A stretch of DNA of 64,000 bases from Christensenella sp. UBA7588. Lineage in GTDB: Bacteria > Bacillota > Clostridia > Christensenellales > CAG-917. The DNA lies in assembly GCA_002478945.1 (NCBI GenBank), contig DLKM01000001.1, positions 81,385-145,384 of the forward strand, in the 5' to 3' direction. Under the pieces are notes generated by a model. It had not been told where the DNA came from and made no database searches. It saw nothing but the letters and a program-made list of their open reading frames with translations. Made by a program: the position numbers and the translations under genes. This document shows, piece after piece, positions 1-64,000 of this stretch; the first letter of the stretch is position 1; each line of letters starts with the position of its first letter.

Positions 1-480
1 GCTTCCGTCCTCATTCAAAAGCACGGATTTTCCGTCGTCGATTTCGCTTATTCCGTTGGTCGCAAAAATACCTTTCCTTATGTGAGCAAGGCAAAAATGG
101 TCCTTAAATTCTATCGGAGTTTTCCAACCTCCCACGATACCGAAAGTGCCGTCCAAAGTGCGTGCCGTGCCTCCAAGATTGTCTACGTTGTTTGCCGTGC
201 GCCACTCTTTGTCATCGGTGGTTTTTACGAAAACTCTCGTATTGTCAAGGTCGATACAAAACATATACGCTTGCGTCGTAACAAGCACTTTATCCTTGGT
301 TTTTTGCACGTTAAACTGCGGCTGTGCGAAATCGCGACACACGACGAGTTGAGTCCTCTTGTCGGTAAACTCTCCTTTTTCGACGCGAACGATTCTGTCA
401 CTCAAAACGCTTATTCTTACGTCGTCGTATATCAATACGTTCAGCCCGTTCGCAGGCGCAATATCAACGGAAAATCTCAT
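1..480 (-). CDS. Glycoside hydrolase family 31-like protein, N-terminal part; the gene continues past the left edge
   Basis: Not in the ORF track because no stop lies inside the window. Reverse-strand reading from ATG (478-480) stays open to position 1: MRFSVDIAPANGLNVLIYDDVRISVLSDRIVRVEKGEFTDKRTQ...NLGGTARTLDGTFG...GISEIDDGKSVLL. The GTARTLDG segment resembles GH31 N-terminal regions as I remember them, so the family call is tentative. The + ORFs 82..600 and 146..352 are antisense shadows. Confidence 0.5.
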   Translation of the reverse strand, partial: MRFSVDIAPANGLNVLIYDDVRISVLSDRIVRVEKGEFTDKRTQLVVCRDFAQPQFNVQKTKDKVLVTTQAYMFCIDLDNTRVFVKTTDDKEWRTANNVDNLGGTARTLDGTFGIVGGWKTPIEFKDHFCLAHIRKGIFATNGISEIDDGKSVLLNEDGS

Positions 481-780
481 TTTCAATCCTCTGTCAAGTT
501 ATTTTGCTATTTTATAATAGCAAAGAAGCAACAGCGTGTCAATGATGAAAACTCTCACTTATTCGGGTGTGGGTGTCCCACCCGAACAAGAATAGTTTGA
601 GTTACGCTCTACACTTATGTAGAGGACGAGATAAGTACAACAACCACCCGTATTTGACTAAAACGCAATAAACAGATGAAGAACAAGAAAGAGCCGTCCG
701 AACGGCAACCCTAATTTACTAAGCGTAAATGAGTTGACGAGCGGACGGCTCTGACACAGTTATTCGCTGTTTAGTGCGTT

Positions 781-1974
781 TTAGCCGAATACGGCGAGAA
801 GGAAGCCTGCGGCAACCGCCGACCCTATAACACCTGCCACGTTCGGTCCCATTGCGTGCATAAGGAGATAGTTGCCTCTGTTGTACTGAAGTCCTACGAC
901 GTTGGAGACACGAGCCGCCATAGGCACGGCAGAAACGCCTGCAGAGCCGATAAGCGGGTTGATTTTGCCTTTGGAAATGACGTACAGGAGCTTGCCGATG
1001 AGAAGTCCGCAAATCGTTGCGAGAACGAAACCTGCAAGTCCGAGGAATACGATTTTGAGAGTGTCCAAAGAGAGGAACGTTGCACCGACTGCCGTTGCGC
1101 CGACAGATATACCGAGGAACAACGTAACGATGTTCATAAGTGCGTTTTGTGCGGTGTCGCTCAAACGCTCGGTAACTCCGCACTCACGCAAGAGATTGCC
1201 GAACATAAGGCTTCCGAGAAGCGGAGCGACCGACGGCAAGAGCAAGGAAACGATGACGGTAACGAGAATCGGGAAGATAACTTTCTCTTTCTTGCTGACC
1301 TTGCGGGTTTCTTGCATAACCGCAATACGCTCTTTCTTTGTTGTGAGCAACTTCATAAACGGCGGTTGCAACAGCGGAATAAGAGCCATATACGAATAAG
1401 CCGCGACTGCGATAGGCGCAAGCAACTCGGGTGCGAGCGACTTCGTAAGGAAGATAGCGGTAGGACCGTCTGCGCCTGCGATGATAGAGATTGACGCGGC
1501 AGGACCGCCATCGAATCCCATTGCCGCAGCGAGAATAAGGACGAGATAAATGCCGCCTTGCGCCGCCGCGCCGAGAATAAGCGAACTCGGACGAGAAAGC
1601 ATAGGACCGAAGTCCGTCATTGCGCCGACTCCCATAAAGATGAGGCAAGGATAAACACCCGTCTTTACGCCTATATAAAGAATGTCAAGCAATCCGCCGT
1701 GTCGCAAAACTTCGAGATAATCTACGCCTTTTGCGACCGCATCGGGACCCGTCCACCACTCGGAGTGATACATCTCTCCTCCGGGGAGGTTGGTCAACAA
1801 CATACCGAACGCAATCCCCACGAGGAGCAACGGCTCGAATTGCTTTTTGATGCCGAGATAGAGGAAGAAGAAAGCAATGATAATCATTATTATCGACTTC
1901 CAACCGTCGCCGACTCCGAACAGATGGTATCCGCTTCCGTTCCAGATATTTTCTAAGATTTTGCCGATGTCCAT
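781..1974 (-). CDS. oadB: Na+-transporting decarboxylase beta subunit (oxaloacetate decarboxylase OadB/GcdB/MmdB family), polytopic membrane protein
   Basis: The 397-aa ORF is hydrophobic throughout (MDIGKILENIWNGSGYHLFGVGDGWKSIIMIIIAFFFLYLGIKKQFEPLLLVGIAFGMLLTNLPGG...), typical of the beta subunit family. It is the last gene of an operon with carboxyltransferase, OadG-like and biotin-carrier genes. Confidence 0.85.
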   Translation of the reverse strand: MDIGKILENIWNGSGYHLFGVGDGWKSIIMIIIAFFFLYLGIKKQFEPLLLVGIAFGMLLTNLPGGEMYHSEWWTGPDAVAKGVDYLEVLRHGGLLDILYIGVKTGVYPCLIFMGVGAMTDFGPMLSRPSSLILGAAAQGGIYLVLILAAAMGFDGGPAASISIIAGADGPTAIFLTKSLAPELLAPIAVAAYSYMALIPLLQPPFMKLLTTKKERIAVMQETRKVSKKEKVIFPILVTVIVSLLLPSVAPLLGSLMFGNLLRECGVTERLSDTAQNALMNIVTLFLGISVGATAVGATFLSLDTLKIVFLGLAGFVLATICGLLIGKLLYVISKGKINPLIGSAGVSAVPMAARVSNVVGLQYNRGNYLLMHAMGPNVAGVIGSAVAAGFLLAVFG

Positions 1975-1982
1975 AAATTACC

Positions 1983-2372
1983 TCACAGAAGTTCGACGAG
2001 GGGTGCGCCCGTTTGAACGCTTGCGCCCTTCTGCACAAAGACTTGACCTATTTTGCCGTCTTTATCGGCGTAAATCTCGTTTTCCATCTTCATTGCCTCG
2101 AGAATGACAAGCACGTCGCCTTTTTTGACTTGTTGTCCGCTCGTAACCTTTACGGCGTTGATTGTGCCGGGCATCGGCGCGACGATTGCGTTTGCGCCAG
2201 CAGTCGCAACGGGAGCCGCTTGCGCAGGTGCCGCGGTTTGAACGTGTGCTTGAGCGACGGGTGCGGGTGCGCTTTGCGGAAGCGCGGCGTCGTATTCCGC
2301 TTGAATCACGGCTTCGCCTTTTTCCACTTCCACTTCATATATTTTGCCGTTGAGAGTAACCTTGTAAATCAT
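1983..2372 (-). CDS. Biotin carboxyl carrier protein (biotinyl domain subunit of the decarboxylase)
   Basis: 129 aa with an Ala/Pro-rich linker and a C-terminal biotinyl domain carrying the EAMKM motif (VLVILEAMKMENEIYADKDGKI). Confidence 0.9.
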   Translation of the reverse strand: MIYKVTLNGKIYEVEVEKGEAVIQAEYDAALPQSAPAPVAQAHVQTAAPAQAAPVATAGANAIVAPMPGTINAVKVTSGQQVKKGDVLVILEAMKMENEIYADKDGKIGQVFVQKGASVQTGAPLVELL

Positions 2373-2797
2373 TTTTCTTCCTCCACTCTTTTGATGGATT
2401 TGAAGCGCAACTCGTTGAGAGGAGTTTGCGTTTCGTCTGCGACGATTGCCATAATCATTGCCGCGTCGCGCTCGTCGGTATTGATGAGCTTAAGCTCTCC
2501 GCAAGTGCCTTGCGCATATTGTTTTTCTTCGACTTGAGTATCTTCTTGTTTTTCCTTTTTCTTTTTCCAGAACATCATTTTTTGCTTTGCGTTCTGCATT
2601 TTCTCATTCCACTCGGGGTGCTTTTCGCGCAGTTTTTCACTGCCTTCGAAAATCTTGCCTTCGAGTTGTACGATGAGCATCAAAAGGATAAGAACGACAA
2701 ACACGATAACCGTACCTATGAGCGCGAGAAGCGCTGCGTTGCCGACGCTAAGTTTGTCTCTTGCCTCAAGAATACCGCTTAAAAGCATATATCCCAT
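2369..2797 (-). CDS. oadG: OadG-like small membrane subunit of the Na+-pumping decarboxylase
   Basis: 142 aa with one N-terminal transmembrane helix (AALLALIGTVIVFVVLILLMLIV) followed by a charged tail. GAGGTG lies 5 nt upstream of the ATG at 2797. It sits between the carboxyltransferase and BCCP genes and overlaps the BCCP start by 4 nt. Confidence 0.7.
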   Translation of the reverse strand: MGYMLLSGILEARDKLSVGNAALLALIGTVIVFVVLILLMLIVQLEGKIFEGSEKLREKHPEWNEKMQNAKQKMMFWKKKKEKQEDTQVEEKQYAQGTCGELKLINTDERDAAMIMAIVADETQTPLNELRFKSIKRVEEEK

Positions 2798-2805
2798 ATT
2801 TCACC

Positions 2806-4206
2806 TCATTCGATAGGAGCGATTGTGTATTTGACCACTTTTTCTTCTTTTGCCTTGCGTGCGTCGAAGAATTTTTCCGCAACTTGCGGGAAAAGAATAT
2901 ACGAGAGGACGTCCTCGTCGCTCTTTGCGGTTTCGCCGAGTTCGGCTTTGGTTTTTTCAAAGACGGGTTCGAGCGTGTCTGCGTATCTGCCCTCGATTGG
3001 CTTCTCGTCGCCGAGAACTTTTGCCATAACGTCGGGATTGATGGGAGCGGGCGACGTGCCGTATTCGCCTCTGCAATACGCCTTGACTTCCTTGGAGATA
3101 TTCTTGTATCTCTCGCCTGCAAGCACGTTGTTGGTTGCCTGAACGCCCACCATTTGGCTCATAGGAGTTACGAGCGGCGGATAACCGAGGTCTGCTCTGA
3201 CCTTGGGAGTTTCTTCAAGCACTTGCTCGAATTTGTCCATAGCGTTTTGCGCTTTGAGTTGCGACACGAGGTTGGAGAGCATACCGCCGGGGACTTTGTA
3301 ATTGAGTGCGTCCGTATCCGTTGCGAGCATCTTGGGATTGAGCGTACCGTCCTTAAGATAGCCGTCACGGATAGGCTTGAAGTAATCGTTGACTTTCTTG
3401 AGCGTCGCGTCGTCGAGTCCCGTCTCGTAACCGAGCTGCTTGAGAGCAAAGTTGATTGTTTCGGTTGCAGGTTGGCTCGTGCCGCCGCTAAAGCAAGACG
3501 TTGCCGTATCGATTACGTCCACGCCTGCCTCGATTGCTTTCATATACGTCATATAAGCCATACCCGTCGTGCAATGAGTGTGCAAAACTACGGGGATTTT
3601 GACTTCGTTCTTGATTGCGCCGATAAGTTCGTACGCCTCAAACGGAGTCATCGTGCCTGCCATATCTTTGACGCAGATTGTGTTCACGCCCATATTTTCG
3701 AGTTCTTTTGCCATTTTTGCAAAAGCGTCGAGCGTATGAACGGGGCTTTGCGTATAACTGATTGCGCCCGATACCATCGCGCCGCATTTGAGTGCGGTTT
3801 TGGTTGCGGTTTCAAGGTTGCGCAAGTCGTTGAGCGCGTCGAAAATACGAATGATGTCAATGCCGTTGTCAACGGATTTTTCCACGAACATCTTGACGAT
3901 TTCGTCGGGATAATGCTTGTATCCCAAGAGGTTTTGACCTCTCAAAAGCATTTGCAATTTTGTGTCGGGCATTGCCTTGCGGATGTTGCGCAAACGTTGC
4001 CACGGGTCCTCGTCGAGGTATCTCAGGCACACGTCGAACACGGCTCCGCCCCAGCATTCAACGGAATAATATCCCGCTTGGTTCATCGTCGGAAGAATGT
4101 CGGCAAATTTGGAATACGGCATACGCGTCGCAATCAAAGATTGATTTGCGTCTCTAAGCACCGTTTCCGTAAACAAAACTTTTTGTTTATTAACGTCGTT
4201 TCCCAT
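2806..4206 (-). CDS. oadA: Oxaloacetate decarboxylase alpha subunit / pyruvate carboxylase subunit B-type carboxyltransferase (no fused biotin domain)
   Basis: Sequence reads ...VLFTETVLRDANQSLIATRM...YYSVECWGGAVFDVCLRYLDEDPWQRL...VVLHTHCTTGMA. I moved the start to ATG 4206 (MGNDVNKQK...) because GGAGG lies 5-6 nt upstream. The track start 4230 has a TATAAT-like box but no RBS. Confidence 0.85.
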   Translation of the reverse strand: MGNDVNKQKVLFTETVLRDANQSLIATRMPYSKFADILPTMNQAGYYSVECWGGAVFDVCLRYLDEDPWQRLRNIRKAMPDTKLQMLLRGQNLLGYKHYPDEIVKMFVEKSVDNGIDIIRIFDALNDLRNLETATKTALKCGAMVSGAISYTQSPVHTLDAFAKMAKELENMGVNTICVKDMAGTMTPFEAYELIGAIKNEVKIPVVLHTHCTTGMAYMTYMKAIEAGVDVIDTATSCFSGGTSQPATETINFALKQLGYETGLDDATLKKVNDYFKPIRDGYLKDGTLNPKMLATDTDALNYKVPGGMLSNLVSQLKAQNAMDKFEQVLEETPKVRADLGYPPLVTPMSQMVGVQATNNVLAGERYKNISKEVKAYCRGEYGTSPAPINPDVMAKVLGDEKPIEGRYADTLEPVFEKTKAELGETAKSDEDVLSYILFPQVAEKFFDARKAKEEKVVKYTIAPIE

Positions 4207-4392
4207 AAGGGCCTCCAAAAAATAATTCATAGGAATTATAGCAAACTTTCAAATTCAACACAACTTGTTTGCGAATATATAGATAAAAAAATATTTATTT
4301 ATTTTTCAATAACCGTAACACATCTTGCGATTTATACGTTTTCAATACGTTCGTACGATAATTCGAACGCAAACGATGCGTCAATAACAACG

Positions 4393-4423
4393 AAAAACCG
4401 CTTGCGACTTGCAAGCGGTTTTG
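4393..4423. terminator. Hairpin between the lipoprotein gene and the decarboxylase operon (terminator-like)
   Basis: ACCGCTTGC (4397-4405) pairs with GCAAGCGGT (4411-4419). The stem is flanked by an A-run and a T-run. Confidence 0.5.
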
Positions 4424-4445
4424 CGATATATCTGCGTTAAAATCG

Positions 4446-5279
4446 TTATGCGGTTTTCAAACCGATGTTTATATCCATAAATTCGAGGCGAAGCCACAGT
4501 TTCTTAACGCCGTCCTCCTCCGTCATCGTAAACACTCCGAAAGGCTCGGTGTCGGGATTGTCCTTGACGTTGTAGCCGAGATAAATCGCGGTATATTGCT
4601 TTCCGTCGGAACCCGTGAGATACCTTATTGCGTATTGCGTGTCAAACGTAAGTCGAAGAACCGTGTCTTTGGGAATGAGCGAGAGCAAATTACCGGGGAG
4701 CGACTTGTTTTGCGCGACGTATTGCAACGCTTCTTTCACGCCCTCGTCCTCGTAGTCGAGTCCGTCGATGTTGAAGCCGAGGCTGTGTTGAATAAGTCCG
4801 AGCGCGCCCTTCAAATCCGCCGCCTCTATTTTTGCGGTAAATCCGGGGAACATCGGCTCGACGTAATAGCTCAAACTTTGAGAAATGTCTATACTTCCGA
4901 GCAAAGCGGATACGTCCAAGTTCAGTTTTTCGAGAATAGAATCAAGATTCCCGAACAAGCCGTCTTTGGTTTGCACTTGCGCGTGGAGCATACCGTCTTT
5001 GCCGAACTCGAAATAGGTTTGTTCCTGATTGAGCGCGATATTCTCAATCATATTCAACGAACCGCTTTCGCCGTCCTCTCCGCCGTTGATTTGCCCCATA
5101 AAATCGGTGGTTTTGTTATCGATATAAAATCTCGTATTTTCGTTGAATTGCGCAGGTTTTGCATCGGATTTCCCCGATTTGTCGTCATTTTCATCGCACG
5201 CCGCAAGCGCGAATACGCAACAGCAAAGCACAAGCGTCACAATTATTATTGCGGATATTCTGACAAAATTCTTTTTCAT
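4446..5279 (-). CDS. Putative lipoprotein, function unknown
   Basis: Signal peptide plus lipobox (MKKNFVRISAIIIVTLVLCCCVFALAAC|DENDDK). No recognisable catalytic motif. Confidence 0.7.
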   Translation of the reverse strand: MKKNFVRISAIIIVTLVLCCCVFALAACDENDDKSGKSDAKPAQFNENTRFYIDNKTTDFMGQINGGEDGESGSLNMIENIALNQEQTYFEFGKDGMLHAQVQTKDGLFGNLDSILEKLNLDVSALLGSIDISQSLSYYVEPMFPGFTAKIEAADLKGALGLIQHSLGFNIDGLDYEDEGVKEALQYVAQNKSLPGNLLSLIPKDTVLRLTFDTQYAIRYLTGSDGKQYTAIYLGYNVKDNPDTEPFGVFTMTEEDGVKKLWLRLEFMDINIGLKTA

Positions 5280-5292
5280 TTTATCGTCCCCC

Positions 5293-6600
5293 TCAATAAT
5301 TTATCGGCGTATAGCCGTCTATTGCCGCAAAGTACGCCGCCGTCACTTCGTCAAACGTGTTCGCGCCGTTTATTGCGTTGTATGCGCCTTGCGTATCGAA
5401 ACCGTCGATAGAGGCAAACATTCTTGCGATTTGGTCGCACTTGATAACTTTGTAGTTGGCAACGGCGTTTACGTCCGCCATTCCCCATTGCTCGAGCAGC
5501 TTTTGCGTCGCGCCTGCAATGATTGCGTGTCCGATATTTGACGGGTGCGTCCAGTCGGCATAAATGAGAGAACGACCGCGGCTGTCTGCGGTAAGATTGA
5601 CTTTGCCGTTTTCGTCAACGTCGGTATTCGCGTAATCGTCAAACACCTTGTTGATGTCCAAAACGTCGACTTGCATATCGGGGTTCTTCTCGTTGTATTC
5701 GTCTACGATTCCGTTGAGGTAATTGAGCAACTTTTGCGCCAATGCACGCACTTTTTCGATTGTGTCGTAACCTCTGTCCGCAAGCGCGCTGTATTCTGCG
5801 GCTTTTAACAAAGACGTACCCTCGAAAACGGGATTGTATACCTTTTGGAACACGATTTTTGCAGTCGGGTTGAGCTGTCTCAATCTCGCAACGATGTCAA
5901 CGATGTTTTGATATGTGGACGGAAAATTGAAAGTCGGGTCTTTGGTATAAGCGTTTTTACCGTCGAACTCGTCTCCGAACGTAACGTTGCCGTAGTCGTC
6001 CAACCACATAGAAGGACGAATAATATCGTCGCTTCCGCCGTCGTGCAAATAGTCGAACAAAGATTTGTCGTCGGCGTATTTTGCACGCAACGCGGCCTCG
6101 TTTTCATAGCCGCTGAAACAAGACAGGAACCACCTGTCGCTTCCCGTCATTTCTTGTTCTACGTCAGCCATTTCCATCATCAACGAGCCGAGGCTGAATT
6201 GCAACATATTGTTGCCAAGTACGGAAATGTGAATTACGTCCGCTTGAGTGATGTGCGTCTTGATTTGAGTTGCGGTTTCGTCGTCTCTGTCTACAATCTG
6301 CAAAAGTCCGTCGCCTGCGTCTTTGTCCATCATTCCGCCCGAGGTAAGGTGTCCCGATATGGAGTGATTGAAATAACGCATATTGTTCGTTCTTCCGACG
6401 AGAGCGTAATAACCGTAGTTATCCCTCTCCGATACGGGAGACGGACCTATAAGAGCTTCGGCTATGGAGTCTCCGAGATAAACGATAGTAAGTTTGTCGA
6501 CGTCGTTACCGCCGCCGTCTTTATCGTCGCAAGCAACCAACGACACGGCAAGCACCGCAATCAGAAGCACCGCAACGACGAGCGAAATGATTTTTTTCAT
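5293..6600 (-). CDS. SGNH/GDSL-family hydrolase lipoprotein
   Basis: Lipoprotein signal MKKIISLVVAVLLIAVLAVSLVAC, starting at ATG 6600 rather than the track start 6633. GDS block IVYLGDSIAE and C-terminal ADWTHPS (D-x-x-H). Confidence 0.75.
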   Translation of the reverse strand: MKKIISLVVAVLLIAVLAVSLVACDDKDGGGNDVDKLTIVYLGDSIAEALIGPSPVSERDNYGYYALVGRTNNMRYFNHSISGHLTSGGMMDKDAGDGLLQIVDRDDETATQIKTHITQADVIHISVLGNNMLQFSLGSLMMEMADVEQEMTGSDRWFLSCFSGYENEAALRAKYADDKSLFDYLHDGGSDDIIRPSMWLDDYGNVTFGDEFDGKNAYTKDPTFNFPSTYQNIVDIVARLRQLNPTAKIVFQKVYNPVFEGTSLLKAAEYSALADRGYDTIEKVRALAQKLLNYLNGIVDEYNEKNPDMQVDVLDINKVFDDYANTDVDENGKVNLTADSRGRSLIYADWTHPSNIGHAIIAGATQKLLEQWGMADVNAVANYKVIKCDQIARMFASIDGFDTQGAYNAINGANTFDEVTAAYFAAIDGYTPINY

Positions 6601-6724
6601 AACTACCCCCGTTATGTATTGCGTTAAACGCATAGTGTCAGTTTACAATAAAACAAATGTTTTGTAAACATACAATATCAATAAAAAAAGAAAAACCTCG
6701 TCTTTTCGAGACGAGGTCGTTTCC

Positions 6725-7237
6725 TTACGCTTTTTTGACAAAAGACGCTTTTTTGATTTTTTGTTCCGCGAGCGGACGGTCGTTGTAATCGGTCTGAACG
6801 GACGCAATGTTATCAACCGTATCCATACCCTCAACCACTTTGCCGAACGCGGCGTATTGTCCGTCCAAAAACTTTGCGTCCGCGTGACAGATAAAGAATT
6901 GCGACGACGCGGAGTTGTAGAACTGACTGCGAGCCATAGAGATTACGCCTCTTTCGTGAGAGAGCGGATTGTTCACACCGTTGACTCTGAACTCTCCTTT
7001 TATATTCTCTTTGCTGCCGCCCATACCCGTGCCTTGCGGGTCTCCGCCTTGAATCATAAAACCGGAGATAACTCTATGAAAAATAAGTCCGTCGTAAAAG
7101 CCTTGTCCTACGAGTTTCTGAAAATTTTTGACGGTTATCGGTGCAACCGACGGCATAAGTTCCACTATCATTTCGCCGCCGTTTTGCATTGCGATTTTTA
7201 CATATTCGGTTGTTTCGTTCGTATCGATAAATGCCAT
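6725..7237 (-). CDS. ppiB: Peptidyl-prolyl cis-trans isomerase, cyclophilin type
   Basis: FHRVISGFMIQGGDPQGTGMGG and SMARS...SQFFI motifs. Start set to ATG 7237 (MAFIDTNETTEY...). The N-terminal extension in the track is unlikely to be real. Confidence 0.9.
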   Translation of the reverse strand: MAFIDTNETTEYVKIAMQNGGEMIVELMPSVAPITVKNFQKLVGQGFYDGLIFHRVISGFMIQGGDPQGTGMGGSKENIKGEFRVNGVNNPLSHERGVISMARSQFYNSASSQFFICHADAKFLDGQYAAFGKVVEGMDTVDNIASVQTDYNDRPLAEQKIKKASFVKKA

Positions 7238-7287
7238 AATTACCTCTTTATATATCGTTTTTGTGCATATAAAATGCCGTTTATGCG

Positions 7288-8490
7288 TTATAGACTGTTT
7301 TTCGCAATAACGGCGGCAACCGCCTTCGCACTTGAAAACGCCCATTGCAGATTGTATCCTCCGCAATCTCCGTCCACGTCGAGTGCTTCTCCTATCGCAT
7401 AAGCGTTTTTCGCTTTGAGCGACATAAGATTTTCGTCGAATTCTCTCGTATCGAGACCGCCCGACATAACTTGCGCAAGGCTTGCGTCTCCGAGACCCTC
7501 GATTGTAAATCTATAATTTTTGACGGCGTTTGCGAGCGCGCCGATTTTGCTTGCCGCAAGGTCGCTCGCGTTGCATCCCGCAGCCCATATTATTCGCTCC
7601 TGCACCTTGCTGTGGAAAGTGCCTGTAAGCAGTTGCGCCACCGTTGAATTGTTGTCGCGTTTGCGCAATATCTCCTCGACTTCCGCCTTGGAATACTCGG
7701 GCATAAAGTCTATCGTTAGCATATCTCCCGCTTTCGCTCTGCCTCTGGCAATCTCGCTCGACAGATTGAACACGGCAATTCCGCTCACTCCGAAATCTTT
7801 GAACAGCACCTCTCCCGTTTCGTATCTGTAACCGATGCGAACGCCCGCTTTGACTCTGACGCCCTGAAGCCCCTTGAGAGGCTCTTTGTCCGTGCGAATA
7901 GGCACAAGGGATGGCGTAAAATCTCTCGACGTATGTCCGAGAGCCTTGAAAAGCGACAAGCTGTTTTTGCCGAACGTGGCAGGCGAACCCGTCGCAAGCA
8001 CCACGTTGTCCGCTTCGACGGAAAACGCCTCGTTGGGCATATTCTCCTTGCGTACCACACCGCTCACGGTAAAAGCGTCGTGAAAAGCGTCTATGGAATT
8101 TACGACGTGCGCCGTGTATACGTCGACGCCGTTGCGCTCAACCGCCGCTCGCAAAACGTCGAGAACGGATGCCGCGCACTCGCTGTACGGATATACGCGC
8201 TTGTCGATGACTTTGGTCAACAAGCCCATTCTCTCAAAACTCGCTATGGTATCGTGCGCGTCGAATCTATCGAGAAAATCTTCCACAAAATTCGGCTTGT
8301 TGTAATGGACGATATTCATATCGAGATTGGTAAGATTGCACTTGCCGTTGCCCGTCGCAAGCAATTTTTTGCCGACGCGGTCGTTGCTCTCGAGAATCGC
8401 CACCGATAAAGCGGTCGGCAGTTGCGCCGCCAAAAACAGTCCGCCCGCGCCTCCGCCGATAATAATAACGTTATACTTTTTCTTATTCAT
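7288..8490 (-). CDS. NAD(P)/FAD-dependent oxidoreductase, HI0933/BaiN-like flavoprotein
   Basis: N-terminal dinucleotide fold NVIIIGGGAGGLFLA followed by GKKLLATGNGKCNLTN, characteristic of the HI0933-like family. Confidence 0.8.
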   Translation of the reverse strand: MNKKKYNVIIIGGGAGGLFLAAQLPTALSVAILESNDRVGKKLLATGNGKCNLTNLDMNIVHYNKPNFVEDFLDRFDAHDTIASFERMGLLTKVIDKRVYPYSECAASVLDVLRAAVERNGVDVYTAHVVNSIDAFHDAFTVSGVVRKENMPNEAFSVEADNVVLATGSPATFGKNSLSLFKALGHTSRDFTPSLVPIRTDKEPLKGLQGVRVKAGVRIGYRYETGEVLFKDFGVSGIAVFNLSSEIARGRAKAGDMLTIDFMPEYSKAEVEEILRKRDNNSTVAQLLTGTFHSKVQERIIWAAGCNASDLAASKIGALANAVKNYRFTIEGLGDASLAQVMSGGLDTREFDENLMSLKAKNAYAIGEALDVDGDCGGYNLQWAFSSAKAVAAVIAKNSL

Positions 8491-8551
8491 AGCAACATTC
8501 TAACACACGCAAACGTATAAATCAATTTTTTTCCAAAATATCGCAAAACAC

Positions 8552-8580
8552 TTGTCAAACAATCAGGATTAGTGTATTAT
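8552..8580 (+). promoter_or_regulatory. Sigma-A type promoter for tRNA-Val
   Basis: TTGTCA (8552-8557), a 17-nt spacer, then TATTAT (8575-8580), 12 nt before the tRNA 5' end. Confidence 0.5.
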
Positions 8581-8592
8581 AACTCTTGCTTT

Positions 8593-8669
8593 GGAGGCAT
8601 AGCCCAGTTGGTTAGAGCGCTACGTTGACATCGTAGAGGTCATAAGTTCGAGTCTTATTGTCTCCACCA
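8593..8669 (+). tRNA. tRNA-Val (anticodon GAC), CCA encoded
   Basis: Cloverleaf folded by hand. Acceptor GGAGGCA/UGUCUCC, anticodon stem CUACG/CGUAG with loop UUGACAU, T arm AUAAG-UUCGAGU-CUUAU, 3' CCA. Confidence 0.9.
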
Positions 8670-8677
8670 ACAATTCG

Positions 8678-8704
8678 AAAACCCTACTGTTTAGTAGGGT
8701 TTTT
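8678..8704 (+). terminator. Intrinsic terminator after tRNA-Val
   Basis: AAAACCCTACT-gttt-AGTAGGGTTTT hairpin followed by a T-run. Confidence 0.7.
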
Positions 8705-8738
8705 CTTTTGTCGCTGTTTCCAATCTCACTCGAACTCG

Positions 8739-8800
8739 GCGGTATGTCTACCGCCTCCGCCCCTTCGGTGCGGTTATGCCCCACGGTCATATTGCACGCT
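8739..8800 (+). repeat. Left copy of the 62-bp imperfect direct repeat flanking island 1
   Basis: gcggtatgtctaccgcctccgccccttcggtgcggttatgccccacggtcatattgcacgct, versus gcggtacatctacctactccgcccattcggtgcggctatgccccacggtcatattgcacgct at 23838-23899. About 6 mismatches by hand alignment. Confidence 0.8.
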
Positions 8801-8837
8801 TCGCTTCCAAATGCAAGCATTTTCGCTCGCTGTTGGA

Positions 8838-8858
8838 CGAGTCTTATTGTCTCCACCA
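8838..8858 (+). repeat. Direct duplicate of the last 21 nt of tRNA-Val (att-like)
   Basis: CGAGTCTTATTGTCTCCACCA occurs at 8649-8669 (tRNA 3' end) and again, identical, at 8838-8858. Confidence 0.85.
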
Positions 8859-9289
8859 CACGATAACCATCCGCACCTGTCGCACTTACAGGAGCGGATG
8901 GTTTATTTTTATCAAACATTTTATAGTTTATTGGCAAACACAAATCTTTGTTCCTTAATAAGCGATTATTCTATCGAATAAGTTATTCAAGAGTGTTTTG
9001 GTGATGCGCTTAATGCTTTTCGCAGGTATTTTTCTGCCTCATCTCGCGATAAATCAAGTGACAATTTGTTTTCTTCATTCGCTATTTCTTTTTCCATGTC
9101 GGCTTTATCGTTTTCAAGCTTAATCAATCTTTCTTTTATGCTTGTACCTTCTTGTGTCAAAACTACTGCACGTCCAACAGGCAAAAAGTTCTTATGTTTT
9201 TGTGTCTGTTATCATTTTTAATGTCCTATTTTTGAGACGTGTAAAATGATAAGATCTTGGTAATAAAAGGTAATCGCATCTTTTAGACT

Positions 9290-9304
9290 AATGTAAATTA
9301 CATT
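9290..9304. promoter_or_regulatory. Perfect 15-bp palindrome, candidate operator for the XRE regulator
   Basis: AATGTAA-A-TTACATT lies 9 nt upstream of the -35 box of the island promoter. Confidence 0.4.
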
Positions 9305-9313
9305 GTATCTATC

Positions 9314-9343
9314 TTGACACCTGCTGTTAATTTATGTTAAAAT
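9314..9343 (+). promoter_or_regulatory. Sigma-A promoter of the island operon (extended -10)
   Basis: TTGACA (9314-9319), an 18-nt spacer ending in TGt, then TAAAAT (9338-9343). A GAGGTG RBS precedes the ATG at 9375. Confidence 0.6.
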
Positions 9344-9374
9344 GAGTTAAATCATTTTAATTCGAGGTGTATCG

Positions 9375-9566
9375 ATGACATTTGCCGAGAAAGTGAAATA
9401 TGTTAGAGGTGTTTTGCTCATAAGCCAAAAAGATCTTGCTAAAGAGTTGGGTGTGTCTAACGTAACAATCAATAGATGGGAAAACGGTGTTATCAACCCT
9501 TCATTTCTAACTGAGAAAAAGTTTGAAGCTTTTTGCAATGCTTGTGGAATTGAAATAAAGGAATAA
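9375..9566 (+). CDS. XRE-family helix-turn-helix transcriptional regulator
   Basis: 63 aa. ISQKDLAKELGVSNVTINRWENG is a classic HTH_3 signature. First gene of the operon. Confidence 0.85.
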   Translation: MTFAEKVKYVRGVLLISQKDLAKELGVSNVTINRWENGVINPSFLTEKKFEAFCNACGIEIKE

Positions 9567-9569
9567 CAT

Positions 9570-11285
9570 ATGTGGTGTGCAAATTGTAACAAAACTTCAT
9601 ATTCAGATGTCTGTGAAGTCTGTGGCGGCAAAACACAGCAAGACACGCCAATAGAATTGTATTGGTGTGATTCTTGTCGTGTTCCAATAATACGCGAGTT
9701 ATCAGACACTTCTCCGATGATTTGTCCGTCTTGCGGAAAGCCCATTCGTTACCTTGCAAAAGACTTAAGACCGGTTTTCCCTGAAGAACGGTTGTTACTT
9801 GAAGTTATAAAGGGCACTCCTCTTGCTTTTATAAATTCTTCGGTATGGGCATCTGGTAGTCGTTATTACATAGATGGGAAAATAGCAAATCTTTCTATTG
9901 AAACACTTAAAAAGATAGATGTAGAAAAAGTTGTAGAAACATTATCTCAGTATAAAGACAAAAATGATTATTCATTTTTCGATGAAAATATCAAAACTTT
10001 TATCGACTGCAATCGAGAAAGATTGGATTCAATAAAAAACGAAGCTACTTCGTTTGTTGTTGAGCAAGTGAAACGGTTTCCTAATCATAAATTGGTAATT
10101 TCTTTCTCAGGTGGAAAAGACTCAACCGTTGTGGCGGATATAGTAACAAGAGCATTGAGTGATCCGAGCATAGTTCATATATTTGGAGATACGACATTAG
10201 AATTTCCGACCACATATGAATATGTAAGCAGATTCCGCAAAAACAATCCGATGGCAATCGTAAAAACGGCTAAAAATAAAGAGCAAGACTTTTATTCCGT
10301 ATGCGATGAGATTGGCCCTCCGGCGAGAATGATGCGCTGGTGTTGCACTATGTTCAAAACCGGACCGATTACTAAAGTATTGAATTCTATGTTTAAGGAT
10401 TCAAAAATACTTACCTTTTATGGTATTCGTAAGCATGAGTCCGCCAGCCGTAGCAAATATGATAGAGTCGCTAACGGGGCAAATGTTAAAATACAAAAAC
10501 AAACCGTTGCTGCCCCTATTTTTTACTGGACCGATATTGAGGTGTGGCTTTATATGCTCGCTGAGGATGTCGATTTTAACGATGCCTATCGTTTAGGATA
10601 TGACCGCGTTGGTTGTTGGTGTTGCCCCAATAATACAATCCGTTCTCAGTTGTTGGCTAAAGTATATATGCCTGACAGGGCAAAAAAGTGGCGTGATTAT
10701 TTAATTGAATTCGCGAAACGTCTTGGTAAACCAGATCCTGAAGTGTACGTCGATGACGGTTTTTGGAAAGCAAGACAAGGTGGAAACGGATTGGCTGCAG
10801 CCGAAGACGTAAAAATCAGATATACCAACTGTACAGCGGAAGATCATGCAAAAATTTACAAACTAAACAAACCCATAACGGATGACTTTTACTATCTTTT
10901 TGTTCCATTTGGAAAAGTAAGCAAGGAGCTGGGACGAAAGCTTTTACATGAGGTTATGGTTTTGGATATTCGAACTAATGTACCAATTATGTCCATTCAA
11001 CCGTTTACTCAGAATGGATATGATTATGCTGTAAAGATTCGCACTATGAATGTCGCAGACCACGATGCGTTACAACGCATGGCGTCGTATCAAGTACGAA
11101 AATACAACGCTTGCAGACAGTGCCTGAAATGTGAATCTGTATGTCCTTATGGAGCAATTTCCATTTCCTTAGGGATTTATAAAATCGATGAAAATGTATG
11201 TAAACATTGTAAAAAATGCGTTACGCCAAAATATCTTGATGGCGGTTGCTTGATGGATAGGTTCTTAAAATCGAAAGAGGACTAA
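9570..11285 (+). CDS. PAPS-reductase-like PP-loop ATP pyrophosphatase (DndC/SspD-like) with N-terminal double zinc ribbon and C-terminal 4Fe-4S ferredoxin-type module
   Basis: PP-loop SFSGGKDSTVVADIV. Cys clusters RWCCTMF and GCWCCPNN. N-terminal CANC-x12-CEVC and CDSC-x18-CPSC. C-terminal CRQCLKCESVCP and CKHCKKC. Confidence 0.75.
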   Translation: MWCANCNKTSYSDVCEVCGGKTQQDTPIELYWCDSCRVPIIRELSDTSPMICPSCGKPIRYLAKDLRPVFPEERLLLEVIKGTPLAFINSSVWASGSRYYIDGKIANLSIETLKKIDVEKVVETLSQYKDKNDYSFFDENIKTFIDCNRERLDSIKNEATSFVVEQVKRFPNHKLVISFSGGKDSTVVADIVTRALSDPSIVHIFGDTTLEFPTTYEYVSRFRKNNPMAIVKTAKNKEQDFYSVCDEIGPPARMMRWCCTMFKTGPITKVLNSMFKDSKILTFYGIRKHESASRSKYDRVANGANVKIQKQTVAAPIFYWTDIEVWLYMLAEDVDFNDAYRLGYDRVGCWCCPNNTIRSQLLAKVYMPDRAKKWRDYLIEFAKRLGKPDPEVYVDDGFWKARQGGNGLAAAEDVKIRYTNCTAEDHAKIYKLNKPITDDFYYLFVPFGKVSKELGRKLLHEVMVLDIRTNVPIMSIQPFTQNGYDYAVKIRTMNVADHDALQRMASYQVRKYNACRQCLKCESVCPYGAISISLGIYKIDENVCKHCKKCVTPKYLDGGCLMDRFLKSKED

Positions 11286-11286
11286 T

Positions 11287-12174
11287 ATGAAGATAAGAGC
11301 TCATGAAACTTTTAGCATAAGAAAAGGCTGGATCCATAAGGGTGTTAAAAACATTCTTGTTTATCCGCGTTTATTTACTGATAAAAACATAAATCCATGT
11401 GATATTCTCGGAATAGGAACAAACATGGTAAAATCACTTAGATATTGGATGACCGCCGTCGGTATTATGGAAGAAGTATCCGAAGGTAATCAAAAAGTAC
11501 AAAAATTAACTCGTTTGGGTGAAATTATCGACGAGTATGATAAATATTACGAAGAAGACGGTACTAACTGGCTCCTTCACTATATGCTTGCAAAAAATGA
11601 GGAATTAGCAACAGCGTGGTATTGGTTCTTTAATATATTCAAAATCAATTCTTTCGACAAGCAGTTGTTTATAAGAGAACTATCTGAATTCTTAAATACA
11701 GAATACTATTATGATGGCTCGGAAAAAATGCTTGGCGATGAGTTTGACTGCATAATAAAAACTTATTGTTCAAAAGGCAAAGATGTATCTCCTGAAGATA
11801 TAAATGAATGTCCTTTAACAGACTTGCACTTGATTGAAGTATCTGACAATAAAGACTATAAAAAGCATACGCCAGATAGAGATGCGATACATCCGCTCAT
11901 AATTCTTGCAGTTATAAGTGAACAAGCCTATATTTCTAAGAAAAAAGAAGTTCTGATAACAGACTTGCTCAATAAAGAATGTAACGTTGGAAGAATATTT
12001 AACCTTGATAGAGCGACTTGTTTCTATTATCTTGAGCAACTACAAAAAGGTGGCTATCTCGAAATAGTAAGAACAGCAGGACTCGACGTTATTCAGTTGA
12101 AACAACAATATGATTTTTACGATATTATTGTTTCTTATTATCAAGCGATAAATGGGGTAAACATAAATGAGTAA
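11287..12174 (+). CDS. DUF4007-like protein (SspB-like candidate)
   Basis: 295 aa. The N-terminus HETFSIRKGWIHKG matches my memory of the DUF4007 signature (hETF..R.gWl.K). It lies between the PP-loop gene and the DUF499-like ATPase gene, as sspB does. The assignment is not verified by a search. Confidence 0.6.
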   Translation: MKIRAHETFSIRKGWIHKGVKNILVYPRLFTDKNINPCDILGIGTNMVKSLRYWMTAVGIMEEVSEGNQKVQKLTRLGEIIDEYDKYYEEDGTNWLLHYMLAKNEELATAWYWFFNIFKINSFDKQLFIRELSEFLNTEYYYDGSEKMLGDEFDCIIKTYCSKGKDVSPEDINECPLTDLHLIEVSDNKDYKKHTPDRDAIHPLIILAVISEQAYISKKKEVLITDLLNKECNVGRIFNLDRATCFYYLEQLQKGGYLEIVRTAGLDVIQLKQQYDFYDIIVSYYQAINGVNINE

Positions 12175-15100
12175 TTTGGGTAAAATCATATCCCCTATAG
12201 AGGGCTTTCAATACTCTGTTAATATCGCCTACGATATTTACGATGATAAGAAAATTAGAAGTTATATTCCTTCTAACAGTTCATTGCAAATTATCGAGGA
12301 TATTCTTGCGAGTACAGATAAGAAATCTACCGACCGCGCAAGGATTCTTACAGGTTCTTACGGAAAAGGTAAATCTCATTTAATTCTTTACATACTTGCT
12401 CTTTTGGCGGGCCGAGATAAGGCCTTGTTTTCTACTGCCATCGAAAAGGCAAAAATTGAAAACCCTGATTTGGCAAAGAATATTTGTGATTATTTAGATT
12501 CTAGGAAAAGACTTCTTCCTGTAATCGTTAATGCAAATAGCTTAGACATTAAGTCTACTTTGTTACAAAGCCTCAATTCAGCATTGCAACAAGCGAATCT
12601 TGCCAATATTATGCCATCAACATTCTTTGATGCTGCAGTTTCTAAAGTATTGGCGTGGAAAAATGATTTTCCGGAAACGTATAAATCATTTGAAAATAAA
12701 ATCGGACAAAGCGGTGAATCTTTTGTTTTAGCTCTTAAAGATTATGATCAAAGCCGGTATGAACTATTTGTTAGGATATATCCATCTCTCACATCCGGCA
12801 GCGAATTTAATCCTCTTGCCGGTTCAGATGTAATTAGTGTCTATGAAAGTGTTATTGACGAACTGAAACCTCTCGGATATAACGGCATTTTTGTTGTTTA
12901 TGATGAATTTGGTAAATTCCTTGAAGGAAGTGTAGATAAATCTTCCGCAATGGATATTAAACTGATTCAAGACTTTGCCGAAAAATGTAATCGCAGCGGG
13001 TTAAAGCAATTACACGTAATGCTTATTTCTCATAAAAGCATAGAGAACTACATTGGCAAACTGGATAAGAATAAAGTTGACGCTTGGAAAGCCGTATCAA
13101 ACAGATTCAAGTCTATTTCAATTAACAACGATGAATCTGAAATTTATGATATGGTCGCAACGGTTCTTAACAGAGATAAAAAACTCTTTGAAAAATACGT
13201 TGAACAGCATTCCGAGCAATTTGCAGCATTGAAAAAGGTAATAGAAAGAGATCATTCTTTTACGGCATTAAATGACGAAAATGTAGAAGATTTTGCTCTC
13301 AGATGTTATCCATTGCACCCGTATACACTTTTGTTGCTACCTAAAATCTCCGAACTCGTAGCACAAAACGAAAGAACAATTTTTACATTCCTTTCTTCTA
13401 CGGAACGTTATTCTGTGCCGTATTTTTTGCGTACAGAAAATTCGAGTTTTCCGATAATCGAACCTGATTACATCTATGATTACTTTGAAAAATTGTTAAA
13501 GGGTGAGCCTTATGGTAGTAATGTAAAAAAGCAATGGCAAATTACCACTGCGGCTCTATCAAAGTTAAAAGAATACGACAATCCTTTAGCTGAAAAAATT
13601 GTAAAAACAATCGCATTGATCTATTGTGTAAACGATTTTGAAATTATTCCGCCAAGTTGGGATATTATTTGCGAAATCTATTCCGTAAATTATCGCTGGG
13701 GCGATATAGAGGCTGCAAAAGAAACGCTTAAAAAGGCGCATCTTCTTATTGAATTGCTCTATAAACCCTATGTGCGTATTACGGAAGGTAGCGGCCATGA
13801 CGTTTTGGGGCTTATCCAACAAGAAGCTTATAAAATAGAGAACTCTACGAAAGCAAAAGATGTTTTCAATGATGTTTGCGAAATCAAATATCTATATCCG
13901 GTGCAATACAATGATGAAAATGAAGTCATTCGTTATTTTGACTTTCGTTTTATTGATTGCTTCGAATTGCAAAACATTCAAACTGAAGGCTTTGTTTTAG
14001 ATACAAAAGCCGATGGCGTTGTCTTTGCTGTTTTAGTTAGAACACCATCCGAATTAGAGAGTGCTATATCCCTTATCTCAAGCAATCATAATAAAAGAGC
14101 TGTATTTATATTGCCCAAAGATTGCTACGATAGCGATAGTATTGCTATAAACTACCAAGCAATACTTAGCTTAAAAAAACAGTATGAAGGTAAAGAGCTA
14201 GAACTTGTGGAAGAATTGAACTATATTTTGGAAGATAGACAGAATGTAGTAAACTCTTTTATTGATAACTCTTATGTAAGATTTGATAAAAATCTTTCCA
14301 ACGTTTATTTCTATGGTGTTAAGCAAGAAGTATACCGAAAAGCCCAGCTTTCTCAGTTGTTGTCAGGCATAATGTCGGTAATTTACTATCGTACTCCAAA
14401 AATTGTAAATGATTTAATAAACAAAAACCAAATTAGTGCCACAATTAAAAATGCAAGAAATAAGATATTGACGGCAATTCTTATGGGAAACTTCAAGAAA
14501 GATATGGGTCTTATTGGAAATGGACCTGAGCTTAATATTCTTAGAAGCGCATTAGTGATTCCCGGCGTATTTATCAATAGTGATGATGAGCCACATTTGG
14601 AAATCGAATGTGACGACAAGAAAATAAGACAGATTCTTGCTGAGATAAGAACTCATATTTTTCAATCATCGTTATCACGTCATAATAATCTCGGTGAATT
14701 GTATGATGTTCTAACTCTACCCGACTATGGATACGGTCTTAAAATGGGAGTTATTCCCATTTATATAGCGGTTGTTGTTTCTCAATACAAAGACCATATA
14801 ACTCTTTCCAAAAAAGGAAAAGAGTTGCCTTTATCCGCAAGCGTTTTGTGCGACATAGAGTATCAGCCGAATGACTATTCGCTTATTCTCGAACAATGGG
14901 ACGAACAAAAAGATATATATATCGCTAATCTGGAAGATATATTCTCTCAATTTGTTAATTCTTCGGACAAGATTAACGGCTCTTTCGTATACATTGTTAA
15001 GGCAATGCGCAGGTGGTATTTGCAATTAACAAAGTATGAGGTAGTCACTAAGAAAGTTTGCAATATAGATGGAACCATATCCGATATGAACACCAGTGTA

Positions 15101-15775
15101 ATTAAGTTTAGAAACGCCTTAAGCAGTCCTGAACTTAACTCTCACGAATTCCTGTTTGAACAGTTGTTTAAGATTTTTGGAAATAATGGCTATGAAAGGC
15201 TTATTTCTTCTTTACGCCGTGCATTCCAAGACATAAACACAACGTATAGGAATATCCATCTTAAACTTGCCAAGGAAATAAAAAATCTCTTTGGCGCAAA
15301 AGCAAGCGACAGTTTATCTTCGGTTATCGCTAATTTTTACGATGACCTTAAAGAAACGACAAAAGAACACTTGTTTAGCGGCAAAGCAAGCATGTTCTTG
15401 GATATTGCAAAGCATCCCAATAATGACGAATTTAAGTTGATTGAAACAATAGGCAGAGCATTGTTTAACCTTCGCATGAGTGATTTTACTGACGAAATTA
15501 TGTCTTGCTATATGGCAGAATTAGATAATGTCGTCAAAGAAATAAAGAAGTACGATGAAAAAATTGAAGATAATGGTGCGACTCAAGGCTATAAGATTAT
15601 GTATACTGACGAGAACGGATCGGAAGTTACAAAACAGTTTGATGCAACCGAATATACGGAAAAAGGACAATTTTTGTATAATGATATTACGTCTACACTT
15701 GAAGAATTTGGCGGTGCAATATCGAGTGATGAAAAAAGGCAAATTTTGTTTAGAATATTGAAAGAGTTAATATGA
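12167..15775 (+). CDS. Large P-loop ATPase, BrxC/PglY/SspC (DUF499)-like
   Basis: 1202 aa. Walker A LTGSYGKGKSHL and Walker B-like GIFVVYDEFGKF. Its size and N-terminal ATPase with a long helical C-terminus resemble the BrxC/SspC class. Overlaps the upstream gene by 8 nt and the downstream gene by 4 nt. Confidence 0.65.
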   Translation: MSNLGKIISPIEGFQYSVNIAYDIYDDKKIRSYIPSNSSLQIIEDILASTDKKSTDRARILTGSYGKGKSHLILYILALLAGRDKALFSTAIEKAKIENPDLAKNICDYLDSRKRLLPVIVNANSLDIKSTLLQSLNSALQQANLANIMPSTFFDAAVSKVLAWKNDFPETYKSFENKIGQSGESFVLALKDYDQSRYELFVRIYPSLTSGSEFNPLAGSDVISVYESVIDELKPLGYNGIFVVYDEFGKFLEGSVDKSSAMDIKLIQDFAEKCNRSGLKQLHVMLISHKSIENYIGKLDKNKVDAWKAVSNRFKSISINNDESEIYDMVATVLNRDKKLFEKYVEQHSEQFAALKKVIERDHSFTALNDENVEDFALRCYPLHPYTLLLLPKISELVAQNERTIFTFLSSTERYSVPYFLRTENSSFPIIEPDYIYDYFEKLLKGEPYGSNVKKQWQITTAALSKLKEYDNPLAEKIVKTIALIYCVNDFEIIPPSWDIICEIYSVNYRWGDIEAAKETLKKAHLLIELLYKPYVRITEGSGHDVLGLIQQEAYKIENSTKAKDVFNDVCEIKYLYPVQYNDENEVIRYFDFRFIDCFELQNIQTEGFVLDTKADGVVFAVLVRTPSELESAISLISSNHNKRAVFILPKDCYDSDSIAINYQAILSLKKQYEGKELELVEELNYILEDRQNVVNSFIDNSYVRFDKNLSNVYFYGVKQEVYRKAQLSQLLSGIMSVIYYRTPKIVNDLINKNQISATIKNARNKILTAILMGNFKKDMGLIGNGPELNILRSALVIPGVFINSDDEPHLEIECDDKKIRQILAEIRTHIFQSSLSRHNNLGELYDVLTLPDYGYGLKMGVIPIYIAVVVSQYKDHITLSKKGKELPLSASVLCDIEYQPNDYSLILEQWDEQKDIYIANLEDIFSQFVNSSDKINGSFVYIVKAMRRWYLQLTKYEVVTKKVCNIDGTISDMNTSVIKFRNALSSPELNSHEFLFEQLFKIFGNNGYERLISSLRRAFQDINTTYRNIHLKLAKEIKNLFGAKASDSLSSVIANFYDDLKETTKEHLFSGKASMFLDIAKHPNNDEFKLIETIGRALFNLRMSDFTDEIMSCYMAELDNVVKEIKKYDEKIEDNGATQGYKIMYTDENGSEVTKQFDATEYTEKGQFLYNDITSTLEEFGGAISSDEKRQILFRILKELI

Positions 15776-16920
15776 TGATCGGATATTTTGATAATGCGGC
15801 AACTACATATACAAAGCCCGATGGCATGTACGAATACATGGCTGATTTTATGGTGTCTAACGGGGCAAATGTGGGACGAGGTATATATAATTCTGCAGTA
15901 ACAAGCAGCAAAATTGTGACGGATACCCGCGAAAACCTATTATCTTTAGTTAATGCTCCCGAAAATAAAACAGTCGTGTTTACGCCATCGGCAACGATTG
16001 CTCTTAATACTATTATTTTTGGTATTGGGTTGACTGACGGAGACGTTGTTTATATTTCACATTTTGAGCATAACGCCGTTTTAAGACCGTTGTATGCGTT
16101 GCAAAAGCATATCAAAATAGAAATCAAATATATTCCGATGCAAAAAACTGATAGATACTCGTTTGATTTAGAACAGTTCAAAACAAATTTGGAGACAGAC
16201 AAACCGAAACTTGTTATTGCCTCACAAGTAAGTAATGTTTTAGGTATTGAAGCTCCCGTTGTAGAAATAGGAAAACTTGCAAAACTTAACAACTCAATTA
16301 TGATAGTAGATGCAGCGCAAGCATGTGGCGTGTCGGATTGTGATCTCCATTTTGTGGATTTTTACGTTTTTGCAGGACATAAAACACTGCTCGGTCCAAC
16401 TGGCATTGGTGGATTTATCTGCAATAAGAACACAAAATTAAAGCCATTCATATTTGGTGGCACTGGAATTGATTCTGCTAATCACGATATGCCTGATACT
16501 CTCCCAGAACGCTTTGAGGCCGGAACATTAAACCTATTGTCTATCGTGGGGTTGAATTATTCCGTTAAATGGTTGATAAATAACCGCGACTTTGCAACAA
16601 GAAAAGAAAATGAAAACTATGAACGATTATCTTCGGTGTTAAATACATTTTCATTTCTTGAAATTGAAACGCCTGTTGATAAATCAAAAAGTATCATCTC
16701 GTGCAAAGTAAACGGATTCACGTCGGATGAGTTTGGTCGGATTCTTGCAGAGCGGGGCATAGCTGTAAGAACAGGGTTGCACTGTGCTCCAATGGCACAC
16801 GAATATATCGGCTCTTTCCCTGAAGGTCTTGTTCGTTTTAGTATATCGTGCCTAACAAAAGATAACGATTTTGACAGGCTTACCGAAGTATTGTCGTCAT
16901 TAACAGAAGAACTAATATGA
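15772..16920 (+). CDS. Class V aminotransferase / cysteine desulfurase (DndA/SspA-like, SufS-type active site)
   Basis: FDNAATT start, PLP-lysine block FAGHKTLLGPTGIGG, catalytic Cys block VRTGLHCAPMAHEY. Confidence 0.85.
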   Translation: MMIGYFDNAATTYTKPDGMYEYMADFMVSNGANVGRGIYNSAVTSSKIVTDTRENLLSLVNAPENKTVVFTPSATIALNTIIFGIGLTDGDVVYISHFEHNAVLRPLYALQKHIKIEIKYIPMQKTDRYSFDLEQFKTNLETDKPKLVIASQVSNVLGIEAPVVEIGKLAKLNNSIMIVDAAQACGVSDCDLHFVDFYVFAGHKTLLGPTGIGGFICNKNTKLKPFIFGGTGIDSANHDMPDTLPERFEAGTLNLLSIVGLNYSVKWLINNRDFATRKENENYERLSSVLNTFSFLEIETPVDKSKSIISCKVNGFTSDEFGRILAERGIAVRTGLHCAPMAHEYIGSFPEGLVRFSISCLTKDNDFDRLTEVLSSLTEELI

Positions 16921-16932
16921 TGAGGAGGATAT

Positions 16933-19071
16933 ATGGCACTTAGCGATTTACACATTGCCAAGGAATACAGAAACTTAAAATGTGATGTGATAAATGACTT
17001 CTACGTTCCCATTTTAAGCAATGCTGTTATGTATAAAAGGGCTGTCGGATTCTTTAATTCTGCTGCTTTATATGAAATGGCAATAGGTTTAAGACACCTT
17101 GTCGAAAAACAAGGAAAAATGGAGCTTATTGTATCGCCAAGATTGACCGAAGAAGATATTCAGTCAATCCATTTGGGATATAAAACTCGCGAAGAAGTGA
17201 TAGAAAGAGCACTACTCCGCGACTTTTATGAGCCCAAAAATAAAACCGAATTCCGCAAACTAAACTTGCTTGCAAATCTCATAGCTGAAGGCGTTTTAGA
17301 TATCAAAGTCGCATTCAAAATCAATGCTAATTCAGCAGGCATATTCCATGAAAAAATAGGCATTGTTATTGACTCTGAAGGAAATAAAGTTGCATTTACT
17401 GGCTCAATGAATGAAACGTACTCTGGTTTATTGCAGAATTATGAGTCAATAGATGTATTTTGCAGTTGGCGCGATGAGGACTATGATAGAGTCAACATAA
17501 AAGAGAACGCCTTCGACAATTTATGGGAGAATTTGGATACTGCGATGGAAGTTATTCCTTTCCCTAAAGTCGCAATTGAAAGATTAAACTCATATAAGGT
17601 GGAAAAAACAGATATTATACTTGATGCTGCATCGCGAGATGAAGTTGGGGATAAAGTCGAATTCTTCCATATTCCATCTTCGATTCATTTGCATAAATAT
17701 CAGGATGATGCTATTGAAACTTGGCTTAGTAAAGGTGGAAGAGGTATTTTTGATATGGCAACCGGCACAGGGAAAACTTATACTGCATTGGGTGCTTTGT
17801 CAAAACTATCTGCTAAACTACAAAATCACTTAGCCGTTCTAATAATCTGCCCCTATCAACATTTGGTTGAGCAATGGGTTGACGATATAAAAGTTTTCGG
17901 AGTAAAACCTTTAATATGTTACTCAAGATATAATTGGAAGAAACAATTAAAGGATACTATTGAAGATTATAAAATGGGAATAATCAATAACTTTTGTGTT
18001 ATTACGACAAATTCTACATTTGTAACACCTTCAATGCAAAACGAAATTGCTAAGATGGATGGTGATTTTTGTTTAGTTGTCGATGAGGCCCATAATTTTG
18101 GAGCGAAAAAGCAATTAGCTTGTATGAGCGAAAAGTTCAATTATAGATTGGCTTTGTCCGCGACAATAAATAGGCATCATGACGAGTATGGAACACAACG
18201 TTTATTTGATTATTTTGGCGAAAAATGCATTGAATACACTCTTAAACAAGCCATAAATGAGAACAAATTGACTCCATACTACTATTATCCTGTCTTGGTT
18301 CCATTTACAGAGGATGAGTTGCACGAATACTGTGAAATAACAGATAAAGTCGCAAACATTTTAAAGAAAATACCTCATGGAGACGATTTGCCTCAATCTG
18401 CCGAGCGATTACTAATTAAACGGGCACGTATTATTGCAGGCGCAAAAGAAAAAGTAAATGCTCTAAATGAAGTTATACAAAAGTATAAAGACAAAAATCA
18501 TTTGTTAGTCTATTGTGGAGCTACCAAAGTTGAAAGCGAGTATTTATCTAATGACGATATAGATTCAGCTGAACAACGACAAATTGATGAGGTAACGTCA
18601 CTATTAGGAAACACGTTAAAAATGAAAGTCACGCAATTTACTTCTGCTGAAGATAGCAAACGTCGAGAACTTATCAAAAACGAATTTTCAAAAGGTGAAA
18701 TACAAGCTTTAGTTGCAATAAAATGTTTAGACGAGGGCATGAATATTCCTGGAATAGAAACGGCTTTTATCCTTGCAAGTAGTACCAACCCCAAAGAATA
18801 TATTCAAAGGCGTGGACGTGTTTTGAGGAAGGCACAAGGTAAAACTTACGCAACTATTTATGACTTTGTAACCCTTCCCCGCCCGTTAAATGAATACTCG
18901 TACCCAAGTTCAGTGCAAGCAGAGCTTTCGTTGGTAAAACGTGAAGTTGAAAGGATGAGAGATTTCCAAGAATTATCAGAGAATCCCTCAGATGTTACCG
19001 AGGTAATACGTCTGTTGACGGAAAAATACAATTTATACTTGATAGGAGATGAATATGAGCGAGTTGAATGA
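16933..19071 (+). CDS. PLD (HKD) nuclease domain fused to an SF2 DEAH-box (Res-type) helicase
   Basis: HKD-like FHEKIGIVIDSEGNKVAFTGSMN. Helicase motif I MATGTGKTYTA, motif II VVDEAHNFG, motif III LALSAT, motif VI QRRGRVLRK. Confidence 0.8.
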   Translation: MALSDLHIAKEYRNLKCDVINDFYVPILSNAVMYKRAVGFFNSAALYEMAIGLRHLVEKQGKMELIVSPRLTEEDIQSIHLGYKTREEVIERALLRDFYEPKNKTEFRKLNLLANLIAEGVLDIKVAFKINANSAGIFHEKIGIVIDSEGNKVAFTGSMNETYSGLLQNYESIDVFCSWRDEDYDRVNIKENAFDNLWENLDTAMEVIPFPKVAIERLNSYKVEKTDIILDAASRDEVGDKVEFFHIPSSIHLHKYQDDAIETWLSKGGRGIFDMATGTGKTYTALGALSKLSAKLQNHLAVLIICPYQHLVEQWVDDIKVFGVKPLICYSRYNWKKQLKDTIEDYKMGIINNFCVITTNSTFVTPSMQNEIAKMDGDFCLVVDEAHNFGAKKQLACMSEKFNYRLALSATINRHHDEYGTQRLFDYFGEKCIEYTLKQAINENKLTPYYYYPVLVPFTEDELHEYCEITDKVANILKKIPHGDDLPQSAERLLIKRARIIAGAKEKVNALNEVIQKYKDKNHLLVYCGATKVESEYLSNDDIDSAEQRQIDEVTSLLGNTLKMKVTQFTSAEDSKRRELIKNEFSKGEIQALVAIKCLDEGMNIPGIETAFILASSTNPKEYIQRRGRVLRKAQGKTYATIYDFVTLPRPLNEYSYPSSVQAELSLVKREVERMRDFQELSENPSDVTEVIRLLTEKYNLYLIGDEYERVE

Positions 19072-19231
19072 GAAAAAAGAATTAGATCAAGCTTTATTGG
19101 GGAAACTGGAGTTCAAAATCTTTAAAATTGAACATGAGAATCACAAGACAAGAAAGCTAACTGATAACGAGATGATCCAACGCATCAGAAAAATCATTGA
19201 TGAGTACGTTAGAATGGAGGATGAGCAATGA
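19055..19231 (+). CDS. Small charged protein (58 aa), function unknown, translationally coupled on both sides
   Basis: AGGAG (19044-19048) lies 6 nt before ATG 19055. The ORF overlaps the helicase stop (19071) and the next gene by 4 nt. Sequence MSELNEKKELDQALLGKLEFKIFKIEHENHKTRKLTDNEMIQRIRKIIDEYVRMEDEQ looks helical. Confidence 0.5.
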   Translation: MSELNEKKELDQALLGKLEFKIFKIEHENHKTRKLTDNEMIQRIRKIIDEYVRMEDEQ

Positions 19232-21243
19232 TAATAAAGTCAATTACACTGCAAAATTTTCGTCAATATAAAAATGAAAACACTATCAAGTTTTCGACTG
19301 ATCCCAATAAAAATGTTACTCTTGTATTGGGCGTAAATACCAGCGGAAAAACAACTATCGTTCAGGCATTTAATTGGTGCTTGTATGAAACAACCAATTT
19401 TAAGTCTCGTGATATGTTGCTTAATTCAGAAGTAGCATCTTCTCTTCCTGAAAACGGATATGCTATAGTTCGTGTGCAAATTGTTCTTGAACACGAGGAC
19501 AAGGAATACACTATTGTTCGCGCTCAGCGCTTTTCAAGAGTACCACAGAGTAATAGGGTTAGAGGCGAGAGGACTTCTCTATCTGTTTCTTTCAAAGAGT
19601 CTAATGGCAACAGTTTTCCCATTATGGCATACGAATGCCAGAATACCATCAATAAGATTCTCCCCGCGGGATTGTCGGATTATTTCTTTTTTGATGGAGA
19701 AAGAATACAAGATATTAACAATAAAAAAGACGTTGTGTCGGCGGTTCGTGGCTTGATGGGACTAGATGTCGCAAAGGTTGCAGTAGATCATTTGGACCCA
19801 AATAAATCTTCTTCAGTTATTAGAAAATTACAATCTGAATTGCGCGGAAATAGCGATTCTGAAACAAAGAAATATCAAGAGGATTTAGAACGATATATTT
19901 CCAAGCTTGAAGATTGTAAAAACAGATTATTACAGATTGAGTCGGAGATTGCTTATGCAAAGTGTGAAAGAGAAAGACTTTCTGAGATCCTTAGAGGAAC
20001 CGAAAATGTGAGAACGTTACAAAATCAACGCGACAAACTAACCATAAGCAAAAGCGGCGCTGAATATAGAATAAATGAGTCACAAGAGCGTTTTTTGTCT
20101 GATTTTAATCGCGACTATTATTCTTTCTTCATACAACCGTTATTGGGGAAAGCGCAAAAAGTTTTGGCAGCTTCAAACAAACAAATAGATGGTATACCCG
20201 AGATGAATGCAAAGGCAATAGATTATATTCTAAAACGTGGAAGATGCATTTGCGGTTGTGATTTAACTAAGAATCAAGGCGCAATTGAGAATATAGAGTA
20301 TGAAAAAAGTCTTTTGCCACCTCAACATATTGGCACAATGGTGCGTTCTTTTAAGGAAACCTGTAATTTGCTTGCTTCTCAGGAGGCAAGCGCAGCACTT
20401 AATGAAACTATTAGTTCAGATTATATTAGCATTCGAAGAGACCAAAGAAGACTTGGTGAAATTGTCGACGAACTAAAATCTATAAGTGCGCAAATAATGG
20501 AATTGGGCTCTGTTAACACATCACAAATAGAAGCTGACTATAATGCTAACGAGCATACTCTTGAGAATAAGATTAAACAGTATGGCAATACCGAATCAGA
20601 CATCGAAGCCTTGAAAAAGAAAATTGAAGATACAAATAAACTTATTGATAGCCTTTCTGCGCAATGCGAACACAATGCTCTATTAAGAAGAGAAATCGAA
20701 TATGCGACGGCTGTTTATAAGTGGTTTAAAGATACTTATGACCAACAAGAAGTTGAAGTAAAACAAGATTTACTGGAAAGTGTGAATAAGATCTTTAAAA
20801 AAATGTACCATGGAACAAGACAAATAACGATTGACGACAATTATCATATACAATTGATAACTAGTGTAGGCGATGAAAAAATAAATACAGACGAGTCAAA
20901 AGGATTAGAGGCAGTAAAGAATTTTTCTTTCATCACCGGTCTTGTAGAGTTGGCTCGTAATAGGGCCCGTTTAGTTGAAAAGTCACCATTCCCAAACGAG
21001 CCAGATATTCATACCACAGAACCATATCCCATAGTTATGGATGCACCGTTTTCAAATGTTGACGAAATACATATAAACAACATTTCTAGTATATTGCCTG
21101 AAATCGCGGAACAAGTTATACTTATAGTAATGAAGAAAGACTGGGCTTATGCGGAAAAAACTATGGGTTACAGAGTTGGTGCAAGTTACTATATTGAAAA
21201 AGTAAATAACTCCGATACTTATTCGGCAATAAGGAGGGTGTAA
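19228..21243 (+). CDS. DndD-like SMC/ABC-type ATPase with coiled coil and Cys-x-Cys hook
   Basis: N-terminus MIIKSITLQNFRQYKNENTIKF...VLGVNTSGKTTIVQAF (Walker A). Long coiled-coil middle containing RGRCICGCDL. C-terminal Walker B PIVMDAPFSNVD. Confidence 0.75.
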   Translation: MIIKSITLQNFRQYKNENTIKFSTDPNKNVTLVLGVNTSGKTTIVQAFNWCLYETTNFKSRDMLLNSEVASSLPENGYAIVRVQIVLEHEDKEYTIVRAQRFSRVPQSNRVRGERTSLSVSFKESNGNSFPIMAYECQNTINKILPAGLSDYFFFDGERIQDINNKKDVVSAVRGLMGLDVAKVAVDHLDPNKSSSVIRKLQSELRGNSDSETKKYQEDLERYISKLEDCKNRLLQIESEIAYAKCERERLSEILRGTENVRTLQNQRDKLTISKSGAEYRINESQERFLSDFNRDYYSFFIQPLLGKAQKVLAASNKQIDGIPEMNAKAIDYILKRGRCICGCDLTKNQGAIENIEYEKSLLPPQHIGTMVRSFKETCNLLASQEASAALNETISSDYISIRRDQRRLGEIVDELKSISAQIMELGSVNTSQIEADYNANEHTLENKIKQYGNTESDIEALKKKIEDTNKLIDSLSAQCEHNALLRREIEYATAVYKWFKDTYDQQEVEVKQDLLESVNKIFKKMYHGTRQITIDDNYHIQLITSVGDEKINTDESKGLEAVKNFSFITGLVELARNRARLVEKSPFPNEPDIHTTEPYPIVMDAPFSNVDEIHINNISSILPEIAEQVILIVMKKDWAYAEKTMGYRVGASYYIEKVNNSDTYSAIRRV

Positions 21244-21245
21244 CA

Positions 21246-21758
21246 ATGTTTGATGGCGAGATTAAATTATCAGGAAAGCATGCTTCATATTTAAAGTTTT
21301 TATCTGCAAAAACGCTGCAACTAAATAAATCAGCTCCATGCGCTGCTGTTCTTAGACGGCATGTAGATGTTTATATTGCTGGAGTTGCTATCGGATTGGC
21401 AAAAAAATTAAAAACCCAAACGGACAATTCAATAGCTGATACAGCAACTATCTTTGCTGATGCAGTTATTAGCGAACAGGAAAAATTAAAAGTACTATAT
21501 AGGATAATGCAACTTATTAATGATTCGTCATTATCTGCCGAGGATAGAATAGATTTGGCTTTTCGATACGATACTGATGCTGAATATGTAAAAAAGGGAA
21601 TGGAACTGTTTAACAGCTATGCCCGAGGCGGTATTCAATGGTTATATGATGAAATAACTGAAAATGCCACAACCAAAGAGGATTACATTGAAAATATAGC
21701 CGAAATGATTGATAATTATTATCAAGATTACAATGATTCGTTTGCCAATCAAATGTAA
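21246..21758 (+). CDS. Hypothetical 170-aa protein (position and a weak N-terminal pattern suggest a DndE-like partner of the SMC ATPase)
   Basis: Starts 3 nt after the DndD-like gene. IKLSGKHASYLKFLSAKTLQLNKSAPCAAVLRR loosely recalls the DndE N-terminal pattern (..LS.k....L..LK..TG...N...R). It is longer than the DndE proteins I remember, and the call is unverified. Confidence 0.3.
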   Translation: MFDGEIKLSGKHASYLKFLSAKTLQLNKSAPCAAVLRRHVDVYIAGVAIGLAKKLKTQTDNSIADTATIFADAVISEQEKLKVLYRIMQLINDSSLSAEDRIDLAFRYDTDAEYVKKGMELFNSYARGGIQWLYDEITENATTKEDYIENIAEMIDNYYQDYNDSFANQM

Positions 21759-21771
21759 CTAAGAGGTAATT

Positions 21772-22308
21772 ATGTTAGATACTTCGATGATGGATGTGAT
21801 TTCAGGATTTAATGCAAGAAAAATACTACTTGAATTACCATCACATCTTTGGCACAAAATAGATGAAGATGTTTTGGATATAGTCAAAAAAGCAGAATGG
21901 AAATCATTTAAATTTTTTGATGGGGTTCAACGCAGTTCAGAAATAAAAAGAATAAATAACAAAAGCGGGGGAATATATCTTTTCTATATTTCCCCAGAAA
22001 TAATTCCTCAAAATCACCGAATAGTTATGTATATAGGAAGAGCGCGCTATACAAATAATCAAAATCTACGAAAAAGGATAACGGAGTATTATGGCTACGT
22101 TGCGCCTAACTATGATAGGCCTAAAATCACCACCATGTTTCAACAATGGAGCGAAGATGTGTACTGTAGTTATTTAGAGCTTGACTGTTCAAACGAAACA
22201 ATAGATTTGATTGAAAAAGAACTAATTAATAAACTCTTACCATATTGCAATGATGCAATCCCCGACAAGAAAATACAAAAAGCGGTTAAAGCCGCTGGAC
22301 TACAATAG
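21772..22308 (+). CDS. GIY-YIG domain nuclease
   Basis: GGIYLFY ... VMYIGRARYTNNQNLRKRITEY ... IEKELINKLLPYCN gives the GIY, YIG, Arg, Glu and Asn positions of the GIY-YIG fold. Confidence 0.65.
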   Translation: MLDTSMMDVISGFNARKILLELPSHLWHKIDEDVLDIVKKAEWKSFKFFDGVQRSSEIKRINNKSGGIYLFYISPEIIPQNHRIVMYIGRARYTNNQNLRKRITEYYGYVAPNYDRPKITTMFQQWSEDVYCSYLELDCSNETIDLIEKELINKLLPYCNDAIPDKKIQKAVKAAGLQ

Positions 22309-22323
22309 TTTGGAGATATTAAA

Positions 22324-23598
22324 ATGAATAAAATTGCATTTAGAGAAAACTCAGGCAACTGGATATATTATTTAACATGGCTGACTTATAAAGAAGTAAG
22401 TCTATATGTTAAAAAAGTTGATAAAGAATTACATCAATCAAACTCACTAAATAATATGATTCAAAGAAGTTTGACCGATAACGTAAAACGCATAGCGGCA
22501 TATATAGAAAAACAGCCAGAGCATTTCTTTAACGCCTTAGTATTAGCAGTATATGACGGAGATCCACAATGGCGTGAAATTGAACTAGAGTATGGTGATG
22601 AAGAAAAGTATAATTTAGGCATTTTGGAACTAAGCGGAAAAGAAAGCATATTCCCCGTTGATGGACAACATCGAGTTGAAGGAATAAAGGAAGTCTTACA
22701 AAAAAATCAGGATGGAAAGTTTGATAACGAAACTATTCCCGTAATATTAATTGGTCATAAAAATACGGAACAAGGTATGCAGCGAACTCGTAGGTTGTTT
22801 AGCACATTAAATAGATATGCCAAACCGGTAACGCTAAATGATATTATTGCTTTGGATGAAGATGATATTATTGCCATAGCAACGAGGCACCTCATTGAAA
22901 CCAATGAACTTTTCCATGAAGAAAGGTTGAACAATCACAAACAAAAAGCAATCCCAGATAAGGATAAAGTTGCATTTACAAATATCATTTCATTATACGA
23001 ATGCAATACAGAATTGTTAAAATACTTTTTGAAAGACAAACAAGTATTTTTTGACGGAAAAGAATTAAAAGGAAAGAGAAAAATTGATGAATACTGTCGC
23101 GTGAGACCAGATGAAGAAGAGATAAACACATTCTTATGTTTTGTCGATAAATATTGGTCAGATTTTTCGAAAAATCTTGATGTAATTAAACAGTATTTGG
23201 CAACAAAAGTTAATGAACAACCAGCATTAACGTATCGGAACAAAAATGGTGGGAATCTGTTGTTTAGACCTATAGGTCAGAAGCCGTTTGTTTTGTGTGC
23301 ATTAGATTTGTACGATAAAAATCATGATATGGAAGCAACTATGCAAACAATGAACATGCTTAATCTTGAAATGGATTCTGAATTATGGAAATTCATAGTT
23401 TGGAATCCTATAAACAAAAAAATGATTACATCATCAAATGGAACGCTAATAGAATATTTATTGAAGTATTTTACAGGTGCTGAATTATCGGATAAAGAAC
23501 TTTTGAAAATGAAAGAAGATTTCAAGAGCATGAAAAGTAATGAGGCCTTGACAGATGATGAAATATGTGAAATATTAAGTCATTATAAAATTTATTGA
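22324..23598 (+). CDS. DGQHR-domain protein (DndB-like, ParB-fold)
   Basis: Literal motif FPVDGQHRVEGIKEVL. The earlier FFNALVLAVYDGDP block and the 424-aa size fit the DndB/DGQHR family. Confidence 0.75.
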   Translation: MNKIAFRENSGNWIYYLTWLTYKEVSLYVKKVDKELHQSNSLNNMIQRSLTDNVKRIAAYIEKQPEHFFNALVLAVYDGDPQWREIELEYGDEEKYNLGILELSGKESIFPVDGQHRVEGIKEVLQKNQDGKFDNETIPVILIGHKNTEQGMQRTRRLFSTLNRYAKPVTLNDIIALDEDDIIAIATRHLIETNELFHEERLNNHKQKAIPDKDKVAFTNIISLYECNTELLKYFLKDKQVFFDGKELKGKRKIDEYCRVRPDEEEINTFLCFVDKYWSDFSKNLDVIKQYLATKVNEQPALTYRNKNGGNLLFRPIGQKPFVLCALDLYDKNHDMEATMQTMNMLNLEMDSELWKFIVWNPINKKMITSSNGTLIEYLLKYFTGAELSDKELLKMKEDFKSMKSNEALTDDEICEILSHYKIY

Positions 23599-23608
23599 AT
23601 TAAAAGTT

Positions 23609-23645
23609 AAGCCGAGAGAAATTTATAAATTGTTCTCTCGGCTTT
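23609..23645 (+). terminator. Hairpin ending the island operon
   Basis: AAGCCGAGAGAA (23609-23620) pairs with TTCTCTCGGCTT (23633-23644), 10 nt after the last stop codon. The T-run is short. Confidence 0.5.
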
Positions 23646-23837
23646 AGTTAGATTGCAAATTTTAATCTAACGGTTTATTTGTTAGGGATATATTCTATCT
23701 TCCCTACTTTTATGACTTTTTAACTCGTCTGTCTATAATACGTTCTAAAAGCTTTAGATACCTTCTGCTTAAAATAAAATCTGGTTATAGCAATATTTTT
23801 GATTTATCAAAAATACGATTGATTGCTTAGTAAATAA

Positions 23838-23899
23838 GCGGTACATCTACCTACTCCGCCCATTCGGTGCGGCTATGCCCCACGGTCATATTGCACGCT
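23838..23899 (+). repeat. Right copy of the 62-bp imperfect direct repeat flanking island 1
   Basis: See 8739-8800. The AT-rich sequence ends here and core-like composition resumes. Confidence 0.8.
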
Positions 23900-24072
23900 A
23901 TTTGATAAAAGCGATGTCATTTTATAAACTCGCTTAACTTGACAAATCTTGCGGTTGGACTAATAATGTACCTATATATGCTAATATACTTGAAATTTGA
24001 ATCGAAGAATCCGAATCGAACGACAAACGGACGAAACGGAATTCTTCTAAATCTATAAAAGGAGAACGGATT

Positions 24073-25491
24073 ATGTTTGAAAAACTTGATAAAATCAAGC
24101 CTGCGCTCAAAAAACTCATCGCCGAACTCGACAAGACGTACGCCTATGCGTCCGTGCTGGCGGTTGAGGACGAAAATCGCGGTTGGAGAATAAGCCGCAC
24201 GGGCAAAAGGATAAACAACAAGGGTCTGGGCGGTGGCTCGGGCTACGTCGTGAGAGTATTTGACGAAACGGGTTGTGCGGAATATTCCTTCAACGAGTTT
24301 TCCGAGGACAAAATTCCCGAAATCGTAAAAACGATGAGCGAGCGCATAGCGCAAGAGGCAAAAAATATCCCGAGCGGAATAACGCCGCTTCCCACCCCTA
24401 TTCCGTGCGACGAACCTGCGGTTCTCAAAAAGGTCGGCGGATACAAAATCAATCCCAAAGAACTCGGCGACGAAGCGATATTGGCACGTCTCGAACAAAT
24501 ACGCAACAAAGCGTTGACGGTGGACGGCGTACTCGACGCAATCGCGACGATTTCGTATAGAGCGTTCAGAAAACTGTTTATATCCAAAAATCGAGACCTC
24601 GACCAAACCGTAATGTACACCAACGGCGCGATTATGGCAATGTCTCAACGCGGAGAGGAAGTTTTGGACGCATACAAAGGCTTCTCCACCCTCGGCGGAG
24701 CGGAGCTTCTTGACGAGATGGACAACTATGCTTTGACGGTAGCCGCCGAAGCGGTTGAGCTTTTGAAAAGCGAACCGATGATTCCCGGAGAATACGACTG
24801 CATTTGCGACCCCGATACCACGGGTATGATAGTCCACGAAGCGTTCGGACACGGCGTTGAAATGGATATGTTCGTAAAAGACAGAGCGCTTGCATCGAAT
24901 TTCATTGACGAGCGAGTCGCAAGCGACCTCGTCACTATGCACGACGGCAATGCGGTTGACGATACCGCAACTTGCTGGTTCGACGACGAAGGCACGTTCA
25001 CGGGAGATACGGTTGTCATTTCAAACGGTATTTTGAAACGCGGTATGTGCGACGCGCTTTCCGCAAGTCGTCTCGGCGTAAAGCCCACGGGCAACGGCAG
25101 ACGCGAAAGTTACGAGCGCAAAGTTTATACCCGTATGACCAACACTTATTTCGAGGGCGCAAAAGAAGGCGTAACTCCCGAAGATATGATTGCTTCGATA
25201 AAATACGGCTTCTTGCTCGAATCTCCCTCAAGCGGTATGGAGGACCCCAAAAACTGGGGTATTCAATGTATGGTCACAAAAGCGAGAGAGATAAAAGACG
25301 GCAAACTTACCGGCAGGATTTTCTCCCCCATCGTGCTTACGGGTTACGTTCCCGATTTGCTCAAATCGGTAAGTATGATGAGTTCTTCCCTCGTCACTTG
25401 CGGCAGCGGTTTTTGCGGAAAAGGCTACAAGGAATGGGTTAAAGTATCCGACGGCGGTCCTTATATGAAGGCTCGCATCAGACTTGGTTGA
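24073..25491 (+). CDS. tldD: TldD-family metalloprotease
   Basis: 472 aa with HEAFGHGVEMD zinc motif and C-terminal GFCGKG...GGPY typical of TldD. Confidence 0.85.
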   Translation: MFEKLDKIKPALKKLIAELDKTYAYASVLAVEDENRGWRISRTGKRINNKGLGGGSGYVVRVFDETGCAEYSFNEFSEDKIPEIVKTMSERIAQEAKNIPSGITPLPTPIPCDEPAVLKKVGGYKINPKELGDEAILARLEQIRNKALTVDGVLDAIATISYRAFRKLFISKNRDLDQTVMYTNGAIMAMSQRGEEVLDAYKGFSTLGGAELLDEMDNYALTVAAEAVELLKSEPMIPGEYDCICDPDTTGMIVHEAFGHGVEMDMFVKDRALASNFIDERVASDLVTMHDGNAVDDTATCWFDDEGTFTGDTVVISNGILKRGMCDALSASRLGVKPTGNGRRESYERKVYTRMTNTYFEGAKEGVTPEDMIASIKYGFLLESPSSGMEDPKNWGIQCMVTKAREIKDGKLTGRIFSPIVLTGYVPDLLKSVSMMSSSLVTCGSGFCGKGYKEWVKVSDGGPYMKARIRLG

Positions 25492-25502
25492 GAGGTGTTA
25501 TT

Positions 25503-26783
25503 ATGATAGAAAAAATCAAAAAAGCATTGACGGAATTAAATATTCAACGCTGGAGAATAAACGAAGTCAAAGAGGAATCGGCGGAGTTGTTTTTCGTCAA
25601 GCACAATCTTGACACGAGACGTATAAAAGACACTCACAAATGCGTCGTTACCGTATCTCGAGAGGGCGAAAAAGACGGCAAAAAACTTGTCGGAGACACG
25701 GGTGCAAACATCAACCCGTCTATGACATACGACGAGATTAAAAAGGAAATTCAAGACGCGTATTTCGCGGCGCAATTTGCAATGAATCCGTATTACGCGC
25801 CGACCGAGAAAGTCGTTTCCGACACCGTTGAAAAACACAACGAACTTGCCACCGCTCCGCTTGCTCAAAGCGCAGGCAAAATGGCTGAAGCCATCTTCTC
25901 TGCGGACACGAACAAGCACGCATACATCAATTCGACCGAAGTGTTTTGTCACAAACTTTATTGTCACATTCTCACTTCCGAAGGTACGGACGTATCGTTT
26001 ACGGACGCGACCTGCAAGGGCGACTACGTCGTACAATGCAAGGCGCCCGACGACGTCGAACTCATCAATCAGTTTGAATACGACGACGTAAATACCGACG
26101 CTCTCAAGCAAGGTGTTAAGGAATATCTCGATTTCGTTTACGACAGAGCCTGCGCTCAAAAAACGCTCAAAAGCGGAAAATACGACGTGATTTTAAGCGG
26201 CAAAAATCTTGCGGAAGTCCTCTCGTATTACACCGAAAAGTCTGCGGCGGATATGATTTATCCGGGATATTCTTCTTGGAAGAAAGACGACGGCGTACAA
26301 GGCAAAGTCGAGGGCGACGCACTCGATTTGACTATGATTGCCACACGTCCGTTCAGCGGCGACGGCATAAAGATGCAAAACCTTGACGTTATCGAAAACG
26401 GCAAACTTCAAGCAATACACGGAAGCACCCCGTTCTGCCGTTATCTCGGCATAGAGCCGACGGGCGTATACGAAAAGATTAAGTGCGCCAACGAAGGCAG
26501 CGTATCCTTTGAAGATATGAAGAAAACGCCCTGCCTTTGGACGGTTGCTTTCTCCGACTTCCAAATGGACACGTTTACGGGACACTTCGGCGGCGAAATT
26601 CGTCTTGCCTACCTCATCGAAAACGGCAAAATCACTCCCGTTACGGGCGGCTCCATAAACGGCAATCTCATAGAAGCGCAACAAAAAATGCTTTTCTCGA
26701 AATACAGATTCGTATCGGCAAACTACGAAGGACCTTACGCCGTCAAGTTCTTTGACGTGCCCGTCGCAGGTACCGCAAACTGA
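25503..26783 (+). CDS. pmbA: PmbA/TldE-family protein (TldD partner)
   Basis: Immediately downstream of tldD. Start moved to ATG 25503 (MIEKIKKAL...), preceded by GAGAGGTG. Size and the C-terminal GG...G pattern fit PmbA/TldE. Confidence 0.75.
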   Translation: MIEKIKKALTELNIQRWRINEVKEESAELFFVKHNLDTRRIKDTHKCVVTVSREGEKDGKKLVGDTGANINPSMTYDEIKKEIQDAYFAAQFAMNPYYAPTEKVVSDTVEKHNELATAPLAQSAGKMAEAIFSADTNKHAYINSTEVFCHKLYCHILTSEGTDVSFTDATCKGDYVVQCKAPDDVELINQFEYDDVNTDALKQGVKEYLDFVYDRACAQKTLKSGKYDVILSGKNLAEVLSYYTEKSAADMIYPGYSSWKKDDGVQGKVEGDALDLTMIATRPFSGDGIKMQNLDVIENGKLQAIHGSTPFCRYLGIEPTGVYEKIKCANEGSVSFEDMKKTPCLWTVAFSDFQMDTFTGHFGGEIRLAYLIENGKITPVTGGSINGNLIEAQQKMLFSKYRFVSANYEGPYAVKFFDVPVAGTAN

Positions 26784-26827
26784 CGCTAAAGCGCTTGCTT
26801 TCAAATCGAAAAATCAACGCGTAAATC

Positions 26828-26860
26828 AAAAAACCTCGCAAAGCAATTTGCGAGGTTTTT
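26828..26860. terminator. Bidirectional terminator between pmbA and the ECF operon
   Basis: AACCTCGCA / TGCGAGGTT stem with flanking A- and T-runs. Confidence 0.6.
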
Positions 26861-26909
26861 ATCTATAAACGACACTTTATATATACAATTCAATCAAATA
26901 AAGTTACTT

Positions 26910-27680
26910 TCAGCGTATTCTGTTCGATTTTTGAAAGCTCGGTTTTACAATATCGCGCAACAGTATATCCCGAGTTTGACCACCGCCGAAAACGTCGTAT
27001 TTTACCTTAATTCTGTTCAGCTTTTCCATAAACGGTTTTGTCAAAACAAGCAAGAATACGACGTTTGAAAAGACGTATTCCAACGTTACGGGAGCGGCGG
27101 ACGCTACGTTTAACAGATACTCTTGCCAGACGAATTCTCCGCTCATAGCAAGCGTTGTCCAAACGTCCATCAACAGAGAGTACAATACGCCGCTGAAAAC
27201 TCCGAGAAACGCCAAAACGGGCATATTGTATCTGCGCCCGTAAAACATAATTCCCGACAAAAAACCGATAATACCCCACGAGAACATTTGAAACGGCGTC
27301 CACGGACCTTGACCGAAAAATATGTTGGAGACCAACGCCGACATACTGCCTGTAACGAATCCCGCCTCCGCGCCGAGCGCAACGCCCGTAATGATGACGA
27401 TTGCCGTAACGGGCTTAAATCCGGGGACGGGCGCAAAAATCAAACGCCCCACTACGGATATAGCCGTCATCGTGGCAACGATTACGATTTCTCTTGCCGT
27501 ATTTTTCTTTTTTTCGAAAGCCGCCAAAAACGGAATCAAAGAAACGATTGCAATCAAAACGGATACCAACACGTATTTTCTGTCGTTGAAAAGCCAAACG
27601 CCTGCCGCGATAAGGGCAGGTATTGCAACGAAAACGATTGCTATCCCTATGATTTTTCTTGCAAGTTCCTTTTTGCTCAT
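26910..27680 (-). CDS. ECF transporter substrate-specific (S) component
   Basis: 256 aa and multi-helix hydrophobic. Last gene after EcfT and EcfA with a 4-nt overlap. Sits in a cobalamin-riboswitch-controlled operon. Confidence 0.7.
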   Translation of the reverse strand: MSKKELARKIIGIAIVFVAIPALIAAGVWLFNDRKYVLVSVLIAIVSLIPFLAAFEKKKNTAREIVIVATMTAISVVGRLIFAPVPGFKPVTAIVIITGVALGAEAGFVTGSMSALVSNIFFGQGPWTPFQMFSWGIIGFLSGIMFYGRRYNMPVLAFLGVFSGVLYSLLMDVWTTLAMSGEFVWQEYLLNVASAAPVTLEYVFSNVVFLLVLTKPFMEKLNRIKVKYDVFGGGQTRDILLRDIVKPSFQKSNRIR

Positions 27681-29353
27681 AAACCTTTCTTGTTTTTATT
27701 GCACAATTCTATTGCCCTATCGAGCGTCACGGCGTCCGCAAACGTATTGCGAGTAATGCGCCTTGCGGCAGTCGTATAGTAAGCGTTGTTTGCAAAAAAC
27801 GTGATTCTGTCCTCGACAGACACGATTTTTCCGTCAAAGAACATTGCGCATCTGTCTGCGAATTCGGCGGCAAATTCCACGTCGTGCGTAACCAAAACCA
27901 ACGTCTTTCCTTCCGCTTTCAAATCCAAAAGAATTTTTGCAAATTGCTTTTTGGAGTAGGAATCGAGTCCCTTTGTCGGCTCGTCCAAAAGAATGATTTT
28001 GGGTTTCATCAGCAATATTTTTGCCATTGCGACTTTTTGTTGCTCGCCGCCGCTCAAATCGTACGGGTGCTGTTTCGCAAGATGCTCGATTCCCATTTTT
28101 CGCATAACGTCCGCAACGGCCGCGTCTCTGTCTTTTTTGTCGGTTTCGAGCAACCCGGTCAATTCTTTCAAATCGTCGTAAACGGTGTTTTTTACAAACA
28201 AATCCTGCGGATTTTGCGGAAGTGCGGCAAGGTTGCCTCTGTACATCGAATTGCCGTTGTATTCCTTGATTTTTTTGTCCCAGAGCCTATATTTGCCCTT
28301 GTACAATCTGCGAGTGCCTGCGAGAACACGGAGCAACGTCGTTTTTCCCGCGCCGTTCGCGCCGAAAATGCAAAGAATTTCGTTTTCGTACACTTTCAAA
28401 TCGAGTCCGTTCAAAACGTCGTCCGACTCTCTCTCGTATCTGAAATATCCGTCCTTTATCTCGATTGCGACGTTTTTATCGGAATGGCATTCTTCGCGTT
28501 TTTCGAGTTCGTTATCGGGATTAAACCCGTTCTCGACGTACTTTTTGCCCTCTTTTACGGTAAGCGGACACTCCCCCTTTCCGCCCGTGGCTTTGAACAA
28601 CCTAACTGCGGTGGGAAGTCCCTCGAATATATCCAAATCGATTTCTTTTTTGTTGTAAGCCTCTCCGATATTGCGAGGCGTGGTGTTTATCACGACTTTT
28701 GCGTTGTCCATAACCACAACTTTGTTTGCCATTGCAAACGTTTCTTCGAGCCTATGCTCGACGAGGACGACTGTTATTCCCAACTCGTCGTTGAGTTTTT
28801 TCAAACACGTCAAAAATTCGGACGCCGCCACGGGGTCGAGTTGCGCCGTCGGCTCGTCAAGCAACACCACGTCGGGATTCATAACGAGTATGGCCGCCAG
28901 ATTTACCAGTTGTTTTTGTCCGCCGCTGAGTTCGCACGTCTTTTTCTTATACACGTCGGCTATGCCCAAAAATCCGCAAATTTCCGCAACTTTGCGACGA
29001 ATGATTTCGTCTTTTTCTCCGAGACTTTCAAGCCCGAAAGCAAGCTCGTGCCAAACCTTGTCGGTAACTATCTGTTCGTCGGGATTTTGCGTAACGTATC
29101 CGATTGCCGCCGCCGCGGTTCTGTCGTCGAGTTCGTCCACGTTCTTTCCGTCAAAGACAATCGAGCCGAACTTATTGCCCTTGGGAGACAATTCGCGTTT
29201 CATAAGTCGAAGCAAGGTGGTTTTCCCGCATCCGGACTTTCCGCACACAAGCACGAAATCGCCTCGCTCCACGTCGAGCGAAACGTTTTCGAGCGCGTTT
29301 TTGTACGCGCCGTTATAAGCGAACGTCAAATTCTTGATTTCAAATAACGCCAT
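27677..29353 (-). CDS. ecfA: ECF transporter ATPase, fused double ABC domains (EcfA-EcfA')
   Basis: Two Walker A sites (GKSGCGKTT, GANGAGKTT), two signatures (LSGGQKQ, LSGGEQQ) and two Walker B sites (VVLLDEPT, IILLDEPT). Confidence 0.9.
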   Translation of the reverse strand: MALFEIKNLTFAYNGAYKNALENVSLDVERGDFVLVCGKSGCGKTTLLRLMKRELSPKGNKFGSIVFDGKNVDELDDRTAAAAIGYVTQNPDEQIVTDKVWHELAFGLESLGEKDEIIRRKVAEICGFLGIADVYKKKTCELSGGQKQLVNLAAILVMNPDVVLLDEPTAQLDPVAASEFLTCLKKLNDELGITVVLVEHRLEETFAMANKVVVMDNAKVVINTTPRNIGEAYNKKEIDLDIFEGLPTAVRLFKATGGKGECPLTVKEGKKYVENGFNPDNELEKREECHSDKNVAIEIKDGYFRYERESDDVLNGLDLKVYENEILCIFGANGAGKTTLLRVLAGTRRLYKGKYRLWDKKIKEYNGNSMYRGNLAALPQNPQDLFVKNTVYDDLKELTGLLETDKKDRDAAVADVMRKMGIEHLAKQHPYDLSGGEQQKVAMAKILLMKPKIILLDEPTKGLDSYSKKQFAKILLDLKAEGKTLVLVTHDVEFAAEFADRCAMFFDGKIVSVEDRITFFANNAYYTTAARRITRNTFADAVTLDRAIELCNKNKKGL

Positions 29354-30207
29354 TTTATTTCATCCTTTATTTCAAGCACGAGCGACAATGCGAATATCGC
29401 CGCGTAAAGTGCGTAAACGACGCACTCTTTAACTCCGAATTCAAATCCCTTCAAAACGGGATAAAACGACACCTCGGCAAATTTCAATGCGCTCAACACA
29501 ACGCACCCTATTCCCAGCACCGACGTGCAAATCAATATAATCACGTCCTCCGCCGTCCAATGGAAAACCGAAAAACTCGTGCGTCCTTTCAATCCGTAAC
29601 CGCGCGCACGCATACTGTCAGCGGTCATTATGGAATTTTCGAGCGCGGACGTAAGCAAAACGGACAACACTCTGAATTTGCTGCATATCTTATCGACATA
29701 ACTCTTGGACGAATATATGCCGAGTGCCTTTTGCGCCTCGTCGATTTGTTTGTATTTCTTCTTGAATTTCGGAATGAATCCGATAACCATCGAAAGCACG
29801 AGCGAAAGTTTGGGAACGGTTCTTCCGAAAAGATATATAAACTTGTCGCTCGTCATAATCTCGGTGTACGCCTTGCACCAGTAATATACTGCAAACAGCA
29901 TCATCGACGACGACACGCCGTACAAAATCGCTTCTTTCGTGACGGGATTGTCGTTCAAGAAGAACAGAATCGTGTCGCCTTTATGCACGAAAATCGGATT
30001 TATCATCGCAACGATTATCATAAGCGGCAAAGAATACGCTATGCTGATAAACAGTTTTTTCGCGCCTATGCAAATTCCGCAAAAACAAATTGCGCACACG
30101 AGCGATATTGCAAGCGCATACGGGTTTAACGTGAACATCGTGATTGCAATGGCAAAGAGCAAATACACGAATGCGGTCATAGGATGAAGTCTGTCAAAAT
30201 ATCTCAT
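29326..30207 (-). CDS. ecfT: ECF transporter transmembrane (T) component
   Basis: Start moved to ATG 30207 (MRYFDRLHPMTAFVY...), preceded by GGGGGAG. Hydrophobic, with an ...MRARGY... coupling-helix-like segment. Confidence 0.8.
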   Translation of the reverse strand: MRYFDRLHPMTAFVYLLFAIAITMFTLNPYALAISLVCAICFCGICIGAKKLFISIAYSLPLMIIVAMINPIFVHKGDTILFFLNDNPVTKEAILYGVSSSMMLFAVYYWCKAYTEIMTSDKFIYLFGRTVPKLSLVLSMVIGFIPKFKKKYKQIDEAQKALGIYSSKSYVDKICSKFRVLSVLLTSALENSIMTADSMRARGYGLKGRTSFSVFHWTAEDVIILICTSVLGIGCVVLSALKFAEVSFYPVLKGFEFGVKECVVYALYAAIFALSLVLEIKDEIKWRYLKSRI

Positions 30208-30743
30208 ATCTCCCCCATATAACCGCCGACGTCTCGTCCGAGGTCGCAGGTGTACACCCATTCGACCACGTCTCCGTTTTTAAGCGTGTATTTCGAGCAA
30301 CCGTAATTTGGAAAAACGCCGTTGACTTTGTACATCCAGCCCGACAGTTCTCCGCAAGAAAACTCGTAAAGTTGATTGATGCCTTGGACGTAAATACTTC
30401 CGTAATTTGCCGAATACACGCACTCCATTTGAATTTTGTGATGGCGCACGGCGCGATTAAGCACGTCGTAAACGGTGTCGTCTTTGCGCAAAACCATAAC
30501 GTAATCGTCCAAAATTATTCCGCTTTGCGGAACGTATTTTTCATATTTCAGATTGTCGTCGAGCTTATCCCAGTTGTCCAAAATAGTGTCGCAACGAATA
30601 GAAATCGTTATCGTTTCGCTGTCTTCTTTTATATCGTCGATATGCGTAAGATAATAATCGTCCACGGACTGTATTTTCGTTCCGCACGCGATTATCACAA
30701 CGATAAAAACGATTATTAAAATTGCGACAATATCTTTTTTCAT
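30204..30743 (-). CDS. DUF4430-domain (transcobalamin-like) membrane-anchored protein
   Basis: Start moved to ATG 30743 (MKKDIVAILIIVFIVVIIACG...). C-terminal GELSGWMYKVNGVFPNYGCSKYTLKNGDVVEWVYTCDLGRDVGG is the DUF4430 signature as I remember it. Confidence 0.7.
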   Translation of the reverse strand: MKKDIVAILIIVFIVVIIACGTKIQSVDDYYLTHIDDIKEDSETITISIRCDTILDNWDKLDDNLKYEKYVPQSGIILDDYVMVLRKDDTVYDVLNRAVRHHKIQMECVYSANYGSIYVQGINQLYEFSCGELSGWMYKVNGVFPNYGCSKYTLKNGDVVEWVYTCDLGRDVGGYMGEI

Positions 30744-32629
30744 TATTCTTCGCTTTCGGGCATCGCTTTTGCGAGTTTTGCTTTTTTTCTTTTTTTGACA
30801 CCTACGCCCACGCCGATTGCCAAAGCCACCGCAACCGTACCCAAAGTGAGCGACAATATCAATGCAAGTTCGAGATTGTCGACTTGCGTTTTGCACTTCA
30901 TAAGTCCTTCTATATCCGATTGCTCGAGCAGACTTCTATCGTATTCGTCGAGCGCGATATACCTGTCGTAAAGCGAGTATACCGTCTTTTTGTCTTTTAG
31001 CGATATTTTATCGAACGGATAAAGTTTTTGCTTGATTTCAATCTTTATGGCGTCGATTTCAGCGGATAAAGTATCGATTTCGTTTTTTGCCTTTTCAAGT
31101 TTCGCAACGTAACGTTGCTTGCCGTCAAAGTCGAAAGAGTGCTTTATTTTGGCATACAGGGTAAGAACCTGCGTCTTGTAAGACATATTCAACTTGAGCG
31201 GCAAAGCGTCCGTTCTGTCCTTGTCCGCTTGCGTGAACTCCTGCATAGGCTCGATAACGCCTGCGTCTCCGCTATTGTACTCCATCTTTTCTTCGACGTA
31301 AGGAATGTCTGCGCTTTTAAGCAACCTCGAAAGTTTTTTGTAGTTGTAAACGTAACTTCTTTCGGACGCGTCAATACAGAGATACTCCTCGTATAATTGC
31401 GCAATTTCCGCACGCGACGCAATGGGAGAAACTGCGTCGATTTTTGCTTTTATCGCGGATATTTGCGATTTGACTTCTTCGCTTTGTTCGGGACGAAAAT
31501 CGTACAATCTTCTCTGTCCTTTCATAAGGCGCATAATAGCCGCCATACCGTAAAGAGCCTGCTCGCTTGCCATCGTGTTGGACTTATCGGGAAGCGAAGT
31601 GGGATTGTCCGCGTCATACTCAAACGAATGCAAAAAACCGCCGTCCGAGTTGCGATACTTGATTATGCCGTCCCATAGGGTTTTCCCGTCGCAAACGAAA
31701 TCCGCGTCGTCGAAAATACTTCTTCCGAGCGAGCATAGCGCAACCGCGACTTGCACCGCGCTCTCGCTGTTTGCGCTTCCCCAACTGACGTAGCCTCCGT
31801 CGGTCTGTTGCAGTTCTGACAATTTCTCGAGCGCACGGTCGACCGCCTCTCTTACCTTGCTCGTTTGCGCGGTCTCGGATATGTTTTTATTTATATACGA
31901 ATATTCTTTTTCGCTGTTGTAATACGGAGCGAGTGCCTGAATCGCCATTGCGGTTATATCGGGGTCGGCAACGGTGCCGCTGAGCGCCCAACCGCCGCCG
32001 TCAAGCTCTCTGTTGAGAATATTGAGGATTATATCGTCTCTCGTATAATGCGCGTCGGACGGCACGGCGTAATACATGCTGTCGAGAGTTATAAGCCCCC
32101 AAATAAAACCGTTTATGCCCTGTTTGCCGAGAATACCTTTTCCGTCCGAATCGGTTCTGTCATAAGTGCCGTCCGCAATCAAATCGATATTGCCGTCGTT
32201 GCCTGCCTTTCTCGGGTTTCCGCCGCAAGCGAGAATGGCAAGAGATATGCGATGCCACTCCGTCGCTTTTGCCTTGTCCAATTTGTTTTCGGTGGCGTAT
32301 CTTTTGCTAACCGCGTCGGCAATCGTCGCAAGATAACCGCTTTGGTTGTCCTCTATGCCGAGCCTGCCGAGACCTATAGGATACCAATCCCCCGGAGTCG
32401 TGCCTGCATATCGTAAAAAAGCGTCGTTTATGAGATACTCGTTCTTTGCGCTGCCGACGTCGGATTTCTTCCAATCGATAATGCCCTGCGCAACTTTTTC
32501 AACGTCGGAATAAGCAGTTGCCGCATACGCCGTACCGCTCAACCGATTCAACGGCAAAATCGCAACCGCACATACGATTGCAACGACGAGCATTACCGCA
32601 ACACCGATTCCGAGAAATTTTTTCTTCAT
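30743..32629 (-). CDS. Prenyltransferase/squalene-cyclase-repeat (alpha/alpha toroid) surface protein with C-terminal membrane anchor
   Basis: Signal sequence MKKKFLGIGVAVMLVVAIV (start ATG 32629). Repeats such as GGWALSGTVADPDITAMAIQAL and DGGYVSWGSANSESAVQVAVAL. C-terminal TM helix plus KKRKKAK tail. Confidence 0.65.
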   Translation of the reverse strand: MKKKFLGIGVAVMLVVAIVCAVAILPLNRLSGTAYAATAYSDVEKVAQGIIDWKKSDVGSAKNEYLINDAFLRYAGTTPGDWYPIGLGRLGIEDNQSGYLATIADAVSKRYATENKLDKAKATEWHRISLAILACGGNPRKAGNDGNIDLIADGTYDRTDSDGKGILGKQGINGFIWGLITLDSMYYAVPSDAHYTRDDIILNILNRELDGGGWALSGTVADPDITAMAIQALAPYYNSEKEYSYINKNISETAQTSKVREAVDRALEKLSELQQTDGGYVSWGSANSESAVQVAVALCSLGRSIFDDADFVCDGKTLWDGIIKYRNSDGGFLHSFEYDADNPTSLPDKSNTMASEQALYGMAAIMRLMKGQRRLYDFRPEQSEEVKSQISAIKAKIDAVSPIASRAEIAQLYEEYLCIDASERSYVYNYKKLSRLLKSADIPYVEEKMEYNSGDAGVIEPMQEFTQADKDRTDALPLKLNMSYKTQVLTLYAKIKHSFDFDGKQRYVAKLEKAKNEIDTLSAEIDAIKIEIKQKLYPFDKISLKDKKTVYSLYDRYIALDEYDRSLLEQSDIEGLMKCKTQVDNLELALILSLTLGTVAVALAIGVGVGVKKRKKAKLAKAMPESEE

Positions 32630-34491
32630 AAATAATACTCTTTTATTTTTGTTAATTCGTCGTCGAGAACGCTTTGCTTCACGTTCCATACTGCGATTTT
32701 TCGTATAGTTTCATTGAGTGCGTCGCTACCCTTTCCGTAGTAATCGCGCGCCGCCACGTCGGCAATCAAAGTGTGGATTGTTTTATAATCGGCGTTGTTC
32801 GTGTTGTAGTTGCTTCCGCCGAAACCTACCGCGTCGCTTCCTCCCAAATCTGCTCCGAGACAGAGTGTAAACTGCACTCTCACCACGTCTCCGTCTTGCG
32901 GATAATAATCGGCAAATCCGTAGTTCGGGAAAGAGCCGTTCACGCTGAACATCCACCCCGAGCCGCTTGCATAATCAAATTCTCCGAGAGTATATTTCCC
33001 GTCTTTCGGAGCAATGCTTTCCGCAAAAATCGAAAGACCGTTTTCTTTCATTATTTTCAACAACTCGTCGTTTATCTTGTTGTTTTCAAGCGATAAACCG
33101 CCGATTTGCGCAAGATAGAACCCTTTGTCCAACGTTCCCGTGTTCTGATACGTCCACCCGTTTTTCTCTATCTCCGCGCAGAGATATTTGGCGTAATTCA
33201 CGCCCTTATAAATCTTGACTTCCGTCGGAGCAAGGATATAACCGCAATCGATTGTAAAGCCCTCTATCGACAAAACCGTCGTACCGATACAACCGTCCGC
33301 ATCCGCGCCGATATAGGTTATGCGCACGTCTTTGTCAGCCGTCTTATTGCCGTACGTTATGTGCGCGCGCAATACGGTTGCTTTGCCGAAAGCGTTCTTA
33401 TACCTTCCGCCCTCGAAGTTAAGTCTATAACTCGTCTTGACTTGGTCGCTCCATACTTTCGCAATTTCGGACGACGTCAATTCTTCAAAATTTTCGACTC
33501 CGTCGTCTGCGTCGAAGTCCGCAAAAAACGTTACGTCGGAGTCCTCGAGTTTTTTCCCGAGTCCGTTTTTTGCCACCACGTCAAACGTCGTTCTATCGCC
33601 CTTGAACTGTTTGCCGTCCTCAAGCGTAAACAATTCGAAATACGGCTCTTTATCGCAATACGACACGACGTATTCTTTTTTGTACGTCATATTGTCTTTG
33701 CACGCCGCAAGCTCAAAAACGTATTCTCCGTCGTCGGTAAAGACGTACTCGAATTTGATACCGTTACCCTCCAACGCTTTGCCGTCTACGCTCGCTTTCA
33801 AATCGCATACATCGCTTCCGTACACCGCAATAGCGCGGAAAGACAACTCTGCCGAGTCGGTCGTGACGGACTTCAAATCCGTATTTATTCTAAAGCCCGA
33901 ATATTCTATCTTTTCGTCTCTTTGGACTATGACGTCGCCTTTTCTCGCAATAAAACTAAAATCGTATTCGCCTTTCGTCAGCGGCACGGAAAACTTGCCG
34001 TCTTTGGAATCGAGCGCATTGCCGCCGCAAAGAACCGTAATACTGCAAGGCAACTCTCCGTAAGTCGCGCTTGCCGAAAAATACAGCACGTCATTGACGA
34101 TTCTTTTGTCCGTTATATCCGTATATATCGTCACTTCTTGTTTGACGTAAGTGACGGTATAGTCTCTTTCGTATTTATCGTTACCGCCGAAAGCGGCAAT
34201 CGTTATGGTGTTTTTGCCCTCGTCGAGAATCGCGACGTATTTTCCGTCGTCTCCTATATCGAGAGGTTTTCCGTTTACGCTTACGCCAACGTCGCACGGC
34301 TCGTCGTTATAATATGCCGTCGCGGCAAATTCAAGCGTTTGCTCGTACATGACGCATCCGTCGGTAAGCGAGCAAGAGAGCGTGAAATCGCGCTCTGCGT
34401 CGCAAGCGACGACGCAGAGCGTCAAAATCACGAGCATCAGCGCAACGAAAACAAGTCGCGCCTTATTTGTATTATTCCTGATACGTTGCAT
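32626..34491 (-). CDS. Large secreted/lipoprotein with repeated beta-rich modules and a C-terminal DUF4430 domain
   Basis: Start set to ATG 34491 (the track start 34524 is TTG). Signal and lipobox LVFVALMLVILTLCVVAC. C-terminal SGSGWMFSVNGSFPNYGFADYYPQDGDVVRVQFTLCLGADLGG. Confidence 0.65.
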   Translation of the reverse strand: MQRIRNNTNKARLVFVALMLVILTLCVVACDAERDFTLSCSLTDGCVMYEQTLEFAATAYYNDEPCDVGVSVNGKPLDIGDDGKYVAILDEGKNTITIAAFGGNDKYERDYTVTYVKQEVTIYTDITDKRIVNDVLYFSASATYGELPCSITVLCGGNALDSKDGKFSVPLTKGEYDFSFIARKGDVIVQRDEKIEYSGFRINTDLKSVTTDSAELSFRAIAVYGSDVCDLKASVDGKALEGNGIKFEYVFTDDGEYVFELAACKDNMTYKKEYVVSYCDKEPYFELFTLEDGKQFKGDRTTFDVVAKNGLGKKLEDSDVTFFADFDADDGVENFEELTSSEIAKVWSDQVKTSYRLNFEGGRYKNAFGKATVLRAHITYGNKTADKDVRITYIGADADGCIGTTVLSIEGFTIDCGYILAPTEVKIYKGVNYAKYLCAEIEKNGWTYQNTGTLDKGFYLAQIGGLSLENNKINDELLKIMKENGLSIFAESIAPKDGKYTLGEFDYASGSGWMFSVNGSFPNYGFADYYPQDGDVVRVQFTLCLGADLGGSDAVGFGGSNYNTNNADYKTIHTLIADVAARDYYGKGSDALNETIRKIAVWNVKQSVLDDELTKIKEYYL

Positions 34492-36979
34492 TGAAAATAA
34501 TTTCCGCCGACAGTCCGTTTTCAAGCGTGACCGTCACTTTGATTTTGAATGAATCGCCGTCAAAGAGCCACCCCGCCATATTGCTTAACGCAAAATTTAC
34601 GGTTGCACTCGTGTTGTCGCTCGACAACGTTGCCGTAAGATTGTCGTTTTCGGTAAAAGAGCCGTATATGTTTAATTCGACCGTTATCGATGCGATTTTC
34701 GCAGCGGACGAACCCATACTACATTGCAATTCGATAGTCCAATCGTCGCTTACCGTATTTCCGCTCGTCGGGGTTTCACTGACGAGTTCGGGGGCTTTTT
34801 CAAAGTATTGAGCGTCAAAAATCTTATCAAGCGTGATGCTCTCGCTTTGATTGATTTCCACCTTGATATGATGTTCTTTGGTAACGTCGTAATCCCACAT
34901 AAGCAAAGTATCGGAATCGAATACGACGGTTGCGACATTATCGGAATATGTAACGTTTATTCCGCTGAACGGCGTGGCAAAACTCGTGGAATAACCGCAA
35001 TCGACGTATATTTTCACAAGGTTTTCAATCTCTTGTTTTACGCCTGCAACGTTTTCAGCCCAAACGGTAAATGTGAGATTGCCGTTTGTCCACACTACTT
35101 TTTGTCCGTCTTTGAGGCCGGTTTTGAGCGTCCATTTGCCGTCTTTAGTTACCGTATACGTCATCGTATCGGAAGTTTTTCCGCCAAAAGACGCTACGAT
35201 TTCGATTGTGTTGACTCCGTCGATAAGGGTTGCGGTATAACCGTTCGCGCCCTTTTCAATCTCGGTGCCGTTGACTTTGACAGCTACGTTTGCCGCATCG
35301 TCTCCATAAGTTGCCGCGACCGTAAAATCAACGGTATCGGTTGCAACCGTCATATTGTTCGCGATGCCTTTTACGTCGATTGAGAAAAACAAATATCTTG
35401 CGCCGTAATTCACTTTGCAGTTGCCGCTCCAGTTGTTGCCGAGAGTGACTTTATTGCCCGTTTCGGCGTAATAACCGTATTCGTCAAAGCCTGCGTTCAA
35501 CGTCGCAGAGCAAACGGAAAACGCGCTATATCCGATAGACGTAAGTTCGCAAGCGGTCAAATCGATGCTCGCAAGAGACTTTGCGTTTACGAATGCGCTC
35601 GGTTTGATAACCTTGAGCGTGTTTGGCGCAACGTAAGAGGTTGCGTCGTTGTTTGCGTACTTAATCAATGCGGTTTTGTCAGAATCGTAAAGCGCGCCGT
35701 TTTCGGAGGAAAGGAACAGACTTCCGACGTCCACGGTTATGTTTTCAAGACCGCCGATATTACCCAAAAATTGAGCGTTGTCGAGATACTTGAACCCATA
35801 CTCGCTCTCATACGCTTCGCTTTGCGCTTTCGTAAGATTGAGATTGAGCATTGCGGGAAGTTTGACGTTTTTCACGGCGCAGTAATAAACGCTTTGTCTG
35901 CCGAAAACTTCGATTGCCGTCTCGGAAAAGTCAAGCGTATCCGCCTTTACGTACCAGAAACACATCTGTCCCGTCACTTTCAACGAGTCGAGTCCGCTCA
36001 TATCGATTGAATCAACGTTCCAAGTATCGTTCGTACCGGGATTATAATAGTAGAAGCAATGTTCTCCGAGAACTTCGAGTTTGCTAAGTCCGCTGATGTC
36101 GACTCTCTTGAGGTTTACGCAGTTTTGAAAGTTTGAATTTCCGATTTTAGTGATGTTTTTGCAACCGCTGATGTCTACGCTCTTGAGATAATCGTTTTCG
36201 CTTATCGCTCTTGCTTCGAGCGTGACGATTTCATCGGAAGCCACGACGAGGTTCTCGAATCTGAATTTACCGTACGACAAATCGAGGACATTTTCTCCGC
36301 CCTTTATCGTAAGAGAAACCAACGAGTTCGGTATTGCATAATTATCGGTGCCGACCGTGTATTTATAGCAGTTTTCGGGAATCGTTTCGACCTTTTCAAA
36401 AAGTTTTGCGAAATCGTTATTGGATTTTACAAACGGTACGGAAAGACTTTCGAGATTTTTCAACGCCGCAAGCGCGCCTTCTTCGATAGCGGTATAAGAT
36501 TTGCCGACAACAAGCGTTTTAACTTCGTCCGCATTGCCGATTGCGTTTGCTTTGATACCGATTACGGGTTTCGAATCGTAAGTTTCGGGCAAAACGAGAT
36601 TTTCCGCACCTTTGATGTATGTAAGCACATACGCGCTTTGGTCGTCGGTTGCTTCGTACGCGACGAGAATTTCCCACGTTGCTTTTACGGTCACGTTCGC
36701 AGTTACGGTCACGGAGGTTACGATTTCGCCGTCAAGCGTCCACGCTTTTAATTGCGCGTTTTCTTTTTCGGGAACGTATTTGCTCAAGTCGACGACCGTG
36801 TTCTCGTCCACGGTAACGCTCGTGCTTTCCATACTTCCGCCGTCGAGGTCGAAAGTCAGCGTGTAGCGATTGACAGACGGTTTTTCGTCGCCGTTACCGT
36901 CGTTCGTATCGCACGCGACAAACAAACACACGCACAGCATCAATGCAAGAAGCACCGATAACAATTTGATTTTTTTCAT
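34472..36979 (-). CDS. Lipoprotein with BspA-type leucine-rich repeats and Ig-like repeats
   Basis: Start at ATG 36979 (MKKIKLLSVLLALMLCVCLFVAC), preceded by AGGAGA. LRR-like segments (NCVNLKRVDISGLSKLEVLGEHCF...). First gene after the riboswitch. Confidence 0.7.
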   Translation of the reverse strand: MKKIKLLSVLLALMLCVCLFVACDTNDGNGDEKPSVNRYTLTFDLDGGSMESTSVTVDENTVVDLSKYVPEKENAQLKAWTLDGEIVTSVTVTANVTVKATWEILVAYEATDDQSAYVLTYIKGAENLVLPETYDSKPVIGIKANAIGNADEVKTLVVGKSYTAIEEGALAALKNLESLSVPFVKSNNDFAKLFEKVETIPENCYKYTVGTDNYAIPNSLVSLTIKGGENVLDLSYGKFRFENLVVASDEIVTLEARAISENDYLKSVDISGCKNITKIGNSNFQNCVNLKRVDISGLSKLEVLGEHCFYYYNPGTNDTWNVDSIDMSGLDSLKVTGQMCFWYVKADTLDFSETAIEVFGRQSVYYCAVKNVKLPAMLNLNLTKAQSEAYESEYGFKYLDNAQFLGNIGGLENITVDVGSLFLSSENGALYDSDKTALIKYANNDATSYVAPNTLKVIKPSAFVNAKSLASIDLTACELTSIGYSAFSVCSATLNAGFDEYGYYAETGNKVTLGNNWSGNCKVNYGARYLFFSIDVKGIANNMTVATDTVDFTVAATYGDDAANVAVKVNGTEIEKGANGYTATLIDGVNTIEIVASFGGKTSDTMTYTVTKDGKWTLKTGLKDGQKVVWTNGNLTFTVWAENVAGVKQEIENLVKIYVDCGYSTSFATPFSGINVTYSDNVATVVFDSDTLLMWDYDVTKEHHIKVEINQSESITLDKIFDAQYFEKAPELVSETPTSGNTVSDDWTIELQCSMGSSAAKIASITVELNIYGSFTENDNLTATLSSDNTSATVNFALSNMAGWLFDGDSFKIKVTVTLENGLSAEIIFNATYQE

Positions 36980-37035
36980 TGATTTCTCCTTTGTTTTATT
37001 AAAACAAAACACTCAAATCTTTCCGAAAAATTCCA

Positions 37036-37243
37036 CAAAAAAAGCGAAACGTCCGAAACCGGCGTTCGCTTCTCACCACAACGACTACCGAATACGGTGG
37101 CGTGCTGACTCAAGACAACAAACAGACTTATCCTCATATAATCGTCTAATACAGCAATGGCGGTTGTTCGGGACTCAAACCCGATTTCCTAAATCTACTC
37201 AGTTGACAACTTTTCAAACCGTATCAATCATCATATTCAGTTT
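37036..37243 (-). promoter_or_regulatory. Cobalamin (B12) riboswitch with intrinsic terminator as expression platform
   Basis: The reverse strand reads AGGAAAUCGGGUUUGAGUCCCGAACAACCGCCAUUGCUGUA, which matches the conserved core GGAA..GGU...A.UCC...C..CCGC.A..G.UGUA. GAGUCAGCACGCCACC matches the first half of the B12 box (rAGYCMG). It is followed by the hairpin AGCGAACGCCGG-UUU-CGGACGUUUCGCU plus U7. Confidence 0.7.
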
Positions 37244-37249
37244 TATACG

Positions 37250-37278
37250 ATTATACACCAAAACGCCTCCCTTCACAA
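37250..37278 (-). promoter_or_regulatory. Sigma-A promoter of the riboswitch-controlled operon
   Basis: The reverse strand has TTGTGA (37278-37273), a 17-nt spacer, then TATAAT (37255-37250). Confidence 0.6.
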
Positions 37279-37476
37279 CTGTTTGATTCAAATACGGTTT
37301 TGTATTCTATACAAAAGAATCGTTCTTTGCTTGTCACGCTTGCGAAAAGAAATCCGTTTTATATAGCTTTTTCGCTCGATTTGCCTATAATATATTAAAT
37401 CGCAAGTGCCGTAAAAAATATTGTATTACGATAAAAAACGTGATATTATCAAATAAACAATCGCTGCGAGGTATTT

Positions 37477-37932
37477 ATGGATATTATCGACAACAAAAAA
37501 GACTTGAAAAAAGTGATTAAAGCAATGCGAATCGTATGGTGCTTTACGTTTCTGATTGCCGTCGTATTCCTTGCGCTCGGTATCAATTCGCTCGTAACGG
37601 CAGGTCCGTTTTTTGAAAACGAGAGCGAAGCGCTTCTTCCCAAAAACGGCGCAATCGCTATGACCGTCATCGGCGGTTTTTGCGCAATGGCAACGGTGTT
37701 TTTGACGTTCTTCTCTTTCGTCGTGCCTGCAATGACAAAACTTGCGCCGAAAATCAGCGGAGTTATGCTCGAAGCAAACAAAGACAACATTCAAAATATC
37801 GTACGCACGGTAAGCGACGCAAACAAACAGCAAACCTCCGAAGCGGAAGGCGAAACGATGTTCTGCCACAACTGCGGACAAAAAATCGCAAAAGACTCCG
37901 TGTATTGCAAACATTGCGGCGCAAAACAATAA
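37477..37932 (+). CDS. Small membrane protein with C-terminal zinc ribbon
   Basis: Two predicted TM segments and a C-terminal FCHNCGQKIAKDSVYCKHCGAKQ (CxxC-x10-CxxC). Confidence 0.6.
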   Translation: MDIIDNKKDLKKVIKAMRIVWCFTFLIAVVFLALGINSLVTAGPFFENESEALLPKNGAIAMTVIGGFCAMATVFLTFFSFVVPAMTKLAPKISGVMLEANKDNIQNIVRTVSDANKQQTSEAEGETMFCHNCGQKIAKDSVYCKHCGAKQ

Positions 37933-38014
37933 CCCGATTACAAAATTTGACTGCGTAGCGCGCATATGTTCCGCGCCGTATAACGCGTCATAGAAAAACG
38001 TCCAAAGGATTATT

Positions 38015-39967
38015 ATGAAAAAAATCTTACGCATAGACCTCGATTACAACTGGGTACTCACTCGCATAGACGACGCAAAGTATCCAATCGAAGTTCTCAA
38101 AGACAAGTTCCTGAAAGGAAAAACAAGCAAGATAAGCGAATCGTATCTGCATCTGACGCTATCCGTCGAAGAAAACGACTACGAAAAGACGAAAAACAAA
38201 ATTTCGTCGTTTTTTGCTTACAAATACGGAAAAAACAACGTTTACGCATTGCGTTTTTCCGATTTCGAGCCGAGCGAAGCCGATGAAAAAGCGGCAAATA
38301 AAAGCGCAAGCGATGTCGAAGAAATCGTATCTTTGGACGATACTCTCGAGCTTGTAAACGTCCTCGTCGGCGCACGGGAATACAAATCGCTGATAAAAGA
38401 ACTCGTTTCTATAGCCCCCGAAATGCAGAAAAACGGCGCGCAAGACGTATTTATGTCGCAAAGTTATCTCTTTTCGATAGGCGACGGATGCGGACTTTCG
38501 ACGTACCTTTCCATACTCGCAAGAATCGTGAACGGATTGTCGCTTGCAAAGATAGCGGCTGAAACTCCCGTTCTCGAGGTCTCTCTCGAGATGTCCGACA
38601 AACCCAAAGAGGACTTGGCAACGGCAAGCGAGGCATTGACGAAATTCGAGGATGACGACGCACGCGTCGTTTGCTTCGACATAAGCAAGTGGATTGACAA
38701 AACCGACTCGGAAGATTTCAAAAACTTTATGAAAAACGCCCAAAAGGCAAGCAAAAAGCACGTCGTCGTTTTCAGAGTGCCGTTTGTCGAAAAGGACGTC
38801 CTCAGCAAAGTAGAAACTTCGCTTAAAGACATTTCTTATATCAAAACGTTGGCTTTCCCTCCGTTTGACGCGACCGAAACGAAAGAGATAGCAAAGCGCG
38901 ACTTTGAAAAATACGGTATGAACGTATCTTCAGGTGCGTGGGAATACATATTCAAGCGCATCGCGCAAGAAAAAAGCGACGGCAAATTTTACGGACTCAA
39001 CACAATCAAAAAAGTCGTTAAAGAAATCGTTTACAACAAATACGTTTCAGTAGCAAACGGTGCAAAAAACACCGCTTTGATAGGCGTTAACGACGCAAAA
39101 AAAGTTTGCGCCGATTCTTCGGACAATTCAGAGGGTATGGCGCAACTCGACAAGCTCGTCGGCTGTGAAAAAATCAAAGCGCAAATTCAAGAAATCATTG
39201 CGCAAATCGAGTTGTCGAAAGCCGAAAACGGTCCCGACAGACCTTGCCTTCATATGCGCTTCGTCGGAAGCCCAGGAACGGGTAAAACCACGGTCGCAAG
39301 AATACTCGGAAAAATCCTCAAAGAAAAAGGCGTGCTTCGCATAGGCAATCTTTACGAATATAAAGGCAGGGATTTCTGCGGACAGTATATAGGCGAAACC
39401 GCGCCCAAAACGTCGGGTATGTGCCGCGATGCGTACGGCTCGGTGCTTTTCATAGACGAGGCGTATACTCTTTATAGAGGCGACGGCAACACAAGAGACT
39501 ACGGCGTGGAGGCAATAGACACTCTCATATCCGAAATGGAAAACCACAAAAACGACCTCGTAGTCATTATGGCAGGCTATACCGACGATATGGAAATGCT
39601 TATGGAAGCCAATCGCGGTCTGAAAAGCAGAATGCCCTACACCATAGAATTTCCGAACTTCACTCGCACGCAACTTTTCGAGATATACAAGTCTATGGCG
39701 TCAAACAAGTTTAAGGTGGCAAGCGACCTGTATCCCGTCGTCGAAGAATACTTCTCGAAACTGTCGGACGAGGTTATCGGCTCTAAAAAATTCAGCAACG
39801 CGCGCTTCGTCAGAAATCTGTTTGAACGGACGTGGGCAAAAGCCGCAATGAGAAGCCAACTCGAAGGACAGAATTCGGTTACTCTTTGCGCCTGCGACTT
39901 CAATAACGCCGCAAGCGAAAAAGACTTTGCGTTCAAGACGGAAAAGAAAATCAAACTCGGTTTTTGA
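38015..39967 (+). CDS. AAA+ ATPase of the CbxX/SpoVK/EccA-like class with a long unknown N-terminal region
   Basis: Walker A FVGSPGTGKTTVARILG, Walker B VLFIDEAYTLY, and the VIMAGYTDDM block typical of CbxX/SpoVK-type AAA proteins. Confidence 0.8.
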   Translation: MKKILRIDLDYNWVLTRIDDAKYPIEVLKDKFLKGKTSKISESYLHLTLSVEENDYEKTKNKISSFFAYKYGKNNVYALRFSDFEPSEADEKAANKSASDVEEIVSLDDTLELVNVLVGAREYKSLIKELVSIAPEMQKNGAQDVFMSQSYLFSIGDGCGLSTYLSILARIVNGLSLAKIAAETPVLEVSLEMSDKPKEDLATASEALTKFEDDDARVVCFDISKWIDKTDSEDFKNFMKNAQKASKKHVVVFRVPFVEKDVLSKVETSLKDISYIKTLAFPPFDATETKEIAKRDFEKYGMNVSSGAWEYIFKRIAQEKSDGKFYGLNTIKKVVKEIVYNKYVSVANGAKNTALIGVNDAKKVCADSSDNSEGMAQLDKLVGCEKIKAQIQEIIAQIELSKAENGPDRPCLHMRFVGSPGTGKTTVARILGKILKEKGVLRIGNLYEYKGRDFCGQYIGETAPKTSGMCRDAYGSVLFIDEAYTLYRGDGNTRDYGVEAIDTLISEMENHKNDLVVIMAGYTDDMEMLMEANRGLKSRMPYTIEFPNFTRTQLFEIYKSMASNKFKVASDLYPVVEEYFSKLSDEVIGSKKFSNARFVRNLFERTWAKAAMRSQLEGQNSVTLCACDFNNAASEKDFAFKTEKKIKLGF

Positions 39968-39983
39968 GAAATAGGATTGATAT

Positions 39984-40463
39984 ATGAAAATACCTTTCAA
40001 ACAAAAAAAACTATCTGCCGCCGTATATAAGAACTTGTGCAAAGTCCTTGACGAGGACGGCGTAAAATACACCAAAAACAAGAAAAAGTTGTCGTTAAAC
40101 TGCATTATGCGCGGGAAAAACACTCCCGTTGGACTCAATGCAATCGTTGATGCGAACCCGATGATTTTGCTTGCGATGTCCCCTCTCGTATTCGTCGTTC
40201 CGAAAGAGCGCAGAGACGTGGTCGCGGTTGCCGTAAGCGACGTGAACGCATACCTGTCGGACGGACACTTCGATTTCAACTATCAGACGGGCGAAATAGT
40301 TTTCCGAATCGTTCTGTGCTTTGCAAACAGCATAATAAGCAAACAAACGCTAAGGTATATCACGTCTACCGTGTTAAAAACCGTGGACAGCTACAACGAC
40401 AAGTTGATGGCTATCGCGACGAACGATTCGAGCATAGAAGATGCGCTGAAATTGCTGCGCTAA
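39984..40463 (+). CDS. YbjN-domain (T3SS-chaperone-like fold) protein
   Basis: 159 aa. The pattern ...VKYTKNKKKLSLNCIMRGKN...LLAMSPLVFVVPKERRDVVAVAVSDVNAYLSDGHFDFNYQTGEIVFR fits my memory of YbjN-like proteins. It has a paralogous neighbour. Confidence 0.5.
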   Translation: MKIPFKQKKLSAAVYKNLCKVLDEDGVKYTKNKKKLSLNCIMRGKNTPVGLNAIVDANPMILLAMSPLVFVVPKERRDVVAVAVSDVNAYLSDGHFDFNYQTGEIVFRIVLCFANSIISKQTLRYITSTVLKTVDSYNDKLMAIATNDSSIEDALKLLR

Positions 40464-40473
40464 AGGAGTCGAT

Positions 40474-40953
40474 ATGCAGAACGCCGATTTTACACTTGCA
40501 AAAAACGTATACGATATGATAGTTTCGACTTTGGAAAGTCAAGATTTCAAATTGCAAAAAAACGACGACGAATTGAAAGTGGCTTTCCAAATAGAAACGG
40601 ACAGCCTCCCAATCGTATTTTCCGTCGTAACGGATGCCCAAAGACAGTTGATACGAATCATTGCGGGATATTCCATAGTTTTTCCGCAAGAAAAACGCCT
40701 CGACGGTGCAATAGCCACTTGTATGACAAACTGCAATCTCGTCGCAGGCGGTTTCGATTACGATTACGAAACAGGTATGGTCGTCTACAGAGTATCCTCG
40801 AGTTTCTCGGGCGGCGTCATCTCCCCCGACGTGCTTATGTATTTGATTCAAACCGCACATAGCGTATGCTTTGCATACGATGACGACCTCGACAAGCTCG
40901 CCAAAGGACAAACCACTCTCGACTCGTATCTTTATATGTTTGACGAGGACTGA
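40474..40953 (+). CDS. YbjN-domain protein, paralogue of the preceding gene
   Basis: 159 aa with the same architecture (...FKLQKNDDELKVAFQIETDS...RIIAGYSIVFPQEKRLDGAIATCMTNCNLVAGGFDYDYETGMVVYR). Confidence 0.5.
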   Translation: MQNADFTLAKNVYDMIVSTLESQDFKLQKNDDELKVAFQIETDSLPIVFSVVTDAQRQLIRIIAGYSIVFPQEKRLDGAIATCMTNCNLVAGGFDYDYETGMVVYRVSSSFSGGVISPDVLMYLIQTAHSVCFAYDDDLDKLAKGQTTLDSYLYMFDED

Positions 40954-41000
40954 TTTCGTTTTGTCCCCCCCCCACACACAAAAAAAATAACCGACAAATC

Positions 41001-41038
41001 AAGCACTCCATACGGAGTGCTTGATTTGCTGGCGGAGC
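41001..41038 (+). repeat. Left copy of the 38-bp direct repeat (hairpin + TGGCGGAGC)
   Basis: aagcactccatacggagtgcttgatttgctggcggagc, versus aagcactccgtacggagtgcttgatttgctggcggagc at 43174-43211 (1 mismatch). TGGCGGAG equals the reverse complement of the tRNA-Ser 3' end. Confidence 0.85.
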
Positions 41039-41116
41039 GATCGCCAATAAAAATGCCATATCCGTTATTGATGTCATATATATAAGCTTTCTGTTTTTTT
41101 GCCGAACTAAAGGCAG

Positions 41117-42511
41117 TTAGTTATGATTTAATAGTTCTTTAATCAAAAATGCAATATTGTTGTCATTTTTTATATAATTATTTAAAGCAGTTAAGTCTAC
41201 ATCAAAATCTCGCAACAACAAATACCTTAAACATATCCACATCAATTCGGTAACATAAACCAATTCGCTTTCTTTTAAAATGTTTTTGTTTGAGCCATAA
41301 TGTGTATGCCAATTCCTAGAGTGATAGATTTTATTTATTAAACTTGATTTCTTCTTACTATTTATAAGTTCAGAAAATTTATTATTACTCAAATTATCGA
41401 CATCTCGAAAAAGTTTAGATATTATTTGTCTAAACGATATTTGATTATTGTACTTAAGCGTATTTTTTAACCATTCGTTTTCTTCTTCGTTCAGTTTTTC
41501 AGATATTACACTTAACATTTCGTCAAACCTTTTATTATCTGTTGTTGGCGTTAATTCAATAATATTTCTATAATAATCTTCTAAAACTCCACATAGATTT
41601 ATAAATGAGGTTATCGGTTTTAATTTTTTTTCATGCTTAAACGAAACAATATATTCTGTTAACGAATTAATTATATTGCTATATTTATCATATTTCTCAA
41701 TATATGTTTTAATAGATTTTTGAATATGTTCACTATTTAAATATATCTTATCAATATTAGATATCTTATTATCTAATTCTGTATCTAGTCTTACATCATA
41801 TATACTTGCGATGTGTCTTTTTTGGGAAAATAATTTTATTTCTTTCATTAAAACTAACCTGTTTAGTAAAAGATTAAAAAATTTTACTATGATATTCTCA
41901 TCATATAAAAGCTTTTTATAGTAAAAATCTATTAAAGAATTTTTATCAATTATCAAATTGCTACAATCAATTAAAACTTTACTTCTACATGTAAAGTAAT
42001 TTGAATCTTTATTGTTTTCATTCGTTATCCATGATCGGGCAATACTATATTCTCTGTCTTTTATTTTAAATGCGATTTTGTCCGAATTATGTTTACATAA
42101 AAAAGAATAATCTAAACAATTATCACTTAATTTTTTTTCAAATGTAGTATTCTCTAAATAATTTTCTAAAGCATTTGCTTCCATAACAATTCTGTCAAAC
42201 GATGTATTGAGACTATCTATATTTTTAAAATCGAAACAGGTTTCACATGAATATCGACAGGTTTCATATCCTGGAATAGACAAAGAGCAATTCAGAACCA
42301 TACATCTAGAAAGAATAAGCAAATGGCCATTTTGAGTAAAACCATAAATCATTGGATGCTCTTTAAAATCGTTTGATCCACTAAAATCCTCAAAAGATCC
42401 ATTTAGTTGCAATATCAAATTTTTGTTGCTATAAGTAAATGTTCCTGAAATACTTTTATCGTCATTAAAAATTTCTTCAATTGATAAAGCCCACATTCCT
42501 ACATATTCCAT
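41117..42511 (-). CDS. ApeA-like protein: N-terminal ApeA_NTD-like region plus C-terminal HEPN (Rx4H) motif
   Basis: 464 aa and very AT-rich. The N-terminus GMWALSIEEIFNDDKSISGTFTYSNKNLILQLNGSF resembles the ApeA N-terminal pattern. The C-terminal KIYHSRNWHTHYG contains R-N-W-H-T-H, an Rx4H motif. Confidence 0.5.
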   Translation of the reverse strand: MEYVGMWALSIEEIFNDDKSISGTFTYSNKNLILQLNGSFEDFSGSNDFKEHPMIYGFTQNGHLLILSRCMVLNCSLSIPGYETCRYSCETCFDFKNIDSLNTSFDRIVMEANALENYLENTTFEKKLSDNCLDYSFLCKHNSDKIAFKIKDREYSIARSWITNENNKDSNYFTCRSKVLIDCSNLIIDKNSLIDFYYKKLLYDENIIVKFFNLLLNRLVLMKEIKLFSQKRHIASIYDVRLDTELDNKISNIDKIYLNSEHIQKSIKTYIEKYDKYSNIINSLTEYIVSFKHEKKLKPITSFINLCGVLEDYYRNIIELTPTTDNKRFDEMLSVISEKLNEEENEWLKNTLKYNNQISFRQIISKLFRDVDNLSNNKFSELINSKKKSSLINKIYHSRNWHTHYGSNKNILKESELVYVTELMWICLRYLLLRDFDVDLTALNNYIKNDNNIAFLIKELLNHN

Positions 42512-42615
42512 AATTTTCTCCTGTTTTTATATTGTACCATAAAAAACATAGCTTTTGTAGAGCTATTTATAATTTTATAAAATAAATATTATAATATTTT
42601 TATAATAGAAATCTT

Positions 42616-42859
42616 ATGAAAATTTATAATAAATTGATTAGGGATAAAATTCCAAAGATTATTATTGAGAGAATGACAAAAACTGTGTGACAAGATTTTG
42701 TCTAACGATGAATATTTAGAAAGTCTCAATATTAAATTTCAAAAAGAATTAAAATAACTCCTTTAAAGCTGCGATATAGAAGAACTTGCCAATTTGGAAG
42801 AAATTCTAAGAGCAATCTTCGACACTAAAAGTGTTTATTATGCAGAATTTGAAAAATAA
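42616..42859 (+). pseudogene. Decayed MazG-like / phosphoribosyl-ATP-pyrophosphohydrolase-like NTP pyrophosphatase gene
   Basis: Three frames spliced by hand: MKIYNKLIRDKIPKIIIERMTKTV* / KILSNDEYLESLNIKFQKELK* / SCDIEELANLEEILRAIFDTKSVYYAEFEK*. These match the YNKLVRDKIPEII...ILSDEEYLEEL...D.EELADLLEVI pattern of small MazG-like proteins, interrupted by stops and frameshifts. Confidence 0.55.
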
Positions 42860-42867
42860 AAAACAAC

Positions 42868-42925
42868 CCCCTACTGTTTGTAGCAATTTAACGGTTTGCT
42901 ATCGAAGATGCAGGGATTTGTTTAA
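42868..42925 (+). repeat. Degenerate copy of the tRNA-Ser downstream hairpin plus about 25 nt of the tRNA-Ser 3' end (old att site)
   Basis: ccctactgtttgtagcaatttaacggtttgctatcgaagatgcagggatttgtttaat aligns with 46255-46313, ccctactgtttagtagcagtttagcggttcgttggcggagaagcagggatttgaaccct. About 46 of 59 positions are identical by hand alignment. Confidence 0.7.
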
Positions 42926-43173
42926 TAGCGAGCGTCGAGCGTGCTCGAAAAGCGAAGCGTCTATGCTAAACAAACTTGTGCTTTCGCACATCGTGCGATG
43001 CACGGAACACTGCGTGTATTGTTTGTTTGCTATGTCCTCTACGCTCATTATCCGCAAATGCTTTGCGCTTGCGTCTCTCTTCGCTTGTGGTCAGCCTGGC
43101 GGTGCCGGCGTTCGGCAACACCGTTGCCCACGCATATACGATATGCGTGAAATCCCTCGATTCGGTAACAAAA

Positions 43174-43211
43174 AAGCACTCCGTACGGAGTGCTTGATTT
43201 GCTGGCGGAGC
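43174..43211 (+). repeat. Right copy of the 38-bp direct repeat
   Basis: See 41001-41038. Confidence 0.85.
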
Positions 43212-43260
43212 ATTAGTAACGTAAATCGAATAGATATTGAATATTTCGTTCAAATTTTAT

Positions 43261-44790
43261 TCATTCTAACAGCTTCGTGATATTTTTTATAAAATCACTT
43301 AAATTCTCTATAGTAAAAATATCTTCACACAAATAAATAATAAACCTTTCTTCGTCTATATTGAGACTATTTAAGTTAGACAACAGTATATTATATAATG
43401 CCTTACCAGATTTATCTTGTTTTTGTTTTGTCCGTTCATCATTTTCATAATCTTGTATAATTGATTTAAGTGATTTTTGGTTAAAGTATTTATCACCAAG
43501 CAGTTTAGTAAAACATAGGTCTTTCTCCTCAATCAACTTGTGATATAGGTACTTTTCAATACTTAATATTGGTAAGAAAGTCTTTGGCAAGCTCGTGTAT
43601 TGTTGAGAATTTAAGTAAGCCATTTGCATAGAGTTGGTTTTTACATCTCCATCAAATATACTTATAATACGTTTACCAACTCCCAAGGTATTATAAGTGA
43701 CCAAATCTTTATGCAGTTTTATCATCTGGGTACAACCGCCCGCTGGCAAAACGCAACATAATTTGCTTTGAGCCAATCTATTATCTCGAATTGCTTTTTC
43801 AACAACTGCTTTCGCAAGTTCATCTTCTACAAGGATTAGAAAATCAAACCCATTTGGTACATATAAATTTCTAATAGCATAATTAGGATAACAAGGATTA
43901 ATCAACTCTACTTTACCATCATTATTCTCAACGAGAAAAAGATTTTTGGGAGATATTCTTTGTACTAGTTCCGCTGAGTGCGTTGAAAAATATATAACCA
44001 AGTCAAGACTACTTGTTTTCACCAAATTTGATAGAACTTCAATTAAACGATCTATAGCACTTGGATGAAGTGCTAACTCTATTTCATCAATCAAAAACAA
44101 CAATTTATCATTGTGCCGCCCGCGAATTACCAAATTGTTCAAAAAATCAAACAAGGATATTAACATGCTCTCGCCGCTACTCATTCTATATTGACTTATA
44201 GTGACATTGTCATTAACAGTGAAAAAATATGGCATTCCCTTAAATCCATTTTTAGCAGCGATACCACGGTTTTTTATTTTTTTTAATCCTTTATAATAAT
44301 CTTTCTTATTGTGAAGAATATATCCTAGTGACTCTGACACATATTTATCTGCATTGGTCAAATAATCTTCAAAATTCGGTGAAGACATAAAGTTATCGAT
44401 GATAGAATAATCATCAAATCTACTACCATAAAAAATACTGCCTTCGTAAAATCCCTCACAGTGGTTTCTTGCTTTTACAACAGCAGTGCGTTTCCCGTTT
44501 TTCAAAATTGTTATATACTCACCTGTTGTAAATTTCCCATTTCGTTGTTTTTTCCAGACATCTTGACAATTTGAAATCGATATATTAATAAAAGAAGATT
44601 CGTCAAAATCATATGGTTTTAACATTTTTGCGGATGTTGTTTTTATCAGCAAAGACGTAGCCAACATCAAAGTGCTTTTCCCGCAACCATTTTCCCCTAC
44701 AAATGCATATAACCCCTTTTCAAAAGGGATGGAAATATTTGCAGATTTAATATTTTTTATATTATTAATCATTAGTTCTATGCTATTCAT
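43261..44790 (-). CDS. ABC/AAA-type ATPase fused to a Toprim/DUF4435-like C-terminal domain (OLD-family-like)
   Basis: Walker A FVGENGCGKSTL, signature-like MSSGESM, Walker B LLFLIDEIELALHP, H-loop FSTHS. These are followed by FLILVEDELAK (Glu) and ISIFDGDVK (DxD), as in Toprim/DUF4435 domains. Confidence 0.6.
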   Translation of the reverse strand: MNSIELMINNIKNIKSANISIPFEKGLYAFVGENGCGKSTLMLATSLLIKTTSAKMLKPYDFDESSFINISISNCQDVWKKQRNGKFTTGEYITILKNGKRTAVVKARNHCEGFYEGSIFYGSRFDDYSIIDNFMSSPNFEDYLTNADKYVSESLGYILHNKKDYYKGLKKIKNRGIAAKNGFKGMPYFFTVNDNVTISQYRMSSGESMLISLFDFLNNLVIRGRHNDKLLFLIDEIELALHPSAIDRLIEVLSNLVKTSSLDLVIYFSTHSAELVQRISPKNLFLVENNDGKVELINPCYPNYAIRNLYVPNGFDFLILVEDELAKAVVEKAIRDNRLAQSKLCCVLPAGGCTQMIKLHKDLVTYNTLGVGKRIISIFDGDVKTNSMQMAYLNSQQYTSLPKTFLPILSIEKYLYHKLIEEKDLCFTKLLGDKYFNQKSLKSIIQDYENDERTKQKQDKSGKALYNILLSNLNSLNIDEERFIIYLCEDIFTIENLSDFIKNITKLLE

Positions 44791-44875
44791 AATCTTCTCC
44801 TTTTCATTTTTTTAACACAAACAAATACTCGTTGACAAGTAAAAGAGAATTAAACTTTATGCTATTTGTTTTTCC

Positions 44876-45060
44876 TTAGTTCGTGGTTTTGCAGTTGTAT
44901 TGCTCTTTGATTATAATCGCTTTCTTCTTGAACCCTGCCATTTCAAAAATTCGCATTGTTTCAAACGCCAATGGTTGAACCATACCTTTTTAACGAGTAT
45001 TTTTTATAAGTATAGCACAAAGCTTATTCCTTTTCAATACCCGATAGCATTCGTACGTGA
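44876..45060 (-). pseudogene. Remnant of a DNA methyltransferase C-terminus
   Basis: The reverse strand reads ...CAILIKNTR* (frame shift) KGMVQPLAFETMRIFEMAGFKKKAIIIKEQYNCKTTN*. This resembles the C-terminal block of N4/N6 DNA methylases (..p..f......aGF.lk..iIk.Q). There is no intact ORF or catalytic motif. Confidence 0.35.
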
Positions 45061-45168
45061 CTTTGCACGTTTCGTATAAAAACCTTTAAGCGCACTCCCA
45101 CATCTTTTTCCTTTGTTTTATATTCTTAATAAGATCAGCAATATAATTTATATTAAAAACATAACGCT

Positions 45169-46107
45169 TCATTTGTCATCTTGCGATATTACACTTTTTA
45201 ACTCTTCTTTGCTAAATGCAGAAATTTCTATAACCTCATTTTTTACAGTTTCACTAATATTAATTTTTATATCCGTTAAATCAAGCATTTTATAGTTTTC
45301 ACTACACAGTTTTCGAATTGACTTTATATTTGCGATTATTTGTTTTAGCCAATCAGAATTGTTTTTTAATAGCCAAATTCCGTTGCCTATATCTACAAGG
45401 ATCAAGTGTGTCTCAGAATGTTCCAATCGTGCGATTTCGTTATCGGTAAGATAAAAACCGCCGTTTTTAATATTCTTTACCTCAATTCCGCAGTCAAAAA
45501 GCCTAATATCATATCCGTATTCTTTGTTGTTCGACACGTCAACAAAATCTATCCCTCGTTTTAAACCCAAACAATCCGTTAGGAATGAAACGAAATACTT
45601 TTCTGCTTTTCTGCCGCTGTAAATTCTTTTTGCAGCATCCTTTATCGTGCCGTTTACACGGCGTATATCGTACGTATGCTCATAATAAGCCGCCATCGGA
45701 AGAACACGCCTTAACTCGTCGCGATTGAATTGAGCGATTATTCGACTATCGTGAATAGCCTCAAGCAAAACGCCATTTCCTTGTTCGCTGTGAGGTAACG
45801 TTTGTTCATTCAGGAATTCATACAGAACAGGAATTGCAGCTTTTAGAAATCCTTTTTCTATATACGAACTTCTACCCTTAGAAGAAAACTCGTCAAGAAT
45901 ATTATTGTAAAAAACACAATGTTTGTCACGAATGTCTGGTTCTAAGCTTTTTACCGTAAAAATAGCAGTTTCGTCGACTTTATTAAATCCGAGATATTCG
46001 AACAAATATTCTAAAGCATTTGCGTAAGAGTTTGCAGTCCCTGTTAGGCTTCCGAATTTTGATTCACAAAACGCTTTATAATTTAAAACAAATTCTTCTG
46101 TTTGCAT
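45169..46107 (-). CDS. DUF3883-like (PD-(D/E)xK nuclease fold) protein
   Basis: Start moved to ATG 46107 (MQTEEFVLNYK...), preceded by GAGGA. The track start 46170 is TTG. C-terminal GRKAEKYFVSFL...EYGYDIRLFDCGIEVKNIKNGGFYLTDNEIA matches the DUF3883 pattern (GYDI ... IEVK ... LT.NE). Confidence 0.55.
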   Translation of the reverse strand: MQTEEFVLNYKAFCESKFGSLTGTANSYANALEYLFEYLGFNKVDETAIFTVKSLEPDIRDKHCVFYNNILDEFSSKGRSSYIEKGFLKAAIPVLYEFLNEQTLPHSEQGNGVLLEAIHDSRIIAQFNRDELRRVLPMAAYYEHTYDIRRVNGTIKDAAKRIYSGRKAEKYFVSFLTDCLGLKRGIDFVDVSNNKEYGYDIRLFDCGIEVKNIKNGGFYLTDNEIARLEHSETHLILVDIGNGIWLLKNNSDWLKQIIANIKSIRKLCSENYKMLDLTDIKINISETVKNEVIEISAFSKEELKSVISQDDK

Positions 46108-46286
46108 AATAATCCTCAATAACAGGGTATTATTTTCTATTATTATACCATATATCAAATCAGCTTTCAAGACCTATCAATTATAAACGGTACCATTTCT
46201 AAAGCAAAAAGTGTAATCAAAATAAAGAATCAGGGCAAAAGAAAAACCGCCAAACCCTACTGTTTAGTAGCAGTTTAGCGGTTCGT

Positions 46287-46378
46287 TGGCGGAGAAGCAG
46301 GGATTTGAACCCTGGCTACGATTCACTCGTACTACTCCCTTAGCAGGGGAGCCCCTTCGGCCTCTTGGGTACTTCTCC
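46287..46378 (-). tRNA. tRNA-Ser (anticodon GCT), long variable arm, CCA encoded
   Basis: The reverse complement is GGAGAAGUACCCAAGAGGCCGAAGGGGCUCCCCUGCUAAGGGAGUAGUACGAGUGAAUCGUAGCCAGGGUUCAAAUCCCUGCUUCUCCGCCA. Acceptor GGAGAAG/CUUCUCC, anticodon loop CUGCUAA, T arm CAGGG-UUCAAAU-CCCUG. Confidence 0.9.
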
Positions 46379-46499
46379 GTAACTGCCGAAAACATTGTGT
46401 TTTTGCACGTTTAGCTTGCTTATAATATCACAGCACCGCCCCAATGTCAATAATTTTGGATTGATTGCAATCGAAAACTTGCGTCACGGCAATTCTCGG

Positions 46500-47210
46500 C
46501 TATTTTGCCATTTTAATGTGCATCTCTCTCATTCCTTCCACCTGTTCGCAAATTTGTTTCAGGTTGCAATGCTGGCAATCGACAAGCACGTTGTCGAGCA
46601 AGTGGTTGAGAGCATCGAGAATATCTGCTGATTTTTGTGCAAAGTCGCATATAAGGTCGTAATCTACTTTGGCGTCTGCCACAAAAACGACCGTCACGGC
46701 ACGCACGACGTCTTTGGAAAGATAGTTTGCTATCGTAGTTGCTCCGAGTTTTTCAAAAGACAATCCGTCTTTGATTGCGGATTTGCTTACGCGCACCTGT
46801 TCCCTGTGTGAAAAAGACGACGCGCGCATCATAAAGCCCGACACGTTTTCTTTGTACTTTTCGTACTCCAACGACTTGATAAGGTCGAATATCTCCTGTT
46901 CGTCGTCCGGAGACTCCTTGAGATTGATTATTACGATTTTTGCATAAGCGCAATCTTTCTTAATCTCGCAAAGCTCTTTTCCGACAACGACAACGCGGTT
47001 TTCGATTTCGAGCGTATCGGTAACGACGGTCGCGCACGCACTCGGGGCGTCCGAACCGCCCAGTTCGAAAGCGCAGTCTTTGAGCAGGACAAGTTCGCTA
47101 TGCTCCGAGGTGGGCAGAACTTTGCTTTCGTCGTATGCATAAGTCCTGATTTTGTCGCTCTTTAACACGTCCTCGAGCGATTGTATGTCTTTGTCAAAAA
47201 GTTTTATCAA
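46500..47210 (-). CDS. Hypothetical protein co-transcribed with the CooC-like ATPase (Cys pair near the C-terminus)
   Basis: 236 aa. TTG start at 47210 with GGAGG 9 nt upstream and no in-frame ATG nearby. C-terminal VDCQHCNLKQIC. I did not recognise the family. Confidence 0.55.
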   Translation of the reverse strand: MIKLFDKDIQSLEDVLKSDKIRTYAYDESKVLPTSEHSELVLLKDCAFELGGSDAPSACATVVTDTLEIENRVVVVGKELCEIKKDCAYAKIVIINLKESPDDEQEIFDLIKSLEYEKYKENVSGFMMRASSFSHREQVRVSKSAIKDGLSFEKLGATTIANYLSKDVVRAVTVVFVADAKVDYDLICDFAQKSADILDALNHLLDNVLVDCQHCNLKQICEQVEGMREMHIKMAK

Positions 47211-47257
47211 GCCTGAACGCCTCCGCTTTTTTGCTTTTGTTTTTCAAAATCGATATT

Positions 47258-48022
47258 TTATCCTATAATACCGATAGCTTTAAGTGCCGTTTGCACACCT
47301 TTTACCATTTCGGAATCGCTTGGCAAATCAAACACGTTATCGCCGTTCAAATCGAATTCGGCAAGATTTCTGTCGTCTTTTATCGTTGCGAGCAGTTGCA
47401 CTCCGTCGTAGTCGAGAGACTTCACGATTTCTTCGTCTGTAACCCTGTTTACGATGATGCCGATTTTCTTATACATAACGAGTTCGTCCGCAACTTTCTT
47501 AATGGTTTTGCACACGTCTCTGCCTTTTTTGGACTGGTCCGTAACGAGAATAAGATGCGTGACTTTTTCCATAACTCTGCGGTTGATTTGCTCTATACCC
47601 GCCTCTCCGTCTATGACGACGTAGTCGAACTCGGACGACAACATACTTATAACGTCTTTGAGATACGCGTTGATTTTGCAATAGCACCCTGCGCTTTCCG
47701 GACGACCGACCGCGATAAAAGCGTACCCGTCTTTTTCGACCATAGCGTCAAACAGACGGAAGCGCGCCTCGTTGAGCAACTCTATGGCTTTGCCGTTGTT
47801 GCCGTCCTCGACGTTTTCGATAATGCTTTTGCGAATGTCGTCGATTGTCATTTTGACGTCTACGCCGAGCGCGGTGGAAAGTCCCACTGCGGGGTCCGCG
47901 TCTATTGCGAGAATGCGTTTGTCTTTATAATTGTCCGCCAACGTGCGAACTATCGTTGCCGCGAGCGACGTTTTTCCCACACCGCCTTTTCCTGCGACCG
48001 CAATAATCGTTGCTTCAGACAT
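47258..48022 (-). CDS. CooC/MinD/ParA-type P-loop ATPase (metal-centre maturation type)
   Basis: Deviant Walker A IAVAGKGGVGKTSLA and ILAIDADP. The 254-aa size fits CooC-like proteins. Confidence 0.75.
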   Translation of the reverse strand: MSEATIIAVAGKGGVGKTSLAATIVRTLADNYKDKRILAIDADPAVGLSTALGVDVKMTIDDIRKSIIENVEDGNNGKAIELLNEARFRLFDAMVEKDGYAFIAVGRPESAGCYCKINAYLKDVISMLSSEFDYVVIDGEAGIEQINRRVMEKVTHLILVTDQSKKGRDVCKTIKKVADELVMYKKIGIIVNRVTDEEIVKSLDYDGVQLLATIKDDRNLAEFDLNGDNVFDLPSDSEMVKGVQTALKAIGIIG

Positions 48023-48164
48023 ATAATGCCTCCAAAAGGAAAAATCAATGTATATATTTTACACCATTACTATTGTTTTGTCCATCTCGAAAACGTCTAT
48101 GCATGCTCTTTTTATGCAAAAAACGCCCCATCACGCATCGGAATAATCGCTCATATATTGAGAT

Positions 48165-49889
48165 ATGTGCGGAATAGTGGGATATACAGGGTATCAAAAC
48201 GCAAAAAACATCGTCATAGACGGATTGAAAACGCTTGAGTATCGAGGATACGACAGCGCAGGCATCGCTTTGTCGGACGACGATTTGCACGTTTTCAAAA
48301 CGGCAGGCAGAGTGTCCGAACTCGAAAAACTTTTGCCCGACGTTGTCGCTCACGTCGCAATAGGGCATACGAGATGGGCAACGCACGGAGAACCGAACGC
48401 CAAAAACGCGCATCCGCATCTTTCGTTCGACGGAAAAATCGCAGTCGTTCACAACGGCGTGATAACCAACTGCGAAAATCTGAAATCTATGCTTGTCGCA
48501 AGAGGTATTCGTTTTCGCTCGTCCACGGACAGCGAAATAATCGCGCATCTGCTTGCGCTGGAAGATACGAGCGATATGATTAAAGCCGTCGAGAACGTAG
48601 GAAAGAAGTTGGAAGGCGCAACGACGTTTCTCGCAATCAAAGCAGGCGACGACGCAATATACTCCAGAAGATACGGCGCGTCCTTGGCAATAGGCTTGGG
48701 CGACGGCGAAAATATCGTTGCAAGCGACACTTTGGCAATATCCAGACACACGCAAAAAATCGTGATTTTGCAAGACGGCGAATGCGCGAAAATAACGCCG
48801 CGCGGCGCGGAATTTTTCAAAGACGGACTTCAAATCTCAAAACAAGCGATGAAAATAAAGCGCACCGCTCCGAAAGAATGTTCTTGCCATATGCGTACGG
48901 AAATCGACGAAATCCCGGACGCAATTACTCGCACTTTCCGAGAAATAACCAAAACCCTCGACAACGATACTTTGTTTTGGTTGAAAACCGCCGAAAAAAT
49001 CTATTTTTGCGGTTGCGGAACGGCGTATCACGCAGGTCTGTACGGCAAATATCTGTTTGAAAAATTGTTACACATACCCTGCGAAGCCGTAGTGGCAAGC
49101 GAGTTCGACGCGGAACGTTTCGTAAACGAAAAATGCGTCGGAATATTCATAACTCAAAGCGGCGAAACCGCCGACACTCTTATCGCGCTTTCCGAATGCA
49201 AAAGAAAAGGCGCGAAAACCGTTGCCGTAACCAACGTGAGCGGGAGCAGTATTTGCTTCGAAGCGGACAAGACGTTTCTGTTGGACGCAGGAGCGGAAGT
49301 TGCCGTTGCCGCAACGAAATCTTACAACTGCCAACTGTTCGCGCTGTACGTCATAGCCAAAGCGTGTATATCTCAAGACGTAACGGACAAAGACGCCGAA
49401 AGGCTATGCGACGCGCTGAAACTATGTTCGTCCGTATCGCTGTACGAGGACAGAATAAAAAAGGCAAATCTGTTCTTCGTCGGAAAAGGCGTAGACAACG
49501 TAACGGCAAAAGAGGGCGCGCTTAAGTTTAAGGAAATTACCTACAAGATGACCGACGCTTATCAGGCAGGCGAACTGAAACACGGAGCGATTGCTCTTAT
49601 CGACGACAAAAGCGCGGTCGTGGCAGTCGTCACAAACGCAAACGACAAACACCGCATAGAAGCGACCGTAAGCGAATTGCGCTCTCGCGGAGCGTACGTT
49701 ACAGCCCTGTCGGCAGTCGGAGACGTGGGCGCAAACAAAACGTATCCCCTGCCGTTTATCGGAGACGAAAATCTGTATCCGATATTGTCCGTAATTCCCC
49801 TGCAGAACCTTGCGCTTACGGCATCGCTGTGCCTCGGACTCAACCCCGACAAACCGCGCAATCTTGCAAAAAGCGTTACCGTAATATAA
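48165..49889 (+). CDS. glmS: Glutamine--fructose-6-phosphate aminotransferase
   Basis: N-terminal MCGIVGY (Cys nucleophile), HTRWATHG, two SIS domains and a C-terminal ...LAKSVTVI. Confidence 0.9.
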   Translation: MCGIVGYTGYQNAKNIVIDGLKTLEYRGYDSAGIALSDDDLHVFKTAGRVSELEKLLPDVVAHVAIGHTRWATHGEPNAKNAHPHLSFDGKIAVVHNGVITNCENLKSMLVARGIRFRSSTDSEIIAHLLALEDTSDMIKAVENVGKKLEGATTFLAIKAGDDAIYSRRYGASLAIGLGDGENIVASDTLAISRHTQKIVILQDGECAKITPRGAEFFKDGLQISKQAMKIKRTAPKECSCHMRTEIDEIPDAITRTFREITKTLDNDTLFWLKTAEKIYFCGCGTAYHAGLYGKYLFEKLLHIPCEAVVASEFDAERFVNEKCVGIFITQSGETADTLIALSECKRKGAKTVAVTNVSGSSICFEADKTFLLDAGAEVAVAATKSYNCQLFALYVIAKACISQDVTDKDAERLCDALKLCSSVSLYEDRIKKANLFFVGKGVDNVTAKEGALKFKEITYKMTDAYQAGELKHGAIALIDDKSAVVAVVTNANDKHRIEATVSELRSRGAYVTALSAVGDVGANKTYPLPFIGDENLYPILSVIPLQNLALTASLCLGLNPDKPRNLAKSVTVI

Positions 49890-49976
49890 AAAATCGAATC
49901 AACTTTAATTTGTATTAAAACACAAAAACGGCGGTTTATCCGTCGTTTTTGCGCATATAAAAGTTAGATTTTGATA

Positions 49977-50744
49977 TTACAAGTTTTTATCGAGCCACCT
50001 CGCAACCGAAGCGCAGTCCTCGCACACGAGAATATCCGCTCTCGAATCCAAGTGCGTGGACGACTTGTTTATCACGGCAATAGTATCTCCGTCAAAGTAG
50101 TCTACGAGTCCTGCCGCAGGATATACCACGAGCGAAGTTCCTATCACTATAAGCATATCCGCATTTTGCAAAGCGGACACCGAATCGCGCAGATTGCGAG
50201 AATCGAGCGACTCTCCGTACAACACAACGTCGGGTTTTATAATTCCTCCGCACTCGTCGCAACGAGGCGTTCCGCAAGATGAAAATATATAATCGAGGTC
50301 GAAAAATTTTCCGCAACTTTCGCAATAATTTCTATGCACCGAACCGTGCAATTCACACACTTTTTTACTGCCTGCGCTCTGGTGCAAACCGTCGATGTTC
50401 TGCGTTATGACAAGTGATATTTTCCCCTCCTTTTCAAGGCGAGCCAAGAGCAAATGCATTGCGTTCGGCTTTGCGGAAGGATAAAGCATTTTCGACTTGT
50501 AAAAACCGTAAAAGTCGTCAACGTCGGTAAGGAAAAAATCGTGCGAAATAATCTCCTCCGCACAGTATTTTCCGTATCTCGTGGAGTATAAACCGTGTGC
50601 GCTTCTGAAATCGGGAATGCCGCTCGGGACAGAAATTCCCGCTCCGCTCAACACGACGATTCGATTGTGAGAGCGAATTGCCGCCGCAAGTTTTTCAAGC
50701 GCGATATTCGTGTTTGCATCAAATAATTTTTGAGTGTTTTCCAT
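49977..50744 (-). CDS. NAD-dependent protein deacylase, Sir2 family
   Basis: VVLSGAGISVPSGIPDFRS, TQNIDGLH, zinc Cys pairs CESCGK...CDECGG, and VIGTSLVVYPAA. Confidence 0.9.
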   Translation of the reverse strand: MENTQKLFDANTNIALEKLAAAIRSHNRIVVLSGAGISVPSGIPDFRSAHGLYSTRYGKYCAEEIISHDFFLTDVDDFYGFYKSKMLYPSAKPNAMHLLLARLEKEGKISLVITQNIDGLHQSAGSKKVCELHGSVHRNYCESCGKFFDLDYIFSSCGTPRCDECGGIIKPDVVLYGESLDSRNLRDSVSALQNADMLIVIGTSLVVYPAAGLVDYFDGDTIAVINKSSTHLDSRADILVCEDCASVARWLDKNL

Positions 50745-50819
50745 AATCGCCTCTATAAAATTATATCACTTGAAAAACCGCATATCAAGTGGTATAATGC
50801 TTGATATAAGAGGTAAAAG

Positions 50820-52004
50820 ATGTTTAATAACGATATGTACGAGTTGGGAAGCAAGCGTTCCGTTATACGCGAACTGTTCGAATACGGCAAAAAACGCGTC
50901 GAAAAAGAAGGCGCAAACAGCGTGTTCGATTTTTCGCTCGGCAATCCCAATGTTCCTGCTCCGCCGTGCGTGAAAGAAGCGTTGCTTTCGCTTGTCGAAA
51001 GCGGCTCGGACGTTCACGGCTACACGTCGGCGCAAGGCGACGCAAGCGTGCGAAACGCGATTGCGAATCACATTCGGACAAAATTCGGAGCAGACGTTTA
51101 CGCGGACAATATTTATATGACTTGCGGCGCGGCGGCGTCCTTATGCATAACTTTGCGCGCCCTCTGCGAAAGCGACGACGAATTTGTGATTATCGCGCCG
51201 TATTTTCCCGAATATAAGGTGTTTATCGAAGCGCAAGGCGGAAAAGTCGTCGCGGCAAAATACGACGAACAAACTTTCCAAATAGATTTCGACTCGCTCG
51301 AGTCTTGCCTCTCCCCTCGCACGAAAGCGGTTATCATCAACTCTCCCAACAATCCGAGCGGAGCGATTTACGGAGAACAAACGATACGCCGCCTTGCATC
51401 TTTGCTCAAAGATAAAAGCGATTTGTACGGTCATTCCGTATTCGTTATATCGGACGAGCCGTACAGAGAGCTTGCCTACGACGGCATCGACGTGCCGTAT
51501 ATTATGAACTATTACGACGATTCGCTCGTGTGCTACAGCTATTCAAAATCGTTGTCTCTCCCAGGCGAACGCATAGGATATATTGCGGTAAATCCCAAGG
51601 CGCATCGCTCAAAAGATTTGTATCTCGCAATTTGCGGAGCAGGCAGAGCCTTAGGTTACGTCTGCGCCCCGTCCACTTATCAAAGAGTGGTAGAAAAATG
51701 TGTGGACGCACTTCCCGATTTGTCCGCTTACAAGCGCAACCGCGACCTCTTATATAGCGAGCTTACGAGAATCGGCTACGACTGCGTACACCCCGACGGA
51801 GCGTTTTATATGTTCGTAAAAGCACTCGAGGACGATGCAAACGCCTTTTCGGATAACGCCAAAAAACTCGGCTTGTTGTTGGTATCGGGAGACGATTTCG
51901 GAGCGTCGGGATACGTTCGCATCGCTTACTGCGTAAGTTACGAAACCATTAGGCAATCCATTCCCGCATTCGAAAAACTGTATAACGAATACAAAACAAA
52001 ATAA
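50820..52004 (+). CDS. PLP-dependent aminotransferase, class I (aspartate/aromatic type)
   Basis: FSLGNPNVP, INSPNNPSG, and YSYSKSLSLPGERIGY (PLP lysine block). Confidence 0.85.
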   Translation: MFNNDMYELGSKRSVIRELFEYGKKRVEKEGANSVFDFSLGNPNVPAPPCVKEALLSLVESGSDVHGYTSAQGDASVRNAIANHIRTKFGADVYADNIYMTCGAAASLCITLRALCESDDEFVIIAPYFPEYKVFIEAQGGKVVAAKYDEQTFQIDFDSLESCLSPRTKAVIINSPNNPSGAIYGEQTIRRLASLLKDKSDLYGHSVFVISDEPYRELAYDGIDVPYIMNYYDDSLVCYSYSKSLSLPGERIGYIAVNPKAHRSKDLYLAICGAGRALGYVCAPSTYQRVVEKCVDALPDLSAYKRNRDLLYSELTRIGYDCVHPDGAFYMFVKALEDDANAFSDNAKKLGLLLVSGDDFGASGYVRIAYCVSYETIRQSIPAFEKLYNEYKTK

Positions 52005-52128
52005 CGCTTGCAACTATATAAAACGACGCTTGCGTCTAACGGTTTTTCGATTTCGCGAAGTTAAAAACGGCGTCGTTTACGCCTCAGTCGTTCTAGTTTT
52101 TATTGTAAAACCGAGGTTTTTACAAAAC

Positions 52129-52156
52129 AAAAACGGCACTTTAAGTGCCGTTTTTT
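52129..52156. terminator. Bidirectional terminator between convergent genes
   Basis: ACGGCAC / GTGCCGT stem flanked by A5 and T6. Confidence 0.6.
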
Positions 52157-52172
52157 ATATTATTTACTTTAA

Positions 52173-55100
52173 TCAAGCATTGCCCGAACACCACTTAAGC
52201 ACGCCCTTATTCAACTCGAGAGTCGTACCGTTGTAATAAAGAATCGAACCGTACATCACTATAGTGTCTCCGACTTGCGGCTGATATGACAAGGCGTTAT
52301 ACTTGCTTCCGCTTTCGTCGTAAATACCGTATACGAACAGTTGATTGCCTTCGTCGTCCTCGATATAGCAGTTACCGTAAGTGGTATTGGAAATGCTTTT
52401 AATCTTTCCGACGATGATAATGCTTTCGGTCGATTCTCCGCTACCGAGAGTGCTTGCAAGAGCAAGTGCTTTGCTCACGGTATACACGTTGGGCATATAC
52501 TCCGAACACTCGTCGCACTTATAGTCTCCGTCCGCATCGGCGCAAGTATGATTGCTTACGGCCGCGCCGCAATCGTCGCATTTTCCGTCGGAATTTGCGT
52601 CGGCGTGGATATGCGCGGAGCATTTATCGCACTTATAATCTCCGTCGGTATCGACGTGATTTGCGCAAGTGAAAGATTTGGAGCATTTGTCGCAAATACC
52701 GTCGCTGTCCGCGTCAACGTGTCCCGAGCATTGCGTGCCGAAATTGCCCGCTTTGATATATTCGATGATGCAATCTCTCGGGTACGCAGTCGTTCCGAGC
52801 GTTTTTACGACGGTCAGATTGTTTTTCGTATAATCGCTATTGTACGAATCGGTCACGATGTAATATGTATCGTTCAGACCGCTGCCGCTCCGCAAATTAG
52901 CTTCTATCGTAGACGCGTTTGTGCCTCTCGCATAAACGTAGCTCGAATTATTGAAATATCTCGACAACAAGTCGCTACCCTTAATCGAGCAAAGTTGCAT
53001 CTCGTTATCAAACGGGAACAGCGTTTGAATCTGTCCGACGGTAACGTTTCCGACAGGAAGACAATACGGGTCTCTTACGTTAAGATAGCCGCCTGCAAGC
53101 ACGATGTCGTAATCCGCGCCCCAAACGCTTTGTCCTTTCATAAGGTACGCCTTTGCCATAGCCGCAGTCAACGCCGAGGAATCGCGATAAGTATCGTTAT
53201 ACCCCACAACCTCGTTGGGGTCTCCGATTTCATCGGCGTATTTTTCGATAAGTCGATTGATAATATCGTCGCTTTGCTCGGTTTTGTACACGCTGTTTGC
53301 GATTATGCTGACCGTGGTAACTTTTTGCCCCGTGAGGATGTTGTACGAAAGCGTGGCTTGAGATATGCCGTCGTTATATCCGCCGCCTTGCGCGTGATAC
53401 ACACCGTACGAATCTTTGAGCGTATAAGAACAATGCGTATGCCCTTCGAACACCACGTCGACGTATCCGTTTGAAAGCGAAGCGTCATACCAATCGCTCA
53501 TTGCACTGTCGGAAATGTCTTGCAAGGACGAACTGCTTCCCGAATAGCCGTCGTGAATGGAATAAATGATGTAGTTTACGCCTTCTTCGTTGCGAAGTCT
53601 CGTTGCCTCGGCTTTTACGAGAGCGGTAAGCGCGCTTCCCGTCTTGAAATTAACGTCGCTGCACATACTTGCCGAAATCGACGAATAGCAATCTCCGATT
53701 GCTCCGATAATGCCTATCTTGATTCCGCCCATAGTTACCACCGTAGAGGGTTGACAGTAAGACACTCTCTGGTTGGTGGAATTGTCGTACACGTTGATTG
53801 CAAGGAACGGGAAATTCGCAAGTTGCGCGTTGGACTTGATTTTGTCAGTTTTCCAGTCGAACTCGTGATTGCCGAGCGTCATAGACGTGCAGTTGACGTA
53901 ATTAAGCCATTCGGTTGCGAGTTTGCCTTTGGTATTGTTGGACTCCGTGCTACCCTGCCACATATCTCCCGAAGAAAGCACGAGCGAATAACCGCTGTTT
54001 TGCGCATTCAAAAGATAAGTGGTAAGTTCGTCGACGCCGGGTTGCGTGGACGTATCGGCATACATACCGTGCAAGTCGTTTATTGCAAAAAACGTAAATA
54101 CGACTATAAGATTTCTTCTGCACTCGTCGCAAATATCGTCGTTGTTTGCATCTGCGTGAGCGCAGACGAAAGTAACGCTGCAATTATCGCAAACGCCGTT
54201 GCCGTCCTCGTCGATATGTTTGTCACATACGACTTCCACCGTCGCGCCGCACTTGTCGCACTCTCCGTTTTTATCCTCGTCGACGTGCGAACATTCTCCT
54301 ATGGTCTCTCCGCATTTATCGCAGACTCCGTTCGTATCGTCGTCAACGTGCGAACAATCGGTATATTTTTCGTTGCAATCGTCGCATTTTCCGTCCGTAT
54401 CCGCGTCGGCATGAATATGCGCGGAGCATTCGTCGCACTTATAGTCTCCGTTATTATCAACGTGGTTTGCGCAAACGAAAGTCTTGCCGCATTCGTCGCA
54501 AACGCCGTTGCCGTCCTCGTCGATATGCTTGTCGCAAACGACTTCCACCGTTGCGCCGCACTTGTCGCATTCTCCGTTTTTGTCGGCGTCGACGTGAGAA
54601 CATTCTCCTACGGTCTCTCCGCATTTATCGCAGACTCCGTTCGTATCGGCGTCAACGTGCGAACAATCGGTATATTTTTCGTTGCAATCGTCGCATTTTC
54701 CGTCCGTATTCGCGTCGGCGTGAATATGTGCGGAACATTCGTCACACTTATAGTCTCCGTCATTGTCGACGTGGTTTGCGCAAACGAAAGTCTTGCCGCA
54801 TTCGTCGCAAACGCCGTTGCCGTCCTCGTCGATATGCTTGTCGCACACAACCTCCACGGTTGCGCCGCACTTATCACAAACACCGTTTTTGTCTGCGTCA
54901 ACGTGTGAGCATTCTCCTATTGTTTTTCCGCATTTATCGCACTTTCCGTCGGTATTTGCGTCAATGTGCGTACAATCGAGTGCTTTGAATCCGTCTTTGC
55001 CTGCTTGGATATATTCGATAAAGCAGTCTCTCGGGTACGCGGTCGTTCCGAGCGTTTTTACGACGGTCAATCTGTTTGCGGCGTAATCGGTATTATACGA

Positions 55101-56603
55101 ATCGGTCACGATATAGTACGTTTCGTCGAGACCTACGCCGTTTTTGAGATTCGTTTCTATCGTAGACGCTTTTGTGCCTCTTGCGTAAACGTAACTCGAA
55201 TTATTGAAATATCTATCCAACAAATCGCTGCCTTTTATGGAACAAAGATGCATCTCGTTGTCAAACGGGAAAAGCGATTGTATTTGTCGTATGGTAACGT
55301 TTCCCGACGGCAGATTATACGGGTCTCTCGGCTTCAGATAACCGCCTGCAAGCACTATATCGTACTCGTCTCCCCACGTTTTCTGACCTTTCAGCAAATA
55401 CACCTTTGCCATCAAAGTGCGCAACGCGTCGTAGTTGCGATAAGAACCGTTGTATCCGACCACCGTGTCGGGATAACCGATTTCGCTTCTGTATTTATTT
55501 ACGAGGTCGTTGATAATCGAATCGCTTTCGGCAGTTGAATATTCGTAATTGCTCACGACGTTTGCCGTAGTCGATTTGTTGCCGTTTGCGAAGTTTACGG
55601 TCACGCCTGCGTGCGAAATTGCGTCGTTATAGCCGCCTGCCTGAATATGTTTTACGCCGTATGTGTCCACAAGAACGTAGGATTGATGCGTATGTCCTTC
55701 AAACACCACGTCGACGTATCCGTTGGATAGCGAGGCGTCGTACCACGTCAAGTCCTTGTCTTGTACGGAGCGCATAGAGGACGTGCTTTCGCCGTATCCG
55801 TCGTGAATCGACAACACGATATAGTCCGCGCCTTGTTTTTTAAGTTTTGCAGACTCTGCTTTGATAAGTGCCGTGAGTTGACTGCCCGTTTTGAAGAACA
55901 CGTCTTGGCACATACTCGAAGATATGGAGGAATAGCAGTCTCCGATTGCTCCGATAATGCCTATTTTCGCTCCGCCTTTCTTTACGATTATCGAGGGTTG
56001 ACAATAAGGTGCGATTCTGTTGGTAGCCCTCTCGTATACGTTGATTGCAAGGAATGGGAAATTAGCAAGTTGCGCGTTGGTCTTGATTTTGTCCGTTTTC
56101 CAGTCAAACTCGTGATTGCCCAGCGTCATTGCGGCGCAATCGATATAGTTCAGCCATTCGGTTGCGAGCTTGCCTTTCGTGTTGTTGGACTCGGAACTGC
56201 CCTGCCACATATCTCCCGAAGAAAGCACCACGGTATGACCGCTCTCCTGCTTGTTTTTGAGATAGGTGGTAAGCTCGTCTACGCCGGGTTGCGTGGACGT
56301 ATCCGCGTACATACCGTGCAAATCGTTCATTGCGTAAAAATCGACTTGGACGACGACGTTTTGGGTACACTTGTCGCACAATCCGTCATTGTCGTCGTCG
56401 ATATGAACGCAATATCCGTCCATATCCCTATAGCATTTGTCGCAGACTTTATCGCCGTTTGCGTCGATATGCATACATACGCCGTCGAAGTCAGTCGTAC
56501 CGCCGCCGGTCTGACCTCCGCCGTTAAGATTGCACGCAACGAGCGTGGCAACGCACGCCGCAATAAGCAATATAACCGCTAATATCGAAATCTTTTTTCT
56601 CAT
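52173..56603 (-). CDS. Giant lipoprotein with two metallophosphoesterase/5'-nucleotidase modules, about 20 Cys/Asp-rich repeats and a C-terminal OB-fold-like domain
   Basis: Lipobox LIAACVATLVAC. Two paralogous modules, each with NDLHG...GDMWQGS...GNHEFD...GHTH motifs. Repeats follow the pattern C-x-H-[VI]-D-x-[DN]-x-[DN]-G-x-C-D-x-C. The C-terminus reads IIIVGKIKSISNTTYGNCYIEDDEGNQLFVYGIYD. Confidence 0.8.
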   Translation of the reverse strand: MRKKISILAVILLIAACVATLVACNLNGGGQTGGGTTDFDGVCMHIDANGDKVCDKCYRDMDGYCVHIDDDNDGLCDKCTQNVVVQVDFYAMNDLHGMYADTSTQPGVDELTTYLKNKQESGHTVVLSSGDMWQGSSESNNTKGKLATEWLNYIDCAAMTLGNHEFDWKTDKIKTNAQLANFPFLAINVYERATNRIAPYCQPSIIVKKGGAKIGIIGAIGDCYSSISSSMCQDVFFKTGSQLTALIKAESAKLKKQGADYIVLSIHDGYGESTSSMRSVQDKDLTWYDASLSNGYVDVVFEGHTHQSYVLVDTYGVKHIQAGGYNDAISHAGVTVNFANGNKSTTANVVSNYEYSTAESDSIINDLVNKYRSEIGYPDTVVGYNGSYRNYDALRTLMAKVYLLKGQKTWGDEYDIVLAGGYLKPRDPYNLPSGNVTIRQIQSLFPFDNEMHLCSIKGSDLLDRYFNNSSYVYARGTKASTIETNLKNGVGLDETYYIVTDSYNTDYAANRLTVVKTLGTTAYPRDCFIEYIQAGKDGFKALDCTHIDANTDGKCDKCGKTIGECSHVDADKNGVCDKCGATVEVVCDKHIDEDGNGVCDECGKTFVCANHVDNDGDYKCDECSAHIHADANTDGKCDDCNEKYTDCSHVDADTNGVCDKCGETVGECSHVDADKNGECDKCGATVEVVCDKHIDEDGNGVCDECGKTFVCANHVDNNGDYKCDECSAHIHADADTDGKCDDCNEKYTDCSHVDDDTNGVCDKCGETIGECSHVDEDKNGECDKCGATVEVVCDKHIDEDGNGVCDNCSVTFVCAHADANNDDICDECRRNLIVVFTFFAINDLHGMYADTSTQPGVDELTTYLLNAQNSGYSLVLSSGDMWQGSTESNNTKGKLATEWLNYVNCTSMTLGNHEFDWKTDKIKSNAQLANFPFLAINVYDNSTNQRVSYCQPSTVVTMGGIKIGIIGAIGDCYSSISASMCSDVNFKTGSALTALVKAEATRLRNEEGVNYIIYSIHDGYSGSSSSLQDISDSAMSDWYDASLSNGYVDVVFEGHTHCSYTLKDSYGVYHAQGGGYNDGISQATLSYNILTGQKVTTVSIIANSVYKTEQSDDIINRLIEKYADEIGDPNEVVGYNDTYRDSSALTAAMAKAYLMKGQSVWGADYDIVLAGGYLNVRDPYCLPVGNVTVGQIQTLFPFDNEMQLCSIKGSDLLSRYFNNSSYVYARGTNASTIEANLRSGSGLNDTYYIVTDSYNSDYTKNNLTVVKTLGTTAYPRDCIIEYIKAGNFGTQCSGHVDADSDGICDKCSKSFTCANHVDTDGDYKCDKCSAHIHADANSDGKCDDCGAAVSNHTCADADGDYKCDECSEYMPNVYTVSKALALASTLGSGESTESIIIVGKIKSISNTTYGNCYIEDDEGNQLFVYGIYDESGSKYNALSYQPQVGDTIVMYGSILYYNGTTLELNKGVLKWCSGNA
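54150..54980. repeat. In-gene tandem repeat, period 309 bp (103 aa), about 2.7 copies
   Basis: The anchor string cgcaaacgccgttgccgtcctcgtcgatatg recurs at 54188, 54497 and 54806, exactly 309 bp apart. The encoded units are nearly identical. Confidence 0.85.
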
Positions 56604-56876
56604 ATTCGCACCGAGTCCGCGTATGCGCGGACGAAATTTATTTATGTGTTTATATAATAATTATAATAATACTACCTTATATTTTCCACCCGAAACGGCG
56701 TTTTGTCAATATTTTGTGTCAAATTGGTCCTTGCGCTCCTTTTCCAAATAAAACCAAAAGCCCGACGTTCAGGGGGTGTCGGGCTTTCGGTAAACAAAAA
56801 TAAGGGGGTAAAAATGTGCGTTGTTTGCTCAAGCAATCGCTTTGGCAGACAACGATACGAAACCGTCTTTTAACGT

Positions 56877-56993
56877 TCAGGACGCTTTGCGCATCATACT
56901 GATGCGCACGAATACGATTTTTCCGTCCTTCGTTGCGATTTGTGAATTGTTGACTCCTGCTTTGTCGTTGATATGCGTCATATAGATTTTCAT
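56877..56993 (-). CDS. Possible small protein (38 aa), unknown
   Basis: ATG 56993 is preceded by AGGAGAAAGAA. Sequence MKIYMTHINDKAGVNNSQIATKDGKIVFVRISMMRKAS. A hairpin (AAAGCCCGAC...GTCGGGCTTT) lies downstream. No homology recognised. Confidence 0.3.
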   Translation of the reverse strand: MKIYMTHINDKAGVNNSQIATKDGKIVFVRISMMRKAS

Positions 56994-57100
56994 TTCTTTC
57001 TCCTGTGCGATTATTTGGGATTTTCCCTTGCTTGCAAGAATATAATATGATATAATGTGTACCAAAAACGGGACATATAAAAAGTTTTTACGGAGGTTTT

Positions 57101-58081
57101 ATGGCTCTCGAATCGAAAAAGACTCTGATATTCCGCATATATCAGATTTTGGAAGAATACAGCGATTTCGAACATCCGCTCACGCATCAGGAAATAATTG
57201 ACAGGCTCGAGCGCGATTACGGAATAGAGTGCGAGCGCAAAGCCGTCGGTCGCAACCTCGCTTGCCTGAAAGAAATGGGGTTCGACATCGAAAGCGGAAA
57301 AGAAGGCTCGTATCTTGCCACGAGAAAGCTCGAAAATGCAGAGTTAAGATTGCTTATCGACAGCGTTTTGGCGTCGAGGAACGTCAACCCCACGCATTCC
57401 AAGCAGCTTATCGACAAACTCATCGGAATAGGCGGACACTACTTCAAAAGTCACGTCAAACACGTTTATTCGGTCAAAGATTGGGGAAAATCCGACAATA
57501 AAGACTTCTTTTACAACATAGACGTAATCGACGAGGCAATCGAGCAAGGCAGAAAAATTCGCTTCGACTACAACAAAGTCGGTCTTGACAAAAAACTTCA
57601 TCCGTCCTTGCAACATACGGGTTCGCCGTATCAGATGCTGTTGCACAATCAACGCTACTATCTGATGATGTACGACGAATATTTCGAGCAAGTGGGCTAT
57701 TACAGACTGGACAAAATAACCAACATAACCATACTCGAAGATTCGGCAAAACCGCTCCGCGAAAACAAAGGCTTCGAAAGAGGCATCGACTACAAGGAAA
57801 TATCCACGTCTCTGCCGTATATGTACAACGACAAGCCCGTTATGGTTACGATAAAATGCCGCAATTATCTGATGGACACTTTGAGCGACTGGTTCGGCAC
57901 GGACTTTGCCGTGCGCAGAATCGACGACGAGCATTTTGCCGCAACTATAAAAGCAAGCGAAAAAGCGATGCTCTACTGGGTTTTGCAATACAACTACAAA
58001 GTTGAAGTTCTCTCTCCCGAATCGCTACGACAAAAGGTCGTCGAGAGTTTGCAAAAAACTTTAAGCAAGTATCAAGCGTAA
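57101..58081 (+). CDS. WYL-domain transcriptional regulator (N-terminal wHTH)
   Basis: N-terminal wHTH-like IFRIYQILEEYSDFEHPLTHQEIIDRL. Central GRKIRFDYNKVG...YQMLLHNQRYYLMMYDEYFEQVGYYRLDKI (WYL-type). Confidence 0.75.
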   Translation: MALESKKTLIFRIYQILEEYSDFEHPLTHQEIIDRLERDYGIECERKAVGRNLACLKEMGFDIESGKEGSYLATRKLENAELRLLIDSVLASRNVNPTHSKQLIDKLIGIGGHYFKSHVKHVYSVKDWGKSDNKDFFYNIDVIDEAIEQGRKIRFDYNKVGLDKKLHPSLQHTGSPYQMLLHNQRYYLMMYDEYFEQVGYYRLDKITNITILEDSAKPLRENKGFERGIDYKEISTSLPYMYNDKPVMVTIKCRNYLMDTLSDWFGTDFAVRRIDDEHFAATIKASEKAMLYWVLQYNYKVEVLSPESLRQKVVESLQKTLSKYQA

Positions 58082-58087
58082 AAAATA

Positions 58088-58116
58088 TTGACACTTTTCC
58101 CTCGTTATGGTACTAT
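58088..58116 (+). promoter_or_regulatory. Sigma-A promoter (extended -10) of the ATPase leader
   Basis: TTGACA (58088-58093), a 17-nt spacer ending in TGg, then TACTAT (58111-58116). Confidence 0.6.
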
Positions 58117-58118
58117 AC

Positions 58119-58247
58119 GAGTGCGTAAGGGAGTAATCGGCACCTACGGTGTAATAAAATCGCTAACACGAGCAACGCGCTCCGGTTTTATTTTGAACGA
58201 TGAGACTTATCCGTCAAGGATAAGTCTTTTTTTTTCGACTTACGCAC
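58119..58247 (+). promoter_or_regulatory. Structured 5' leader (candidate riboswitch/attenuator) of the P-type ATPase gene
   Basis: GAGUGCGU (58119-58126) can pair with ACGCGCUC (58175-58182). Alternatively, GUGCGUAAG (58121-58129) is perfectly complementary to CUUACGCAC (58239-58247) just before the RBS. An intrinsic terminator lies between the two partners. Confidence 0.45.
58203..58235 (+). terminator. Intrinsic terminator inside the ATPase leader
   Basis: AGACUUAUCC / GGAUAAGUCU 10-bp stem, 5-nt loop, then U9. Confidence 0.75.
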
Positions 58248-58270
58248 ATAGAATACAACAAGGAGTATTT

Positions 58271-60964
58271 ATGAAAGAGTATCTACAACGAATCGACGAC
58301 GTTTTCGGACAAGTCAAATCCTCTCAAAACGGTCTGACGAATGAAGAAGCGGACGAAAGGCTGCTATCTCAAGGCAAGAACAAACTTGCCGAAGGCAAAA
58401 AAGAGCCGATGATTTTGCGTTTTCTCAAGCAATTCATAGAGCCGATGACGCTCATACTCATCGTTGCCGCCATTATCTCGGCGGTTATGTCGGGACTCAA
58501 TAAAGAATTTCCCACCGACGTAATCATCATTATGTCCGTGGTAATTATCAACGCATTGCTCGGCGTATTGCAGGAAAGCAAAGCCGAAAAAGCCATCGAC
58601 GCTCTGCAAAAAATTGCCGCCGCCACTTCCAAAGTTATCAGAAACGGTCGCATCGAAGTGATAAAGAGCGAGGATTTGGTCGTAGGAGACGTAATCGTTC
58701 TCGAAGCGGGAGACAGCGTACCTGCCGACGCTCGAATAATCGAGTGCGCAAGTATGAAAGTGGAAGAAGCCGCTCTCACGGGCGAATCCGTTCCCGTACT
58801 CAAAACTTCGGACGTCATAGATTGCCAAAACGGCGCGGACGTGCCTCTCGGCGACAGAAAAAATATGGCGTTTATGGGCAGTACCGTCGTATACGGCAGA
58901 GGCAAAGCCGTTGTCGTCGCAACGGGTATGAACACCGAGATGGGCAAGATTGCAGACGCTTTGCAAACCGCAAAAGAAGGAAAAACTCCCCTTCAACAAA
59001 AGCTCTCGCAACTCAGCAAGGTCCTTACCTATATGGTTATCGGCATCTGCGTGGTTATATTTGCGATAAGCCTTATCAGAGCGGCGGTTGACGGCACCAT
59101 TAAAACGGACACGGCAGGCACCATTCTCAACACGTTTATGATTGCGGTATCGCTTGCCGTTGCGGCAATTCCCGAAGGTCTTGCCACGGTCGTTACAATC
59201 GTGCTTTCAATCGGCGTGACGAATATGTCCAAACGCAATGCGATTATCCGCAAACTTACCGCCGTCGAAACTTTGGGTTGCACGCAGATTATCTGCTCGG
59301 ACAAGACGGGTACGCTCACTCAAAACAAGATGACCGTCGTCGAACATTACGCAACGGACGAAAAATTGCTTGCCGACGCAATGTCGCTTTGCTCCGACGC
59401 GGAATACGACGAAGAAAAAGGCGAAGCGACGGGCGAACCCACCGAATGCGCTTTGGTAAATTACGCTTACACTCTCGGACTTGACAAAAACGAGAGAAAA
59501 ACGGCTATGCCGAGAGTCGCGGAAATTCCCTTCGATTCTATGCGCAAAATGATGACCACCGTCCATAAAGACGAAAGCGGCAACATCGTGCAATACACCA
59601 AAGGTGCGCCCGACGAAATCGTCAAACGCTGCGCTTATACTCTCGTAGACGGACAAGCGGTGGAAATGACCGACGAAAGACGTGAGGAAATTCTTTCTCA
59701 AAACAAAGCGATGGCAGACAAAGCGCTCAGAGTGCTTGCGGTCGCTCAAAAGTCTCTCGACAACGTACCTGCCGACTGTCAATCCGACGAAATGGAAAAA
59801 GATATGTGCTTTATCGGTCTCGTCGGTATGATAGACCCCGTCCGCCCCGAAGTTTTGCCCGCAATCGAAGAATGCCGCAAAGCAGGCATACGCCCCGTAA
59901 TGATAACGGGCGACCACAAAGACACCGCCGTCGCAATCGCGATGCAACTGGGAATAATTACCGACCCCTCGCAAGCGATTACGGGCGCGGAACTTGACAA
60001 GATAAGCGACGAGGACTTTGCAAACGACGTAGAAAAATACTCCGTATACGCAAGAGTTCAGCCCGAACACAAGACGAGAATCGTCAATGCGTGGCGTGCA
60101 AAAGGCTATATCACGGCTATGACGGGAGACGGCGTAAACGACGCTCCGTCCATAAAGAACGCGGACATCGGCGTAGGTATGGGCATCACGGGTACGGACG
60201 TTACGAAAAACGTTGCGGATATGATTCTCGCAGACGACAACTTTGCGACAATCGTGGCGGCGGCAGGAGAAGGCAGACGTATATACGACAATATCCGCAA
60301 ATCCATTCAATTCCTGCTTGCTTCCAACCTGTCCGAAGTGTTGTCGATATTTATGGCAACGCTAATCGGATTCACGATATTCAAGCCTGCGCATTTGCTT
60401 TGGATAAACCTTATAACGGACTGCTTCCCCGCACTCTCGCTGGGTATGGAATCCGCCGAAAAAGATATTATGAATCGTCCGCCGAGAAACTCCAAAGACG
60501 GCATCTTTGCAAACGGTATGGGCGCGGCAATAGCGTATCAGGGCGTGTTCCTTACTGCAATCACGCTTGCGTCCTACTTTATCGGCAGAGACGTTATCGC
60601 ACAAATGCCTCAACACGCAAACGCCGCCTATACGGCTGCCGACGTCGGCTCGTCAATGGCGTTTTTGACGCTGTCTATGGCAGAGATATTCCACGCGTTC
60701 AATATGCGCTCTCTGCACGGCTCGATATTTGCGATAAAGAAACAAAACTGGTGGCTGTGGGGCGCAGGAGCAATCTCTCTTGCTCTTACGACTATCGTCG
60801 TAGAAGTTCCCTTCCTTGCCAACGCTTTCGAGCTTGCCAAACTCGACGCCGCAGAATACGGCATCGCGCTCGGTCTTGCGGTTACGGTTATTCCGCTCGT
60901 CGAAAATGTCAAAGCAATCGCAAGAGCTGTCAGAAAGAAGAAAGGCATACGCCTTGCGGCATAA
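58271..60964 (+). CDS. P-type cation-transporting ATPase, Ca2+ (PMCA/SERCA-like, type IIA) class
   Basis: Start moved to ATG 58271 (MKEYLQRIDDVF...), preceded by AGGAG. Motifs ICSDKTGTLT, MITGDHKDTA, TGDGVNDAPS, and the N-terminal cation-ATPase segment GLTNEEADERL. Confidence 0.9.
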   Translation: MKEYLQRIDDVFGQVKSSQNGLTNEEADERLLSQGKNKLAEGKKEPMILRFLKQFIEPMTLILIVAAIISAVMSGLNKEFPTDVIIIMSVVIINALLGVLQESKAEKAIDALQKIAAATSKVIRNGRIEVIKSEDLVVGDVIVLEAGDSVPADARIIECASMKVEEAALTGESVPVLKTSDVIDCQNGADVPLGDRKNMAFMGSTVVYGRGKAVVVATGMNTEMGKIADALQTAKEGKTPLQQKLSQLSKVLTYMVIGICVVIFAISLIRAAVDGTIKTDTAGTILNTFMIAVSLAVAAIPEGLATVVTIVLSIGVTNMSKRNAIIRKLTAVETLGCTQIICSDKTGTLTQNKMTVVEHYATDEKLLADAMSLCSDAEYDEEKGEATGEPTECALVNYAYTLGLDKNERKTAMPRVAEIPFDSMRKMMTTVHKDESGNIVQYTKGAPDEIVKRCAYTLVDGQAVEMTDERREEILSQNKAMADKALRVLAVAQKSLDNVPADCQSDEMEKDMCFIGLVGMIDPVRPEVLPAIEECRKAGIRPVMITGDHKDTAVAIAMQLGIITDPSQAITGAELDKISDEDFANDVEKYSVYARVQPEHKTRIVNAWRAKGYITAMTGDGVNDAPSIKNADIGVGMGITGTDVTKNVADMILADDNFATIVAAAGEGRRIYDNIRKSIQFLLASNLSEVLSIFMATLIGFTIFKPAHLLWINLITDCFPALSLGMESAEKDIMNRPPRNSKDGIFANGMGAAIAYQGVFLTAITLASYFIGRDVIAQMPQHANAAYTAADVGSSMAFLTLSMAEIFHAFNMRSLHGSIFAIKKQNWWLWGAGAISLALTTIVVEVPFLANAFELAKLDAAEYGIALGLAVTVIPLVENVKAIARAVRKKKGIRLAA

Positions 60965-61093
60965 CAAAAGTTATCCGCCGTCGAATACGATTCGGCGGCG
61001 GATTTTTTATGCTTTGTCGATGCAAAAAACAGTTTTCAATTTGAATAATCGGGTATATTATATTACATATAGCATTTGAAACAGGAGCAATTT

Positions 61094-62380
61094 ATGGATA
61101 AATATGCAATCGTAAACGCCAACGTTATAACGGGCAAACTCGACGAGGACGTTCAAAAAGGCAAAGCCGTAATCGTAGAAAACGGCAAAATCGTCGATAT
61201 TACGGACGATAATGCAAAACTCGCAGGATTGAAAACCGTTGACCTCAACGGCAAATACTTGTTGCCGGGTCTTATCAATATGCACGTACACCTCCCCGGC
61301 GGAGGTATGCCCAAAGATACCAAAAAGCAAAATAAAGAGACCGTTCGCAAACTTATGAGCCACAAACTCACCAAGTATATCGTCTACAAACTTTGCGCAG
61401 GTTACGCCAAGACGGAACTTATGTCGGGCGTTACCACGATTCGCACGGTTGGCGGTCTCGACGACATCGACTCCACGATAAGAGACAAAGGCGCGCAAGG
61501 CAAAATCAAAGCACCTCGCATTCTTGCGTCCAATATGGCAGTTTCCGTAAAAGACGGACATATGGCAGGGCTTTTGGCATACGAGGCAAAAGACGCAAAA
61601 GACGGCGTTCGTCTCGTCGACGAGATTGCAAAGACAAAACCCGACCTCATCAAACTGATGATAACGGGCGGTATTCTCGACGCAAAGAAAGAAGGCGAAC
61701 CGGGCGTATTGCGTATGTCCCCCGACATCGTCAAAGCGTGCTGCGACGAGGCGCACAAGTTGGGCTTTAAGGTTGCGGCGCACGTCGAAAGTCCGCAAGG
61801 CGTTACCGTTGCTCTCGAAGGCGGCGTGGACACTATCGAACACGGCGGCACGGTTACGGAACACGAGATAGAGTTGTTCAAGAAAAACGGCTCCGCGCAC
61901 ATTCTTACAATCTCCCCCGTCATTCCTCTGTGCTTTTTCGACCTTGCGAAATCGGGCGGTACGAAACTCCACAAAATCAACAGCGAAGTGGTGTTCGAGG
62001 GTATGTTGCAATGCGCAAAAACCTGCCTTGAAAACGGCATTCCCGTCGGTCTCGGCACGGACACGGCTTGTCCGTTCGTAACCCATTACGATATGTGGAG
62101 AGAGTTGGTATATTTCCACAAATATCTCGGCGCAAGCAACGCAATGGCAATATACACCGCAACTCTCGGCAATGCGAAAATCGCTCGAATCGACGATATT
62201 ACCGGCAGCGTAGAAGTCGGAAAATCCGCAGACTTTATGGTTGTGGAAAACAATCCTCTTGAAAACCTCGAAGCGTTGAGAAACCCCAAAATGGTGGTTT
62301 TGAGAGGCAAAATCATCAACAACCCCAAAGTCAAAAAATACGCTTACGTCGAAGAAGAACTCGACAAGCATTTGCATTGA
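61094..62380 (+). CDS. Amidohydrolase-family metallohydrolase
   Basis: Start at ATG 61094 with AGGAG 6 nt upstream. LLPGLINMHVHL (HxH), AAHVES, TIEHG and GLGTD blocks. Confidence 0.8.
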   Translation: MDKYAIVNANVITGKLDEDVQKGKAVIVENGKIVDITDDNAKLAGLKTVDLNGKYLLPGLINMHVHLPGGGMPKDTKKQNKETVRKLMSHKLTKYIVYKLCAGYAKTELMSGVTTIRTVGGLDDIDSTIRDKGAQGKIKAPRILASNMAVSVKDGHMAGLLAYEAKDAKDGVRLVDEIAKTKPDLIKLMITGGILDAKKEGEPGVLRMSPDIVKACCDEAHKLGFKVAAHVESPQGVTVALEGGVDTIEHGGTVTEHEIELFKKNGSAHILTISPVIPLCFFDLAKSGGTKLHKINSEVVFEGMLQCAKTCLENGIPVGLGTDTACPFVTHYDMWRELVYFHKYLGASNAMAIYTATLGNAKIARIDDITGSVEVGKSADFMVVENNPLENLEALRNPKMVVLRGKIINNPKVKKYAYVEEELDKHLH

Positions 62381-62496
62381 CAAATTAGATTTTAGCGTAT
62401 ACGAAAAGCGTCCCGAAAGGACGCTTTTTTGTTTGAAAAACATACTATCGTTCATTTTTACGCCGCGCTCGACATACGTTTATACGAGGTGGTGTT

Positions 62497-63243
62497 ATGG
62501 ACAGCAAAAAAGAAATTATAGTCCTCTCGGGAGGCGGACACAAAGGGTTGGTCAAAATTCAAAACGTCGTTGGCAAGGACAATTACATAAAAGGAAGTTG
62601 CAATCTCGACTTCAGACCGAACAACGCAACGCTATATCTTGTGAGCGATAATATTGCGAAAATCAAACTTAACGATACGAATACGACGTTTGAAGTGCCG
62701 TTTCGCGCGGCAGAAGAACGCTGTTGCGTGGTGCGTTCGAGTTCGGTAACGATGTTCGGAGGAGGAATGCAAAAAAGCAAAGCTCTTGCCAAAATCGACG
62801 AATACAACAAACAAAGCGTGCAGGTAGCAAGCAGTCGCAAAGCCGCAGAGCAAAAAACGGACGCGGTAAAAAAAGAAGAAATGACCATCGACGACGTTTT
62901 GTCGGCAAGCGAATGGACCAAATACGACGGCAACAATTTTTACTTCGCCGTCAAGCCTCAACTCGACGAAATGTTCGTCTGTTATCCCGAAGAAAAAACG
63001 CTTTGCGACGCCGTTCCCAACTCCAAATGGGTGCGAGTCGATACTGCCGACGGTTATTACGTCGTGGGCGTTTTGTTCAACGACGACACGCCCTCGTTTA
63101 TCTGTTACGGCGTTCCGTCGGAGAGCAAAACTCAACCCCCGAAAGAACTTCAAAACGCTTGCGTATGGCTCCCGACGGAAAACGGAGAGCGCGGATACTG
63201 GCTGATATATCAATCGGCGCGCAACGGCGAAATCGTAAAATAA
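62497..63243 (+). CDS. Hypothetical protein
   Basis: The 248-aa ORF has a GAGGTGG RBS and core-like composition. No motif recognised. Confidence 0.6.
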   Translation: MDSKKEIIVLSGGGHKGLVKIQNVVGKDNYIKGSCNLDFRPNNATLYLVSDNIAKIKLNDTNTTFEVPFRAAEERCCVVRSSSVTMFGGGMQKSKALAKIDEYNKQSVQVASSRKAAEQKTDAVKKEEMTIDDVLSASEWTKYDGNNFYFAVKPQLDEMFVCYPEEKTLCDAVPNSKWVRVDTADGYYVVGVLFNDDTPSFICYGVPSESKTQPPKELQNACVWLPTENGERGYWLIYQSARNGEIVK

Positions 63244-63401
63244 CAAACGCTTTTACCGCTCGCAAACGTAAAGGCGCAACACTTTGCGCTTTTACGAAAA
63301 AAACGAATGCGGACGAAACTTTCGTTTCGTCCGCTCTTTGTCGTTTGTACGCACCCACACTTCCTCGACGAGGAGTATGGTTATAAACGGTGCTTGTTTA
63401 A

Positions 63402-64000
63402 TTACAGCGTTGCGTTCCAGACGATTTGCGCGTCTCCTCTGCTGGTATTTTTCCAAGTATCTTCCCAGCCCGCGGGTGCGCTTGCGCTGGCGCATTTGAT
63501 TGTCAACGGTTCTTCTTCGTCTCCGCAATACATAAACGGCGCGCCCTTTATGGTCTTTAAGGTTGTCGGAAGATAAACGGTTTGCAATGCGGAGCAGTTG
63601 AAGAATGCCCACGACGCCAACTTTTCAACGCCTTTCATCACGACGTCGGTAAGCGATTGACATTGAGCAAACGCTTCGTATCCGACGGATTTGATGTTGG
63701 ACGGAAGCACTACCGACGTAACGTCTTTCTTGTAGAACGCATAAGCCGCAATATCGGTATACCCTGCAAGGTCGCTTTCTTCTATTTTCGTTTTGGTGCC
63801 GTAATATTTCAATGCAACGACTTTCCCTTGATATTTGTAAACCAACATATCCTTGTCGTCTTTTTCAAACGTACCTGAAAAAGCGGTAGATTCGCTCGTT
63901 CTGTATTCGCCGTCAAAATCGTCGGGAAGCGTGATTTCGCACGCGCTCAGATTCGTAACTTGGCAAAGCGCGTATTGGAATCTCAAATTGAGCGTTGCGC
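63402..64000 (-). CDS. BspA-type leucine-rich-repeat protein, C-terminal part; the gene probably continues past the right edge
   Basis: LRR-like segments (IAAYAFYKKDVTSVVLPSNIKSVGYEAFAQCQSLTDVVMKGVEKLASWAFFNCSALQTVYLP). The track start 63986 is TTG and the frame stays open to the window end. Confidence 0.6.
   Translation of the reverse strand, partial: ATLNLRFQYALCQVTNLSACEITLPDDFDGEYRTSESTAFSGTFEKDDKDMLVYKYQGKVVALKYYGTKTKIEESDLAGYTDIAAYAFYKKDVTSVVLPSNIKSVGYEAFAQCQSLTDVVMKGVEKLASWAFFNCSALQTVYLPTTLKTIKGAPFMYCGDEEEPLTIKCASASAPAGWEDTWKNTSRGDAQIVWNATL

Follow-up and report, generated by a model that had tools for sequence, protein, structure and literature searches.

Gene content and boundaries of the locus

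The window, that is, the whole 64,000-nt stretch of Christensenella sp. UBA7588 DNA that was analysed, carries on its plus strand, between positions 9375 and 23598, a 14-kb operon of 11 tightly packed co-directional open reading frames (Table 1). The original prediction had placed the reading frames there; the ORF check of the window agrees, as do independent gene callers, whose predictions for identical metagenome contigs comprise these 11 genes as well. Gene junctions range from an overlap of 23 nt (or 17 nt) to a gap of 15 nt, as had been described, and every motif quoted earlier was located in the translated proteins. Protein-family profiles were matched by nine of the 11 products, all strongly except for the GIY-YIG protein, and the gene order was found again in dozens of unrelated contigs, so chance can be excluded. 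The view of a single operon-like DNA phosphorothioation (PT) defence locus with an SspA/B/C/D set, a PLD-helicase, a DndD-like ATPase, and GIY-YIG and DGQHR proteins is borne out.

The promoter-like element and the hairpin expected at the two ends of the operon are both present. The first is the top sigma-70-like site in the scan of this region, but it is weak evidence because such sites are common in AT-rich DNA (75 were found in the region vs 59 expected). Here, the copy at locus L004, 96% identical, shares no flanking sequence other than the 50 nt that precede the first gene (9325-9374). The hairpin is followed by UUUAGUU.

The operon was horizontally acquired and lies on a 15.1-kb island adjoining a tRNA-Val gene. 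Two copies of a 62-nt direct repeat, 90% identical and spaced by 15,099 nt, enclose this island and are likely its att-type boundary. The GC content falls from 47-49% outside to 32-37% between the copies (about 35% for the island). The last 21 nt of tRNA-Val are duplicated at 8838-8858 (repeat family D6). Beyond the right repeat, the housekeeping tldD/pmbA pair begins at 24073 (PmbA_TldD matches at 24073-26783).

Table 1. Features of the operon and its surroundings (positions in the window)
Feature	Position	Strand	Evidence
tRNA-Val (GAC), landmark just upstream of island	8593..8669	+	ARAGORN; Rfam 65 bits
62-nt direct repeat, left copy	8739..8800		repeat family D1
Promoter-like site TTGACA-18-TAAAAT with extended TG	9314..9343	+	11/12 matches; consensus match only
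Small XRE-type HTH protein, 63 aa	9375..9566	+	Pfam HTH_3 6e-11
SspD, long form, 571 aa	9570..11285	+	PF01507 108 bits
SspB (DUF4007), DNA-recognition/nicking subunit, 295 aa	11287..12174	+	PF13182 257 bits, full length
SspC, BrxC/PglY-like P-loop ATPase, 1202 aa	12167..15775	+	PADLOC SspC 8.6e-123
SspA-type PLP cysteine desulfurase, sulfur donor, 382 aa	15772..16920	+	TIGR01977, PF00266, PADLOC
PbeA, HKD (PLD-family) nuclease fused to SF2 helicase, 712 aa	16933..19071	+	PADLOC PbeA 3.4e-245, full length
PbeB-like small charged protein, 58-60 aa	19049..19231	+	position between PbeA and PbeC
PbeC, CxC ABC ATPase with zinc hook, 671 aa	19228..21243	+	PADLOC PbeC 4.9e-117, full length
PbeD-like protein, DndE cognate, 170 aa	21246..21758	+	PF27807 of homologues, predicted fold, position
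GIY-YIG (URI) family nuclease, 178 aa	21772..22308	+	marginal Pfam score, conserved residues
DGQHR-domain (ParB-superfamily, DndB-family) protein, 424 aa	22324..23598	+	TIGR03187, PF14072
Terminator-like hairpin after last gene	23609..23644	+	12-bp stem, -18.6 kcal/mol, z = -3.55
62-nt direct repeat, right copy (island boundary)	23838..23899		repeat family D1

The HTH gene and the Ssp modification module

The first gene codes for a small HTH protein, probably a controller of expression. It is accessory and stands outside the core; not all related loci have a small HTH ORF 5′ of SspD, but L004, L007, L030, and L032 do.

The next four genes (9570-16920) constitute a complete predicted phosphorothioation module of the Ssp type in the order SspD-SspB-SspC-SspA. 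In SspD, N-terminal CxxC zinc ribbons are combined with a PAPS-reductase/PP-loop ATP pyrophosphatase domain (SGGKDS at 180) and a C-terminal 4Fe-4S ferredoxin motif (CRQCLKCESVCP at 515). Among the PADLOC models, it fits BrxP best, over the N-terminal part (8.7e-84; profile positions 24-511 of 779); the SspD (9.6e-17) and DndC (6.4e-13) matches are weaker. BrxP is itself a fusion of SspD and SspB (PMC12914056), and the ferredoxin-bearing form is known in a subset of SspD proteins (PMC12839542). SspB also matches its PADLOC model (2.5e-56). SspC scores far better with the SspC model than with BrxC (3.1e-44), has a precomputed PF19557 BrxC-PglY_N annotation, and carries Walker A GSYGKGKS at 63 and VVYDEF (DEF at 246). 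For SspA, the scores are 384.3 bits with TIGR01977 (cut-off 377), 245 bits with PF00266, and 1.4e-38 and 1.3e-36 with the PADLOC models SspA and DndA, respectively; the HK and TGLHC motifs lie at 203 and 334.

All four modification components of the SspABCD-SspE/SspFGH systems of Vibrio, E. coli, and Streptomyces are found here with motifs intact, and restriction genes likewise follow immediately 3′ in one operon. However, the known order is A-B-C-D, SspD is here long and BrxP-like with its zinc ribbons and ferredoxin tail, and the restriction side consists of PbeABCD and a GIY-YIG/DGQHR pair; SspE, SspF, SspG, and SspH had no match among the operon proteins in profile searches. BREX type 4 (BrxP-BrxC-PglZ-BrxL), which has been shown to make PT, offers a second comparison: SspD is most similar to BrxP, over its N-terminal two-thirds, SspC is homologous to BrxC, and the same GIY-DGQHR pair occurs at three loci with BrxP-BrxC-PglZ (see below). 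In contrast to BREX type 4, the PAPS reductase and DUF4007 are encoded by separate genes rather than fused, and neither PglZ nor BrxL occurs anywhere in the window.

The PbeABCD-type module

The locus had originally been viewed as a candidate hybrid in which one desulfurase/PP-loop pair is accompanied by counterparts of both the Dnd and the Ssp core sets. This view has to be given up, as the supposed Dnd-type parts form, judging from sequence, a complete PbeABCD-type module (16933-21758). PbeA, with ResIII, Helicase_C, and PLDc_2 domain matches, reaches 531.6 bits with TIGR04095, 'DNA phosphorothioation system restriction enzyme', just below the cut-off of 600; its motifs are HEK...GSMN at 157, GTGKT at 278, DEAH at 384, and QRRGRVLR at 625. 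The protein taken for DndD is PbeC, matching the PbeC model at 4.9e-117 vs 2.8e-39 for DndD. It also has AAA_23/SMC_N matches, Walker A GVNTSGKT at 35, CICGC at 340, and IVMD at 602, and it gives 108 bits with the DndD equivalog TIGR03185, under the cut-off of 245.85.

Two smaller proteins complete the module. The PbeB-like ORF codes for 60 aa from 19049, or for 58 aa from an alternative start at 19055, and its 60-aa product matched no profile in our searches, the PbeB model included. In 14 of 15 related loci, PbeA and PbeC are separated by an ORF of 49-70 aa, with 39-82% identity among the nearer ones. The 170-aa protein also had no direct profile match, PbeD model included, but most of its homologues carry the precomputed Pfam family PF27807, DNA_S_mod_dnd_assoc_4. 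The top two PDB fold matches of its AlphaFold model (pLDDT 89) are E. coli DndE (4lrv and 5wtu), with a statistically not significant E of 0.2-0.5, probability 0.80-0.89, and TM up to 0.65, and all related loci have a gene of 164-183 aa in this position. The protein, earlier considered a possible DndE, is therefore read as the PbeD-like DndE cognate of the PbeABCD-type module.

The haloarchaeal DndCDEA-PbeABCD systems, which are the CxC ABC-ATPase-centred systems of Krishnan, Rakesh, and Aravind, have the same four-gene cassette order directly 3′ of PT-modification genes. The type-system PbeB and PbeD have 66 and 152 aa (PMC6459918), compared with 60 and 170 aa here. The differences are that the modification partner is here of the Ssp type (SspB/SspC) instead of the Dnd type (DndD/DndE), and that the small and DndE-like proteins match no PADLOC model.

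The GIY-YIG/DGQHR pair

The Pfam GIY-YIG match of the 178-aa protein is marginal (E 0.0049, below cut-off). Its family profile has the UvrC GIY-YIG domain 1yd6 as top PDB match (E 0.016). GIY and YIG lie at 67 and 87, and G66, G67, Y69, Y87, G89, R102, E148, and N160 are invariant across 21 homologues. The predicted structure has a strand-strand-helix-helix-strand-helix order, which we take to be GIY-YIG-like; Foldseek with this model gave no match.

The 424-aa protein (DGQHR at 113) was first taken for a DndB counterpart. It exceeds the cut-off of the generic DGQHR domain model (TIGR03187, 95.8 bits, cut-off 58.85) but misses that of the DndB equivalog, with 54.9 bits vs the 328 needed; it matches PF14072 DndB (95.8 bits, 3.6e-27) and PADLOC DndB (3.3e-16), and SspE models were unmatched even at E <= 10. 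It shares the ParB/DGQHR superfamily with DndB and with the N-domain of SspE (DUF262 ParB-like NTPase plus DUF1524 nuclease), always has a nuclease-fold protein as partner, and lies in an Ssp neighbourhood. Unlike SspE, the two parts are separate genes, with a GIY-YIG nuclease instead of DUF1524.

In a survey of 80 metagenome loci, the DGQHR gene lay 3′ of the GIY gene in 66 of the 68 with room for it. Where long flanks were available (n = 18), SspD/B/C were found in 17 loci, and Ssp and Pbe together in 13. The sulfur-modification genes next to the pair are of the Ssp type or of BREX type 4, and its place within the operons varies: upstream of BrxP-BrxC-PglZ (L028, L050, L053), after sspABCD in the position of SspE (L090), between SspC and SspA (L030, L032, L085), between SspD and PbeA (L026, L080, L082), or 3′ of PbeD. 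Ssp genes and the pair also occur together without Pbe (L077, L090, L101, L115), and Ssp-Pbe occurs without the pair (for example, L004-L006). The pair is dispensable for the Ssp-Pbe core, since it is missing from most PbeA-clade loci, among them L004, the closest relative.

Conservation of the Ssp-Pbe arrangement

The search with PbeA recovered 19 genome loci (43-96% identity). As far as the contigs reach, all of them have the eight-gene order SspD-SspB-SspC-SspA-PbeA-small ORF-PbeC-PbeD, and 15 contain the complete SspD-to-PbeC stretch. These loci come from Bacteroidales, Clostridia, Christensenellaceae, Defluviitaleaceae, Desulfosporosinus, Treponema, Bacilli, and Mollicutes. The arrangement is widespread and conserved, and each of its modules is of a known kind. 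In the accessible literature, Pbe is reported only next to Dnd modification genes, next to (cytosine) methylases, or on its own. No description of Ssp-Pbe coupling or of the GIY-DGQHR pair was found there; the 11-gene order is no named subtype in these papers, the modules being named and their coupling not.

Proposed function of the operon

What, then, could these modules do together? We consider it likely that the operon is a composite PT restriction-modification-type defence system. SspA would take sulfur from cysteine, and SspD (PP-loop/Fe-S), SspB, and SspC would then install PT on host DNA. By analogy with characterised Ssp systems, they most likely make a single-strand mark of the CpsC type, which is also found in gut isolates carrying sspBCD (PMC12914056). 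The PbeABCD module would use this mark to distinguish the host's own DNA from foreign DNA: PbeC and the DndE-like PbeD may scan or loop DNA, unmarked invader DNA would be the target of the PbeA nuclease/helicase, and the small PbeB may be an essential subunit or a regulator. In haloarchaeal PbeABCD, PT is required for defence and pbeB, pbeC, and pbeD are essential (PMC6459918). This precedent concerns Dnd-type double-strand PT, the only kind with which Pbe has been tested, unlike the single-strand PT of Ssp systems. Service to two restriction modules by one Ssp module also has a precedent, as SspE and SspFGH act additively (PMC8092258).

The GIY-YIG and DGQHR proteins may form a second PT-linked unit, possibly either a two-gene SspE analogue with a ParB-like NTPase sensor and a nuclease, or a brake on modification similar to DndB. 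That the pair is no effector at all we regard as a serious but less than even possibility: DGQHR would then repress PT as DndB does or limit its density in an ATP-dependent way, and GIY-YIG would process modification nicks or repair intermediates. DndB is documented as a negative regulator of PT (PMC4507180, as cited in PMC10853773), the DGQHR protein matches DndB models and not SspE, and the pair is more closely tied to the modification genes (Ssp or BrxP-BrxC) than to Pbe. On the other hand, the window already encodes an HTH regulator, the pair takes the SspE slot in L090, and constant association with a nuclease-fold protein that keeps the catalytic Y, R, E, and N fits the ParB-plus-nuclease theme of SspE and GmrSD.

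It is improbable that the Pbe genes act otherwise than in classical restriction, either with PbeC-PbeD as target-selection or modification machinery, or as an abortive-infection (suicide) arm in which PbeB restrains the HKD nuclease until a phage factor removes it. Such roles were proposed by Rakesh et al. for CxC-DndE pairs with a small disordered protein (PMC10853773), Xiong et al. did not observe viral DNA degradation (PMC6459918), and the sister families of PbeC and PbeD, namely DndD and DndE, act in modification. However, Ssp has its own ATPase (SspC) and recognition subunit (SspB), sufficient for PT in characterised systems, and in haloarchaea, dndCDEA sufficed for DNA modification when pbe genes were absent (PMC6459918).

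About as improbable is the side-by-side presence of two or three independent systems (an orphan Ssp, a PT-independent CxC/Pbe, and a separate GIY-DGQHR unit): Rakesh et al. doubt PT-dependent restriction by Pbe and propose independent action or a suicide system (PMC10853773), in many taxa CxC/Pbe has no modification genes beside it (165 of 553 PbeAC, PMC6459918; also PMC10853773), defence genes generally cluster, and loci lacking Pbe or the pair exist, but here the genes overlap or lie 1-15 nt apart between a single promoter-like site and a single terminator, and each of the 19 PbeA-clade loci whose upstream sequence is long enough has Ssp genes, even where protein identity drops to 25-45% and in different phyla. 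The modules are unlikely to be unrelated neighbours, because in other clades GIY-DGQHR is interleaved within Ssp/Pbe genes, and orders such as SspC-GIY-DGQHR-SspA-PbeA would be hard to explain for independent systems.

Composition of the operon

The eleven co-directional ORFs at 9375-23598 are all present on the + strand. At the junctions, as had been claimed, neighbouring genes overlap by up to 23 nt (17 nt if the small gene starts at its second ATG) or stand up to 15 nt apart, and all motifs quoted in the original prediction were found in the proteins. The same 11 genes were predicted by gene callers on identical metagenome contigs. The interpretation placed on them survived in part: the reading as a phosphorothioate (PT) defence operon with an unusual combination of modules stands, but the proposed hybrid Dnd/Ssp core does not, as the profiles give instead an Ssp set, a PbeABCD-type module and a GIY-YIG/DGQHR pair. 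These three modules, which profile searches separated, come after an XRE-type HTH protein of 63 aa, and each module is of a known kind recognised by PADLOC profiles.

The first module comprises the full set of Ssp-type phosphorothioation genes, arranged D-B-C-A. The 571-aa SspD combines a PAPS-reductase/PP-loop domain (PF01507, 108 bits, with SGGKDS) with a 4Fe-4S ferredoxin tail. Its PADLOC match to SspD is partial (9.6e-17), and it is matched best by the N-terminal part of BrxP (8.7e-84). Both features agree with published data: BrxP is a fusion of SspD and SspB (PMC12914056), and the ferredoxin-bearing form has also been found in a subset of SspD (PMC12839542). SspB, the DNA-binding/nicking protein, is matched over its full length by PF13182 (DUF4007; 257.4 bits against a cut-off of 27) and by the PADLOC SspB profile (2.5e-56). 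The PADLOC match to SspC, a large P-loop ATPase of the BrxC/PglY-like kind, runs across residues 214-1128 (8.6e-123), and the protein has both Walker A and Walker B; a precomputed PF19557 assignment exists for this protein, and a direct Pfam/NCBIfam scan of it returned no match. The cysteine desulfurase SspA passes TIGR01977 (384.3 bits, cut-off 377), matches the PADLOC SspA profile (1.4e-38) and keeps the motifs of the PLP lysine and the catalytic cysteine.

The second module is of the PbeABCD type, with candidate genes for PbeB and PbeD. PbeA is matched over its full length by PADLOC (3.4e-245, residues 3-688 on profile positions 1-681), has PLDc_2, ResIII and Helicase_C domains and the HEK...GSMN motif, and scores 531.6 bits with TIGR04095, slightly below the cut-off of 600. 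The 671-aa PbeC is also a full-length PADLOC match (4.9e-117). The half with Walker A (35) is separated from the half with Walker B (602) by CICGC (340), the zinc hook by which the CxC ABC-ATPase clade is defined. In the description by Rakesh et al. (PMC10853773), PbeA is an HKD and SF2-helicase protein, PbeC the CxC ATPase, PbeB a small fast-evolving protein and PbeD a DndE cognate, and Xiong et al. (PMC6459918) gave 66 aa for PbeB and 152 aa for PbeD. The 60-aa and 170-aa genes of the window occupy exactly these two positions, and an ORF of 49-70 aa stands at the PbeB position in 14 of 15 loci. Neither product has a match in Pfam, NCBIfam, PADLOC or the PDB sequence profile; homologues of the 170-aa protein carry PF27807 (DNA_S_mod_dnd_assoc_4). 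For its AlphaFold model (pLDDT 89) the two best PDB folds were E. coli DndE structures, 4lrv and 5wtu, with non-significant E values of 0.2-0.5. No DndC, DndD or DndE equivalog was found in the operon (TIGR03183, 41.9 vs 290.4; TIGR03185, 108 vs 245.85). The modification partner of Pbe here is Ssp, not DndCDEA.

In the third module, a GIY-YIG-type protein of 178 aa precedes a DGQHR protein of 424 aa. The former has GIY and YIG together with the conserved Arg, Glu and Asn, all invariant among homologues, and its profile scores are marginal (Pfam E 0.0049, below the cut-off; UvrC 1yd6, E 0.016). We take the order of secondary-structure elements in its model to be GIY-YIG-like, in keeping with the strand-strand-helix-(helix)-strand-helix core of the GIY-YIG (URI) superfamily. 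A Foldseek search of this model against the PDB gave nothing meaningful (best E 0.1, unrelated folds), and the GIY-YIG call therefore rests on the sequence motifs and the marginal profile scores.

Genomic setting

The operon block has a GC content of 32-37%, against 47-49% on either side, and thus forms a compositional island. Housekeeping genes adjoin it, to the left one for an HI0933-like flavoprotein and to the right a tldD/pmbA pair; an ECF transporter and an LRR_5/Flg_new surface protein are also present in the flanks. The repeats around the island interleave: the 3' end of tRNA-Val is followed by the 62-nt repeat, the copy of the tRNA 3' end, the island and the second 62-nt repeat. This arrangement fits an element in which a tRNA-Val remnant was already present when it integrated at the 62-nt site. 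The island contains no integrase gene. An empty site was not recovered, and the relative of the flanking tldD that we found stood in a different synteny.

At the left edge of the island lies a 65-aa ORF (8987-9184, - strand), possibly the remnant of a gene. To the eye its sequence has many Lys and Glu residues and resembles a coiled coil, and Pfam gave no match. The best sigma-70-like site of the region lies upstream of the operon at 9314-9343, which is weak evidence because such matches are frequent in AT-rich DNA, and a stable hairpin follows the last gene.

Coordinates of features in the window and in related loci (L-numbers denote loci from the genome or metagenome scans)
Feature	Sequence	Position	Strand	Remark
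tRNA-Val	window	8593-8669		island lies just downstream
Copy of the last 21 nt of tRNA-Val (8649-8669)	window	8838-8858
62-nt direct repeats	window	8739-8800 and 23838-23899		bracket the island; 90% identical
ApeA-like HEPN protein	window	41117-42511	-	PADLOC candidate PDC-S58, 1e-41
OLD/ATPase-Toprim_I-B-type ATPase	window	43261-44790	-	9e-45
333-aa ORF	window	45169-46170	-
Sigma-70-domain protein	L030	17626-18708
Sigma-70-domain protein	L031	8297-9406
Sigma-70-domain protein	L032	17326-18480		also in L073, L096, L106, L112, L114
About 510-aa protein	L028	270-1802		also in L046, L049, L050, L053, L054, L063

Related Ssp-Pbe operons

Scanning the genome collection with PbeA gave 19 loci with 43-96% identity, according to their records from Bacteroidales, Clostridia, Christensenellaceae, Defluviitaleaceae, Desulfosporosinus, Treponema, Bacilli and Mollicutes. 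When the 11 window proteins were compared with them by tblastn, the order SspD-SspB-SspC-SspA-PbeA-(small ORF)-PbeC-PbeD was found in every locus long enough to show it, at identities that drop to 25-45%. Even where tblastn missed the small ORF and the PbeD-like gene, both are present. The locus belongs to a widespread and conserved composite of Ssp and Pbe with an optional GIY-DGQHR pair. Its relatives stem from gut and rumen-type metagenomes and MAGs (Bacteroidales, Clostridia).

The closest copy (L004, 96% identical) lies in a Bacteroidales MAG, and the next closest are in Clostridia MAGs with 79% and 64% PbeA identity. Of the flanking DNA, L004 shares with the window only the 50 nt that precede the HTH gene (2393-2442 in L004, 9325-9374 in the window). 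This suggests that the operon was recently transferred between phyla and that its promoter region moved with it.

The slot that follows PbeD differs in content between loci: the window, L007 and L017 have the GIY-DGQHR pair there, and L004 has no co-directional gene. In L006 (14849-16184) and L008 (14801-16179) it holds an ORF of 247-257 aa, membrane-protein-like by eye, and an ORF of about 195 aa in which a DEDD-exonuclease-like motif, FIDTETGG, was read by eye. Single proteins of 1019-1488 aa fill it in L011 (15673-19779), L014 (11121-14180) and L018 (14410-20753), and in L018 a second BrxP-like PAPS reductase follows. These variable genes may be alternative accessory effectors. In one Ssp-Pbe clade, PbeD is directly followed by a 360-384-aa protein with sigma-70 regions 2 and 4, which in some loci lies between PbeD and the GIY-DGQHR pair and which is absent from the window.

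Distribution of the GIY-DGQHR pair

The GIY family is small, with 29 clusters in a word-indexed search. The DGQHR search returned 3093 proteins at E <= 0.001, many of about 420 aa and about 50% identical. Every sampled context of the pair was a PT locus. For example, L023 has the gene order of the window, L026 the order SspB-SspC-SspD-GIY-DGQHR-PbeA-small-PbeC-PbeD, and L030 and L032 the order HTH-SspD-SspB-SspC-GIY-DGQHR-SspA-PbeA-small-PbeC-PbeD-sigma70-like. In L031 the pair follows the sigma70-like gene, and in L028 it precedes BrxP-BrxC-PglZ, that is, BREX type 4. A protein of about 510 aa always stands ahead of the pair in BREX type 4 loci.

In metagenomes, 80 loci were found with the GIY alignment. 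Among the 68 with room for a following gene, DGQHR comes directly after GIY in 66, and the remaining two also have DGQHR. In the 18 loci with long flanks (at least 6 kb upstream and at least 7 kb downstream), SspD/B/C are present in 17; Ssp occurs together with Pbe in 13 and without it in four. One of the latter, L090, has the order sspA-B-C-D-GIY-DGQHR, with the pair in the usual position of SspE. At least seven gene orders were seen among GIY-DGQHR loci, divergent ones included. The modules have been shuffled into one another and yet travel as a group, which is good evidence that they are functionally coupled and do not adjoin by chance.

Some genomes show signs that the pair is decaying. 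In Desulfallas sp. Bu1-1 (L030, 8490-9728) an inserted IS110 transposase separates GIY from DGQHR, DGQHR is split into ORFs of 166 and 194 aa in L026 (10528-11599), and in the post-PbeD slot of L009 (12565-13383) DGQHR is truncated at its 5' end and GIY has been lost.

Comparison with known systems and possible mechanism

BREX type 4, which has been reported with PglZ and BrxL, was rejected for this operon: neither protein had a match among the operon proteins or among the ten large ORFs scanned outside it. Ssp has been reported with SspE or SspFGH, and these were likewise rejected as identities of the downstream genes for want of a profile match. No PADLOC model of SspE, F, G or H was among the matches listed for the 10 proteins scanned (for PbeC, the best 25 of 95 families), and none of the four downstream proteins matched SspE even at E <= 10. 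The PADLOC class PT_other is a catch-all for mixed PT genes (PMC9252829). Pbe/CxC genes have been reported beside Dnd genes, beside cytosine methylases or alone (PMC10853773, PMC6459918), and 165 of the 553 PbeAC pairs in the original survey (about 30%) had no modification partner (PMC6459918). We found no description of the Ssp-Pbe coupling or of the GIY-DGQHR pair in the literature searched; an earlier mention in Krishnan 2020 or Xiong 2020 is possible. In kind, the biology is not unexpected for a specialist.

By homology, SspA, SspD, SspB and SspC would place PT on the host DNA; CpsC, a single-strand type of PT, has been found in gut isolates with sspBCD (PMC12914056). PbeABCD would then act on DNA that lacks the Ssp mark. 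In haloarchaea PbeABCD protects only together with PT modification, with pbeB, pbeC and pbeD essential and pbeA partly so (PMC6459918). The pair may serve as a second PT-linked effector, and for one Ssp module serving two restriction modules there is a precedent in SspE plus SspFGH (PMC8092258).

The main alternative for the pair is a DndB-like brake on modification. Its DGQHR protein passes the generic domain model TIGR03187 (95.8, cut-off 58.85) and falls short of the DndB equivalog (TIGR03233, 54.9 bits vs 328). The second PT-linked effector is favoured, with modest confidence, because the pair resembles SspE in its logic, being a ParB-superfamily NTPase plus a nuclease, and because it follows the Ssp/BrxP modification genes more faithfully than it follows Pbe. 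A broader joint reading is tentative and somewhat unlikely as a whole: the pair would be a new two-gene PT-sensing effector, a split analogue of SspE common to Ssp, Ssp-Pbe and BREX type 4, and Ssp-type single-strand PT would be the missing partner for part of the "solitary" PbeABCD. If it is true, one sulfur mark arms two different restriction machines per operon.

PbeABCD has so far been tested with Dnd-type modification only, and its dependence on PT is disputed. A conserved cross-phylum Ssp-Pbe operon offers a direct test of whether Pbe reads PT, including single-strand marks, and the GIY-DGQHR pair, shared by Ssp and BREX type 4, is a new candidate for an additional effector or regulator. 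In gut isolates with sspBCD the PT marks have been measured and the restriction partners are largely uncharted. In practice, loci of this kind stand in the way of phage therapy and of genetic work on gut anaerobes.

A second low-GC island

Another low-GC island (40000-46378, 32-35% GC) abuts tRNA-Ser (46287-46378, - strand). With its ApeA-like HEPN protein, OLD-type ATPase and 333-aa ORF, it looks like a separate defence islet.
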